Position numbers and translations under genes: made by a program. A stretch of 54,695 bases of DNA from an uncultured virus (IMG/VR IMGVR_UViG_3300024268_000027) (lineage: Duplodnaviria; Heunggongvirae; Uroviricota; Caudoviricetes): the IMG/VR virus record IMGVR_UViG_3300024268_000027; one strand, 5' to 3'. Shown one piece after another: positions 1 to 54,695 of this stretch. Every line of letters starts with the position of its first letter. Position 1 is the first letter of the stretch. The notes under the pieces are model-generated. The model was not told where the DNA came from and searched no databases. It saw nothing but the letters and a program-made list of their open reading frames with translations.

Positions 1-972
1 CACAGTAATAATTGGAATGCGTTTCAAAACTTGTAGATTTTTTAAGTCTTTTGAAATGTTAGCTGCTCGTGTTACTGGATCTTTTGCTCTTCTTTGATCT
101 TCCATCAGAGAATGCTGATCAATAAACAGGATATCAAGTTGTTCCTTCTCAATAAACGCCTCAAGATCCATAACAGTTGCAGAGTGTTTTATCATCTTAG
201 GGGTAATAACTTTGATACACCCAGAAAATCTTGATTCCATTGAATCTAAGAATGCTTTATAGTTGTTCATCAACTCTGCATTACCGTGGATGATTCCGCT
301 GTTTGAGATGTGCCCCGCAAGAGTATCAAATCTGTATCCAACCTTGATTTCGCTCATCTCACCAGAGTAGAGACCGCACCGTAATCCTTGTTCTGCAGCA
401 GCCATTGCACATCTAAGAAGCACCCAGGACTTACCCACACCGGGACGAGCTACAATTGTTGCATATTCTTCAAGTCTATCCCAACCACCGATCAATTCAT
501 CCAGTTCATTAAAACCAGTCTTGACATAGTACTTTGAAAAATCCTGTGTTCTCTCTAAATATGCATCATAACGTGAGGTATCGCGAATGATATCGACACA
601 ATCAATGTGAGTTGAGGATAATACATCTTGAGAAGATGTTGTAAAGAGCGCCATTGCTCCCTCAATGTCACCGGAATTGATTCTATCACGAACGCCGTTA
701 AATACACGAGCTAGTGTTCTCTTGTTTCTATCACGATAAAGTTCATCAATAAGATAGTTTGGATTCTCTCTAACTTCAATCCAATCAAAATCAACGAACT
801 TGCTTGCAAATGTTAGTCTATCAGGAACTTGCCCATACTGACTCATATGGTCACGAATGAAACTGTATTCCTCAACATAATCTGAAAAGAAAGTATCGTC
901 AACATTGTTAACTTTAAGTAGAGATGCATCTCCAGTTTGAAGTAAGTAATTGAGTAGCTGTAACTGTACCAT
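1..972 (-). CDS. dnaB: Replicative DnaB-family helicase (3' end truncated by window edge; missing from ORF track)
   Basis: Manual translation from ATG at 972: MVQLQLLNYLL...KTGFNELDELIGGW...TIVARPGVGKSW (Walker A)...YSGEM...ILFIDQHSLM (Walker B)...ISKDLKNLQVLKRIPII; frame open to position 1. Confidence 0.92.
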   Translation of the reverse strand, partial: MVQLQLLNYLLQTGDASLLKVNNVDDTFFSDYVEEYSFIRDHMSQYGQVPDRLTFASKFVDFDWIEVRENPNYLIDELYRDRNKRTLARVFNGVRDRINSGDIEGAMALFTTSSQDVLSSTHIDCVDIIRDTSRYDAYLERTQDFSKYYVKTGFNELDELIGGWDRLEEYATIVARPGVGKSWVLLRCAMAAAEQGLRCGLYSGEMSEIKVGYRFDTLAGHISNSGIIHGNAELMNNYKAFLDSMESRFSGCIKVITPKMIKHSATVMDLEAFIEKEQLDILFIDQHSLMEDQRRAKDPVTRAANISKDLKNLQVLKRIPIITV

Positions 973-975
973 CTG

Positions 976-1686
976 TTATACTGCTCCTCTCTTATCACTT
1001 CCAAACAACTCAATATCTACTGATAAGTTCATGATTCTACTGTACAGCCTATCTCCAACCTTCTCACGAAGCTCAAGCCCTGTAAGATTAGATGTATAGA
1101 TATTTGATTTGTTCATATCAATCCGTGTATTTATCAGATTCAATATCTGTTCATGTTCCCATGTAGTTAATGCTTTTGTTCCAACTTCATCAAAAACAAC
1201 AAGATCTGCTGTAAATATATTTTTCTTTACATGTTGAATGTAGTCATTTGTTTCGCTGATGCTATCTTTCAACGCAAGAATAAATCGAGGAACATTGATA
1301 AACAGAACTTTACATTTGAGATCAGACTTGAACCAAATCTTCCCGATGTAGCTCTGTAGCAATCGTAATGCCCACGCTGTTTTACCGTTACCACATGTTG
1401 TAGAGTGTAGATAAAGATTGTTTCCGCCACCAACAAATTTCTCGATATTTACCTCAATTGACTTCAATTTGTTGAATGCTTCACAATCTGTTCCATCTTC
1501 ATCGATCCTTAGAGGAACATGTTGACGTTGTTTCATTGACATCAAAGACTCTTCATACAAATAGTTCATCCGAAACAATCTTGGACAATAGATGTTTTGA
1601 GTCTTACATTCTGCTTCAGGATTATTCTGATACTTCCAACAAGTGGATCTAAGATAACATTCATCACTTAATTGAATTCCTGACAC
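976..1686 (-). CDS. DnaC/DnaI/IstB-like AAA+ helicase loader
   Basis: Walker A STTCGNGKT, Walker B LVVFDEVG, YTSNL and GDRLYSRI motifs, N-terminal Cys cluster; immediately upstream of dnaB. Confidence 0.88.
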   Translation of the reverse strand: MSGIQLSDECYLRSTCWKYQNNPEAECKTQNIYCPRLFRMNYLYEESLMSMKQRQHVPLRIDEDGTDCEAFNKLKSIEVNIEKFVGGGNNLYLHSTTCGNGKTAWALRLLQSYIGKIWFKSDLKCKVLFINVPRFILALKDSISETNDYIQHVKKNIFTADLVVFDEVGTKALTTWEHEQILNLINTRIDMNKSNIYTSNLTGLELREKVGDRLYSRIMNLSVDIELFGSDKRGAV

Positions 1687-1703
1687 TGCGCCTCCTCCCT
1701 GCC

Positions 1704-2450
1704 TCAGAATACTTCATTGCTAAGTCGTTTTCTAACGGGTGTAGCTGGCTGAACATTTGAACCCTTGTTAGGCGGCTGTGTCAGTTTTAACGAAGTAAAA
1801 GTATATCCGACCTTGTAATCTTTGTTATATGTGTTGATTGCCCAAGTAATATCTCTATATGCATTGATGGATGCAATTTCAAGTACTTTTAGAGCAATAT
1901 CCAGATTTCTTCCTGAAAATTCATCAATCCGTGCCTGTGCAGCTACGACAGCTTGTTTTGTCATAAATCCATCTTTTTCGTATACTGCATCAATCCAGGA
2001 AAAGTATGCGTTCCGCAATTCAGGATTTACTGTAACAATATTCTGTTTCAATGTGTCCTTGATTGCTTCAGCCTTACTTCTCTTCGGTTTAGGTTTTGAC
2101 AGAGAGGATATATCTCTTATCAATTCTTCATCAGGAGACATCAGAATGCTTGTTAGCACTGTGATGTTGAGAAGAATAGTATCGGCATTATCTGTAGACC
2201 TTTCAAGAACACCGATCTTGATAAGATTATTCTCAATCTCTTTCTGTTCTTTTTCAGAGATTGTTGTTCTTTTTGTAATGTATTCCCGATCAATTGTGAA
2301 AAAATTCTTTTCTGTTTTTTCTTTACGAATGGCCTTCTCATTGATGTCCATAATCTGACTCAAATAGATGGCAGAGTTCAAGCCAATAATATGTGCCAAC
2401 TTCACATTAAAATGCACATAATTTGACATACTTAACAGATCAATCAGCAT
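1704..2450 (-). CDS. Putative replication initiator / replisome organiser (N-terminal winged helix)
   Basis: IIGLNSAIYLSQI...FFTIDREYITKRTTISEKEQKEIENNLIKIGVLE resembles phage initiator wHTH N-termini; canonical position before loader and helicase. Confidence 0.65.
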   Translation of the reverse strand: MLIDLLSMSNYVHFNVKLAHIIGLNSAIYLSQIMDINEKAIRKEKTEKNFFTIDREYITKRTTISEKEQKEIENNLIKIGVLERSTDNADTILLNITVLTSILMSPDEELIRDISSLSKPKPKRSKAEAIKDTLKQNIVTVNPELRNAYFSWIDAVYEKDGFMTKQAVVAAQARIDEFSGRNLDIALKVLEIASINAYRDITWAINTYNKDYKVGYTFTSLKLTQPPNKGSNVQPATPVRKRLSNEVF

Positions 2451-3286
2451 CAGCGACCCTCTTTAAGTAATTTGATAAATGCATCGTTCTGTAATCTTTC
2501 CAGAACAGTTTGAATTTTTGCTTTGATTGTTGGCTGTTTCAACTTACGAAAATATTCCATTCCGTACTCAGCCTCTTCATATGAGAAATGATATTTATCC
2601 GCAAAATACTGAACATAATCATCTTCAATATTTGACATAAATCTTGTTAGTTTTCTTAAACTAAACACTACTTGACTTCCAAGTTCCTTTGAAGTTTTAA
2701 TATCAAAAACTTCTTGTGTCTGAATAGCGTCTAACACAACAGCTGCGAAATAATCTTTCTTTGTGAAAAGATACTTTATGTAATCCTCAATTGCCCATTT
2801 CTCAATATCCTCATCTAAATTTTCTGAACTTTCTGGTTCACTAATGGTTGTACCGAACAACTCAGATAGCTCATCCAAACTAAGCAGTCCAAAATTATCT
2901 TTTCGTTTCTTTCTGTTGATAAACTGATAATATGTTAATCTTGCACACTTCATACATCGGTTTATAACCTTATCTGGGCCATTTGGATCACGATATATCG
3001 AGCTATCTTTCTTTTCCCAGCTCTTTGAAGTTAAACAACAGTAAACAGAATCTTCAAGCCACTCATAACAATCTTCTGGTGAAGCAACGTTACTACTCAT
3101 GTAATGATACTTTGCAATCAGATTCCAGTAACGATACATTATAGCACTAAAATATGAATCTTGAAGATTTTTATTACCTTCACTCTCAACATATTTTATG
3201 CATAGTTCATTCTTCGATAAATTTTGCCAACCATCAATTAGATCGGCGCATTGTCTAAACGCTTCTTTGTAATCGTCGAGCATCAC
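2450..3286 (-). CDS. Putative phage sigma-factor-like transcription protein
   Basis: Region-2-like helical pattern (IMYRYWNLIAKY...PEDCYEWL...RKKRK...LSLDEL); divergent, recognised by eye only. Confidence 0.45.
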   Translation of the reverse strand: MMLDDYKEAFRQCADLIDGWQNLSKNELCIKYVESEGNKNLQDSYFSAIMYRYWNLIAKYHYMSSNVASPEDCYEWLEDSVYCCLTSKSWEKKDSSIYRDPNGPDKVINRCMKCARLTYYQFINRKKRKDNFGLLSLDELSELFGTTISEPESSENLDEDIEKWAIEDYIKYLFTKKDYFAAVVLDAIQTQEVFDIKTSKELGSQVVFSLRKLTRFMSNIEDDYVQYFADKYHFSYEEAEYGMEYFRKLKQPTIKAKIQTVLERLQNDAFIKLLKEGR

Positions 3287-3315
3287 TCCCCCTTAACCGT
3301 TTACTAGTTACTATT

Positions 3316-3344
3316 ATTATAAGATAGGAGTAAGATAACATCAA
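3316..3344 (-). promoter_or_regulatory. sigma70/sigmaA-type promoter for the sigma-like and replication operon
   Basis: Minus strand TTGATG (3344-3339), 17 nt spacer, TATAAT (3321-3316); about 30 nt upstream of the ORF start at 3286 with its AAGGGGGAG SD. Confidence 0.75.
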
Positions 3345-3348
3345 CTAT

Positions 3349-3381
3349 AAAAAGAAACCGCTCAATTGAATGAGCGGTTTC
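3349..3381 (-). terminator. Intrinsic terminator after the SNF2 helicase
   Basis: 11-bp inverted repeat GAAACCGCTCA/TGAGCGGTTTC followed by TTTTT on the minus strand. Confidence 0.85.
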
Positions 3382-3450
3382 ATAACATATTTACATATTG
3401 AACTCACTCTTTACTACCACAATGATATAGTAGAAAATGAGTTTTATCAA

Positions 3451-5133
3451 CTAGATAAATTCTTCGATGTACTTCCTCAAGCTATTGATGCCTTTTTCTG
3501 TTATCTTTTCATCAACAATGTAATCAGAAAGTGCTTCCTTATCATTAACAAGCTCCCATACCCGTTCATCGATCGTATCACGAGCAATAAGATTGTAGAT
3601 GAATACTGAGTCCTTTGTACCAATACGATAAATTCTATCGCTTGCTTGACCAACATCCGCCGCAGTCCACGGAGTATCAATAAAGATCATGTAACTAGCT
3701 GCTGTAAGGGTGATTCCTGTTCCGCATTTCTGCCAAGTTCCAACAAATACTTTCGTGTTTGGATCAGTTTGTAATGCGTTCTTCGCGTAATCAATCTCCT
3801 CATCCGATTGGTCACCTGTTCCGATAACAACACCGTAAGGCTGTAGTATACGTGCAATCTCATAGACAGTTTCTTTGAATGTTGAGAATATAACAACTTT
3901 CTCACCACTGTCTACAATCTGCTCCGCTAAGTCTACTGCTCGTTCAATCTTTGAAGATGGAATGTTATCAGTTGTAAGGATACTCGGAAAAGCTGTAGCT
4001 TGTCTCAATCTTGCAACCATGGCCAACATATTTGTTGTAGTGAGCTTAACTTTCATCTGATTAAGCTCTTGAGCAATTCCCTCTTTAACATTATTATAGA
4101 ATATAGACTGTGAATCACACATATCTACATATTCTGGAATAAATGTTTTCGGAGGAAGATTCAAAATATCTTTTGTTCTTCTCAAAGAGTATCGTTTGAT
4201 TTGATCTTGGAGAATATGAACATTCTTGAATCCAAGCAACATGTTGCCAAACGGACCACCGTAGTTACAGTAATAATACTTGAAGTTAGTATAAGTTGCT
4301 CTTTCGGCTCCAATCCACTTCAACGGAGCATAAGAATCAAGGGGATTGTTCAATAACAATGTTCCTGTTGCCCCTATCCGGTGCTTTGCTTTGTTTAACT
4401 TGAGTAGATGTTTTCCTTGCTGAGATGTATGGCTCTTTGCTTTGTGTATCTCATCAACAACAATCATATCAAACTTGTTATGTTTGTTCTTCAAAAGAGC
4501 ATTGAGAATCTTCTCATCACGAAGAGTCTCAATATTTGTAATAACAAAGAACTCTTCAATTGGAGCTTTTAGTTGTGCTAACCGTTCCGGAATTCCATCA
4601 ACAACAAGTTTACCTTTACGATTGATTCGTTGACCTAGAATTCTACAGCTGAGATCTGAATGTTTTTCAATCTCACTTTTCCAGTTAGTTTTTAGAGTGT
4701 TGATACCACAGATGATAAGACAATGTTCCAGCCCCTCACGCTCTTTTAGTTCCTTAGCAAGATATGTTAACTGTAAAGTCTTACCAAGGCCGGGAGCATC
4801 AAGAAGTAAGAAACAATCATGATTCAAACCATACTGAATACCTTCAAGCTGATAGTCAAACGGTTGCGTTTGATATTTAGATAACTCATAAACAGTGTCC
4901 TGAATATTTTTAACAGGAAGGGTTTCAACTGTTATATTATCTATCTTACAAGTTCTATCAAGGAACTCAGTAAGATTAGTTAACGGCATCTCCCATTCCT
5001 TAGTATCAGGATTGTAAACACATCCTTGAAGCATCTTCAGCTCTTCAACAATGAGCTTGTTAAAATCAAATGAAACAAACAGCGAAGTTATTCCAGGAAC
5101 TTTCACTGTTTGTCTCTCTTGTATTCGTATCAT
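3451..5133 (-). CDS. SNF2-family helicase with HARP-like N-terminal domain
   Basis: LLLDAPGLGKT (motif I), IVVDEIH (II), GATGT (III), GTGITLTAA (V), QASDRIYRIG (VI); N-terminal YNPDTKEWEMP. Confidence 0.9.
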   Translation of the reverse strand: MIRIQERQTVKVPGITSLFVSFDFNKLIVEELKMLQGCVYNPDTKEWEMPLTNLTEFLDRTCKIDNITVETLPVKNIQDTVYELSKYQTQPFDYQLEGIQYGLNHDCFLLLDAPGLGKTLQLTYLAKELKEREGLEHCLIICGINTLKTNWKSEIEKHSDLSCRILGQRINRKGKLVVDGIPERLAQLKAPIEEFFVITNIETLRDEKILNALLKNKHNKFDMIVVDEIHKAKSHTSQQGKHLLKLNKAKHRIGATGTLLLNNPLDSYAPLKWIGAERATYTNFKYYYCNYGGPFGNMLLGFKNVHILQDQIKRYSLRRTKDILNLPPKTFIPEYVDMCDSQSIFYNNVKEGIAQELNQMKVKLTTTNMLAMVARLRQATAFPSILTTDNIPSSKIERAVDLAEQIVDSGEKVVIFSTFKETVYEIARILQPYGVVIGTGDQSDEEIDYAKNALQTDPNTKVFVGTWQKCGTGITLTAASYMIFIDTPWTAADVGQASDRIYRIGTKDSVFIYNLIARDTIDERVWELVNDKEALSDYIVDEKITEKGINSLRKYIEEFI

Positions 5134-5135
5134 TA

Positions 5136-5441
5136 TTATTCCACAAACAATGTGTTAGTAGGCAGTGGAGAAGAATACTCTTCATCAATGTCTCCAACAA
5201 CAGTATTATCCACAACAAATGTCATCTTTGCTCTTACTTGGAAAAGAGTGTTACATTTGTCACATGTATATGTTTCCACAGCATCAACCGATGTTCCATC
5301 ATAGTCAAGAATCTTTCCGTAAACATCGCGAACAATATCAAATGGTTTACCAAAGAATGCATGAGGAACAAAAATTTCAGCTGGTAAATATTCTCTGCCG
5401 CACTTAGGGCACTGAATGATTTCAAATTTACGAGTTTTCAT
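5136..5441 (-). CDS. Small zinc-ribbon protein
   Basis: CPKC...CDKC pair; coupled to the helicase gene. Confidence 0.7.
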   Translation of the reverse strand: MKTRKFEIIQCPKCGREYLPAEIFVPHAFFGKPFDIVRDVYGKILDYDGTSVDAVETYTCDKCNTLFQVRAKMTFVVDNTVVGDIDEEYSSPLPTNTLFVE

Positions 5442-5460
5442 GTGAGTATCCTAAAATTAT

Positions 5461-5503
5461 CAAAATAAAATACTGTACGACTTATAGATTATCGTACAGT
5501 ATT
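5461..5503 (-). terminator. Intrinsic terminator ending the baseplate operon
   Basis: 12-bp inverted repeat AATACTGTACGA (5469-5480)/TCGTACAGTATT (5492-5503), followed by TTATTTTG on the minus strand. Confidence 0.75.
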
Positions 5504-5511
5504 ATATACAA
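5501..5511 (-). promoter_or_regulatory. Recurrent motif TTGTATATAAT (putative phage promoter), overlapping the terminator 5' arm
   Basis: Exact 11-mer also at 36244, 41161 and 50198; TTGTATATAAC variant at 31964 and 49202. Confidence 0.6.
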
Positions 5512-5550
5512 GTTGTAAGGGTGGAAATCAAGGATTCTACTAAAAATTAT

Positions 5551-6165
5551 TTAGATTTCTCCACCATCAATTACATTGTAAATACTCAAAGAACTTGTTG
5601 GAATTATGAATGTATCACTTCCTGCTTCTTTCCTGAGAATGTGAAGATGGTAAGAATCCGCACTAATAGTACCAGGATTACTTGGAAGTGTAGTTGCTAC
5701 ACTATCCGAGAATGTCTGAAATACTCCTTGATCGTCAGCATCAACTCTATAAAGCTCCACATATGTGAAATTTGGAGCATCCACACTTCCGTTTAACTGT
5801 TTGAATACTAAACTATTTGATCTTGTTATTCTTGCATAAATGTCGTATGCAGAATCAGTATCAATAGTTCCCTCCAAACAAGATCCAGAAAGTTTCACAT
5901 AGTAGCCACCAATAATAAACTCAATGTATTCTGATTTTCCGTCGGAATTAGATTGAGCAAAGTTATCGGGAATAACAGGTGTAATCATGTAACTACTAGG
6001 TGAGTTTTTTGAGTCATCAGCTGAGTTAGGTAACAATCCTCTGATCCAGGATGTTAAATTTTCTTCAGATAAAACACGATCATATTTACCTTCACGTTCA
6101 AAACTAACAGGGAACATCTTATCTACTGCGGTAGATTCAAGTGTAATTCTTTGAGTTGCCATCAT
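5551..6165 (-). CDS. Hypothetical baseplate-associated protein ending in IDGGEI
   Basis: 204-aa ORF, last gene of the baseplate operon; C-terminal motif shared with fibre proteins. Confidence 0.6.
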   Translation of the reverse strand: MMATQRITLESTAVDKMFPVSFEREGKYDRVLSEENLTSWIRGLLPNSADDSKNSPSSYMITPVIPDNFAQSNSDGKSEYIEFIIGGYYVKLSGSCLEGTIDTDSAYDIYARITRSNSLVFKQLNGSVDAPNFTYVELYRVDADDQGVFQTFSDSVATTLPSNPGTISADSYHLHILRKEAGSDTFIIPTSSLSIYNVIDGGEI

Positions 6166-6677
6166 TCATCTCCTTGACTTGTAGAAGTTGAGTTAACTCC
6201 AAGTTTCCAACGAATTTCAGATCGTGATCCATCTCGAAGTTTTGAGTAGACAGTGTTATCAAATGTAGCTGCTGCTAATAGAGTAGAACCGATTTGAAGT
6301 CCTATTGATAAAGAATCACTGTTACTCACAGGTTGTAGAGTCACCTCACTGCCATCAATTGTGGAAATGAATGTGGAATAGTATTCATCCGCAGATACAT
6401 CATTTGTAACCGTTGACAAATGAGCTGTTCGTACAGGTGAGGGATTATCTAGAAGTGCATTATCTGTTGGAAGGGCATGATTCTGCTCATAACGGAGAAT
6501 TAGATCCTCGACTCTAAGTTTATACAACTGAATGTATTTTTGAGTAGTCATATCTCTCGATGAACTACCTAACATGAAGTTTGCAAATATTTGTGCAAGG
6601 CTTGAAGTACTGTAACTTGTAGTGGTTGATTCGTTGTTAGTAACAGTACCTGAAACTGTTGTATTTGTAGTACTCAT
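6162..6677 (-). CDS. Hypothetical virion/baseplate protein
   Basis: 171-aa ORF with SD (AAGGA), overlapping the next gene by ATGA. Confidence 0.6.
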   Translation of the reverse strand: MSTTNTTVSGTVTNNESTTTSYSTSSLAQIFANFMLGSSSRDMTTQKYIQLYKLRVEDLILRYEQNHALPTDNALLDNPSPVRTAHLSTVTNDVSADEYYSTFISTIDGSEVTLQPVSNSDSLSIGLQIGSTLLAAATFDNTVYSKLRDGSRSEIRWKLGVNSTSTSQGDE

Positions 6678-6689
6678 ATATGTATTCCT

Positions 6690-7364
6690 TTACTCCGAAT
6701 CTGCAACATTTACAATGTTAACAATGTTGGGAAGTTCTCTAGACTCAGTATATTCTGTAACTCCGCTCGGTACAAGATCTTCCTCGATAACAACTTTTGC
6801 ATTGTATCGGATGTTAGTATCATCACTGTCTGAATTTGTATCATAAACAAAGTAATCCAGATTTCCTTGTGTTCTCAGATTTGTTGATCTGTCAACAATA
6901 GATGTTATATAATAGTCAACAGTGTAACCGGTTGGAATGATATATTTGAGAAGAGCAACAAGCAACTCGGTTTTCTTGATCGGAGTGTTTGAAGATAACT
7001 CAATCACTCTTCCTTTTTCTGTTATATCAATAGAAATGTCTGTAGCTGCAACTAATCTAGAATATAGATTAACAATGTATTCAATTGCCTTCTTTGATCC
7101 TTTATATTTTATGATGTGTGGAAATGCTTGTAGTACACAGCGCATATCATCATCGGTAGCAGCAATTGATGTGAAAAAGCCTAGTTTACTCTGCAGTAAT
7201 TGAAGAACAGAAGAATCACAAAGTTGAGTAGAACTAAGATAATTCATGGAGTCAATTGCTTGTTTGACTCCATTGAATGCAACATCATATGCTCTACAGA
7301 ACATCTGAAAATCTCTTGATTGGTCGGGATACACCTCGGGGACCATATCTTGAATTCTAAACAT
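6690..7364 (-). CDS. Baseplate wedge protein (P2 gpI / T4 gp7-like); start revised to ATG 7364
   Basis: AGGAGAG SD before MFRIQDMVP; LQLLQSKLGF...HIIKYKGSKKAIEYIV...YIIPTG is typical of tail protein I; follows the gp6/J-like gene. Confidence 0.7.
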   Translation of the reverse strand: MFRIQDMVPEVYPDQSRDFQMFCRAYDVAFNGVKQAIDSMNYLSSTQLCDSSVLQLLQSKLGFFTSIAATDDDMRCVLQAFPHIIKYKGSKKAIEYIVNLYSRLVAATDISIDITEKGRVIELSSNTPIKKTELLVALLKYIIPTGYTVDYYITSIVDRSTNLRTQGNLDYFVYDTNSDSDDTNIRYNAKVVIEEDLVPSGVTEYTESRELPNIVNIVNVADSE

Positions 7365-7377
7365 GTTCTCTCCTATC

Positions 7378-10300
7378 TTAACGAGCTTTACTAATAACAA
7401 CAATATCGTTTCGTTTTGAAGAATCAGACAATGTGTACTGACAGATTGTAAATTTGTTCATTGGATGATCAGGATTCAAGAAGGACTGTGACATCAGTGG
7501 ATATTCTACAAGATCAGAGTCAGGAACTTCATACAAGAAGTTGAACCTTGCAGTCTTATCAAGTAATCCTATATTTTCAAGAATGTCCTCAACAAAAGGT
7601 ATTGCATCTTCATGCAGATTAGATAGTGTTGGATATCTGAATTTACGAAGATCATGAACAGTAAATGTTGGAGTTGTCTTGTTTGTCACACCATCGGGAA
7701 GAACATCACAGAGTCTTAAAGTGTATGAAGAATTTGTTTCTGCTTTGACAGCATAGTAGTATACTACGTTCTTTTTTGCGGGAATTCTTGTTAAATTTTC
7801 ACATAGAGTATCAACAACAATACCTGTTCCCTCAACCTCAGCAAGTTCATCAGGCCTAAACAAGAACGCATAATCAGCCACTCTTGCAAGATCATTCTCA
7901 TCAAACTCGATGGAATTTACACACTCACAATCATAACCACCTTCCGCTGTTCTGGTAACTGCAATAAATTTATTAGTATCAATACATACCCACACATTAT
8001 AAGCATGTACAGTTTCGTAATCTATATCCGCACAAATGATATCGCCAACTTTTACTCCGATATTATTCAACTCAGTTGTTAATGCGGTGAACGTAAGAGG
8101 AATACTTGTAGTATTCTGTAAAGACATCAAACATGTCTCTGCCAGTATGCTATCCTTGGGATTATCACTTACTGCATAAGTTGTGGCATCTTCTTCACGA
8201 GATAATAGAATATCAAAAACATCAGAAACAGTGTAGCGCTTGAATATACTAGAAACATCAATGTTGGCTGCACCGTATACCCAGTAAGCAACATCGCACA
8301 GTTCATGTGGACGGGCAGCATCTACCCAAGAACCATCATAACTTTGACCATTCGAATCAACACCAGCATCAACAGCCTCTAAGGAAAGCATCATCTCTTC
8401 TTCGGCTGCAGTTAGCTTATGTTTTGAAATAGGACGCATTTCAGTCCAGTAGACTTTCAACTCGCCGTTTATACTATCAACTTCAATGGGAATTACATAA
8501 TCACCACCATCAAGTTTTATATTCGATAGCGAAACATCTAACCCTCTTGCTTTAACTGTACCCTCAGCTGTTCTCTCCCACAATGTCTTTGCATCAGCAG
8601 CATCAGAAGACATATCAAAATCACGAATCTTGTAAACATACAGATGAAGAGGAACAGTTGAATCAGAAATGATATCATAAGTTGTAACATCAATATCTTT
8701 ACCGCCATTGTACATTGCAACCTTATCTGATTGAATGTAGATCAACTCAGTATTAGAGCCAGACAATTCAGTCGTAACATTTTCGTCATCCGTCCATATG
8801 AATTTCTGTCCTTCATACAATCTTTGAGGAGAAGAAACTGACATATTGATATTACAAGAGGCAGTTACTGACCATGCCAGAGACTCATGATTTCTATTTG
8901 GTAATGTTTCAGAGTTGCCATCCTCATCAATAACAAGGAAGGAACAAAGATGTAACTGATATTCAGGGTCGTTTTCATTTATTCCGTTAGCATTTAGCAC
9001 TAACTGTTGTAAATCTGATTTAGCACCGGATGGTAACAACATACGCAGTTTAGTTCCAGAACCAAGCTTTCTGTAAAGCATTTCTGTTGCATACAGCTCG
9101 GTTTTGGATGCTTTGTTATCTATATTGAACCATTCATGATCACTACTCTCAAAATAAGTAGGACCCTCTTTCAAGAAGTCAAGTTTATTATCAAGAGCAG
9201 GGCACTCCCAAACAGTTGCAGTCGCCCCACTTCTGAAAGATCGTTCTATTCTTGTTCCTGCTCCTAAAATATAATACTGACTTCCTCTGTCGTTGGAGTA
9301 GATAAACTGCTCACCATCTTTCAATGTATAAGTGGTGTCAGAAGAATCTGCACTAAACAATCTATAAACAAGTTTACCTCTTGACTCAACGGTATCATTT
9401 AGAATCCAGTAAACTTTGTTTGTACCATTATCAGTATTGTTAAGATGAATCTTGTTGAGTTTTTTCTTCTCAATAGTATTCTGTCCAACACTGAAATAAG
9501 GAGTACCAATAATAAAAGTCTCAATAACTCTATTCAAATCAGTACTTACAATACCATCTGAATTGTTTACAGGATATACATCATTGATAGTTAATTTTAC
9601 GCTTTCATGAGTTGTTGAGGCAGAGTCACCCAGTGCCATAAAGAATTCATCATTGATTGTAACAGTTCCACTAGTAGCTAGTACTTGTGGATTTGGTTGT
9701 TTCAAAATGTTGAATGTTGGATTGATGATACAAGGAACATTGCTGTCTCTGCCGGTATACTTGATATATGTATACGGCTCAGAATCATCCTCGGAAGTTC
9801 TCCAGAAGAATATGATATATTCATCCGGCTGTAAAACATAATCAGTATTCTTAGGAACAACAATTTCAGGAGTCTCAATTCCAACTGAGTAGTTCTGTCT
9901 AGTTATAACAGTGCCATCAGAGTCAGTTCTATTGATACCAATTCCAATGTTTGTGATATACTGAACATAGTTTGCATACCGCTCTTCCATTATAAGATTG
10001 GGAGCAGTTAAAGTAATAACATCATTTTCATGTAACTTATCAGATGTATAGTACGGAGTATCACCAGATGAAAGTGTCATGAGTATATTACTTTCAGTTG
10101 TTATCTTATCAACAGTGTATGTTGTTTTCTCAGTTGCTGTTTCATGAGCAAGAGACTTTGCAAACGGAGTATCCTTGATAAATAACGGAGTCTTACCCTC
10201 CAGTACTGCTCTTGTAAAAACATCAACACGGAATTGCTTCCACAATGCTGCTTGAGTTGAATCTGTAGGCTCTTTGGAATTTGAGTCAATTCTCAAAGAC

Positions 10301-12027
10301 CTAACTTCTTGAGAATCGTCAACATATACTGCATAAGTTTCATAAGAAATATCATCTAATGCAAGTGCATTTATTCTTGAATCAGCATTCAAAATTACAT
10401 TGTAAACAGTATTGTAATCAATTTCCTCACCGAAGCTAATCTTCTGTGAGTTCAATAACTGGAATAGAGCTAGCTTAACATTAGCAACAATATCGTCTTG
10501 TTGTGCATAGCTAAGTTTTGTTGAAGAGATGAGCTTTGCAGTAATAGGATATCTATTCTTCAACATTATTATTCTGTTGGGTTCAAACGCGAGATAGTCA
10601 TGTTGAATACACTTTATGTCCTCAATTGAACTAAGAGCATATCTATCCTCAATACTGTCTAGTTCAAAAGATCTAGAAAAATCACTATAATCTTTGAACC
10701 CATCAACATATTGTAAGCCGTAAACACGAAGATCAAAAGCAGTCATCTCGTCTACAAGATGAGCTGCAGTCTTTGCTTCACCATCAATTTCTACTTCGAT
10801 GTATTCCTTTGATTGTTTAATCATAGGAATCAATTGATCTACACCCTCAATTGTATTGAGTACTTTATATGAGGATTGAATATCATCAGAACGATCACAA
10901 ACAACACAGTTTGACATTCTACCACTGCTCTGTAGGTAGTTGGAATAATCAGTTGTTGTTACTAGTGTTTCAAATGTATTTTTTACTTTCTGATAATTAC
11001 GAAAAGCATCTTCTATTGTTTCAGGATCTTTACCATTGATTGTACTATCCTCATTTACAATGTAAATTTCATCAGTGGTAATATCTAGCTCTTGTGTAGT
11101 AGGCAAAGACGCAAGAGTTCTTTTACATTTTGTTTCAGTAAAGAACTGTTTAATCAATCTTTTACCAACATTGCCGTTGTAACCTGAAGTTGTAACATAA
11201 TGAACTTGAACTCCGTCTGCAATCAAAGAACTAGCATCTGATGGAAACTCAATAAAACAACGAGTACCATCTTGTGTCAATCCAAACTTGAATATTCTGG
11301 ATCCAAGAGGATGGATTAGCAGGTTATCCTTTGATTCCCAGTAGAATGAACTGGAACCAATATTATTAACAAAGATTCCATTTTCTGGAACATTCAATGA
11401 AGGAAAATAAACTCTATTGTCAGAATCAAGTAGATCTGCAGTAATAGTTTCAGAACCGTTGATACTTAATGCAGAAACAACGCCTTGAACCACATCTACA
11501 TAGTGTGGCACACCATCAGAGGACACTGTAACATCTTCAATGGATGTAAACACACTTGTATTATCTACATCAGAGAACATTGTGAATCTTGGAATGGTGT
11601 AGTGCCGAGGATAATTTTCGTGATCAGAAAGTACATCTCCCAGCTCTAATGTGGTTTCAGGCAGAAATGTTGTTAGATCATCTTCAGTAAAATCAGGCTC
11701 ATGCATAACACGCAACTTTAATCTAGTTGTTGCACTTCTGTAATAGCGCATAGTGTAACCGCACTGATCAAACAGTTGTCTTGCATTTGCAAGCTGAGTT
11801 ACTGATTGTGGAAACTGTTCAAGGATATTCTTATCAATGTTGTAGTTACATTTGTCAGCCATAAGAGCAGCTAACTTTAATAGAACAACACCAGGGTCGC
11901 TCTCATCCGATTGAGAAGGATCCCACTTGTAAGAAATCTTTGAAACAAGATCGAGTAATTCAGGATATATTTGAGCAAAATCTTTGTTTGTATAAGAAAG
12001 ATTTGATAATTCATTTACATATGTCAT
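7378..12027 (-). CDS. Large baseplate wedge subunit (T4 gp6 / P2 gpJ-like N-terminal part plus long C-terminal extension)
   Basis: SYTNKDFAQIYPELL...ESDPGVVLLKL, YVTTSGYNGNV, GKDPETIED, TLVTTTDY motifs typical of gp6/J. Confidence 0.8.
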   Translation of the reverse strand: MTYVNELSNLSYTNKDFAQIYPELLDLVSKISYKWDPSQSDESDPGVVLLKLAALMADKCNYNIDKNILEQFPQSVTQLANARQLFDQCGYTMRYYRSATTRLKLRVMHEPDFTEDDLTTFLPETTLELGDVLSDHENYPRHYTIPRFTMFSDVDNTSVFTSIEDVTVSSDGVPHYVDVVQGVVSALSINGSETITADLLDSDNRVYFPSLNVPENGIFVNNIGSSSFYWESKDNLLIHPLGSRIFKFGLTQDGTRCFIEFPSDASSLIADGVQVHYVTTSGYNGNVGKRLIKQFFTETKCKRTLASLPTTQELDITTDEIYIVNEDSTINGKDPETIEDAFRNYQKVKNTFETLVTTTDYSNYLQSSGRMSNCVVCDRSDDIQSSYKVLNTIEGVDQLIPMIKQSKEYIEVEIDGEAKTAAHLVDEMTAFDLRVYGLQYVDGFKDYSDFSRSFELDSIEDRYALSSIEDIKCIQHDYLAFEPNRIIMLKNRYPITAKLISSTKLSYAQQDDIVANVKLALFQLLNSQKISFGEEIDYNTVYNVILNADSRINALALDDISYETYAVYVDDSQEVRSLRIDSNSKEPTDSTQAALWKQFRVDVFTRAVLEGKTPLFIKDTPFAKSLAHETATEKTTYTVDKITTESNILMTLSSGDTPYYTSDKLHENDVITLTAPNLIMEERYANYVQYITNIGIGINRTDSDGTVITRQNYSVGIETPEIVVPKNTDYVLQPDEYIIFFWRTSEDDSEPYTYIKYTGRDSNVPCIINPTFNILKQPNPQVLATSGTVTINDEFFMALGDSASTTHESVKLTINDVYPVNNSDGIVSTDLNRVIETFIIGTPYFSVGQNTIEKKKLNKIHLNNTDNGTNKVYWILNDTVESRGKLVYRLFSADSSDTTYTLKDGEQFIYSNDRGSQYYILGAGTRIERSFRSGATATVWECPALDNKLDFLKEGPTYFESSDHEWFNIDNKASKTELYATEMLYRKLGSGTKLRMLLPSGAKSDLQQLVLNANGINENDPEYQLHLCSFLVIDEDGNSETLPNRNHESLAWSVTASCNINMSVSSPQRLYEGQKFIWTDDENVTTELSGSNTELIYIQSDKVAMYNGGKDIDVTTYDIISDSTVPLHLYVYKIRDFDMSSDAADAKTLWERTAEGTVKARGLDVSLSNIKLDGGDYVIPIEVDSINGELKVYWTEMRPISKHKLTAAEEEMMLSLEAVDAGVDSNGQSYDGSWVDAARPHELCDVAYWVYGAANIDVSSIFKRYTVSDVFDILLSREEDATTYAVSDNPKDSILAETCLMSLQNTTSIPLTFTALTTELNNIGVKVGDIICADIDYETVHAYNVWVCIDTNKFIAVTRTAEGGYDCECVNSIEFDENDLARVADYAFLFRPDELAEVEGTGIVVDTLCENLTRIPAKKNVVYYYAVKAETNSSYTLRLCDVLPDGVTNKTTPTFTVHDLRKFRYPTLSNLHEDAIPFVEDILENIGLLDKTARFNFLYEVPDSDLVEYPLMSQSFLNPDHPMNKFTICQYTLSDSSKRNDIVVISKAR

Positions 12028-12043
12028 ATATGTGCCTCATCTA

Positions 12044-12424
12044 TCATGAATTTTCTTCAGTATCAGTTAAATTTATTGTGTAGATATCAACACTGTTATC
12101 AAGTGTGAGCGTGTATTTCAATTCAACGTATATATCAGCTCCATCACTTGATAGTGTGATGTCTTCCCTCTTAATAAATATCTGAGGTATAAATGTAACT
12201 AATGTAGTATATATTTCATCGACAACAAGATCAACAATAATGTGTGAAGCTTGTTCGAACAGAAGTCTTTTTAATTGAGTACCATAATATGGATCGCCCC
12301 ACAATGTGTTTCGTTCACTTTGTAAAAGTAACAGAACATTTGAACGAACTGCATCTTTATCATTCTTAAGTTTTGCAGTGGTACTACTCAGCATTGATGG
12401 AAAATCAAATGAGTACATCATCAC
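12044..12424 (-). CDS. gp25-like baseplate wedge / sheath initiator
   Basis: AVRSNVLLLLQSERNTLWGDPYYGTQLKRLLFEQ matches the GPW/gp25 pattern. Confidence 0.85.
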   Translation of the reverse strand: MMMYSFDFPSMLSSTTAKLKNDKDAVRSNVLLLLQSERNTLWGDPYYGTQLKRLLFEQASHIIVDLVVDEIYTTLVTFIPQIFIKREDITLSSDGADIYVELKYTLTLDNSVDIYTINLTDTEENS

Positions 12425-12839
12425 CTCTCATTTCTGCTATTTGTTTTTTCAATGACTCAATCTGCTCTTGAATATTCTCTGTTACTCCTGCCAAGCATTG
12501 GATATCTGCGGAAGTAACATTTCCAATTGTTGTATTCAACGGTAAAGTTGCAGACTGATCAACAAACAGATCTGAAAGATTCAGAACGCATTTTTTTGCT
12601 ATAGATGCATCTCTGTACAAGTATCCTAAGATTGTACAATCCTCAGAACCAACATCAAGAATTACAACGTCTCCGGATTGTAGTTCGACTTCCATTCCAG
12701 GAATTGTTGCATAGGTTGCAGTACTCAAGTTTTCAGTTGAAGTGTGCACGCTAGAACTTACAACTCTATCAATTGAAGGAATCCTTACCTTAACATGAAA
12801 AGGATCAATTCTTTTTTCAACAATTCCTCGAGTTATCAT
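12405..12839 (-). CDS. Putative baseplate spike (gp5/gpV-like OB-fold N-terminus)
   Basis: GIVEKRIDPFHVKVRIP...GDVVIL...ILGYL; lies between hub and gp25. Confidence 0.6.
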   Translation of the reverse strand: MITRGIVEKRIDPFHVKVRIPSIDRVVSSSVHTSTENLSTATYATIPGMEVELQSGDVVILDVGSEDCTILGYLYRDASIAKKCVLNLSDLFVDQSATLPLNTTIGNVTSADIQCLAGVTENIQEQIESLKKQIAEMRGDDVLI

Positions 12840-13262
12840 CTAGTTGTCCTCATACAGTTTATAGTTTGATTTTTTCTTACTTAAGTAATCTTCATATATA
12901 TTATTATACAATGGCAACCCTTGTACTAAGAGTTTTTCCGATGTATTCAATTTCTTTCTTGAAGTCAACAACATGAGAGCAAGCTCATTTGCATACTGTA
13001 ATTCGTCTTTTGTACATAGACATAAGTAATAGTGTGCAAGAGTATGCTCTCTGTAAGTTAGTATAACAAGATTAGTTAAAGTATTATCAACAGTTTGTTT
13101 ATGTATCTTGAACCAGGATCTTGGAATTATATGATGACTGTTTGTGTTTCCTGCTCTTCGTGTAGTTCGTCTATTTCGTTCAATAACTTGGATATACTTA
13201 TCAAGATATTCGTTATCAACAAACCCTTCGTGCTGAAGAAGCTTTTCTTTCAATGGGCTCAT
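12840..13262 (-). CDS. Free-standing HNH (homing) endonuclease-like protein
   Basis: SHHIIPRSW...NLVILTYREHTLAHYYL HNH signature. Confidence 0.8.
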   Translation of the reverse strand: MSPLKEKLLQHEGFVDNEYLDKYIQVIERNRRTTRRAGNTNSHHIIPRSWFKIHKQTVDNTLTNLVILTYREHTLAHYYLCLCTKDELQYANELALMLLTSRKKLNTSEKLLVQGLPLYNNIYEDYLSKKKSNYKLYEDN

Positions 13263-14500
13263 GAATCTCCTCCAACACGAGTCAGATTCAAAATTGTTCT
13301 GTATCCTTGATCATTGATTATATCTTCTTGTCTAGTTATGATATACAGTCCGCTAGAAATATGTTTATTTCCGTAGAAATATGTATTAACTTTAACATAA
13401 GCCATCAACAATGTAGGTCTAAGGAGTCCCTTTATTGTTAACGTAGCAGTAACAGGATATTGAGTTACTTGTGTCCACCACGTTTTAGATGCCTCAGTGG
13501 TTTTTAGTGCCGAAGATGATGCGGTAACAGTCGGGGAGAGATATGTCTCAATGTTACCTTCATCGTTGATTGAATACATGTATTGGGGCTGATTTATCTT
13601 TTCGGAATAATCATAAAGAATGGACCACGTATGATCGGTTTTCAATGAGAAGGAAGCAACATAGTTGCCAGAAGGATATCCAACATCAACCTCAAATGTA
13701 TCCATAGTTAAGTTGTATGTTGTATTTGTAGCAACTTTTATAACTTTGAAATATGCACCACCATACTCATTACTTACATCATCATATACACTCCAGAAAT
13801 AGTTTGCACTCTTTATAGCGCCACCCTTATCTGAAACAGAAACCATACAAGTAACAAGATATCCGATATAATCAAGAATACTGACTCCTTGTTTTGCTTC
13901 TATTGATACTTTACGATCATCACCAGCAATGAATGTACTAACAGATGCTTTCGACATGTTACTCATTCCACCGAATATCTGAGAAAGTCCATAAGATTCA
14001 TTTGCTAGCAATTCTTTTATAACATCGCTTGGTTTAGCTACTCTTGGTGGGAAAGAGAATGTTCCCGCTTTCATTGTAAGAGCTGAACTAACACATTGGA
14101 GTGTATAAGTAATCTTTGATGCTTGAAAATCAACATTACTTTCAACTTTCGTTATCAATCCTTCTTCTTCTTTGTAAATATAAGAAGGAGCATTCCAGTC
14201 ACCATAACTTAAAACAATCTTTCTTGAAGTTGAAACAGAACTAAATACTTTTTCAAGAAGATTGGGATCATCATGTTGCGTTATAGCATAATCCATCGTG
14301 AGTGTGTATGTATTAACAGTTCCATTGATCTTGACAATACGCAAAGATTTCATAAAATTAGGAAAAGTAACTAATCCAGACTGCTTGAGTCTTTTCTTGC
14401 TCGAAATGTCACTACACTGCCCAAACGTGTAATCACCAATCTTTGCAATAATAAATGGAGACTCAACCCTATTTTGAGCTGAAACTAATGAGGAGGGCAT
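13259..14500 (-). CDS. Baseplate hub protein (gp27/gpD-like)
   Basis: 413 aa; position after the LysM/gp53-like gene; C-terminal ATLTIKG...SGLYIITRQEDIINDQGYRTILNLTR typical of hub proteins. Confidence 0.7.
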   Translation of the reverse strand: MPSSLVSAQNRVESPFIIAKIGDYTFGQCSDISSKKRLKQSGLVTFPNFMKSLRIVKINGTVNTYTLTMDYAITQHDDPNLLEKVFSSVSTSRKIVLSYGDWNAPSYIYKEEEGLITKVESNVDFQASKITYTLQCVSSALTMKAGTFSFPPRVAKPSDVIKELLANESYGLSQIFGGMSNMSKASVSTFIAGDDRKVSIEAKQGVSILDYIGYLVTCMVSVSDKGGAIKSANYFWSVYDDVSNEYGGAYFKVIKVATNTTYNLTMDTFEVDVGYPSGNYVASFSLKTDHTWSILYDYSEKINQPQYMYSINDEGNIETYLSPTVTASSSALKTTEASKTWWTQVTQYPVTATLTIKGLLRPTLLMAYVKVNTYFYGNKHISSGLYIITRQEDIINDQGYRTILNLTRVGGDS

Positions 14501-14514
14501 TATAAATTCTCCTT

Positions 14515-14835
14515 TTATAGATCAAATTCTATGTTTGCTATTGCAGGTATCTTGATAACACTACCAACCTTCAAGTTTTGAAATGGGTCTTGGATTCTAT
14601 TGAACGAACATATTATCCAGTATAATGTTGGGTTGTTATAGTAATCGAGAGCAAGGCTATCGAATGTATCTCCTTGCTTAACGGTATGTGCAGTATATAT
14701 GGTTGTATCTTTCAGATAAGCAGTTTTTCCATAAACATATTTGTTGTCAATTGTGTGGTAATAGTAAGGAAATGGGGTATATCTTGATATCTTTGAATGA
14801 GTCTTATATGCTTTATTTGTTAAAACATCCATCAA
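14515..14835 (-). CDS. LysM-domain baseplate protein (gp53/gpX-like)
   Basis: HTVKQGDTFDSLALDYYNNPTLYWIICSFNRIQDPF...GSVIKIP. Confidence 0.85.
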   Translation of the reverse strand: MMDVLTNKAYKTHSKISRYTPFPYYYHTIDNKYVYGKTAYLKDTTIYTAHTVKQGDTFDSLALDYYNNPTLYWIICSFNRIQDPFQNLKVGSVIKIPAIANIEFDL

Positions 14836-14843
14836 TAGACTCC

Positions 14844-15536
14844 TTAGTTAGTTCTTGATTTAGTTGTTGACGACCCTGTTTTTGTTTTCCAGATTCTCCG
14901 TTCAAGATCGGTTGTTAAACCTCTAAAATGTCCAAGAGTCATAACGGAATCAGCATCATACGGATCAATTTCGTCTAATGTAAAGTTTATGTTAACTTCA
15001 GCATACTTGTCAGTTCTTAGAATGGGACCACCGTATTCTGTAGTAACAGCTCCTTTAACAATACCTTTACAAAAGATATCTTGTCCAAACCTAACAGCAA
15101 CAATTGGCGGATTTACCATCTTTTCAGCTGCTGCATATCTGGGGAGTGCAGCAGCTTGGAGTTGTTTTATTAGAATATCGATGTAGTCTTCTTTTTCAAG
15201 ATCTGGAACATTCAAGTTACTGCTACTTACATTGACACTATTCATCATGTCTCTATGTAGTTGAAGATGGACACTGATAGATCTTGGACCAGAACTGGAA
15301 AACGAGTAGATGGGGGCCGATCTTGAAAGTAGATCAGCAGAGTTGAAATTAGCAGTCATAGAATCCGTAACATTTTGTGGATAAGTTGGAATTGCTATGA
15401 GAGTATCAGTATGGTAAAGATAGATATAATTATCTATCATAACAAATGTATTTGAAGTACTTCCTGCATAGGTATTCTTACTTGTTACAGGAGTATTCGG
15501 AGAAGTAAAACTTGCATTATTGTTAAGCAATCTCAT
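14844..15536 (-). CDS. Tail tube initiator-like baseplate protein (gp48/gp54/CIS tube-like)
   Basis: LSRSAPIYSFSSSGPRSISVHLQL...PPIVAVRFG...KGIV pattern; position after the tape-measure region. Confidence 0.6.
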   Translation of the reverse strand: MRLLNNNASFTSPNTPVTSKNTYAGSTSNTFVMIDNYIYLYHTDTLIAIPTYPQNVTDSMTANFNSADLLSRSAPIYSFSSSGPRSISVHLQLHRDMMNSVNVSSSNLNVPDLEKEDYIDILIKQLQAAALPRYAAAEKMVNPPIVAVRFGQDIFCKGIVKGAVTTEYGGPILRTDKYAEVNINFTLDEIDPYDADSVMTLGHFRGLTTDLERRIWKTKTGSSTTKSRTN

Positions 15537-17362
15537 GTTCGATACACTCCTAACAATGAAAGTAATCTTTCAATATCTTTATTTACAAATCCGTCGTGAT
15601 CATACTGATATTCAAGTTTGTCTCTGTGAGTGTCTAGAATTCTCAGAATTGATTCTTGAATTCCTTCGTCCCAAGCACCTTTGATAGCACTCTTGTTTTC
15701 TAAAGTTATTTTGTAATCTTCACAAAGAGGAAGATAATCAAGATGCTTTGTACCATCGGAGTTTGTAGTTCTTGTTAAACTTTCTTGAATATTAGCAATG
15801 TTTGTACTTAGTGTTTCTTGAGGATAGATAACATTGTTAAGTAGATATTCTACAAGTCTGTCTGAGAATGCATACGAAAATCCAGTATTGTACGATAACA
15901 AACTGAGAGGTGCAACATCACTGGCTCTTAATCTAGTAACATCAGCACTCGTTGTTAAGTCATTTGAGATAACTTCCCCTTCGTCATCAAACTTGTTAAA
16001 TATTGTTTTATTTGTATAATCACCTTCTAAAACAACAATTGAAGTTTCAACATTTTTTGGAAGTTGAATGATCATGTAGAGATATTTCTGGCGTTGATAC
16101 AACTCTCTCTTAACTGTTTCACTTAACTTTGCATCTTGACTGAATACAACATCAGCAAGTGGAATAGAGAATGTAAATGGTGATGTAAAATTACAATTTC
16201 TTTTTATAGCTATACTGTGATACAAGTACTCAGAATAAGTTGACTTCATGTTAGTTCTATTCTGATGCGTAGTCTCATCAGTACTTAACTTGTTTATATG
16301 AATCATTCCATTATCATATAATACACCAGCCATCATAACATCTGAATCACATGAAAAAGCGACGGTATAAGTAGTGTCAAATAAAACTGGGACCGCAACA
16401 ACTCTATAATCCGCACTTGCGTCCTCAACAAAGAATTTCATCAATTCTTGTTTTACTTTATGACCAACATACAGGTCAGGAGAACAAGAAATAAGTCCTA
16501 CCTCATAGGGATCACGATCAAGTTTCCATACTAAGTTACCACCACAAGTATCATCATCAATTTCTTGTAGAGTATCCATAACAGGAGGTGTGGCATCGGT
16601 ATAATCAAAAGTGATACGGACCGAGTTTAGACGATCATTGCCATCTTTAACAATGGCTTTCCACTCGTCTGAAGACCCCACATAAAAAACATCCAGAAGA
16701 TTTGTACAACCTAGAAACGCTCCAATACCAATTGAAGTAACTGTTTTAGGAATAACAATTGAAACTAATCCTTTACAGTTAAAGAATGCATTACTTCCGA
16801 TGCTTGTTACACCATCATCTATGAATACATTCTTAATGTAGTCTTTTTCGGACCATGGGGAGGGGTCTACAGTTGTATAGTTTTTCATTGGACTATCAAT
16901 TATACTAGTGTCCTCACGACTTATTTGAACAGTGCCAGGAGCAAATGCTTGGATAACATCATCCTCAGGAGTTAGCATCTCCTCTTGAGTGAATTTAAGA
17001 TAAACATCATCAAGCTCTTTACTGTTATAACAGTTATAATATGGCATCAGATCAATGGAATATTTATCTCTGAAGTATCTTAGATAATAGCCAAGATTTT
17101 TATGAGTTTCTTCATCATACCAAGACACATTTGATATGAAATTTCTCATCAAACATTGCTCAGTATGATATCTAACTTGAGCAGTTGAACCAAACTTTCC
17201 TGATTGTAAGCACTCAACAATGTTGTCGTTAAAGTAGTAGTTACAACCTGCTACTAAGTTAGAACCCTCCCTGATTGTTTGCAAAGAAGGCACGTATTCA
17301 GTTGCAAGTAAGTGCTTTATGAATCGAGCAATCAACGTTTGCTCATGAAATTTTTGAAACAT
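15533..17362 (-). CDS. Virion-associated protein with inserted BspA-type LRR module
   Basis: IDDGVTSIGSNAFFNCKGLVSIVIPKTVTSIGIGAFLGCTNL (LRR_5 repeats) at about aa 176-225 in otherwise unrecognised sequence. Confidence 0.65.
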   Translation of the reverse strand: MFQKFHEQTLIARFIKHLLATEYVPSLQTIREGSNLVAGCNYYFNDNIVECLQSGKFGSTAQVRYHTEQCLMRNFISNVSWYDEETHKNLGYYLRYFRDKYSIDLMPYYNCYNSKELDDVYLKFTQEEMLTPEDDVIQAFAPGTVQISREDTSIIDSPMKNYTTVDPSPWSEKDYIKNVFIDDGVTSIGSNAFFNCKGLVSIVIPKTVTSIGIGAFLGCTNLLDVFYVGSSDEWKAIVKDGNDRLNSVRITFDYTDATPPVMDTLQEIDDDTCGGNLVWKLDRDPYEVGLISCSPDLYVGHKVKQELMKFFVEDASADYRVVAVPVLFDTTYTVAFSCDSDVMMAGVLYDNGMIHINKLSTDETTHQNRTNMKSTYSEYLYHSIAIKRNCNFTSPFTFSIPLADVVFSQDAKLSETVKRELYQRQKYLYMIIQLPKNVETSIVVLEGDYTNKTIFNKFDDEGEVISNDLTTSADVTRLRASDVAPLSLLSYNTGFSYAFSDRLVEYLLNNVIYPQETLSTNIANIQESLTRTTNSDGTKHLDYLPLCEDYKITLENKSAIKGAWDEGIQESILRILDTHRDKLEYQYDHDGFVNKDIERLLSLLGVYRT

Positions 17363-17389
17363 TATTCGTTACCTTCCGTAATATCTTCA

Positions 17390-20300
17390 TCAAGGTAAAA
17401 CTAATGTGGTGTCTTGCCTTGTCGTAACAACGTTTGTTGGATCAAAGAACATCTTCAACTTATCAGCCATCTGAGCAACAATAGGATGAACATCATCACT
17501 ATCATAAACATTGTTTGATCCATCAGAGCCTGTTAAACTCATTTCAACAGCTGCTTTCAAAATTTGCTGTAAGAATTTTTGAACATCCGGTGAGAATTCA
17601 TCAACAGTTGCTCTAACATACTCAGGGAATACAACTTTTGTTAGGGCTTGAATTTCTGCCATTGCTTTTAGATCAGCAAGTTTCTGAGGATCAGCAATAC
17701 TTTGTTGTGTTATCTGACTGATAACAGTTTTAACAAACTGTTCATTTGCATTCTGTGAAGAGCTAACAACAGAATTGAATCCATCAGAATACATATTTGT
17801 CCAAACAGATGTGTCAGTTGCTAAAGTATTAAGATTTCCTTGATATTCTTGTATCAAGCTCCACATATCAACAGTAACATTGGAAAGATCAATACTTGAA
17901 GATTTGACAGCTTGAAGTACTGAAGATGTTACATTACTTGCTGTATTTAACTGATCAGCATAATTCTGAATCAGAACTTGACCGTCCTCATTTATATTTA
18001 TGAGGTTACTTGTTAGTCCATTTTCTCCCATAGCGGAAGTCAAGAACAATCTTGATGGAGCGAGCAGATCAGAAATTGAATCAAACACACTGAAGTTCAA
18101 TCTGTCATACAACAGATCATATGTCATAACGCTCTGTTTTAAGATAGTGTTATCTTCTTCCGCAAGTGCAGCCCAAATCAGCTGCGTCTGCTCATATATC
18201 TTTTCTGGCAATTCTTGAGCATCTGCAACATTCTTGTTTGTAACTTCAGAATCTTCTTGAGCACTGTCAGCACTATCAGACATAGCAGTTCTCTTCATAT
18301 CCGTGCCACTACCAGAGCCATTGTAATCAATTCTTGCGCTTGAACTGAATCCAGAAGCTGTTCCTGCTGTCATGAAGGATGCAGCGGATCCTCTCGATGT
18401 GAATTCTGCGTCAGATGTTAAGCCCCAATCAGATTTTAGATTAAGCGCACCATCCAAACCTCCACCGCCAAGAGATGTTACAAGATTTCCAAGTAAAGCT
18501 AATCCAGCCATACCGCCTTTCAACAACCCTGTAACAGTTGTGTTCAAATCGAAACCAGATCCAAACACGTTAACGAATGGTAGAGCAATACCACCTGTTA
18601 ATCCTTCAACAACATTCAAGGTTTTCCACAAGCCATAAGTAACAGGATTTCCACCAATGTCAAGAGCTGCACCAAGTAATGCATTGTCAAACAATGTTTC
18701 AACCATTGTACTGAAATGTGTTCTGGACATAATAGAATCAATCTGATCTTGTGTTTCCTGAACAGATTTGTTGTAAGTAGTTGTTAAAGAATACAGTTCC
18801 TTAACATCTTGTGTTGTTAGGTTCTGAATAGCTCGGAGATCAGCCATTTCCAAACCAAAAATATCTGTATAAGCTGATTTTGTTACTTGACTGGAATCAG
18901 TATTATTTGCAATATCCATCAAGTACTGTAACATACCAGCTAGTAACTTGTTTGTTGTTTCAGCATTGAGACCTTGTGTCAAGATATCTGCATAAGACAC
19001 TCCGCCCCAAGATGCACTCATAGCTAATAATGTTTGTAAGGATTCATCGCTATTCAATGCAGTAACGTTACCAGTTCCAAGATAATTCAATCCTTGAGCA
19101 ATCTTCTCGAGCGAGCTTGAGCTCATACCGAGTGAATACATTGAACCTAACCACTTATGTATAATGTATTCAAACTCAACAGACATGTCTCTAGAAAGCA
19201 TTGAACTGGCTTGCAAGATTGCACTTTCAATGCTATCATGAGGTCCCTGTGAACTAAGATAACTTGTATCAGAGTACATTGAATTCAAGAGCTTGTTAAT
19301 TGAGGACTCAATACCCATTCGTGCTGCAGTGGTATCTGCTTGTTGTAATCGAATAAGTCTCTGAAGATCAGCACTAAGTACATCAAAAGTACTGATTACT
19401 TTATCCGTAATTGTTGCCAACAGTGTTCTACTCTCAATGTTGTATGAAATACCGGCATCAACTAGTTTACGGAACTCTTCAATGAAGTCTTTCTGAGAAA
19501 CAATCATGCTCATTCCGAGATTTGTAGTCATTGTTTTAAGTACACTACTGTAATCTTCGTCAGTTCCTTGCAATCTTGCATTGATCTCGGCTTGATACTT
19601 GTAGTATGCATTGATGTTCTCGTCTATTGATTTTGTGAGATCAGCCATCGTATCAGATAGCTCTTGAAGTCCTTGTACAAGTGCTTCTGTAGCACCATCC
19701 TTTGTAGTTAACGCTCTTTTTAATCTATACTGTTCTTCATAACTATCAATTGTAGCTTCATGACTGGCTTCCTTTGCGGCTTGAAGCTTACCACCATCAA
19801 CATTACCTTCAGCGTCTTTCTCACCTGTTCCCGTAAAGCGTTCTCTTGCTATTGTTCTTAGAGTTTTCTTTTCTTTTTCTTCTTTGCCATCTCCATCTTC
19901 GCCCTTTTTCTTTGATTTCTTAGATTTACTATCTTTATCGAAGAAATCAGAAATGGCAGAAATGAGATCCTTGAGCTCATTTGGATCGGTTGGATCCTCT
20001 GGAGAAGTAACCCCCGCATTCAACAACTCATTGAGTCTGTCTAATCTTGCAGTAAGCTCTGCTTGAGCTGTAGCATCATCAGTTGTTGTCTGAGCAACAA
20101 GAGCACGAAGATGTTCGACAACAGGTTGAGTTGTTTGATTAGTATCAACACTTGGAGGAGTGGGGGCAGTTGGTAACGTACTGACATCACTGTGTGCAGC
20201 AGTTACTTTTGATTCAATTGTATCAACATATGTTTTGAAAACTGACACTAGATCAGTTAGATAGTTTAATATAGTATCAACTTGATTCTTTAATGGATGT

Positions 20301-21307
20301 TCCTGAGCAGCAGCTCCTTGTGTTTCAGGAGTCAGTACTGGTGTTACAACAGCAGCTTCAGGAGCATTTGCGGCTTTTTCTTTGTAGCCACCTGCGCCAT
20401 CAATGGAAGCTTTCAAAGTATCAATAGATGCAGTATATTCAGCGCTGGTTGCATCTCTTGCTGCTTTAAGATCATCAAGTTCTTTTGAAATAGTAGACTC
20501 AAGAGTTTTATCACCAAGGGCTTTTGCTGCTTCAAGATCGACTTGTTTAGCGGCAATCTTTGAGTCAATTTCAGCAACAGCCTCATCAGCTTGACTCTGT
20601 AGATCAGCAACCTCTTTCTGTTTAACAGCTAACTGTTGAGCTGCAGACAGTCTTTCAAAATCAACTTTCTTAACAATTTCAGCATACTTTGTTGCTTGTT
20701 CTTGATAAGAGGCACTGGATTCTTCAGCTGCTGCAATTTCTTTTTGAATCTTCTTTATTTCAAGAGTTATCTTTCTCTTTTCACCGCTACTTGTTGCAAC
20801 TTTATGCTGAGCTTGAAGCTCGGCAATTTCAGCTTCACGAACAGCTCTGAGCTTTTCAGCTTGAGTTTTCTGTGCTTCCGCAATAGTTGCTGCAGTTTTA
20901 GCACGCTCATGAACAGTTTGAGTTTGAAATGCTTTCATAGAACAAGCTACTGCGAATTCATGAGCTGCATATTCAGCATTCCGTTGTTCAACAATAAGCT
21001 CAAGCTGTTTCTTAGAAAGTTCCTCAGCAAGTCGCAACTTGATCTGATTCATAGCTTCAGCAAGACGCTCTTCATCCTTGATTATCTCTGACTGAAAAGC
21101 CATTTCAGCTGTTGCTCTTTCTCTAAGTAGAGCCATATCGGCTTGAATCTGTTTAGCTCTTGAAGACTTTTCTAACTCTTCTTTTTTCTTGAGGAATATT
21201 CGCTCATAGGCAAGTGCTTGAGCATGTTTCTGTTGAGTTTTCTGAGCTGATTTCGATGACTGTGTATTTTCATTTCCATCTTGTTTCGGAATTTCAACAT
21301 TAGCCAT
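17390..21307 (-). CDS. Tape measure protein
   Basis: 1305 aa, Ala/Gln/Glu/Lys-rich coiled coil; lies between tail chaperone genes and baseplate genes. Confidence 0.75.
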   Translation of the reverse strand: MANVEIPKQDGNENTQSSKSAQKTQQKHAQALAYERIFLKKKEELEKSSRAKQIQADMALLRERATAEMAFQSEIIKDEERLAEAMNQIKLRLAEELSKKQLELIVEQRNAEYAAHEFAVACSMKAFQTQTVHERAKTAATIAEAQKTQAEKLRAVREAEIAELQAQHKVATSSGEKRKITLEIKKIQKEIAAAEESSASYQEQATKYAEIVKKVDFERLSAAQQLAVKQKEVADLQSQADEAVAEIDSKIAAKQVDLEAAKALGDKTLESTISKELDDLKAARDATSAEYTASIDTLKASIDGAGGYKEKAANAPEAAVVTPVLTPETQGAAAQEHPLKNQVDTILNYLTDLVSVFKTYVDTIESKVTAAHSDVSTLPTAPTPPSVDTNQTTQPVVEHLRALVAQTTTDDATAQAELTARLDRLNELLNAGVTSPEDPTDPNELKDLISAISDFFDKDSKSKKSKKKGEDGDGKEEKEKKTLRTIARERFTGTGEKDAEGNVDGGKLQAAKEASHEATIDSYEEQYRLKRALTTKDGATEALVQGLQELSDTMADLTKSIDENINAYYKYQAEINARLQGTDEDYSSVLKTMTTNLGMSMIVSQKDFIEEFRKLVDAGISYNIESRTLLATITDKVISTFDVLSADLQRLIRLQQADTTAARMGIESSINKLLNSMYSDTSYLSSQGPHDSIESAILQASSMLSRDMSVEFEYIIHKWLGSMYSLGMSSSSLEKIAQGLNYLGTGNVTALNSDESLQTLLAMSASWGGVSYADILTQGLNAETTNKLLAGMLQYLMDIANNTDSSQVTKSAYTDIFGLEMADLRAIQNLTTQDVKELYSLTTTYNKSVQETQDQIDSIMSRTHFSTMVETLFDNALLGAALDIGGNPVTYGLWKTLNVVEGLTGGIALPFVNVFGSGFDLNTTVTGLLKGGMAGLALLGNLVTSLGGGGLDGALNLKSDWGLTSDAEFTSRGSAASFMTAGTASGFSSSARIDYNGSGSGTDMKRTAMSDSADSAQEDSEVTNKNVADAQELPEKIYEQTQLIWAALAEEDNTILKQSVMTYDLLYDRLNFSVFDSISDLLAPSRLFLTSAMGENGLTSNLININEDGQVLIQNYADQLNTASNVTSSVLQAVKSSSIDLSNVTVDMWSLIQEYQGNLNTLATDTSVWTNMYSDGFNSVVSSSQNANEQFVKTVISQITQQSIADPQKLADLKAMAEIQALTKVVFPEYVRATVDEFSPDVQKFLQQILKAAVEMSLTGSDGSNNVYDSDDVHPIVAQMADKLKMFFDPTNVVTTRQDTTLVLP

Positions 21308-21326
21308 ATGAACTCATACCTCCTTG

Positions 21327-21551
21327 TTAATTTTTCTGAGTTTGTTGTCTTGCGTTCTCATATAACTGTTTTTGACGCTCTAAGTCTTCAGTTATAAACT
21401 CAAGAATGTATTGTCTCTCTATAGGAGAGACTTTCTTTGCATCTTCATAAGATGTATTTGTATGTTTTGAAATCAGATACAAATCTCGAGCAATATCTTT
21501 GTATCGTTGTGGTCCGTAAGGAGATCCATCCTCAGTCAATTGAGGGTCCAA
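21327..21551 (-). CDS. Small tail-assembly chaperone partner (gp51/GT-like), possibly expressed by frameshift
   Basis: 74-aa ORF (YLISKHTNTSYEDAKKVSPIERQYIL) overlapping the upstream chaperone in the +1 frame; TTG start with no SD. Confidence 0.6.
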   Translation of the reverse strand: MDPQLTEDGSPYGPQRYKDIARDLYLISKHTNTSYEDAKKVSPIERQYILEFITEDLERQKQLYENARQQTQKN

Positions 21552-22287
21552 AGAATTCAGATGTGGTGCGAAAGTTACTACTGTAATCTAGTCCACACAC
21601 ATTGCAAACATGAACAAGTTTGCTATCCAATCCAAAGAAATTATTCAGCTTTTGAGCTGAGCGCAAGATATAGTTTGTATCCATCATTGGCAGTTTCTGA
21701 ATAAACGGAGCCAACTTGAATTGCTCGGGTTTGACACCATCAATAGTATCAATAAGAGACTCGATGGTAAATAAAAATGCAGGGTCTCCGACAAACTTGG
21801 GATTTCTACGGCGCTCTTCTTTAGCACGGAAAGAAATATCATCAAGTATCCGAGGCGTCTGCACTCTGAGTTTTATTACTTTACCTGTTGCGGGAAGAGT
21901 GAATTCAGTTGCTTTCTTGAAAGTATCTTCATCGAAAGGAATCAGAGGAAGATCTTCCAGATTCAGTACATCTCTGTTAACGGACGCACAATAGGGACAA
22001 TGTGACTCAAGTTTATAACTTGTTCCGTATGTAACAATTCTTAACTTATGCAACATATACTGATAATCGGCAATGCAAAGATCATATGCTGAAATACCAA
22101 TATCATCAACTAAACAATCATCAATGATTTCTGACATTGCTTTGTATTGTTTATCACTGTGATTCAGTCTTTTCATTTCTTCCGCAGTAGTCATTGACCG
22201 TAACTTAAAGTTCGGGTTTATCTCTTTGTTATACACCTTACCTTGACTCGGGAGTGTATATTCATGTGCAATTGTATAATCCACCAT
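21532..22287 (-). CDS. T4 gp26-like baseplate hub / tail assembly chaperone
   Basis: YTLPSQGKVY...LRSMTTAEE, CPYC and CNVC zinc pairs, C-terminal EFFGP. Confidence 0.75.
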   Translation of the reverse strand: MVDYTIAHEYTLPSQGKVYNKEINPNFKLRSMTTAEEMKRLNHSDKQYKAMSEIIDDCLVDDIGISAYDLCIADYQYMLHKLRIVTYGTSYKLESHCPYCASVNRDVLNLEDLPLIPFDEDTFKKATEFTLPATGKVIKLRVQTPRILDDISFRAKEERRRNPKFVGDPAFLFTIESLIDTIDGVKPEQFKLAPFIQKLPMMDTNYILRSAQKLNNFFGLDSKLVHVCNVCGLDYSSNFRTTSEFFGPSID

Positions 22288-22295
22288 TTATCAGC

Positions 22296-22395
22296 ATCTC
22301 CTTGAGTTATCTATACATAATATTATACAAGATGTATCGACTAAACTCAAGGAGATCGTTGTTGTAATTTATAACTTATACAACAACGATGCTCC
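22296..22395 (-). promoter_or_regulatory. Overlapping alternative hairpins around the RBS of the gp26-like gene, with TTGTATAAT in one loop
   Basis: ATCTCCTTGAGTT (22296-22308)/AACTCAAGGAGAT (22344-22356); ATCGTTGTTGTA (22355-22366)/TACAACAACGAT (22379-22390), extended by GGAG/CTCC. Confidence 0.7.
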
Positions 22396-22439
22396 AAGTT
22401 TATCGTGATTATACTGAACCAAGTTAACTATATAAGAAC

Positions 22440-23933
22440 TTAGTTATCTTCTGTTTCATCGTCAGAATCTTCCAGATCATCAAGTGAAATCTGATTTGGA
22501 TCTTCCCCTGGCTTGAATCTATATTCGTTGCCCTTCTTGAACTGATTCTTTGTTCGTGCATGAACATTAGCTCTATCGAGAGTATCAGTATCAGTTTCAA
22601 GCTCGTCGCTATGGAACCCATCAATTTCAATCTGCTCAGGCTCAGTATATGCAGTTTGATAGATTGCAGGATAAATTACTTTCTGATACAATCTTTCATA
22701 ATGTTTTTCCATGTAATTAACATAATTGAAGATTGTAGATGCAACCTTTAATAACCAACTTGTATTTGACAAGACAAGTAGTACATGTTTGCAACCTTCC
22801 CCTAAAGTATCATCTGGGTTAGTTATATTTGCGGGCCTTGTCTCAGGATCACCACTACTTGTTTTCTTCTTTGTTTGCCAATATGCAAATCTATACTGAG
22901 CATCAGGGCAAGAACAATGAATATAAACATCATCCCTGTTAAATCCGGTAATCAATGCTCTTGTTACAGCTTTCAAACAGAATTCTTGTTTCTCTAACTG
23001 GTCGTGAAGTAATTCAAGAAAACCTCCAAAACTAATCTTAACTGTGTATGTATCAGTTTCACCTTTAACTTGTACATCAACAGTTAAAATATCTTGTTTG
23101 AAGAGCTTATTCATATCAATACTGTTGTATTGTTTAACACTATTTGCAACTCTCGATTTAACACGACGCTTAAATCTTTGAAATCCTTTGTCGGTCCGCT
23201 TACTTTTTGCAAGAAGAGAGCTTCTGGAATCCTCATGTAACTGAAGCTTCTCCAATGTCAGCTCTCTTGATCGTGCAGATTTGTATGCATCCTTTGCAGC
23301 ATCTAACAAACCAACATTACGAATTTCTTTGAATACAAGGTTTCCTGTACTATACTCCCCTTCTGTGTCAAGAGAGACTTTACGTAACATATACAACTGA
23401 TCAATAACATTTGTAATGTTATCTGAGTTACCAGATTGAATTGCACTCTCAAATGTGTTTTTCCAAGCTTGAAAATCTTCTTCAAAATCAACTTGAGGAA
23501 TGTTCGTTAATCTTTTTGGAAACTTTATCCAAGAATCATTGTAGAGAGAGTATATACCGTTCGATACTGCAGATGATCTAATATCTTCAACATACAGCTC
23601 AATATCAACATCTCTAATCTTGATGTCATAATCCATATTGAACTTTGCTTTTACAGCATTGTATGCAGCTTGCAACAACTCTTTCGGTGCATCAATCAAC
23701 TCAAAATTTGAAATAATATGAACATCGAGATCCGAATACTTAGTGTAATTGTAAGATGCATTACTTCCAACAAGATGCACATCAACAATATTTAACGGGA
23801 GCTCACATGTTGAAATAAACTGTTCAATGATTTCAAGTACACGTAACTTTACGTCATCTCTCAACTTGTTATTTTCAGACCATAATTTTGGATTCAAAGT
23901 ATCATGAACTTCAAAATATTCTTTTAAGATCAT
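22440..23933 (-). CDS. Pol-beta-superfamily nucleotidyltransferase fused to a SWIM zinc-finger domain
   Basis: LVGSNASYNYTKYSDLDVHII (GS...DxD) and IELYVED; C-terminal half CSCPD...CKH. Confidence 0.8.
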   Translation of the reverse strand: MILKEYFEVHDTLNPKLWSENNKLRDDVKLRVLEIIEQFISTCELPLNIVDVHLVGSNASYNYTKYSDLDVHIISNFELIDAPKELLQAAYNAVKAKFNMDYDIKIRDVDIELYVEDIRSSAVSNGIYSLYNDSWIKFPKRLTNIPQVDFEEDFQAWKNTFESAIQSGNSDNITNVIDQLYMLRKVSLDTEGEYSTGNLVFKEIRNVGLLDAAKDAYKSARSRELTLEKLQLHEDSRSSLLAKSKRTDKGFQRFKRRVKSRVANSVKQYNSIDMNKLFKQDILTVDVQVKGETDTYTVKISFGGFLELLHDQLEKQEFCLKAVTRALITGFNRDDVYIHCSCPDAQYRFAYWQTKKKTSSGDPETRPANITNPDDTLGEGCKHVLLVLSNTSWLLKVASTIFNYVNYMEKHYERLYQKVIYPAIYQTAYTEPEQIEIDGFHSDELETDTDTLDRANVHARTKNQFKKGNEYRFKPGEDPNQISLDDLEDSDDETEDN

Positions 23934-23957
23934 GTTGTTATCCTCAGTGTGAATTAT

Positions 23958-23995
23958 AAAAATAAACAGGCAAGTATGTAATTATACTTGCCTGT
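23958..23995 (-). terminator. Intrinsic terminator after the tail tube gene
   Basis: 12-bp inverted repeat ACAGGCAAGTAT/ATACTTGCCTGT, then TTATTTTT on the minus strand; contains GTATAAT in its 5' arm/loop. Confidence 0.8.
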
Positions 23996-24011
23996 CATGT
24001 TAAGTATGAAT

Positions 24012-24623
24012 TTAATCAATGTCCGAAATGTCGATCCAGGCTTTATCATACTCGATTGTAGCTGTAATGGAATGCTTATCAGCAGAGTTATGATCATAAG
24101 CGCCTTCTGACAACTTACTAATCCAACAACCCATCAACTTCCATGTACGAACTAACTGATAATCGGGAGTGTACTCAAGAAGATAAGCATCTCTCTTGTA
24201 GTCAGAAGCAAGACCAACCTTCTCAGTTCTAACATCGTAAGACTGATTCTGCCAAGCAAGAAGAACATCTTTAGTACCGGCACCAATGAAGTCATTCAGC
24301 TCGATTTCACCAGCATCAAATGTTGGAGTTCCAGCGAACTTCATTGTGTTGTTTCCACGCTTAACCTCAATCGGATTTTGAGAGAAGTGAGGAACAGATG
24401 CTTTACTTACTGACACGCGGATAACATCATCTGCATTTGTTGCAGCATATGTGTTATTTGCAATGTTGAATGATCCAGAGAGTCCCTGAATGTAGAACAT
24501 AAAGTTGTTTGTTCTCTGAATTTCATAATGTTTAGGATTGTCGGTTAGGTAGTAAGTACCTAACTTATCGCCAGCAGTATGAAGAGTGCTTGCCTTTTCA
24601 GTGTTCTGAAGTAAAATAGACAT
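24012..24623 (-). CDS. Tail tube protein (T4 gp19-like)
   Basis: MKFAGTPTF...LLAWQ...YKRDAYLLEY...RTWKLMGCWIS...ITATIEYD; follows the sheath gene. Confidence 0.88.
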   Translation of the reverse strand: MSILLQNTEKASTLHTAGDKLGTYYLTDNPKHYEIQRTNNFMFYIQGLSGSFNIANNTYAATNADDVIRVSVSKASVPHFSQNPIEVKRGNNTMKFAGTPTFDAGEIELNDFIGAGTKDVLLAWQNQSYDVRTEKVGLASDYKRDAYLLEYTPDYQLVRTWKLMGCWISKLSEGAYDHNSADKHSITATIEYDKAWIDISDID

Positions 24624-24640
24624 TTTTGTTTCCTCCTCAA

Positions 24641-26380
24641 TTAGGATACCGCAACATCGTTATCAGAGACCACAACTGTAATCTCGAAATACTCGACAGC
24701 ATAGAGCGGGAAGATCTTGATAGTAGCAGACATCTCACCACGAGTGAGAGCATTGCCATTATACTTTGTTGTGTTCTTGATTAACTTGTAATCAGAAATA
24801 CCATGACCACTCTTTAACTGATCAAGCAGAGGACTTACACCTGACTTGAAGCTAAGCCATAATGTATCACTTTCCTGCTCAAACATCAAAGATTTTGCAG
24901 TATTATAAGACAACTTCTTAATGTCGCTAATCATGTTACGAGTGTTCAGGAAGTTTGTTGCAACAGTTCCTTTTGAAGCAACTCTCTTGAGAGTTCTATT
25001 GCCCCAGATTGTTAAACCATAAGGCTTAACGTTCGTAATAGCATTGATGGAGATAACATTCTTCTCTTCGATGTCACCATACTTAGGCTGATAATTCTCA
25101 GCAATAACATTTGAGAGAATCTTGTTTGTTCTCAAACTCTGAAGATTAGGAACAATGCCTCTGGACACACCAGCCATCGCTAACCAGTTAGGACTTGTCT
25201 TGATAGCTTTTGCTAAGCATAGCAAATAACCAAAGGAAGCAGGCATTGCTTGTAATGTTGCTGTCTCATCATCAACAGTAACACATGTATAATTGCCCCA
25301 AGGTGTAAACATTGCACCAAATTCTGTATTTGCTGCATTCCTGAAGTAATCGTTAACAAGCTTGTAGATGGAATCCTTTGCAGGAGTTGTACTTGTTTGA
25401 ACAACATGATCTAATCCAAGAGCAGCATCAGGATCGTCATAATGGTCAATCAGAGCAACCACATCATTTCTGTTAGCTGCACAATCAAGCATTTTAGCTG
25501 CATAAGGATATGTTGTTGCACCACTGTCATCAATAACAGGGTTAAAACTTGGATAACCACCGAGTGTGAGATACTTAACAGTATATTCGTTCTTGTCTTT
25601 CAGATTCTCAAATCTGTCACCAACGTTGTCGTAGAAGTATGCTAAACGAGAAGATACTGTAGGAACTTCTTGAGAAACATTAGTTCCTTCAACTAAGCTG
25701 ATGCTGAACAATCCAGAACCAGTAATCTCAAGATTTACAGTAAATGTTGCTGTTGTAGGATCTTGATCTTCCCAAGTAATTGTGTTACCACTGATTACAA
25801 AGTCACCTTCACCTTGGTATACTTCGACACCAGGAACACCATCAGCTTCGCTCAGTGCTACATCAATAGTGCTGTCACTATGTGCTTTGCAAAGAACTGA
25901 AACGCCACCATATTTTCTCATTCCATCAAGTGTAAATGTAACACTTGCTGTATAAGCATCCTCAGTTGCACTTTCTGCACGGAAAACATTCTTTGTTCCA
26001 CGAACTTTTGTGATAGGTCCTGAAAGTTTTGTGAAATCTGCTAAGTTAACAAGAGCAGAGTCATCAGGAGTGATGTTTTCGTAAAGAACAGTTAATCCTG
26101 CATTGATAAGCTCCTTAGCATAGATATAAGATCTATCGTAGTCGCCCTTCTTAACAGTGCACTTTGATACTTGTTCGTCAGCAGGGAACTTGTAAGGTTC
26201 AGAACCAAAGTATGCTTCGAACTCATCAATTGTTGAGCAAAGCAGAGGCTTATTCTGATATTCTGCAGGACAGAATTCACTTGCAAGACCAGGAACATAA
26301 ACAATATCGCTACTTACACCAGATCCTCTTGGGCGAGTTTGATCGTCTTCTTGAACAATGATTTTGATATTCTCAGCCAT
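24641..26380 (-). CDS. Tail sheath protein (gp18-like) with beta-rich insertion
   Basis: NWLAMAGVSRG, INAITNVKPYGLTIWGNRTL, FLNTRNM, LMFEQ sheath C-terminal motifs. Confidence 0.92.
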   Translation of the reverse strand: MAENIKIIVQEDDQTRPRGSGVSSDIVYVPGLASEFCPAEYQNKPLLCSTIDEFEAYFGSEPYKFPADEQVSKCTVKKGDYDRSYIYAKELINAGLTVLYENITPDDSALVNLADFTKLSGPITKVRGTKNVFRAESATEDAYTASVTFTLDGMRKYGGVSVLCKAHSDSTIDVALSEADGVPGVEVYQGEGDFVISGNTITWEDQDPTTATFTVNLEITGSGLFSISLVEGTNVSQEVPTVSSRLAYFYDNVGDRFENLKDKNEYTVKYLTLGGYPSFNPVIDDSGATTYPYAAKMLDCAANRNDVVALIDHYDDPDAALGLDHVVQTSTTPAKDSIYKLVNDYFRNAANTEFGAMFTPWGNYTCVTVDDETATLQAMPASFGYLLCLAKAIKTSPNWLAMAGVSRGIVPNLQSLRTNKILSNVIAENYQPKYGDIEEKNVISINAITNVKPYGLTIWGNRTLKRVASKGTVATNFLNTRNMISDIKKLSYNTAKSLMFEQESDTLWLSFKSGVSPLLDQLKSGHGISDYKLIKNTTKYNGNALTRGEMSATIKIFPLYAVEYFEITVVVSDNDVAVS

Positions 26381-26429
26381 GTATCAAAACTCCTATGTTA
26401 ATTAGTAAGTATATCTCAATATTATCAGT

Positions 26430-27041
26430 TTATACCGACCCCTCTTTATCGATGACTGTATCGACAGAGGAGATTGATATGTTATCTTTTATTCTCACAT
26501 CAAACAGATAAGCATCGTCAATATCGATTCCAATAGTGAATCTTGTAAACTGACCAGGAATCAATCTTTCAGGAATATCTGAATTATCTTCTACATCAGT
26601 TGTTAGTCTGATGTTTGCGTCATGTTGTAAACCAGAATCCTCATAAGGGATTTCAATTGACAACTTAGGATAATTTATAATATTAAATACAATATTTCGT
26701 GCATATTCGTCTGCTTCAGCTAAATATCTACAATAAATATCAAGCTGATATGATATACCGATTGGAATTGCATTTAACTTGGCTCCAGAATCCGTCAATC
26801 GAATCATTGTAGAGCCACTGTAGCTTTTAGGTTGCTTGTATTTTTCTTGAATTGTATAACCACCGGATCTACTTAGTGCAATCAACGGTAGCTTAATTGG
26901 TTTGTCGTTAGTTTTATCTGCAACAACTTCAAATAAGCGGCGAGTTTCGTTTACTCCAGTTAACTGTACCTGAGTATCAGCAGTCCATTTTTTCAATTTT
27001 GCAAGTAATGCATCATCATAAAACCTGACTGCCATAATCAC
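26430..27041 (-). CDS. Tail terminator / sheath stabiliser (gp15-like)
   Basis: IKLPLIALSR...AIPIGISYQLDIY; position just before the sheath gene. Confidence 0.65.
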   Translation of the reverse strand: MIMAVRFYDDALLAKLKKWTADTQVQLTGVNETRRLFEVVADKTNDKPIKLPLIALSRSGGYTIQEKYKQPKSYSGSTMIRLTDSGAKLNAIPIGISYQLDIYCRYLAEADEYARNIVFNIINYPKLSIEIPYEDSGLQHDANIRLTTDVEDNSDIPERLIPGQFTRFTIGIDIDDAYLFDVRIKDNISISSVDTVIDKEGSV

Positions 27042-27463
27042 TCAATCCCTTCTTGGTACAACTCAATATAGTAATCTATGTTATCAACAAAATGTTGTAA
27101 ATTGTTGATAAATAACGGATAACCAGCAAGCGAACTGTTACCGTATGTTATTAACCGAAAAAATACTTCAAGCTTAACTCTATCGAGTCCTGGAACTAGC
27201 TGATTCTTATCAAGATATATTACTATCTTATCAGGAAGTTTCTTAACTCGTAAAAATCTTATACCATAACGAAGTGTTCTTTCTACATCCAGAGTATTAG
27301 ACAAAAGAATAAATTTATCGGTAGTGTTGAAAAATTGTTGCCATCTTTGCAATTTTCTTGAATCCAAAAGTGCAAGAAACCTAGAAATTATTCTTGATCT
27401 TAACCATAAACCAAAAGATTTTTCAAGCTCATTGTTAGGATCAAGTATTTCGAGTTGCATCAA
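27038..27463 (-). CDS. Hypothetical neck-region protein
   Basis: 141-aa ORF coupled by ATGA overlaps on both sides. Confidence 0.6.
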   Translation of the reverse strand: MMQLEILDPNNELEKSFGLWLRSRIISRFLALLDSRKLQRWQQFFNTTDKFILLSNTLDVERTLRYGIRFLRVKKLPDKIVIYLDKNQLVPGLDRVKLEVFFRLITYGNSSLAGYPLFINNLQHFVDNIDYYIELYQEGIE

Positions 27464-27954
27464 TCTTCCTCACGGTTCAACAGATTAAAACTATTTGTCT
27501 TGTGTACATACGTGTTAGGAGTAAATGTATCTTCGTATTCAGGAACTAACTTACATGTTAAAGAACAAGGATATATCATGATTCCTGTTATTTCAGTAAC
27601 TCGAAACACTCTTCCCACGGTTCTGTCAAACGCACTGGGAACAATGAACAAGGAGCCCTGTTGGATTCCTTTCAAGTCATACGGAACAGAAATAATAGAT
27701 GCAACTTCAGACAATTCTGAATTCCAACCAAGTTTCTTCATTGTTCTTTGATTAGGATGCTCTTCAAATATGCATCCTACTGCTTCAGGCTCAAAGTAAT
27801 TTGAGTCTATCTCACTGTAAGTTGTATAAGATTTGCCAGGACGAGGTGCACGATGAATAACTTTGACGCCAACCATCGTGCACATTTCTTCGAAATATTT
27901 TCTTTGTAACTTTATATCACGCTCATTGAGGAGCAATCCATAATTTTGATTCAT
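27460..27954 (-). CDS. Neck / head-closure protein (gp14-like)
   Basis: FEEMCTMVGVKVIHRAP...MKKLGW; position in neck cluster. Confidence 0.55.
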   Translation of the reverse strand: MNQNYGLLLNERDIKLQRKYFEEMCTMVGVKVIHRAPRPGKSYTTYSEIDSNYFEPEAVGCIFEEHPNQRTMKKLGWNSELSEVASIISVPYDLKGIQQGSLFIVPSAFDRTVGRVFRVTEITGIMIYPCSLTCKLVPEYEDTFTPNTYVHKTNSFNLLNREED

Positions 27955-27976
27955 TATAGAACTCCTTCATGATAGA

Positions 27977-29119
27977 TTAGATAGGCTCAGCTGACTCGAC
28001 GTTTTTAAGTCCGTCTGTTACTTCTTTCAGATACTCACGAACACGTTTACCAGTCCACTGAAATGCACTCCTGATTCTGCGATCCTTCTGAGCATCATCT
28101 ATGTCATCAGCTGTCACAAGCTCATTAACAGCCTCTTCCAGTTGACGATACGAATCGATTGCTCTTGAAAAATCAGAAACAATTCTTTGAATATTTCCAA
28201 AGATATTTCTTTCCCAAGAACTCTTAACTCTCACTTTCATAGAATCAGCAGCCGTATACTTGGTCATAGCTGAAATAAGACGAGTTCTTGCAGCTTCAAT
28301 CTTGTTGTAAAGCATCTCCAGACGAACAGCATAGTCATCCAAACCAACTTCGTCAAGCATTCTGCCATACTTATCGGGGTCAAGAGGATAGCCTGATTTA
28401 TCATAGCCCTTCTTTGTTACCCACTCAATATCCCAGCTAATGGGATTATCATAATCAGTACGACCGTTCTCTTTCTTGCCGTATTCAACATTTCTTCTTA
28501 CAGGCTGTTGAGCTGCATCAAGATTGCGATCAATCATACCCTTCTTTGCAGTATAACGTGCATTTCTAACAGCAATATTACTATTTCGTGAGTCATTCAG
28601 ATCAATATAACCGTATTCAGTGGTTAACTCAAGAAGCTTTTTCTTAGAAATTGCACTTGCACGATATCTTGTCCAACGGTTTAACTCGTCAGGATAAACA
28701 TCAGGATCGGTAATTCCAGGAATGTAAACAACTTGATAAGGGCTTCCAATACGCTCATACATACGGAAAACAGACAACTTAGTTAAATCTTTGAATGCAG
28801 GATCTCTTGCATTCTTTGGAAGCTGCCCTGAAATATAAGTTGCATGTGCAAGATCTAAGCCCTTCCTTGTTAAATTGTCTCTAACAGTTCTATTATCTTT
28901 GAAGAACTTTTTCAACCATTCAGGAAAAGTTCCGAAATCCTCATTCAGAGTAGCTTCCTCTGCTTCAATTCCATAAACGTTACTAAATGCTTCATCAAAC
29001 ATGTCTTCAGTCGATCTAGTTGAAACACATTCTTCTTGTGTAACAACCTCATCTTCAAATCGTCTATCAAAAGACTCAGTTAATCTTTTCTTGTAGGTAT
29101 CGAAGATATCATATGCCAT
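27977..29119 (-). CDS. Hypothetical protein, probable internal head protein
   Basis: Acidic N-terminal segment with LTE/S, FDE/A and LNE/D motifs followed by a basic domain. Confidence 0.55.
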   Translation of the reverse strand: MAYDIFDTYKKRLTESFDRRFEDEVVTQEECVSTRSTEDMFDEAFSNVYGIEAEEATLNEDFGTFPEWLKKFFKDNRTVRDNLTRKGLDLAHATYISGQLPKNARDPAFKDLTKLSVFRMYERIGSPYQVVYIPGITDPDVYPDELNRWTRYRASAISKKKLLELTTEYGYIDLNDSRNSNIAVRNARYTAKKGMIDRNLDAAQQPVRRNVEYGKKENGRTDYDNPISWDIEWVTKKGYDKSGYPLDPDKYGRMLDEVGLDDYAVRLEMLYNKIEAARTRLISAMTKYTAADSMKVRVKSSWERNIFGNIQRIVSDFSRAIDSYRQLEEAVNELVTADDIDDAQKDRRIRSAFQWTGKRVREYLKEVTDGLKNVESAEPI

Positions 29120-29131
29120 GTTATCAGTACC

Positions 29132-30745
29132 TCACTTTTTGTTAACAATTCCGTTAACAGTCTGGTCGCCAACAATGTAGTTGTATGACAAACTTTCAGG
29201 TAAAAGTTTCTTTTCAGAAATTGTTCCTGTTAGTTCGAATGCATCAACGCTCTCACTAAAGTGTCTGTTCTTACCAACAAACTTAACACGACCTTCACCA
29301 TCAGTTGTAAATGCTTCAAATACGAATCCGGTATTCTTTTCAGACCCTGAAGTAAACTTGATAGTTCCCTCAACAATCATGCTTGATTCAGTTGTAGAAA
29401 CATTAGTTGTTTTGAAGGACTCAACATTTTCATAGATATTCTTAAGATAAGCTTCTCCAAGCTCGTCTAATCCTTCCTCATCAACCTCATCCACTTCAAG
29501 CTCAATGTCGTCAGTATTTGCTGCAGGATCGGTATCTTCCACTGCGCCAACATCAGCAGGAACATCATTTTGAGCTTCAATTTCTGCAATTGTATCATCA
29601 GACAATGGTGCAATTACTTGATCGCCTCCTTCAGCAGGAACAGGCTCTGCAGTAAGAGTAACCTTACCATCTTCATCTTCATCTACTTCAATATGAGTAC
29701 CGTTAGCAGTAAGTGACAACTCCTCAATAGACTCATCAAGGTGTTTGTCCTTCTTAGCCTTATCCGCCTCATACTCAGCAATATCTTGCTCAAGTTCTTC
29801 AATGTCTTCCTTGCTCAAACCGTTCATAACTGTTTCATTACCACTCATAAGTGCTTTAAGAACAGCTTTATTTTCAACATGAGTCATAAGATCATTCAAC
29901 TTGGTTGTTCTGTATTCACCCTTATTACCAATGTTAACAGCCATTTCTCCTAACTCAGTAAAACAACGAATAATTGTTGCAGCATCAGCACCAACTCTTG
30001 TTGCAACCTTCTTAACATTGTCAATAATCTTACCCTCAGTTAGGATTTCTTCTTCGACTTCAATACTTTCAAACAATTCAAGATCTTCTGGGAAATTTCG
30101 GGAAGTTTCCTCGTACCAAGCTGCAATGTTTTCAGGATTCATTTCCTGATCACCTGCTTCAAATAGATCAACTACTGACCACAAGTAAGTAATAGCTTCT
30201 TTTGTCTTACAAGCGTGTCCCTTAGATCTCAGAAAACTTTTCAGATTATCCATACCGTCCTGAATAGCGTCATGATCAAACCCCTCATCGAGTTTTTCAA
30301 CAACAGGATCAACCTCAGGAGCGTCCTCTGGTGTATCTACAACAGGATCAGCCTCAACAGAGGGTTCTGCCGCTGGTTCCTCAGCAGGAGTTTCTTGTTC
30401 AAATGGCTTGATCTCGCCAACAACAGTAAATCCTGATAGTTCTCCACAATAAGGGCACTGCATCTCAGGATTTACAACACCATCCTCATCAATGACAACA
30501 TCTTGTTTGTCTTCAAAGATATGAGAATGACAAACATTACAATTGATAATTACCTTACCAATGTAAGAATCGGATACGGCATCTTCTGTTTCAGCAGTAG
30601 GATCAATAACCTTAACAATGTCGGAAGCGTCATCTTCTTCCATGAAATCAGCCAAGCCATTCATGCCAGTAAGAGATGTATCAAACATTTCCTCATTTAG
30701 AGCATTGAGTCGCTTGAATGCTTCATTGATATAATCAAAGCTCAT
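29132..30745 (-). CDS. Acidic protein with zinc ribbon, probable prohead core / internal protein
   Basis: CNVC...CPYC; very acidic; many hydrophobic-x-E-[SAG] motifs. Confidence 0.55.
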   Translation of the reverse strand: MSFDYINEAFKRLNALNEEMFDTSLTGMNGLADFMEEDDASDIVKVIDPTAETEDAVSDSYIGKVIINCNVCHSHIFEDKQDVVIDEDGVVNPEMQCPYCGELSGFTVVGEIKPFEQETPAEEPAAEPSVEADPVVDTPEDAPEVDPVVEKLDEGFDHDAIQDGMDNLKSFLRSKGHACKTKEAITYLWSVVDLFEAGDQEMNPENIAAWYEETSRNFPEDLELFESIEVEEEILTEGKIIDNVKKVATRVGADAATIIRCFTELGEMAVNIGNKGEYRTTKLNDLMTHVENKAVLKALMSGNETVMNGLSKEDIEELEQDIAEYEADKAKKDKHLDESIEELSLTANGTHIEVDEDEDGKVTLTAEPVPAEGGDQVIAPLSDDTIAEIEAQNDVPADVGAVEDTDPAANTDDIELEVDEVDEEGLDELGEAYLKNIYENVESFKTTNVSTTESSMIVEGTIKFTSGSEKNTGFVFEAFTTDGEGRVKFVGKNRHFSESVDAFELTGTISEKKLLPESLSYNYIVGDQTVNGIVNKK

Positions 30746-30797
30746 TGTTTAATTACCTTCCTCAGTATTCTTTGTAAATTATCAGTTGTAAGTTATC

Positions 30798-31520
30798 TTA
30801 ATCAATACCGTAAACAAGTTGTGTACTTGCTTTAAGCTCTTCACGAAGTGCAGTAAGCTCAGTAGTACCTTCTTGCAACAATGTGTCTCCGTCCAAAACC
30901 CACAAGGCATTAGACTGTTTGAATTTAGTTCTAACACGACCAACAACAACCTTTGTTTGAGCTACTGCATGTCGAATAAGTACATCAATCCAAAAATCCG
31001 ATGTTATCTGTGAAACATCATCAAAACGAGGAACATAGATAACAGTTATCGTTTCTGGTAAGTTAGATGCAACATTGACATACAACTTCTCACTCATCTT
31101 GTCATAATTAAATGCAAGATCAGTTGATGTTGTATTCTTGATTTGTAGAATTGTATTCCATGATGCGTAGTTATACGCATAGTCTGTTAGGTTTCTAACA
31201 TTTCCTAATCCAGACAAAATCTGCCATTGGCTTGCGTACATTGGATCCATAACAGCTTGACCAGTTGAATCCTGCTCAACCATGTATCCTTCTGCACGTC
31301 GAACTCCGATAACAGCACTAACCTTATGTTTACATTGAGTCATATCAATGCATTTTGAAAAAGGAATTGTTTCGATTACAACAGTATCTATATATCTCTG
31401 AATCTCTCTTAAACTTGAATTAACAATTTTTGTTAGAGAAGCATCAGACAATTCCATATCAAGAACATCACCAGTGAGTTTTAACTGGATTTCTTCTTTG
31501 ATAGCTTGCATATCCATCAA
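30798..31520 (-). CDS. Neck / head-tail adaptor protein (T4 gp13-like)
   Basis: IQLKLTGDVLDMEL...AQTKVVVGRVRTKF...LDGDTLLQEGTTELTALREEL. Confidence 0.8.
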   Translation of the reverse strand: MMDMQAIKEEIQLKLTGDVLDMELSDASLTKIVNSSLREIQRYIDTVVIETIPFSKCIDMTQCKHKVSAVIGVRRAEGYMVEQDSTGQAVMDPMYASQWQILSGLGNVRNLTDYAYNYASWNTILQIKNTTSTDLAFNYDKMSEKLYVNVASNLPETITVIYVPRFDDVSQITSDFWIDVLIRHAVAQTKVVVGRVRTKFKQSNALWVLDGDTLLQEGTTELTALREELKASTQLVYGID

Positions 31521-31538
31521 TAACTCACCTCACAAGTA

Positions 31539-31585
31539 ATAATGAGCTTGTCGATTCATATAACACGAAACAACAAGCTCATTAT
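31539..31585. repeat. 13-bp inverted repeat (hairpin) upstream of the gp13-like gene
   Basis: ATAATGAGCTTGT (31539-31551)/ACAAGCTCATTAT (31573-31585), 21-nt loop. Confidence 0.7.
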
Positions 31586-31591
31586 CATGGA

Positions 31592-31903
31592 TTACTCAGT
31601 TTCGGTCTCGTCATCACCGGTGTCAGTTTCGTCTCCCTCGTCACCATCAACTGTTGTATCAGGATCAGTTACTGATTCCTCTTCACCGTCTTCAACTGGA
31701 TCGGTAGGTTCCTGTTCAGGCTCTGTTACATTATCAGTAACATCCTCAGCAGGAGCATCTTCACGAGCAGCCATAACCTGACCGTTAACACTAATTGTTC
31801 CCTTAGCATGATCAATTCTGATAACATACTCAGGATTTGCAACAGGTTTGTTGCTCTCGAATGTAACGCAGATATCGCGTTCTGCATTCTGATATACAAA
31901 CAT
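31592..31903 (-). CDS. Small protein with long acidic low-complexity tail
   Basis: AGGAG SD; about 45-aa folded-looking N-terminus followed by a D/E/T/P-rich tail. Confidence 0.7.
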   Translation of the reverse strand: MFVYQNAERDICVTFESNKPVANPEYVIRIDHAKGTISVNGQVMAAREDAPAEDVTDNVTEPEQEPTDPVEDGEEESVTDPDTTVDGDEGDETDTGDDETETE

Positions 31904-31963
31904 ATTAGATTCTCCTAAGAAAATTAGTTTTTCAGTATGTATACAACTCTATAGTTATATATT

Positions 31964-31974
31964 GTTATATACAA
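31964..31974 (-). promoter_or_regulatory. Motif TTGTATATAAC
   Basis: Intergenic, upstream of the ORF starting at 31903. Confidence 0.55.
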
Positions 31975-32072
31975 TTAGTGACTACAAGTCACTTACTTAT
32001 ATTTACTACAAATAATATAATACTCACTTCGTTCGTATTATATAGATGTAAAATTTTTAATTCAACTTGAAA

Positions 32073-32555
32073 TCAATTTTGATTGAAATGACGCTTTCTT
32101 GCATCGCGAATATCATTCATCATTCCTTCTGCCCAAGAGTTACCACCACGCATTCTGTAAATTGCATATCGATGTTCAAGTAATTCAAACTCATAGTGGT
32201 CAAGAGGTTTTCCTTGTTGAACTGATTGTTCCCAAGATCTTTTTATGACATATTTGATATTCAGGTTATCTGATTCATTTAACCACTCAAGACACTGCTT
32301 GATTGAGTCAAGTGACTGTAGAATCTTGTTTTCCTCTTCAATCAAATTTTCGATCTTTTCTTCACCCGCCACGAAACGATCTTCAACAGCATCGTCTTCA
32401 GCTTGAGCTTCCTGTCCCGCTTCAAATGCATCTTGTTGATTTTTCTTATGTTGTTTACAAACATTGATGATCCATGTCACACCTTTAATGATCTGAGGGA
32501 TCATAACAACAAGCACAAGAATGACCATTCCGATATTTTGTGCAGTTAATTCCAT
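32073..32555 (-). CDS. Holin-like membrane protein
   Basis: Single N-terminal hydrophobic helix, coiled coil, C-terminal YAIYRMRGGNSWAEGMM resembling a motif common in Bacillota phage lysis-region proteins. Confidence 0.55.
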   Translation of the reverse strand: MELTAQNIGMVILVLVVMIPQIIKGVTWIINVCKQHKKNQQDAFEAGQEAQAEDDAVEDRFVAGEEKIENLIEEENKILQSLDSIKQCLEWLNESDNLNIKYVIKRSWEQSVQQGKPLDHYEFELLEHRYAIYRMRGGNSWAEGMMNDIRDARKRHFNQN

Positions 32556-32658
32556 TGTGTTGCTACTTTCCTATATAGTAGTTGAATACTATACATTGTT
32601 AATATATTATCGTAGTAAGAAATAACAACAATCCTCAAACTGCCATGATTTCTTCATT

Positions 32659-32669
32659 ATTATATACAT
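32659..32669 (-). promoter_or_regulatory. Near-match motif ATGTATATAAT
   Basis: Downstream of the capsid terminator and upstream of the holin-like gene; sits in a weak hairpin. Confidence 0.45.
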
Positions 32670-32714
32670 GAGAATACATAACAGTTAAGTTACAACGATT
32701 GGTTCTCATATACT

Positions 32715-32751
32715 AAAAATACGGAGGAGGATTCATTTCCTCCTCCGTATT
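32715..32751 (-). terminator. Intrinsic terminator after the major capsid gene
   Basis: 14-bp inverted repeat AATACGGAGGAGGA/TCCTCCTCCGTATT with a T-run on the minus strand. Confidence 0.88.
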
Positions 32752-32775
32752 GTTTAACTTGTTGTATCTTACTGA

Positions 32776-34062
32776 TTAAGCAGTAACACGACCTGCAACA
32801 AGCAAGTTCTTGTTCAGCATCTTCAGATCATACAGAGTGGACCAGCCTTGGCTCATACCACCATCAGCATAACCGAGCAACTGAGTAGGAACAATTGCCA
32901 TGTAAGGTGCATAAACAGCTGCAGAAGACATCATATCGTTGCCATTGCAACCAACAACAAACTTACCAGCCTCAATGTTAGGAGTTACGAAAACTTTCAA
33001 ACCATTGATAGTACCAGCGAAGTAAGGACCATTGATCTGACCTGCAGGAGCAGCATTCCAGCTCTTAACAACGGAGAGAACAGGAAGCAAGTTAGAAGCA
33101 CAGATCACATAGTTAGGAGCAAACTTCTTGGTTGCATCGTAGATCTTCTGCTTAGCAATCTCAAGAATTTCTGCGAAACCTTCGTAGTGCTCAGCTTTGG
33201 AAACACCAACAGGAAGAGTCTTGCTCCAAACGAGCTCAGCATCTTCAGCAGCATTCTCAACGAGCATGTTTGTGATTTCTGTGTCAATTTCGTAGGAAAG
33301 CTCACCAACAGCCTTCTCAGCGAGCTGATCGCCCAGATCCACACCGTAATCGGTCTTTGCTTGGTAAGCAGCAATCTGGCTGTAGTAAACAGCAATTCTA
33401 CGTGCCTTAGCAACCAAGGAGATGGACTTCATCTCAGCCTTGATCATAGGCAGATCGTTCTGAGGAACAACAATGTTGTTGTAGAGGTACTTAACACGAG
33501 TAGCGCCTTCAGGAGCAGCAAATGTGCCATCCTCAGCAGCCTCAACTGCTACCCAACCATCAGCGGTCTCAACCTGAACACTCTTAGGAAGAACAGGAGT
33601 CCAAGCGAACTTGATCTTACCAGCGTCATCCGTAACGATGTCTTCAACAACAGCAGCACCAGTAAATGCGGTATCAACATCACCGAAGCCGAAAGGATTG
33701 CTAATCAGATTACCCTGAGCAGTTGCGCCCTTGTTAGAAGCATACTGATACTCAATGTAGGTGATGTAACCAGACATAGAGCTCATAGGATGCACAATAA
33801 CAAGATCATGAGCAATCAAGTTAGGCAGAGCAACAGTAGTTAAGTTCAAAGCAAATTTCTTGAACATACCCATGTCACTTCTCTGAGTACCAACGGACTG
33901 ATCAAATGCCTCGTTCATAAACTTATTTGTATTCTCGAGACATTTTGCAACAACGAGCTTACGATTCTGGCTCATTGCCTCACCACCGTGCATTTTACCA
34001 TACACAGTATTAGCAACAGCTAGACGATTCTTGTAAGCTTCAAAAAGACTTTTTGTAGCCAT
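32776..34062 (-). CDS. Major capsid protein (T4 gp23-like)
   Basis: PNLIAHDLVIVHPMS, SLVAKARR, LSYEIDTEI, AVYAPYMAI motifs; strongly biased codon usage. Confidence 0.95.
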   Translation of the reverse strand: MATKSLFEAYKNRLAVANTVYGKMHGGEAMSQNRKLVVAKCLENTNKFMNEAFDQSVGTQRSDMGMFKKFALNLTTVALPNLIAHDLVIVHPMSSMSGYITYIEYQYASNKGATAQGNLISNPFGFGDVDTAFTGAAVVEDIVTDDAGKIKFAWTPVLPKSVQVETADGWVAVEAAEDGTFAAPEGATRVKYLYNNIVVPQNDLPMIKAEMKSISLVAKARRIAVYYSQIAAYQAKTDYGVDLGDQLAEKAVGELSYEIDTEITNMLVENAAEDAELVWSKTLPVGVSKAEHYEGFAEILEIAKQKIYDATKKFAPNYVICASNLLPVLSVVKSWNAAPAGQINGPYFAGTINGLKVFVTPNIEAGKFVVGCNGNDMMSSAAVYAPYMAIVPTQLLGYADGGMSQGWSTLYDLKMLNKNLLVAGRVTA

Positions 34063-34100
34063 GATATATCTCCAACTATAAATAATATTTTGTTTTAACT

Positions 34101-35669
34101 TTATGCTAAGAAGTTGTTTAATGTTGTATCAACTTCATCATCAATTCTGTCATCATTGTGAGCAGAACTAATAACTTCTCTTGATTCTTTGATAGTCATT
34201 TTAACTGGGGCTTTACCTACATTGAAAGGAAGGGCATTAACAGTTAACTTATACTTCCGAAGATCTTCGCAAACATGATCAATATCATTGAATGAATAAT
34301 TTTCGTTCAGTCGTTTCTTGATGTCATCAACTGACACTCCGATACGACTAGCTTGAGAACTGATATATCTTTCCACTGCTGTTTTAGCAATAGTCTTGTA
34401 CTTTTCAGTTAACTCTTGTGCTCGAACTATTTTTGCGGAAGCTTGACTACGAATAATCTGAGAGTCTTTCTTACTTTCAGCAAGTGCTTCAGTAAGTTTT
34501 TCACATTCAGTTTCCTTATCAGCAAGCTTCTTATCGAAGCCTTCTTGTAAGGACTTGATTGTGCCTTGAAGTTTCTTGATTTCAGAATCTCTTGCTGTTA
34601 AACTTTCTGTTAACTGTTGATTCTTACCTCTACCAACTCCAAGTCGCTCTTTCAAAGAGCTAATTGTTGCTTGATGTTCTGCAATTGTATTTTGTGCAGT
34701 TGCATTTTCTGCAACTTTTGTTTCCAACTGCTCCACAAGCTTTCTGTTTTCATCTTGTGCTTCAGCAAGGTCTTGTTTTGTTTGTCCTAAAACCGCACTA
34801 TACCGAGCTTCCTTCGTATAACAAACTGATAACTTTTCTTGTAACGATTTTACTTTCTGCTCAAGTTCTTGCTGTGCTTTAAGTGCTTCTTGTAATTCTT
34901 GAACTAACTCATCGGCTCCGTTATCTTCGGCTGCCACTTCGGTTCCTTCTTGAATTTCAGATTCACTTGGTATATTATCAGTAGCAGTTGATTCTTCAAC
35001 TGCACTGGTATTTTCTTCTGTATAATCAACTTTTAGATCATCCAGAGTTTTCATCATGATTTTCTTTTCATCCTCAGTTGAGCTTTCAAGTGCTTCTTGT
35101 AAAGCTTTCTTCAAATTAACTTTATTTGTATCTAGTGACTCATTAACAACTGCAAGTCGTGCAGTTTTCACAGCCGGTAGAAGAACTGCATCCCAGCACT
35201 CACAATCATATGTGTCAGCGTCAACAGTTTCACCACCATCGTAGTCTTCAAATGTGTCACCGGAGCCACGACTTGACACACCAATTCGTGTACCATAATC
35301 ACAGAATGTTTTCAAGATACGTCCGTTAGGAGTATCAAGAATATCAAACACACCATAAAGTTTTCCGTCATTGCCTTTCTTGGGAGGTTCGGCTAAGCAG
35401 ATACAAACTTTTTCCATATCTACTTCCTGTCTGTCAACAGGATGACCTAATTCACCGAACAAGCATCTGTTTTCAAATTTTTCTCTAATCAAAGGATTGT
35501 TGAAAGTTTTATCCCAAAGCTCTTCTGTATATCTACGACCATTTCTGGTAGCATTTTTGAAATCTGCAATTATACCAACAAGTCTGCCAAGGATACCACG
35601 CTCACGCTGTTCTTCGGCAGTCAGTTTCTGGTACTGCATTTCGTTATTCACATTGTAATGTTCTAACAT
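34101..35669 (-). CDS. Prohead protease (gp21-like) fused to a coiled-coil scaffold
   Basis: NGRRY, GELGHP (His), DTPNGRI, GVSSRGSG (Ser), WDAVLLPA (Asp); about 330-aa heptad-rich C-terminal extension. Confidence 0.9.
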   Translation of the reverse strand: MLEHYNVNNEMQYQKLTAEEQRERGILGRLVGIIADFKNATRNGRRYTEELWDKTFNNPLIREKFENRCLFGELGHPVDRQEVDMEKVCICLAEPPKKGNDGKLYGVFDILDTPNGRILKTFCDYGTRIGVSSRGSGDTFEDYDGGETVDADTYDCECWDAVLLPAVKTARLAVVNESLDTNKVNLKKALQEALESSTEDEKKIMMKTLDDLKVDYTEENTSAVEESTATDNIPSESEIQEGTEVAAEDNGADELVQELQEALKAQQELEQKVKSLQEKLSVCYTKEARYSAVLGQTKQDLAEAQDENRKLVEQLETKVAENATAQNTIAEHQATISSLKERLGVGRGKNQQLTESLTARDSEIKKLQGTIKSLQEGFDKKLADKETECEKLTEALAESKKDSQIIRSQASAKIVRAQELTEKYKTIAKTAVERYISSQASRIGVSVDDIKKRLNENYSFNDIDHVCEDLRKYKLTVNALPFNVGKAPVKMTIKESREVISSAHNDDRIDDEVDTTLNNFLA

Positions 35670-35725
35670 AATACAACCTACCTGTTCCTAAGTACAGCAA
35701 AGCATACTAATTCTTTTGATAAAAT

Positions 35726-35734
35726 GTTATACAA
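35726..35734 (-). promoter_or_regulatory. Short motif variant TTGTATAAC upstream of the protease-capsid genes
   Basis: Intergenic, minus strand GCTAAATTGTATAAC. Confidence 0.4.
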
Positions 35735-35777
35735 TTTAGCGCTTATTATCTGACTTAATTTATTTTGAATACAGTTA

Positions 35778-36242
35778 TCAAATATTTTTACTAATGTATT
35801 CAAATGCCTTCAGATCGGCTTTGATAATCTGTAAAACTTTGATACATGGAACCAGATCATATGTTCTACTATAGTTCAGTAGAACTTGATTTATTTCTTC
35901 CATTCTTGTATGCGACATGAACATCTTTGTATCTTCAACATTATTCATGTAAAGAAGTATCTGTAAGTTTAGTGCTGCCAATGTTGTTAGTACTGAATGA
36001 GAACAGTCTGTTTCATCACAAGTGACAATGTTTTTGTAAAGATTTGATCTTTTATGATTGTAACTTTTTCTAAGTTTATCATAGAACAAATTTGCATCAA
36101 ATGGTCTATGATCGTTGATGAATTTAACAACAGCAATATCGACTTCTGAACTTTTTACTGCCTTCTGCAGCATCACAGATGTGTCAATTCCACGACTAGA
36201 TAGTTCAGAAAGTAAAAGAATACAGTCTCTTCTTGTTATCAT
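35778..36242 (-). CDS. Hypothetical helical protein between portal and protease; start revised to MITRRD
   Basis: 154 aa; the longer TTG/ATG-extended version runs through a hairpin-rich intergenic region. Confidence 0.65.
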   Translation of the reverse strand: MITRRDCILLLSELSSRGIDTSVMLQKAVKSSEVDIAVVKFINDHRPFDANLFYDKLRKSYNHKRSNLYKNIVTCDETDCSHSVLTTLAALNLQILLYMNNVEDTKMFMSHTRMEEINQVLLNYSRTYDLVPCIKVLQIIKADLKAFEYISKNI

Positions 36243-36243
36243 A

Positions 36244-36254
36244 ATTATATACAA
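36244..36254 (-). promoter_or_regulatory. Motif TTGTATATAAT between SD-like GGAAAGGA and ATG
   Basis: Exact 11-mer ending 1 nt before the ATG at 36242. Confidence 0.5.
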
Positions 36255-36381
36255 TTTCCTTTCCCAGTTATTACTGGCTAAACAAGTTGCGCTAAGGCGC
36301 AAACTGCACATAATAAGTTGTATAAGAGGAGAAGGTTAAAACAAAAATCTCCTCATTTTCTCTTGTAGTTTAGGAAGATCT

Positions 36382-38223
36382 TTAATCCAGATTTGGATTA
36401 GTAGCATCTGATACATCTCCAATATCAAGCTCATCAGGAGTAGGCAATGTATCATCTTCCGAATCATCAGTCACTTCCGTGTCTGTAGTTGAAGAGGTAT
36501 CAAACGACATATCAAGATCGGAACCGCCGGATCCGAAGTCAAGCGGCTCATCACCGAAAGCATCTTCATCCGTTGTAATATCCTCAGGATCACTTTCGTC
36601 TTCGAGAGCCTCTAGTGCTTCAATTTCTTCTTGAATCAACTGAATAACATCCGTATCAGAGATGGTGTTACTGAGCAAGGATTTCAAGATCTTCAATTTA
36701 GTTGTTGTATTCTCAACATCTGCCAATGTATCCATGATGTCTCTAACAAGTCCAACTTTATTGCTCAAGTTATCTCTACGATCGACTTCCTCCTGAGTTG
36801 TAGGAGCTTGCATCTTGAGCGTAAACTTGTTGATATATGCATCATTTCCTGTGTCAATCAGTATCAAATTGATTGCATCAGTTAACATCTGAATGATTGT
36901 GTTCTGAATGCGCTTGATCATTTTTGCGTATCTAGAAGAAATAATTGATAGTGATTGTCCACCGCTAAATCCTGCATTGTCATCCGTTACACCAAAATAT
37001 TGTTTAGGGACACGAAGGTTGCCGAAAAATTTATCTTGATAGTAAGACAAATCTGCAAGATCACCAATCTTTACATCTCCACCAATCTGTTGTGTTGTAA
37101 TAACACCTTGTTGATTTCTTGTTGGGATGTAAACATTGTTAGCCACGGGGCCTGGGTTTGTATATTCCCCCATCGACTTGCCAACATCAAGAGCTGCTTT
37201 CTGCTCAATAAGTTGCTTTACGCTCATCAAGTGAGGTTGTACATTTTCCTTCGGCATATCCCCAACTTCAACGCCTATAACACGAACAATGGAGGATTGT
37301 GTAACTCTGTTCAATAGAACTGAGTTTTCCAACAACATAAGTTGGCGCCAAATCTTATATGTACTATAAAGTAAGGATTGTCCTCTCTTTACATTGTAAC
37401 TGATAGACTTGTCGTCACTTACAAACAACTCCACTTCTTCAGGAGTTCTACTGCTGTTATCTTCTAAACAAGCATGAACAAATTCAGTGGGAGGATATAG
37501 TTCCACATCATTCTTGTTAAAGGAATATTTGTTAAAGATAGACGACATTGAATAACTATCTTTATTCTGTCTTGTTGACTCAATATCGGTTTTAATATAT
37601 GCTGCAGTTTTACCAAATCTTGTAAGCTCAAACACTTGTGCAGGATTTGGCATCTGCTCTAAGTAGTGAACATAATTATCATGTTTACTGTAAGCCATGA
37701 TCTTAACATCTTCATTCAGATTCTGTTTAGCTTTTGGCTTGTCGAACAGTAGATCGTCATATTCTGACTCTCTATACAGTCGGAGATAAACATCTCCATA
37801 CTTACATAAACTGTAAGTCCACTTGTAAACATTCTTGTCAACATTTAGTGCGTTCAAAAGATATGTTACAAATTTAAGAGCCTCACTGTCACTTGACTCC
37901 GCCCAAACAATTGCGCCCGCATCATTTGTTTCAGTGGCATCTTCTGCATAAGTTTCCAGTACAGCTGCAATGATTGAATCATCACCCATATCATCTAACG
38001 TATCGTAGATTTCGTTTCTACTTCTAGATACTTGAGTAAAAGAGTTCAACGAGTTAACATCGAACTGACTTGTTTGCATTGTTTCAACAACATTGTCAAG
38101 CACTCTGTTATCTAAGTCAATACCTATTTCATGCTGTGGAACTGGAACAGGTTTTACTTTTTTATCAAAAAGCGCAGGATCCTGTTCTGGAAACGCACTA
38201 TTTCTAATTGTATCTTTATCCAT
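36382..38223 (-). CDS. Portal protein (T4 gp20-like)
   Basis: IAAVLETYAEDAT, LCKYGDVY, WRQLMLLENSVLLNRV...RVIGVEVGDMP, LRVPKQYF; acidic C-terminal tail. Confidence 0.92.
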   Translation of the reverse strand: MDKDTIRNSAFPEQDPALFDKKVKPVPVPQHEIGIDLDNRVLDNVVETMQTSQFDVNSLNSFTQVSRSRNEIYDTLDDMGDDSIIAAVLETYAEDATETNDAGAIVWAESSDSEALKFVTYLLNALNVDKNVYKWTYSLCKYGDVYLRLYRESEYDDLLFDKPKAKQNLNEDVKIMAYSKHDNYVHYLEQMPNPAQVFELTRFGKTAAYIKTDIESTRQNKDSYSMSSIFNKYSFNKNDVELYPPTEFVHACLEDNSSRTPEEVELFVSDDKSISYNVKRGQSLLYSTYKIWRQLMLLENSVLLNRVTQSSIVRVIGVEVGDMPKENVQPHLMSVKQLIEQKAALDVGKSMGEYTNPGPVANNVYIPTRNQQGVITTQQIGGDVKIGDLADLSYYQDKFFGNLRVPKQYFGVTDDNAGFSGGQSLSIISSRYAKMIKRIQNTIIQMLTDAINLILIDTGNDAYINKFTLKMQAPTTQEEVDRRDNLSNKVGLVRDIMDTLADVENTTTKLKILKSLLSNTISDTDVIQLIQEEIEALEALEDESDPEDITTDEDAFGDEPLDFGSGGSDLDMSFDTSSTTDTEVTDDSEDDTLPTPDELDIGDVSDATNPNLD

Positions 38224-38232
38224 TCAACATCC

Positions 38233-40287
38233 TCACCAAATAATGATTCCGTCTGATACAAGAGGACTATAAACAGGCTGCGCTATTCCGAGTCCAAAAT
38301 CAGTGTGAACATTTTCTTGTGTTTCTTGTTTTGTAACTGTTGGTTTTACAGGATCCAACAGTTTCTGCATTTCAGCTTCAAAGTCAACAGCTAACTGATG
38401 AACAGCGCTGTCGTAACTCTCTCCCCCGCTTACAGCAGTCATTGTTTCTATATTTTCACCGTAATCGTAATCAAACTCATCAGCGTTACGAGACGCATTC
38501 CAAACTGAACCGCAAACTGCGTCAGCAGCGTCCTTACTGTTGATGCCCAAAGGACTATGATCAATGCGACCGTTACTACTGTTCTTTTCAAGGCCAAGTA
38601 ACTCTTCTGTTAACAGCGCTGATTCGTACATTACGATTCGTTTTTCATAGATTGTATTTTTTAGATATTGATAAGGCTCACAAACCTTACTTGTTGGAGA
38701 CACTCTATCAACTGAGATTGTTTCAAAATCATATCCTTTTGAAATCAACTGTTGTTTAAGATCCGCACTTTGATAAGTATCACTAGACACGCCACGAATA
38801 ACAAATCCTTGTTCTTTTAACCAGTAGATAAACTGTCTATTCTTTTCAAAAGAAACTTGATAACCTTTCGGCGCTTTTACTGAAACAGAAAAAGCCAGTT
38901 GATAGTGAAGTTCTTTTGATTTAGGCTCGCCATCTGCAGCGGGACGTTTATCTGCTATCCAAGTTCCAGCTATACCAGTTTTGTCTCCTGACACTGACAT
39001 ATCAAGATGTATATACAAGGGCTTTGACTTCATCTTGGCTGGAATTCTTGCAAGATCAAAATAATTGTAGTATTGAGTATGATCATCAGGAGCGTTACCG
39101 CATTCAATAATATCTTTCGTGAATGCATTCTGATAACTGTCTGTCTTTGTTTCTGCAAGACGAGAGCCACTAATATAAGTTAGTAAATCGCTTGAAGACA
39201 CTCCCGCGTAGTCACAAAGTGCTCTGTCGATTTCCTCCAAGAATTTTGAGTAATACTCAATCGGAACATCAAGAATTCTATATCCTTTGTTTCTCCAAAC
39301 AGACAGATCATCTTCTTCAATGTCTAATGGAAGTACTTCAGAGTTAAGAAACCTGTTACCTTGAGCAACATAGAATCGTTTACCTGAGTACTCACTTGGT
39401 GGTCGAACATTCCATACAGGCTCGTCCACAATCAATGTATTCATGTTGTCAGTTTTTGACTTCTTTTTGATATGCTCTTCCATGAACGACTTCTCTGATC
39501 TTTTCGAAGAAGCTAGAACAAGCAGTGTTGGATTCTTACCCTTGTTTGTAAAACGTGTCATCATACCACCAATGGCGGTATCAATCATATCAAGTGCTTT
39601 TCTTTTCTGAATTTCAACATCTTGATTTCGTATGAAAGAAATTTCATCAAAGAATGCATAGTATACAGCTTGACCAATAACATCGCTCGATTGAGAACCG
39701 ATTATTATATTTATAAATGGAGGTGGATTCCACTTCTTAACTTTCAGTCCAGACATTGTTCCCCTATCCATAAACCACGGAGAGCATTGAACAGTGTTCT
39801 GAAATTTAACCATACCGATATCAAGCGCTAGATCCTGAGTAATGTTCATGAATGCAAATGCAACTTGTTCAGTAGGTTTTAAGTTTAGAGTTAGATAAGG
39901 ATCTTTCAAACACATCAATCGATGCATCAGGTACAAAGAAATTGCAACTGCGATTTCTGATTTGCCTAAACCACGAGCACCTGACTCAATGAATGTGTTG
40001 TAATCAGTACTAATATTATCTGGAAAGAGCTCTTGTAATTTCCTTTCCCAGAACGGAAACAATTTACACTTACCATCAGACAAGTGCCAGGCCCTTCCAA
40101 GGTATCTATTATCTTTGATAAATGTTACAATATCAACAGGAATCTCTTTATAATCAGCATACTTCAATTCATCAAATAATTGAGCTGATCCTTGTGAGTA
40201 TTCTTCAAGGACTTTAAGAGCATATTCACGCTCTTCTTGTGATAATGAATCAAGAGCTGATAAGTCCAAGTTATTATTTGCTACCAT
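38233..40287 (-). CDS. terL: Terminase large subunit
   Basis: SGARGLGKS (Walker A), FFDEIS (Walker B), IHLDMSVSGDKTG and KDAADAVCG RNase H-like nuclease motifs; adjacent to portal. Confidence 0.92.
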   Translation of the reverse strand: MVANNNLDLSALDSLSQEEREYALKVLEEYSQGSAQLFDELKYADYKEIPVDIVTFIKDNRYLGRAWHLSDGKCKLFPFWERKLQELFPDNISTDYNTFIESGARGLGKSEIAVAISLYLMHRLMCLKDPYLTLNLKPTEQVAFAFMNITQDLALDIGMVKFQNTVQCSPWFMDRGTMSGLKVKKWNPPPFINIIIGSQSSDVIGQAVYYAFFDEISFIRNQDVEIQKRKALDMIDTAIGGMMTRFTNKGKNPTLLVLASSKRSEKSFMEEHIKKKSKTDNMNTLIVDEPVWNVRPPSEYSGKRFYVAQGNRFLNSEVLPLDIEEDDLSVWRNKGYRILDVPIEYYSKFLEEIDRALCDYAGVSSSDLLTYISGSRLAETKTDSYQNAFTKDIIECGNAPDDHTQYYNYFDLARIPAKMKSKPLYIHLDMSVSGDKTGIAGTWIADKRPAADGEPKSKELHYQLAFSVSVKAPKGYQVSFEKNRQFIYWLKEQGFVIRGVSSDTYQSADLKQQLISKGYDFETISVDRVSPTSKVCEPYQYLKNTIYEKRIVMYESALLTEELLGLEKNSSNGRIDHSPLGINSKDAADAVCGSVWNASRNADEFDYDYGENIETMTAVSGGESYDSAVHQLAVDFEAEMQKLLDPVKPTVTKQETQENVHTDFGLGIAQPVYSPLVSDGIIIW

Positions 40288-40305
40288 CAGTACTCCTTGT
40301 GGTTA

Positions 40306-41130
40306 TCATTTTAGATATTTGGCAAGAAATGCATCAATGTCGCCATCAAGCTCAATATCATCAAGATCGTCTTCATCCCAACCCTTTTCAACAAAATGAA
40401 TATCTTCTTTCGGGAAGGAATATTCTATATCAAGAACTTTGACTACACACTCATTGTTCTTTTCTGTTAGTTGGAAGTCTACAGGTTTCTTAACTTCATC
40501 AATGAATTCAAAAGTTCTATCTAAACTGAATTCTAACTGAGTTCTTAGATCTTCTATATCAGTGAAGTTGTACTGTAAAGCATCCTTAACTCCCTTTCGG
40601 ATAGCAGACTCAATCTCGAAATCAAACTTTGCTTTAACTTCTTTCTGATGCCTTGCTTCATCCGCCCAGTGTATAACAAGGACTGGATGTTTAGGGCTAT
40701 CCCATCCAAGTAGCTCTCCAGCAACATACATTCTGTGAAGACCTTCTTGGCCACCTTCTGCATAGTTGATGTATGGAAGAGGAAATCTTCTTCTATATAT
40801 CTGGATTACTTGTTTTAGATGTTCAAGAGTACTTTTATCTGCAGCTCGTTGATCTTTCAATGATTGTGCTGTCACTTTGCGTCGTCCAAAAGCATGTTCA
40901 CCGCACTCTTTGTAGTACTCATTCGGACTCATGTAAACAATTGAACCAACAAGATTCTTCTTATCTCGCAAGTAATCTAATTCTGAAGTCCCAAGAAATT
41001 GATCGTAGAAGGAAACTCCCGTTGTATTCTCATCGAAAATATTAGATCCCGATACGGATTGCGTTCTGTAATCATAGAACTTTTGTTCTGCATCAAGATA
41101 TCCTTCAAACATATCGTCTGTGTACTTCAT
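40306..41130 (-). CDS. ParB/Srx-like domain protein; start revised to MKYTDD
   Basis: PYINY...QEGLHRMYVAGELLG...HPVLVI resembles the ParB-N GxHR motif; the longer ORF-track N-terminus overlaps a terminator and the promoter motif. Confidence 0.5.
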   Translation of the reverse strand: MKYTDDMFEGYLDAEQKFYDYRTQSVSGSNIFDENTTGVSFYDQFLGTSELDYLRDKKNLVGSIVYMSPNEYYKECGEHAFGRRKVTAQSLKDQRAADKSTLEHLKQVIQIYRRRFPLPYINYAEGGQEGLHRMYVAGELLGWDSPKHPVLVIHWADEARHQKEVKAKFDFEIESAIRKGVKDALQYNFTDIEDLRTQLEFSLDRTFEFIDEVKKPVDFQLTEKNNECVVKVLDIEYSFPKEDIHFVEKGWDEDDLDDIELDGDIDAFLAKYLK

Positions 41131-41160
41131 AACATAGTATTCCTTAATGGTAATTATATT

Positions 41161-41171
41161 ATTATATACAA
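41161..41171 (-). promoter_or_regulatory. Motif TTGTATATAAT upstream of the ParB-like/terminase/portal operon
   Basis: Exact 11-mer 6 nt downstream of a terminator hairpin. Confidence 0.6.
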
Positions 41172-41177
41172 GTAAAC

Positions 41178-41216
41178 ATAAAAATAACACGAGAAAATAT
41201 CTCGTGTTATTTTTAT
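41178..41216. terminator. Intrinsic terminator (probably bidirectional) ending the fibre cluster
   Basis: 17-bp inverted repeat ATAAAAATAACACGAGA/TCTCGTGTTATTTTTAT. Confidence 0.85.
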
Positions 41217-41498
41217 TCAAGTTGTTTTCAATTTTATCTTTAATGTTCCTGTTGTAGAATCAAAACTTGTTGTAAGTAGTTTTGGTTCAATCTGCTCAAT
41301 TGCATTATTCAGCTCAGCGAATCTTGCATCATTTCCTGCAATTGAATCTTTCCATTCAGGCAGCTTTGTTTGAAGTTCTGTCCAAGCCTGCATATTATCA
41401 TAAAGATTATCAATGGCTCGATCCATCTTGTTCAAATTTTCAGCACTAAGTGGAGTTATGTTATTTTCCCAGTTTATAGGATCATATCCATTTGCCAT
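41217..41498 (-). CDS. Small virion protein with fibre/baseplate attachment-like N-terminus
   Basis: WENNITPLSAENLNKMDRAI motif typical of phage fibre/RBP N-termini, then coiled coil. Confidence 0.6.
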   Translation of the reverse strand: MANGYDPINWENNITPLSAENLNKMDRAIDNLYDNMQAWTELQTKLPEWKDSIAGNDARFAELNNAIEQIEPKLLTTSFDSTTGTLKIKLKTT

Positions 41499-41510
41499 GT
41501 ATAGCTCTCC

Positions 41511-41795
41511 TTAATAATCTTTGATATTTCCTGCATTCAAGTAAACAACATCGTCATTTAAGGATCCAAAGAACTTAGCTGCAAATGCATCTATTGTTGT
41601 TTCATGAACAAAAGGAAGATTCTTAACATCTGTTAATCCATCTCCTACTTTGAATCTTGAATAAGAATAAGTTGTGTCTGGATCATAAACAATAATCTCA
41701 CCAGCCCTCGGAATGAAATTAAATGTTCTATTCCAATTTGCTTCTATATCATGAATGTTTACTAATCTAGCAAAAAGTGTGTTGTTATTAGCCAA
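41511..41795 (-). CDS. Minimal Mtd_N-like domain protein (fibre adaptor)
   Basis: NW...FIPRAGEIIVY...RFKVGDG...LPF; C-terminal YLNAGNI. Confidence 0.7.
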   Translation of the reverse strand: MANNNTLFARLVNIHDIEANWNRTFNFIPRAGEIIVYDPDTTYSYSRFKVGDGLTDVKNLPFVHETTIDAFAAKFFGSLNDDVVYLNAGNIKDY

Positions 41796-42504
41796 TGTGT
41801 TGCTCCTTTGCCAGTTGTCTCAACTCAGGCGTCATAGGAAGATCCTCTAGAGATATTCCGTAGAACACTTCATTTATCTGATCACGATTGTACATGTTGT
41901 AAACACAATGTTTGAGAAGATTAAAGTATGTTGTGTGATATTTTCTATGAGAATCAGCAGATTTAATAAGTTTCAGTATATCTGTTGATCTATAAAGCTC
42001 GGAAACCTTTCCTGTTTCATGATACAGAACAGCTAAACTTCCTGATTGAATTTCCTTTTCGAGAAGCTGCAAATTCAACTGATCTTCAAGTGTCAATCTA
42101 AAATGATGTGCTACATTATCTGAAAATAACACACTGACGCCGTTTTCAATAGCATTCTTACAAGCTAAGGACAGCTCGTTGATCTTGTTGTTTCTTGCAT
42201 CAACAATCAATGTTGTTTCGGCATCAATAGAATGCTTACCATGAAGCAGAGTACTTAATCGTTCAAACTCTGCCTCGGTTACTGGTATAAGTTTTACAAC
42301 TTTATTTGGAAGCACTTGAGGGAGTTTTGCTCCCTCAAGTGTATAAACTGTTTTACCAGTTGAACTATATATTCCATGAGCACTCGTTTTATCTGTTAAA
42401 ACAAATTTCTTTGACTTATTGAGCCAACGAACATATTTAACAGTTTCAAGTAAGTCAACAACTATTCCATCTGTAACTACTTTATACATGTACATACTCC
42501 TCAT
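41788..42504 (-). CDS. Tail fibre assembly-like protein (DUF4376-like C-terminal domain)
   Basis: ARNNKINELSLACKNAIENG...FRLTLEDQLNL...YHTTYFNLLK; directly follows the giant fibre gene. Confidence 0.6.
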   Translation of the reverse strand: MRSMYMYKVVTDGIVVDLLETVKYVRWLNKSKKFVLTDKTSAHGIYSSTGKTVYTLEGAKLPQVLPNKVVKLIPVTEAEFERLSTLLHGKHSIDAETTLIVDARNNKINELSLACKNAIENGVSVLFSDNVAHHFRLTLEDQLNLQLLEKEIQSGSLAVLYHETGKVSELYRSTDILKLIKSADSHRKYHTTYFNLLKHCVYNMYNRDQINEVFYGISLEDLPMTPELRQLAKEQHIG

Positions 42505-45500
42505 GAATTATACTTGATAGTTGCATTTGTAGCTCCCCAAGGTGCTCCAACAACTTTGTTTTCTTCCCAAGGAACAATGATTTCCGTCAAAGCAGCACAA
42601 CTTGCAAAGGCGTCATCAGAAATTGTTGGAAGATCTTCAACATTACGGAAGTCAACTGTTGTTAACTTTTCACAACTAGAGAATGCTTTAGCTCCAATGT
42701 TTGTCAACTTAGACGGCATTGTAAGAGTTTCTGTAACTTTGTTATATGAGAATGCATTCGTTCCGATCGAAGTAACTGAATCAGGAAGATTGATATCTAA
42801 GTTATAACAAGAGTAGAATGCTTGAGCACGAATGTTTGTTACATTACCACGGAAAGCAATAGATGTCAAGTTAGTGCACTCGTAGAAGCACTCACTTGGA
42901 ATTTCACTTACGGTTGAAGGAACTACAACAGACATCAGATTTGTACACCCTTTGAATGCTGATGAATCAAAAGAAGTTACAGATTCAGGAATAATACTTG
43001 TTTTACATCCTTGAATCAGTTGCTTACTAACTTTATCAATCAAACAGTTATCAATAGATACGTACTGAGCATTGTTACTATCAACAATGATTGTTTCCAG
43101 TTCAGGACAACTTGCAAACAAACTAGATCCAATAGAGGATACCGTACTAGGAATTGTTACTTTTTTAAGTCTCTTCCATTCTACAAATACTGAATCACCT
43201 AAAGTTGTTAGACCTTCGGGAAGTACCAGCTCAGTTATCTTAGAATTGTTACGGAATGCGTAACTTTTTATCTTCTTGATAGAGCTTGGAAGCTCAAGTT
43301 TTTCAAGAGACACACGAGCAAACGCATATTCACCGATTTCCGCACAAACAGGGGTGTCTTCAAACTCAATTCTTATAACAGTATTCTCATTAGTATTTCC
43401 TTGAGAGAACATTGAAGCAGGAATTACTTCAACTTTGTTTCCAATTCTAACAACGAATCCCTTACTTGAAACACAACCATTGAAAGGACCTTGCGAGATA
43501 TAACCGTTATATGTTCCTGCAGTTGCTTCAACTGCATTGTAGTTAACTTTATCAAGAGTTGTACAATTATAGAATGCTCTCGATCCAATATAGTTAACAC
43601 TTGTTGGAATATCAATTTCTGATAACTTTGTACAATCACTGAATGTGTTTGCAGAAATTGTTTGTAATGTATTCGGAAGATCAACAAGCTCCACAACTGA
43701 CTGATTGAATCCCGCGACTGAAGTCGTACTGTAACTCGCACTCTCAACTGTAAATGTTTCAGGAACTTTAACAAGAGGGTGAACAGCATTGTAAGCTGTA
43801 ATACTTAACGTCTTGTTTGTTGAATCAACTGACTTATCAAAGTCCGCCAGTCCTAGTGTATGCCAACCACCTTCTTCGACAATCTGGAATTGAGCATAAC
43901 ATTTCAATGGACCAGTAATATTAACAGGCTCTGGATACCAAGATCTAAAATCATAGAGTTCAGGGTATGCAGTATCTAATTTTTCTGGATCTTCACCAGG
44001 ATATGCTGCATCACCACCATACGGAGTTGAAACAGTTGCAAGAAGAATGTTGTCGTTATAGAAATCAACATCGTACTGCTTAACGGTTTTTACAAATGCA
44101 ACATAAACAGTTCTATCAGCTCTTATATTGAGAAGAGCATCAGGATCAGGATCTCCATCAAGGCTTCTTGACCATCCGCCCCAAGTATAAGTATACTGTT
44201 CGTTTCCAGTTCTTGTTGGAGTAGGAATTCTACCAGCAGTTATAGGACAAGTTCCTGTTCCGCCAACATTGTTAGAACAAGTAATTTCTTGTACTTCATA
44301 TGTTCCACCTGCAAGATCTTTCAATGTTAATTTTGCAGTTAGAGTTCCGAATGAGATTTCGAGATATGGGTAGATGCTATTTATTTCAGCCATTTCTTCA
44401 CCAGTAAGTGTTTCAATATAACACTTACCTGTAAGATATGCATGGTCTGTATTAACATTGAGCTTGTCGCTACCCTTAACGGAATACAGCGACTTCAAGA
44501 AAGTAACATCGGGAACTGTCCAATCCACATCAGTCAATCTGACACGATCAACCGTCCAGTTACCCTCATCATCTCTACAGTTCTCAAGTAACCGACGAGT
44601 ATCAAGACCTGGACAGTTTTCAATAAATAGCTGTTTAATCTTTGACCAATCGTCAATCTTCAAGTTAGGAACAGGATGTTCTTCAGATGTCTCGTCAGTA
44701 AGATATATCTGATTCTTAATAGTTAAAGATGTTAGTGTACTTGGGGCATGTAGAACTCTTAAGTAACCTGAATCAGGCAACTGAATATTCTGTAAGTTTG
44801 TTCCTTCTGCATAGATTTCTTCGATGTTAGGACAGTTTGAAACATCAAGTGTTAACTGAGGAGTGCCGTTTCCGTGATCCAGTCCGAGACCAGTACAGTT
44901 TGTAACATCAATCTTTTTCAAGAGCTTGTTACTACCGATACTTAATTCACGGAAATTATCATTTTTGTAACCGCTCGTGTGATTACCAATAATCAGATCA
45001 GTTAATTTCTTGCAAGAGGAAACATTTATAACACCACAATACAGAGGAGATAGATCTCCAAGTGAAGATATCTCACTAGCACCATAGATACCGGTTTCTG
45101 TATCGTTGAATATTTCTTTCGGATTTGGAGGAGAGAATTTATGTGACTCTCCAGCCATAAGTTTTTGACTCTGGAATGTACCATTAGCCTTGTACTTGAC
45201 TCCTGCGTACATTGAGGAGAATGTTTTTACTGTAATACTTGGATCCGGAGTAACAACAAGCGGATCTCCGAGAACTTCAATGTTTGTACTAACTCCATTG
45301 ATATGCCAAATCTTATCGACAATTTCTGGAGCAATTATTGCGTTATCTTCATCGAAAGTAACAGCTAATCCAGTATCTACATCTTCAGTTCCGTTGTTAA
45401 TCAACCAGTTACTTGTGATTTCAATTGTACCGTCATCATTCTTTGTTGATGTATACTTAGGAGTGTTACCTCCAACGACTTGTGGTGTGTAGATACGAAG

Positions 45501-48500
45501 GAACGCATAATCTGATGGATAGTCACCACAGTTCCACTTACTATCACAGTACATGATTCTGTTTTCAACAAAGTACTTGAAATGATGCTCAGCTGATCCT
45601 TTAACTTGATACAAGTTTGCTGTATCAACGCCTTTTTCAGGATCTGCATTTTCAGGACGAGCCATTGTAATGTACTTGTATTCGGCATCCTCATTGTAGA
45701 GAGAAGCACTCCATTGTTCAGCGCCTTGAGTGATGAATCTATCTACAAGTTTATCATATGTTATCTTCTTGTCACTACGCAATGATGCGTACATTGCTGC
45801 AATCCTTTGTGGGAAGCATACTCTAAAGTTGTTCCACAAGATGCTGTTTTGACCATTGTAAACATTGGAAGTACCAATCTTATCTGTATCCTCGTGATAG
45901 TAATCAAATACACGAGCACCTTCGTTATTGATGCCAAAAGAAGTATCATTATCGTACAGATATGGATACCAACGACCTTGACCATTTGTTTCCCAGTATG
46001 TTAAGAACATATTCTTTGCTCTCTGGTCAGTCATCAACGCAAAGAATGTGAATACATAGTACACAGTTGAATAGTGCATATTGAAATAGTTTTCAAATTC
46101 GTATTCAAACTTAGCTAATCTATATTCTTTATTGTCCTTGTAATATGTTTTTCCACCATAGATAACTGGTTCGGGAAGATCAGCAGCGTTGGTAAAATCA
46201 ATATCAGTAACGCCACCTAGAACAACATTACCATCGTCATCCTGTGTTTCAACCGGAGCAACAGTTGCAGTACTTAGCACCCAATCGTGCATTTCTTTGA
46301 ATCTTGCAATAGTATCTCTATTCAACTCCGCAAGTTCACTCAGTTCTGCTTCAGAAAGAGCCTTACCATCCTGAGCAAGAGCTTTCTGCTTTTCACGAAG
46401 TTCTTCAATTCTGTCCCAACAGTTTACTTGTTCTTCTTCGCCTTCATCATTGATTACAGTTGTAGTTTTTCCTGTATAACGAGGCTCAAAATCATCCTTC
46501 CAATCGTCAGGAATTTCTCCCAAGAAGTTACAAGAGTTAGAAGTGTTGTTGCAGAATTCCCAACACTCTGTATCAAATGCAGAACTAAAACCGAATGCAT
46601 TTTCAGCGCCCTTATCAAAGTTGAAGTTTGCTTTTGAAGAGAATACCGGTTCTGAATCTGCGGTTTCTTGCTCAAATATAACACAAGGAAATCCAGCTAT
46701 TGTAGTTCTAACACGAGGTTCTATTGCTTGAGGTGGAATCTTTTCAGAATAAAGTGTTTCTGCAAAGTTTGCAACTTGAGTATTGTGAGTACCTGTTGCT
46801 TCTGCATAGTCAACTTTTAAGCAGAATACTTTTGCAGGAACTTGATCGACCATATGTTGATGTTCAACATTATGTTTTGTCTTCCAGTTTTTACGAACAT
46901 AGAACTGAGAAGAAGTACCCTGTACGTCAATTTCCTTGAGTAGCTCAGTAAAGTTTAATTCCGGATGATCTGGATGTATAAACACCATTGTAACAGAATT
47001 CTTTTTCTTATCACCCTTAAATGTTGGCATAGATCCAATAAACAAAACTGTAGGAATCTTTGTCTTAACTTTATCGTAACTAACCTTACCGTCTTCGAAG
47101 ATATCGTTATCTTCGAACAGTTCTTGTTTCAGTACAGGAAGTGTTGTGTCTGCAATGTAGTTCTGAACAATTTCATCCGAAGATAATTCATAATCATAAA
47201 CACGGATGTTATAGATATCAATACCACAAAGTTCAGATCCAATATGGATTGTTTTTGCTGTAGTTTGCTCAAAGTTACCATTTTCAGGATATTGAGCAAT
47301 GTTTGATAAGATGCCGTCAATATAAGTACAGATGAATCTAGTTCCATTGTTAACCATACCGACAGTGAAGCTGACTCTAATGTGTTCATTTTCACGATAT
47401 GTGCAGTTAACTTTTGCTCCAGTGCCGGATAATGTAGCTGTATCAGCTGTTACTTGTAATCCGATGTTGCCATCTGTACAATCAATAACAACAGCTTCTC
47501 TATCATTAACATCTCTAATAGCAAACTCAAGCTCAATGGTTTTACCCATTTCACGGAAGTCTCTATCAAACAATTTGTAGTCAATATCGATATTAGCGTC
47601 ACCATTTAGACGCAAACAAGTATCGAGATTTTCATCGACAACCCAACCATTACTTACCCAGTTAAAGTTGTTAAAAGTTGTAGTTATATCGTTGTAAGTC
47701 CAATGAGCAGGACTTGGACGCTCATCATTAGATCTACCTACTGCGGAAAGCTGTAATGCTAAACTTGCAGTTACTGGATCAATATCAATATCTGATTTTT
47801 CGACAAGTATAGTGTGAGTTTTAGAAACAGTATACTTTTCATCGGTATAGGTGATTTTGAATCTAACTGTTCCTGTAGGATATTGACGAACATTCCAATA
47901 ATGTAGTGAACGATCTACATTCAGCTCAATAGGTGTTCCGTAAGCTTTCTCCTCACCACTTATCATCTCATAGATGCTCAATGTGATATCAGCTGAATCT
48001 TTTCCAGGAACATACACACAATAAGGAATAGAAATAATGTTGCCCTGTTTTATCTCAGTTGTTGGATAAACAGACGCAATTAAAGGAGTCTCTACTCCCG
48101 CTTCAACACACATGATGTCATAAACAAGATGATTACTTGTTATTGTTTGATCATTCAGAGTGGCTGTTATGTAAACATCAAGTGAGTGAGATCCGTGAGA
48201 TTGTAGAGGTAGTTCTTGAGTCATTGATCTACCAGAGGCAGAAACATTTTTATATGCAACTTCCTTACCGTCAATCAAGAAATGAACAGTCTTATCAATT
48301 TCACCAGTAGGAACATACTGGAAGATAATTGCATCATCAAAAGGACGACTTGAATCAAATGTCGAGGAGATTCTAAGATCAATAACAGTACATGTATAAG
48401 CTAGACTCCTACTATTTCCGTATATATCACTACATGTTACACGAACAGTATTTGATCCAGCCTTCAAAAGATCAGAAACATCGATAACTTGTGCACCCTG

Positions 48501-49166
48501 TTTCAGATTCAATGTTTTAACAACTTTACCTGCAACAGAAATAGAACAAGCAAAATCTCCAGTGGGTGCTCCGTCTTCCTCAGATGTAAATGTAAACTTA
48601 AGAACAACAGGAGAGCCATTTGCAGCTGATAGAGACGATGCTCCGTTGTTATTGCTGATCTTCAGAATAACATTACTTGAGTCTCCACCACCTGAGCCAC
48701 CTTTAACTTCAACTGGATCTGAAACAATAACACCACCAGCTGTTAGATACAACAGATTGTTTTCATATAACAACCCATCAACAGCAGCCGCATCAATAAA
48801 TTGTTTCAGACTTGCTTTCAAATCAGCTGTTTCTTTACCAACAGCTCTGATATGTTCACCAGCTGTATCATATTCCGCCTCATCGTAACCAACACGCATA
48901 TCGCGTATTTCTAACTCTGTTACTGCGGTATCTGATCCAGATCCAACAATATTGGAAACCTGATTTCTCAGTGTGTTGATTGCGCTTTCAAGCTCACCAT
49001 CGATATAAGGAAGATCTTCAAACTTACTTTGACCGTTACCTAACTTAAATCTTTTCTTACCGTTGTCACAGTATTCAACAATGAGCTCGTTCTTTGCAGG
49101 AATAACTGTTGATTTGAGCCAGTCAGAAGTGGTTCCGTGTCTTAGTTGTGTAATAAATTTTGCCAC
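42501..49166 (-). CDS. Giant multidomain fibre/adhesin: Mtd_N, Ig-like, LamG-like, CotH-kinase-like, LRR, Listeria-Bacteroides-type repeats, BspA LRR
   Basis: N-terminal LRHGT..DW...RFKLGNG...LPY; IYNIRVYDYELS (LamG); QGTSSQFYVRKNWK, DQRAKNMFL, YDNDTSFG (CotH-like); YTYTWGGWS; more than 10 IPxSVTxIGxxAFxxC repeats. Confidence 0.8.
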   Translation of the reverse strand: MAKFITQLRHGTTSDWLKSTVIPAKNELIVEYCDNGKKRFKLGNGQSKFEDLPYIDGELESAINTLRNQVSNIVGSGSDTAVTELEIRDMRVGYDEAEYDTAGEHIRAVGKETADLKASLKQFIDAAAVDGLLYENNLLYLTAGGVIVSDPVEVKGGSGGGDSSNVILKISNNNGASSLSAANGSPVVLKFTFTSEEDGAPTGDFACSISVAGKVVKTLNLKQGAQVIDVSDLLKAGSNTVRVTCSDIYGNSRSLAYTCTVIDLRISSTFDSSRPFDDAIIFQYVPTGEIDKTVHFLIDGKEVAYKNVSASGRSMTQELPLQSHGSHSLDVYITATLNDQTITSNHLVYDIMCVEAGVETPLIASVYPTTEIKQGNIISIPYCVYVPGKDSADITLSIYEMISGEEKAYGTPIELNVDRSLHYWNVRQYPTGTVRFKITYTDEKYTVSKTHTILVEKSDIDIDPVTASLALQLSAVGRSNDERPSPAHWTYNDITTTFNNFNWVSNGWVVDENLDTCLRLNGDANIDIDYKLFDRDFREMGKTIELEFAIRDVNDREAVVIDCTDGNIGLQVTADTATLSGTGAKVNCTYRENEHIRVSFTVGMVNNGTRFICTYIDGILSNIAQYPENGNFEQTTAKTIHIGSELCGIDIYNIRVYDYELSSDEIVQNYIADTTLPVLKQELFEDNDIFEDGKVSYDKVKTKIPTVLFIGSMPTFKGDKKKNSVTMVFIHPDHPELNFTELLKEIDVQGTSSQFYVRKNWKTKHNVEHQHMVDQVPAKVFCLKVDYAEATGTHNTQVANFAETLYSEKIPPQAIEPRVRTTIAGFPCVIFEQETADSEPVFSSKANFNFDKGAENAFGFSSAFDTECWEFCNNTSNSCNFLGEIPDDWKDDFEPRYTGKTTTVINDEGEEEQVNCWDRIEELREKQKALAQDGKALSEAELSELAELNRDTIARFKEMHDWVLSTATVAPVETQDDDGNVVLGGVTDIDFTNAADLPEPVIYGGKTYYKDNKEYRLAKFEYEFENYFNMHYSTVYYVFTFFALMTDQRAKNMFLTYWETNGQGRWYPYLYDNDTSFGINNEGARVFDYYHEDTDKIGTSNVYNGQNSILWNNFRVCFPQRIAAMYASLRSDKKITYDKLVDRFITQGAEQWSASLYNEDAEYKYITMARPENADPEKGVDTANLYQVKGSAEHHFKYFVENRIMYCDSKWNCGDYPSDYAFLRIYTPQVVGGNTPKYTSTKNDDGTIEITSNWLINNGTEDVDTGLAVTFDEDNAIIAPEIVDKIWHINGVSTNIEVLGDPLVVTPDPSITVKTFSSMYAGVKYKANGTFQSQKLMAGESHKFSPPNPKEIFNDTETGIYGASEISSLGDLSPLYCGVINVSSCKKLTDLIIGNHTSGYKNDNFRELSIGSNKLLKKIDVTNCTGLGLDHGNGTPQLTLDVSNCPNIEEIYAEGTNLQNIQLPDSGYLRVLHAPSTLTSLTIKNQIYLTDETSEEHPVPNLKIDDWSKIKQLFIENCPGLDTRRLLENCRDDEGNWTVDRVRLTDVDWTVPDVTFLKSLYSVKGSDKLNVNTDHAYLTGKCYIETLTGEEMAEINSIYPYLEISFGTLTAKLTLKDLAGGTYEVQEITCSNNVGGTGTCPITAGRIPTPTRTGNEQYTYTWGGWSRSLDGDPDPDALLNIRADRTVYVAFVKTVKQYDVDFYNDNILLATVSTPYGGDAAYPGEDPEKLDTAYPELYDFRSWYPEPVNITGPLKCYAQFQIVEEGGWHTLGLADFDKSVDSTNKTLSITAYNAVHPLVKVPETFTVESASYSTTSVAGFNQSVVELVDLPNTLQTISANTFSDCTKLSEIDIPTSVNYIGSRAFYNCTTLDKVNYNAVEATAGTYNGYISQGPFNGCVSSKGFVVRIGNKVEVIPASMFSQGNTNENTVIRIEFEDTPVCAEIGEYAFARVSLEKLELPSSIKKIKSYAFRNNSKITELVLPEGLTTLGDSVFVEWKRLKKVTIPSTVSSIGSSLFASCPELETIIVDSNNAQYVSIDNCLIDKVSKQLIQGCKTSIIPESVTSFDSSAFKGCTNLMSVVVPSTVSEIPSECFYECTNLTSIAFRGNVTNIRAQAFYSCYNLDINLPDSVTSIGTNAFSYNKVTETLTMPSKLTNIGAKAFSSCEKLTTVDFRNVEDLPTISDDAFASCAALTEIIVPWEENKVVGAPWGATNATIKYNS

Positions 49167-49201
49167 GTCTAATCACACTCCTCAATAAAGTTTCTTATAC
49201 T

Positions 49202-49212
49202 GTTATATACAA
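49202..49212 (-). promoter_or_regulatory. Motif TTGTATATAAC upstream of the giant fibre gene
   Basis: Intergenic, just downstream of a terminator hairpin; TTGACT at 49232-49227 upstream. Confidence 0.6.
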
Positions 49213-49230
49213 TTGTATCAACAGCAAGTC

Positions 49231-49267
49231 AATAAAAATAGAGCTACATATCAATGTAGCTCTATTT
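49231..49267 (-). terminator. Intrinsic terminator
   Basis: 14-bp inverted repeat AAATAGAGCTACAT/ATGTAGCTCTATTT, then TTATT on the minus strand. Confidence 0.8.
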
Positions 49268-49285
49268 AACTTATGTAATAACAAA

Positions 49286-50164
49286 TTACCAACTAGAAGT
49301 TGCAGTTCCGCAATCAAGAATTAGAACTGTTGCTAGTTCAGATCCATCTCCTAACATGTTATATAGTGCGTTAACTCTATCAGTTTGAGTTCCAATGTTA
49401 GTTTTGTTTGTTTGTGAATCTGTATAAGCTGTATCCCAGTTAGAAACTTTTGTTGAAGTGATGCCATCAATAACACCCTTGTTAGAGTGCGTGTGAATAT
49501 TATCTGCAACAATAGAGTCTAAAAGGGTCTTGTTTGTATGAGTATGACTTGCAGACTGAAGAGCATCAATCTCATCTTCTGCAGTTGCTCTCCATGTTTC
49601 GAGAGCAGTAATACGCTTTGCTTCAGCTGTAACATCGCCCAGCTCAATCCAACCAGTTCCATCGTACACATACTCAACATCACGAGCATCAGTATCTGTT
49701 ACTTTGTAGATTACAATATCACCTCTAGCGGGTGTTATAGCTTCACCACCAACGGTAACCGTTCCTGTTGCAGGATCAGTTGTAGAAATGCCGATAAAAT
49801 GCATTCCGCCAGTAACAGCATTCTGCAAAGCTAAGATTGCTTCCTCAGCTTTATCAAGATCATCAGTTAATGTGATGATTGCTTGGTTACCAGTAATATC
49901 AACATCATTGATGGATGCAGATTTTGCCCAATCATAAACATCAGATGCAGGGGCGGATAACCAGTTAAGTCCACTAAATGCAGTAGAACCATCGCCGATT
50001 TTCATCAAGTAAGTTGAGCTAGAAGAGCCATCACTTTCAGTTGTAGCAAATTCTACAAGAGCAATCTCACCCTTCTTAAGTGTAATGTTACTTGAAGTCC
50101 ACTCAGCATATGTACCATGTTTATTAACAATTCTTGTATTAAGAGTTTTTTCAATAACTGACAT
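49286..50164 (-). CDS. Fibre protein with Mtd_N-like N-terminus
   Basis: KHGTYAEW...LKKGEIALVE...MKIGDG; HTHTNK/HTHSNK repeats; C-terminal ILDCGTA. Confidence 0.75.
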   Translation of the reverse strand: MSVIEKTLNTRIVNKHGTYAEWTSSNITLKKGEIALVEFATTESDGSSSSTYLMKIGDGSTAFSGLNWLSAPASDVYDWAKSASINDVDITGNQAIITLTDDLDKAEEAILALQNAVTGGMHFIGISTTDPATGTVTVGGEAITPARGDIVIYKVTDTDARDVEYVYDGTGWIELGDVTAEAKRITALETWRATAEDEIDALQSASHTHTNKTLLDSIVADNIHTHSNKGVIDGITSTKVSNWDTAYTDSQTNKTNIGTQTDRVNALYNMLGDGSELATVLILDCGTATSSW

Positions 50165-50180
50165 ATTTGTACCTCGTAGA

Positions 50181-50228
50181 AACTATCTCTCTATAAGATT
50201 ATATACAAGATCTTATAGAGAGATAGTT
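50181..50228. promoter_or_regulatory. Perfect 19-bp inverted repeat with the TTGTATATAAT motif spanning its 10-nt loop
   Basis: AACTATCTCTCTATAAGAT/ATCTTATAGAGAGATAGTT; minus-strand loop CTTGTATATA. Confidence 0.75.
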
Positions 50229-50247
50229 GTAGATTTAAGTGATGGAA

Positions 50248-52182
50248 TTAAGCATTGCCACCGTTAAGAATAAGAACAGTATTCTCATCCTGAACCAACT
50301 TAGTAACATTTAAGCTATGAACTTCCATTGCTTTATCTTCGTTGATAGAGACCATGTTCATAGCTGCAGTTCCCTTAACAACACCGTAAACTGCATTACT
50401 TGCACTAGCAATCTCAACAATCTTACTTGCGTTAGGAGCGAGTGTTTCACCAGCAACAGAAATGCCTTCAATGACGTTAACCTGAGCACCTTCTGCAATT
50501 CCAGCTAACTTCTCTTCCTCAGCAGCAGACATTAAGCCAGCAGCCGTTTCACGGTTAGCAGACATCCAATCAGCTAAACCAGTAACATTTGTTGCAGCTA
50601 GAGTGCCATCGGCATTCAGCTTAGCAAGTTTAGCAAGATCGGTGCTTGAGATAAGCTCTTTGCCATCTTCCTTAGATACTTTACCATTGATGTTGTCTTG
50701 TAGTGCTTGTAAAGAACCGGCTAAGCCTGTGACTTTGTTCTGAGCAATCTCCTTGATGCTGAGCTCTCTGTCAGTGACAGTAAACTCACCTTCATCTGCA
50801 GAATGAATAACATTCTTCTCAGCTTCATCCCAAGCAGCAACTTTCTCAGAAGTAATTTCATCAAGAACATCTTTGTTGCTGTGAGTGTGAGCTTTGTCTT
50901 CAAGTCCAGTAACTTTGTCACTAATGCCTGAAACAGTTTCGTTAGTCGCATCAAGTGCAGTCTGATCAGCTTTCTTTGCAACATTAGCAATAGTTTCGTA
51001 CTTAGCATCATACTTAGCATCTAAACCATTGATGGTTTGTTGCAGAGCTGTAATCTTACCGTCAAGTGTGCTATCAGCAGCTGCATAAGCGTCTACTACA
51101 CTGTTGATAGCAGTTTGAAGATCGGAGTCAGTTGCATAAGGAGTAAGGTCAATTGAAGTTTCACCGATAAGAGTAGGAGTCTTAGTTCCTTCTGCATCAG
51201 TTAAAACAATATACTGCTCGTAAACATCAGCACCGGTTACATCCTCTTTCTTTAACAGATAAAGGGTTGTAGTGTCGGTCATCTCAGTAATACTAGTAAC
51301 TACTCGAGCACTGAAATGAGCTTGTTTACCAATTTCCTGAGCAACATATGTATGTACTTCATCTTTTGTATATCTGTTGCTGATTGCATCCTCAGCTGCG
51401 GACATATCATCCTCTAAAGTTGCAACTTTAGAAACTAAGCCAGGAACAGCAGCTACATAGTCGCCATCTTCCTCACTGCCTGTAGCAGGAGTTCCATTCA
51501 AGGTCTGCTCAACAGCAGTAACACGATTACCGAGAGCAGTATCTGCATTTGCAAGCTCTACATCTTTTGCTTGAAGAGCTGTAATAGCCTCAGCATTTGC
51601 GTTAGCTGCATCCTGAGCAGCACCAACAGCTTCCTCGAGAACTTCATCCTTATCCTCAAGGTTTGTTACACGCTCAGTTAAACCGGTTAAGTTAGCGTTC
51701 AATCCATCAACAGTAATGTTAGAAGGGACTGACCACACTAACTCACCGTTAACTAACTGAGGAACATAAGTTCCGGAAGTCTTACCCTCAATGCCGTGAA
51801 CAGTAATCTTACCTGTTGCATCAACATCGATAGTTTTGTCATCTCCAACAGGAGTGATACCAACTTCTTTGTAGCTGAATGCATACTTACCTTGAGCAAC
51901 ATCAACGTCCTCTTCAGCACGCTCTTCCAGAATGTAAGCAGTTACCTTACGAGTTTCATTGTCAACAAGAGCAAGATACTGACCAGCGTAGGGATAAGGA
52001 ACAACCTTCTCCTCTGCATTCTTGAACCAGTACTCAGATACGTCAGTTGTATAAGCACCTTTACTTACATAGTACTTAAGATCATTTTCACTTGTGAACA
52101 CTTGAGAAATATCAAGTGCGCCATAAGCCTGTCTGTTCAGGTTAACAGGAAGTGATGCAAATTTCTGATATTCGTAACTCAT
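50248..52182 (-). CDS. Coiled-coil tail/head fibre protein
   Basis: Heptad repeats, HTHSNK, GLMSAAEEEKLAGIAEGAQVNVIE and YGVVKG fibre motifs; C-terminal ILNGGNA. Confidence 0.75.
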   Translation of the reverse strand: MSYEYQKFASLPVNLNRQAYGALDISQVFTSENDLKYYVSKGAYTTDVSEYWFKNAEEKVVPYPYAGQYLALVDNETRKVTAYILEERAEEDVDVAQGKYAFSYKEVGITPVGDDKTIDVDATGKITVHGIEGKTSGTYVPQLVNGELVWSVPSNITVDGLNANLTGLTERVTNLEDKDEVLEEAVGAAQDAANANAEAITALQAKDVELANADTALGNRVTAVEQTLNGTPATGSEEDGDYVAAVPGLVSKVATLEDDMSAAEDAISNRYTKDEVHTYVAQEIGKQAHFSARVVTSITEMTDTTTLYLLKKEDVTGADVYEQYIVLTDAEGTKTPTLIGETSIDLTPYATDSDLQTAINSVVDAYAAADSTLDGKITALQQTINGLDAKYDAKYETIANVAKKADQTALDATNETVSGISDKVTGLEDKAHTHSNKDVLDEITSEKVAAWDEAEKNVIHSADEGEFTVTDRELSIKEIAQNKVTGLAGSLQALQDNINGKVSKEDGKELISSTDLAKLAKLNADGTLAATNVTGLADWMSANRETAAGLMSAAEEEKLAGIAEGAQVNVIEGISVAGETLAPNASKIVEIASASNAVYGVVKGTAAMNMVSINEDKAMEVHSLNVTKLVQDENTVLILNGGNA

Positions 52183-52210
52183 AATATTACTTTATTCTCC
52201 TTCTCTGTTA

Positions 52211-53341
52211 TTAACCGATTGTGAAATCGTAATGTGTAGCTGCAAGACCCTCAGCTTGAACAAGAGTCCAAGTTTTGTATTCAACAGCTGTTGCACCATT
52301 TGCACCTTCAACTTCAACAGTATCAGAAACAAACTTACCAAAAGCACTTAAGCCCATTCCATCAACGTCGATGACTTCAGTCAGTGCTTTGTTACAAGCA
52401 GTAGGAATAGCAACTACAATACGTGTTGTGCCCGCAGGAATTTCTACACCTGCTTGAGATGCTGCGTCTTTGCCCCATCCCATATGAGTTGCACCACGAA
52501 TGAATGCAGAGGAGATAGGAGTTGTATGATCCTTACCGATGTACATAAACCACTTACGATAACCAGTAACAGTTAAAGATCCTGTTGCAGTTAAATCTTG
52601 AGCACCAATTTTCAAGCTTTCAACTTTAGTTCCCACATTGTTGACAGGAGTTCTAGGAGAACCATCATGAGAAGCACTTGCACTGAAATTGAAGGTTCTT
52701 GCTGTATCGGTAAACTTACGATCAGCATCAGGTAACTCTGTTGTAGTTAAACTTAGTGTAACATCACTGTTTGAGTTACTTCCGGTTGCTGTTTTAGCGG
52801 GATTTTCAGAACTGATAGAAATTGAGGAGAACACAATTCCTGTACCAGTATCAGTATACTTTGTAGTACCATCAGCACCGTAAGAACCATACTGATAAGA
52901 ACCAGTTCCAACTTTTGCAGTGGCTGTTGGTAATGCAAACAACTCACCAACTTCACCGGTCTGATTTCCGCTAGTTGAAATAGTTAAAGTACGAGCTCCA
53001 ACTGTAGGATTAGTAGGAACAGCAAATGCATCAAGAAGAACTTGCTGAGCTGTTTTACCTTCAGCAGGAACAACAACAGAGCCAGAACTGCCTGGCTTGT
53101 ATCTACCAAACTGCATTGTTAACTGCAGATCGCTGTCAAATTGTGCAATCTGCTGAAGCTCTGAATAATTGTAAGTATAAGGGAGCTCACTCCACTTTTT
53201 CTCACCATCACCAATCTTCAGTTTGTTGTCAGAAGCACCAACTTCAACACCGAACTCGCCAGCGCCCAAAACAGGATCTTTTGCAGTCCAGTTTTCTGCT
53301 GTATCATTACGGATAAGAATTTGAGTTTTTAATTCTGCCAT
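52211..53341 (-). CDS. Fibre protein with Mtd_N-like N-terminus and beta-rich C-terminal domains; start revised to MAELK
   Basis: IRNDTAENW...VLGAGEFGVE...KLKIGDG...LPY; GAGGA SD before ATG 53341. Confidence 0.75.
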   Translation of the reverse strand: MAELKTQILIRNDTAENWTAKDPVLGAGEFGVEVGASDNKLKIGDGEKKWSELPYTYNYSELQQIAQFDSDLQLTMQFGRYKPGSSGSVVVPAEGKTAQQVLLDAFAVPTNPTVGARTLTISTSGNQTGEVGELFALPTATAKVGTGSYQYGSYGADGTTKYTDTGTGIVFSSISISSENPAKTATGSNSNSDVTLSLTTTELPDADRKFTDTARTFNFSASASHDGSPRTPVNNVGTKVESLKIGAQDLTATGSLTVTGYRKWFMYIGKDHTTPISSAFIRGATHMGWGKDAASQAGVEIPAGTTRIVVAIPTACNKALTEVIDVDGMGLSAFGKFVSDTVEVEGANGATAVEYKTWTLVQAEGLAATHYDFTIG

Positions 53342-53425
53342 AATTGATTGATTTCCTCTCATAAAAATAAATTTATAAACTTACTTTCTGCATCTACAAG
53401 TATATTACTTGATTATCATTCAAAG

Positions 53426-53842
53426 TTATTTTGAAAATGTGGAAGAAGCATCTCCGCCGTTTATGCATTGAATTTCATTCCAGTCTCTGCCAATACAGAT
53501 AAAGTTACCACCTTCGGCATCCCATCTGTAAGCAGCATTTTCCTTAACAACTATATATACAATTCCAACTTGACCTATCTGTGGTAAGTCGAATAGTGTA
53601 CTAACTTGCACTTCTCTTGATGAGGATTCTAGAGCAGTAACACGCTCTTTAAGATCAATGATGTCCTCATCAAAGGAACTACTTGCTTGAATACGCTCAA
53701 GCACAAGATTATTTTGATCATTTTTTATGCACACAAAGACTTCAAGTGTATCAGTACAAATGTACCAGCAACCTTCAATCTTGTTTATATCAGCAATGTT
53801 ATCAATATTTGCTCTTAAACCATACTTAATCTGAAATTGCAC
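53426..53842 (-). CDS. Small fibre-associated adaptor protein
   Basis: GTG start with GAGGT SD; divergent Mtd_N-like start (EGCWYICTDT); LPQIGQVGIVYIV...YRWD; C-terminal INGGDA. Confidence 0.65.
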   Translation of the reverse strand: MQFQIKYGLRANIDNIADINKIEGCWYICTDTLEVFVCIKNDQNNLVLERIQASSSFDEDIIDLKERVTALESSSREVQVSTLFDLPQIGQVGIVYIVVKENAAYRWDAEGGNFICIGRDWNEIQCINGGDASSTFSK

Positions 53843-53856
53843 TTTATTTACCTCTC

Positions 53857-54693
53857 TTAGAATGTTCCATAAGAGATTGAGGACACTGTTGCACCGTCAG
53901 TTATTGCTGCTTCAACCTTTTCATCAACAATCTTTTCTACTTCTTCAGAAGTAATATGTTTAACAGCAGCAATCTGTTCTTGAACAAATTCTTGAGTAGC
54001 CAGGTCCGCAATCTCAGTCTTTGTTGCAAAAGTACCAAGAACACCCTTCTGGCTTGATATAGCATCCGATAACTCTTTCAGAGTATCTAACTCTTCAGGA
54101 GCGCTATCAACAAGTTTTGCAACTGCTTCGTCAACATAACCCTCAGTTGCATAACCTTCAGGAACCCCGGTCAAGTATCCTGCATCATTCTCAAGCTCAC
54201 CTAATCTAGTAGGAACCTGTGGAAGTTCAATTGCTCTTATTTTCTCATCAACATATGCTTCAGAAGCAAGTTCATCTATAGAAGGAATCTTTGCTTCAAC
54301 TTCATGTAGTTCTTCTTTTGTAGCTAAATCAGTTAGATCGACTTCAGGGAGCGTAATCTTACCAATCTCTTCGGCAAGCTCAGATTTAGTTACAAAGTTC
54401 TGAATATCATCGGTAGTTACTACGTCCTCTGGAAGTTCCACCGACAACGAGAGATCTTCAAGCTTCTGTTCAACAAACTCTTTTGTAGCATACTCACCAA
54501 GATCAACACCTGTTAGTGTCTTGATCTCTTCACGAAGTGCAGCAACAGCACTTGCAAGTTCTTCCTTAGTTGCAGAACTTTTTTTACAAGCATCGATGTG
54601 CTCATAGATGTGTGTCTTGTCAGTTGTAAAATTATCTGCTAAAGTTTGAATTCTGTTTTCAAGTTGCTCAAGATCTGCTCGAAACTGAGTTTG
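53857..54693 (-). CDS. Fibre protein with ATKxxV/L repeats (5' end beyond window)
   Basis: Frame open from the window end (QTQFRADLEQLENR...YATKEFV...); LVDSAPEELDTLKELSDAI fibre motif; C-terminal ISYGTF. Confidence 0.75.
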   Translation of the reverse strand, partial: QTQFRADLEQLENRIQTLADNFTTDKTHIYEHIDACKKSSATKEELASAVAALREEIKTLTGVDLGEYATKEFVEQKLEDLSLSVELPEDVVTTDDIQNFVTKSELAEEIGKITLPEVDLTDLATKEELHEVEAKIPSIDELASEAYVDEKIRAIELPQVPTRLGELENDAGYLTGVPEGYATEGYVDEAVAKLVDSAPEELDTLKELSDAISSQKGVLGTFATKTEIADLATQEFVQEQIAAVKHITSEEVEKIVDEKVEAAITDGATVSSISYGTF

Positions 54694-54695
54694 AT

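Follow-up and report, generated by a model that had tools for sequence, protein, structure and literature searches.

The window, a 54,695-nt stretch of the 116.7-kb genome (52% complete) of an uncultured caudovirus, carries a run of fibre-like genes at its right-hand end and the last gene of the tail/baseplate run near its left end (Table 1). All ORFs under study lie on the minus strand, at the coordinates that the initial annotation gave. Two short elements recur among their products: an N-terminal Mtd_N/HylP-type cap, the head, and a C-terminal peptide, the tail. Where these proteins sit in the virion, and with which partners, we infer from the evidence below.

Table 1. Heads, tails and the genes that carry or adjoin them.
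Feature	Coordinates	Strand	Evidence or content
Head (class 1: HylP-type, with Trp) of the 94-aa ORF 41511-41795, a head+tail adaptor	41610..41795	-	alignment and head profile
Tail YLNAGNI of the 94-aa ORF	41523..41543	-	motif match
238-aa gene adjoining the adhesin	41788..42504	-	PHROG tail-fibre family phrog_1348; no head, no tail
2221-aa head-only adhesin	42501..49166	-	class-1 head 48987-49166; C-terminal BspA-type LRR_5 repeats
292-aa head+tail adaptor	49286..50164	-	class-1 head 49937-50164; tail ILDCGTA 49301-49321
644-aa tail-only fibre	50248..52182	-	tail ILNGGNA 50251-50271
376-aa head-only protein	52211..53341	-	most canonical class-1 head, 53150-53341
138-aa CINGGDA-tailed protein	53426..53842	-	tail 53447-53467, retained in relatives; N-terminal head unconfirmed
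3' part of 314-aa fibre-like gene	53857..54693	-	aromatic-type tail SISYGTF 53860-53880
204-aa last gene of the tail/baseplate run	5551..6165	-	tail VIDGGEI 5554-5574

Automated ORF listing opens the 52211 ORF at 53362; the start at 53341, already chosen by the initial annotation, is the one that fits both P0008, a database protein of 376 aa, and the relative in L014. The gene truncated at the window's end encodes 314 aa in a near-identical contig (L013), where the full-length copy is headless and the next gene upstream, of 448 aa, bears a seventh tail; in this phage the tail of the 448-aa gene precedes a headless gene. The 292-aa adaptor lies directly upstream of the 2221-aa adhesin, the predicted terminal subunit, and the adjacency of the 50248 and 49286 genes is retained in related phages. 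The VIDGGEI tail is conserved in 7 of 8 aligned relatives (40-81% identity), and this conservation, together with gene position, makes the 5551 protein a candidate baseplate anchor. Six database relatives of the 94-aa ORF retain its head and mostly lack its tail, so the adaptor is not conserved as a unit; the next gene (41217-41498) is headless.

All six tails quoted by the initial annotation are present exactly as given. The strict motif ends 5 of the 137 ORFs of the genome, precisely five of those six, whereas 2000 shuffles yield 0.087 matches on average and never more than 2; SISYGTF does not obey this pattern and looks like the aromatic class described below.

Five heads had been claimed, and four are clear. 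The N-termini of 41511, 42501, 49286 and 52211 can be aligned on a common pattern (W / [GN]E / K-G-[DN]-G / L), and a profile built from them and their database relatives recovers all four at E 1e-13 or better, a recovery that is not fully independent. In whole-protein searches, Pfam PF18454 matches only two heads (18.3 and 23 bits, below the curated cut-off of 26.3); searched alone, the 64-aa head of 52211 rises above it (27.7 bits), 49286 is below it, and 41511 and 42501, for which Pfam gives no match, are tied to the cap family through profiles. A model of the 49286 head (pLDDT 90), compared with 48,161 chains, has its two best matches in HylP (2C3F; Z 5.9, rmsd 2.7 over 52 aligned residues) and Mtd (1YU0; Z 4.7, rmsd 1.7 over 45), with the next at Z 3.2; these Z values are middling, and the modelled head has the fold of the solved caps. 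The fifth, 'divergent' head, that of 53426, is unconfirmed: its N-terminus matches neither head profile nor Pfam, profile-profile comparison yields E 0.1-0.4, and a neighbour in an Mtd_N cluster of the Atlas (score 0.88) is the one lead. Two more heads lie elsewhere in the genome without a tail gene upstream, C1:21151-21399 (42 bits, above the PF18454 cut-off) and C1:34581-34973; no match to mtd_2nd or to reverse transcriptase, as an Mtd-type diversity-generating retroelement target would lead one to expect, appears among the window proteins scanned.

The co-occurrence of heads and tails that the initial annotation predicted holds across phage genomes, and in both directions. Across 154 loci other than this one, 56 de-duplicated genes lie immediately upstream of a head, and 15 of them end in the strict motif, compared with 7 of the 832 remaining genes at those loci (p 2e-14); three of the 56 belong to a contig nearly identical to this phage, and the head-selected loci are biased to canonical class-1 heads because a tighter seed alignment was used, the others being too diverse. 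A looser motif, defined after seeing the data, ends 37/56 and 22/832, respectively, leaving 19 of the 56 without even this form. Starting from the tails, 34 of the 61 de-duplicated cases of IDGG[TNK]A-stop have a head in the following gene, as have 47 of the 75 of IDGGT[FY]-stop; the remaining 27 and 28 tails have no head next door. The reversed control motif occurs in 14 stretches, 2 of them in frames of at least 40 aa, and is never followed by a head. Twelve loci of cultured phages hold 15 head genes, of which 11 come after a clear motif, two after a partial one and two after none; a head of ACG-2014d and one of crAssBcn25 lack the motif upstream, and the last tail of L016 is followed by an adhesin that does not carry this head. 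In natural fusions, 18 of 99 internal heads, spread over 14 proteins, have the motif immediately in front of them, compared with 24 of 1501 control windows.

The pairing extends to well-known genes: T4 gp36, BPP-1 Bbp9 and PblB of Streptococcus pyogenes 315.3 are motif-ended and directly precede gp37, mtd and hylP, respectively. Mtd and streptococcal HylP belong to the same sequence family and fold as the heads described here. Two matched classes of plug and cap go beyond the initial annotation. Tails ending in Ala precede Trp-bearing, HylP-type (class-1) heads in 34 cases and gp37-type (class-2) heads in none, whereas for tails ending in Phe or Tyr the counts are 1 and 46 (p 5e-22, with the class-2 profile cross-validated and counts uncorrected for kinship). 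Plugs outside the search pattern follow suit, with a large terminal residue before 3 of 52 class-1 and 12 of 17 class-2 heads (p 2e-7; likewise uncorrected for kinship), and all 34 class-1 heads compared have the Trp, as against no more than 2 of the 35 in class 2 (again without kinship correction). The two caps are homologous (hhalign probability 94, E 1e-7); a sequence search of the PDB found no solved relative of class 2. The counts suggest that Ala-ended plugs prefer Trp-bearing caps and that those ending in Phe or Tyr prefer gp37-type caps, although lineage could explain part of this.

T4 gp36, which ends in D-F-G-Y-Y, and gp37 are among the closest known counterparts. Trimeric gp36 is stated to bind the N-terminal region of gp37, and the available part of that account names no motif or cap family at the joint (PMC3004832); a 2026 cryo-EM preprint, in the part available, offers a map and no PDB code for the distal rod (10.64898/2026.03.06.709160). 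The first class-1 profiles gave no significant match to gp37 or Mtd, Pfam missed gp37, and only the class-2 profile detected gp37: built without T4 and run on 17 reference proteins, it assigns the gp37 N-terminus to class 2 (E 4e-16), with tblastn giving E 4e-3 to T4T. As here, a C-terminal D/N-x-G peptide lies upstream, a homologous cap downstream, and one trimer joins the next, a joining that is predicted for this phage; unlike in T4, the four confirmed heads are of class 1 and the putative joint is repeated several times. Peptide-cap docking would likely account for the long-known gp36-gp37 joint.

The one complex modelled combines three copies of the 50248 tail (as a 34-mer) with three imposed copies of the 49286 head, a trimeric state that we take from known fibres. 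In three runs it scores ipSAE 0.91-0.92, contacts agree to at least 98%, pLDDT is 92 for the head and at least 81 for the partner. The interface that the initial annotation had called for is thus confidently predicted for one pair, 0.92 against 0.64 for the best of three controls, an unrelated 34-mer on the same head trimer, from which it follows that the cap readily takes a strand in the model; of 157 solved complexes 116 attain the score mark, whereas only 2 of 215 mismatched pairs do, figures that apply only roughly to this task. Tail residues 24-34 are predicted to contact head residues 1-18 and 21-22 of neighbouring chains, the tail strand pairing with the first strand of the head. HylP and Mtd were solved as single proteins, with no partner named in the entry titles (PDB 2C3F, 6X3M, 1YU0), so the cap folds without a plug.

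These observations are best explained, with a probability of about 0.8, if the C-terminal peptide is a plug and the Mtd_N/HylP-type cap a socket that join fibres end to end. Three peptides of one trimeric fibre would add as β-strands to the first strands of the next trimeric cap, and fibres would be linked head to tail in linear chains. One chain may run from 50248, whose tail is predicted to dock on the head of 49286, and on to the 42501 adhesin, as adjacency suggests; a second may link 53426 to 52211. The tails of 5551, 41511, 53857 and the 448-aa gene fall outside these predicted chains. Of the earlier proposal that tails dock into Mtd_N-like heads, the docking is supported by co-occurrence, the fusions and the one confident model, while the 53426 head stays unconfirmed. 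Of the chained or branched fibres envisaged there, the linear chain is what the gene layout predicts, since no window protein shows more than a single terminal tail and a single head; none matches the gp10-like family.

The tail could instead serve the upstream fibre alone, as a self-contained end cap or as a strand that closes the trimer, and adjoin heads only because fibre genes cluster and move together. Such genes do cluster, and about four in ten tails lack a head gene next door; yet even with controls taken from those very fibre neighbourhoods, the motif is concentrated in genes immediately upstream of a head, the class of the head can be predicted from that of the tail, the fusions place the motif a few residues ahead of the head, and in the model it is the motif that forms the interface while the remainder of the 34-mer stays out of it, all of which makes this explanation improbable. 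Chances slimmer by a shade attach to transient binding of the peptide as a trimerisation aid. Tiny proteins consisting of little beyond head and/or tail (41511, P0127, Hydrus gp2, Popper gp29) would suit such a role, but T4 gp36 and gp37 together make up the mature distal rod, according to the available part of the preprint (10.64898/2026.03.06.709160), and AXL1 gp43 (tail) and gp44 (head) are not among the proteins listed as undetected by virion proteomics, which found most structural proteins, in the portion of that paper at hand (PMC9206674).

How specific the docking would be is a closer question. A general two-class code joining fibres across tailed phages, T4 gp36-gp37, Mtd and HylP included, is put forward tentatively, its chances approaching even; the terminal plug residue and the cap Trp would be a swapped knob and hole, Ala matching caps that have the Trp and Phe or Tyr those that lack it; if true, one phage could run orthogonal fibre chains and swap tips by gene exchange. 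Rather less probable, but a serious contender, is promiscuous docking of any plug in any cap, the classes reflecting only phage lineage or habitat. To judge by neighbour genes, the viruses found in one motif scan are largely of other groups than those found in the second, only lineage L151/L158 carries both matched pairs on one contig, the two head profiles cross-match, and a single complex pair was modelled; against promiscuity stand the near-exclusive split, the terminal-residue bias beyond the search pattern and the distribution of the Trp.

Known systems resemble the proposed plug-and-socket joint in part. In branched Klebsiella receptor-binding proteins (RBPs), as far as the available text of two papers goes (PMC13352976; PMC9700779), a short conserved peptide likewise docks one RBP on another and permits modular exchange. 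There, however, the peptide resides on the added subunit (N-terminal in phiKp24) and a T4gp10-like domain on the carrier gives branching, whereas here the carrier has the C-terminal peptide, the added subunit the N-terminal domain, and a chain results. Fibre subunits of podophages A1002, GP4 and VP1 attach by β-sheet augmentation with an extended peptide, as proposed here, but as dimers along one rope protein rather than trimer to trimer; the available text mentions neither 'DGG' nor 'Mtd' (PMC13730344), and the likeness is one of analogy only. Tail-before-head pairing is not described in the literature passages searched; the joint may be held in supplements of structure papers or in subscription journals. 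The available parts of the crAss001 atlas (PMC10172136), a study of three mycobacteriophage baseplates (PMC13252515), RBPseg (PMC12143355), the ICP2 paper (10.1101/2021.03.08.434494) and the Klebsiella RBP atlas (10.64898/2026.05.12.724579) do not describe the motif.

If correct, plug-and-socket joining would supply the molecular basis on which T4 gp36 holds gp37 and Mtd and HylP reach the virion, would make the order of fibre assembly readable from genome sequence, and would provide laboratory phage work with a small connector by which trimeric proteins can be displayed. Mtd_N, a receptor-specificity domain in the available text of PMC9206674 and here read as an attachment socket, would be a very common, misread domain given a function: the class-1 head is matched by ~8,000 clusters (50% identity), and one spelling of the aromatic plug occurs in ~4,800 viral stretches.

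The full virus record is 116.7 kb long (an estimated 52% complete), and the window is its right-hand 54.7 kb. The window's structural genes, all encoded on the minus strand, are those of a contractile-tailed phage whose capsid, portal and protease are T4-like. The fibre cassette occupies 41511-54693, upstream of the capsid-head genes and ~29 kb from the baseplate run. Four window ORFs, named here by their lower coordinates, align over a common N-terminal domain, the Mtd_N/HylP cap (head, or socket), and short C-terminal motif peptides (tails, or plugs, e.g., ILNGGNA) end several ORFs. These four heads and all six tails of the initial annotation are present; the fifth, "divergent" head that it assigned to 53426 is not confirmed by profiles, this N-terminus having a lead-level Atlas match only. 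The 52211 head scores above the PF18454 cut-off, a profile of head relatives matches the N-termini of streptococcal hyaluronidases in the PDB (E 2e-8 to 2e-12), and the two best structural matches of the 49286 head model are HylP (2C3F, Z 5.9) and Mtd (1YU0, Z 4.7). The same fold search gives low-Z matches to N-terminal parts of Acinetobacter/Klebsiella tailspikes (6EU4, Z 3.2; 7W1C and 7XYC, about 2) and to collagen XV/XVIII trimerisation domains, which may be due to chance.

In its strict form (hydrophobic-[IL]-[DNS]-x-G-x-[AIF]-type), the tail motif ends 5 of the 137 genome ORFs vs 0.087 expected, and all five had been named beforehand. The tail of the baseplate-side 5551 is retained in seven of eight aligned relatives at 40-81% identity (8 of 10 matches used; the self match and one fragment excluded). 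A near-identical contig extends the cassette: there the 53857 gene encodes 314 aa, without a head domain, and a 448-aa gene upstream of it bears a seventh tail. Both in this phage and in a related locus, L014, the 448-aa gene's tail is followed by the N-terminus of this full-length 53857 (…YVDW.GL.YYD…; L013:8541-9485, window 53857-54693), which could be a socket of a third kind, unrelated to the others; in L016, too, a tail is followed by a different N-terminus.

Heads and tails co-occur across phage genomes, as the initial annotation had anticipated. Among 154 loci fetched with head queries, 226 genes lie directly upstream of a head gene, or 56 after removal of near-duplicates, three of them from a near-copy of this phage. 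The strict motif ends 15 of these 56 vs 7 of 832 other genes at those loci (p 2e-14); a relaxed version, drawn up once examples were known, ends 37/56 vs 22/832. In 12 cultured-phage loci, picked for diversity among 60 listed of 412 records, 15 head genes are preceded by a clear motif (11), a partial one (2) or none (2); Arthrobacter phages MellowYellow and Paella have consecutive tail, head-plus-tail and head genes. The motif-before-head order recurs in T4 gp36/gp37, BPP-1 Bbp9/Mtd and S. pyogenes phage 315.3 PblB/HylP, three hand-picked records in addition to that sample. Bbp9 is presumably the tail fibre, and Mtd is located at fibre tips. Heads nearest Mtd (loci L318, L330, L343, L004) tend to come after D-[LYH]-G-x-[IVL] tails like that of Bbp9, possibly a third plug subclass; two come after IDGGTY instead. 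Of the 99 internal heads in 157 head-bearing database proteins, 18 (in 14 proteins) have the motif at most ~22 residues in front of them vs 24 of 1501 control windows, which is how a fused plug and socket would be expected to look in sequence. Five proteins (P0009, P0012, P0014, P0016, P0049) consist of up to 6-7 tandem heads and could act as multi-socket hubs.

Heads fall into class 1 (HylP-type) and class 2 (T4 gp37-type), which are homologous (hhalign probability 94); PF18454 matches 11 of 30 class-2 candidates at E < 0.05, the T4 gp37 N-terminus is matched by a class-2 profile from which T4 was left out, and tblastn with a single class-2 head finds T4T gp37. In a scan of viral contigs, gene ends spelling IDGG[TNK]A gave 125 of ~290 estimated stretches, and those spelling IDGGT[FY] gave 126 from 2 of 64 parts (~4,800 estimated); 61/135 and 75/129 matches, respectively, were kept once short frames, contig ends and near-duplicates were dropped. 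Behind Ala-ended tails, the next gene carries a class-1 head 34 times, a class-2 head never and no head of either class 27 times; behind Phe/Tyr-ended tails, the counts are 1, 46 and 28 (p 5e-22 for the split; cross-validation of the class-2 profile was between halves, and counts are uncorrected for kinship). A reversed control motif returned 14 stretches, only two in frames of at least 40 aa and none followed by a head. Tails other than those searched for end in a large residue before 3/52 class-1 vs 12/17 class-2 heads, again kinship-uncorrected and with 17 class-1 and 14 class-2 pairs lacking the motif. Trp is present in 34/34 class-1 vs at most 2/35 class-2 heads, likewise uncorrected. Both matched pairs share a contig in only one lineage (L151, L158).

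The trimer-trimer docking that had been proposed is confidently predicted for one pair: three copies of the 49286 head (residues 1-76) with three of the 34-residue C-terminus of 50248 score 0.91-0.92 vs 0.64, 0.33 and 0.00 for controls, with at least 98% contact agreement between runs and partner pLDDT of at least 81. The score mark is met by 116/157 solved vs 2/215 mismatched pairs, a calibration that suits this job only roughly. Contacts are defined best between tail residues 27-31 (L-I-L-N-G) and residues 6-15 of two adjacent head chains and, in the model, read as strand addition. The control at 0.64 means that a strand is readily accepted by the modelled cap. Neither sequence comparison nor a representative fold search found a solved complex of this pair.

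Docking of the tail peptide into the cap is judged probable (roughly 0.8); given docking, class specificity of the pairing is slightly favoured and would be set by the cap Trp and the last plug residue. Fibres would be linked end to end, 49286 receiving 50248 and the 2221-aa LRR adhesin in turn receiving 49286, with a putative 53426-52211 joint and tail-only proteins as roots on the virion. Some observations do not fit so tidy a chain. The L016 chain ends with an adhesin without this head. Roughly 40% of tails are not directly followed by a head gene; in this phage, 5551, 41511 and the 448-aa gene lack an adjoining socket. Neither of two heads outside the window, one of each class, has a tail gene upstream; the first could be a free cap, decoy or remnant, and the second might be the socket that takes SISYGTF, the aromatic-type tail. 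Branching, also suggested initially, appears nowhere in the results.

Head domains of the full record (G000:C1) outside the window
Feature	Coordinates	Remarks
Stand-alone class-1 head, 82 aa	G000:C1:21151-21399	Above PF18454 cut-off; among non-structural genes
Class-2 (gp37-type) head, 130-aa protein	G000:C1:34581-34973	E 7e-8

In Klebsiella phages, a peptide is known to dock one receptor-binding protein onto another, with the peptide belonging to the added subunit (PMC13352976; PMC9700779); in A1002, fibre dimers attach to a rope protein by strand augmentation (PMC13730344); and T4 gp36 binds the gp37 N-terminal region (PMC3004832). Neither this C-terminal motif nor Mtd_N as a socket is described in the accessible text of the literature searched. 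The pairing is judged real, widespread and apparently undescribed, a probable connector behind known joints.

Midway along the LRR adhesin (42501-49166), residues 1018-1107 have a weak CotH-kinase-like match (E 0.067). A second BspA-type LRR_5 protein (15533-17362) lies within the baseplate run, and a 497-aa protein with a nucleotidyltransferase domain (22440-23933; PF01909 at cut-off) adjoins the tube gene within the tail module.
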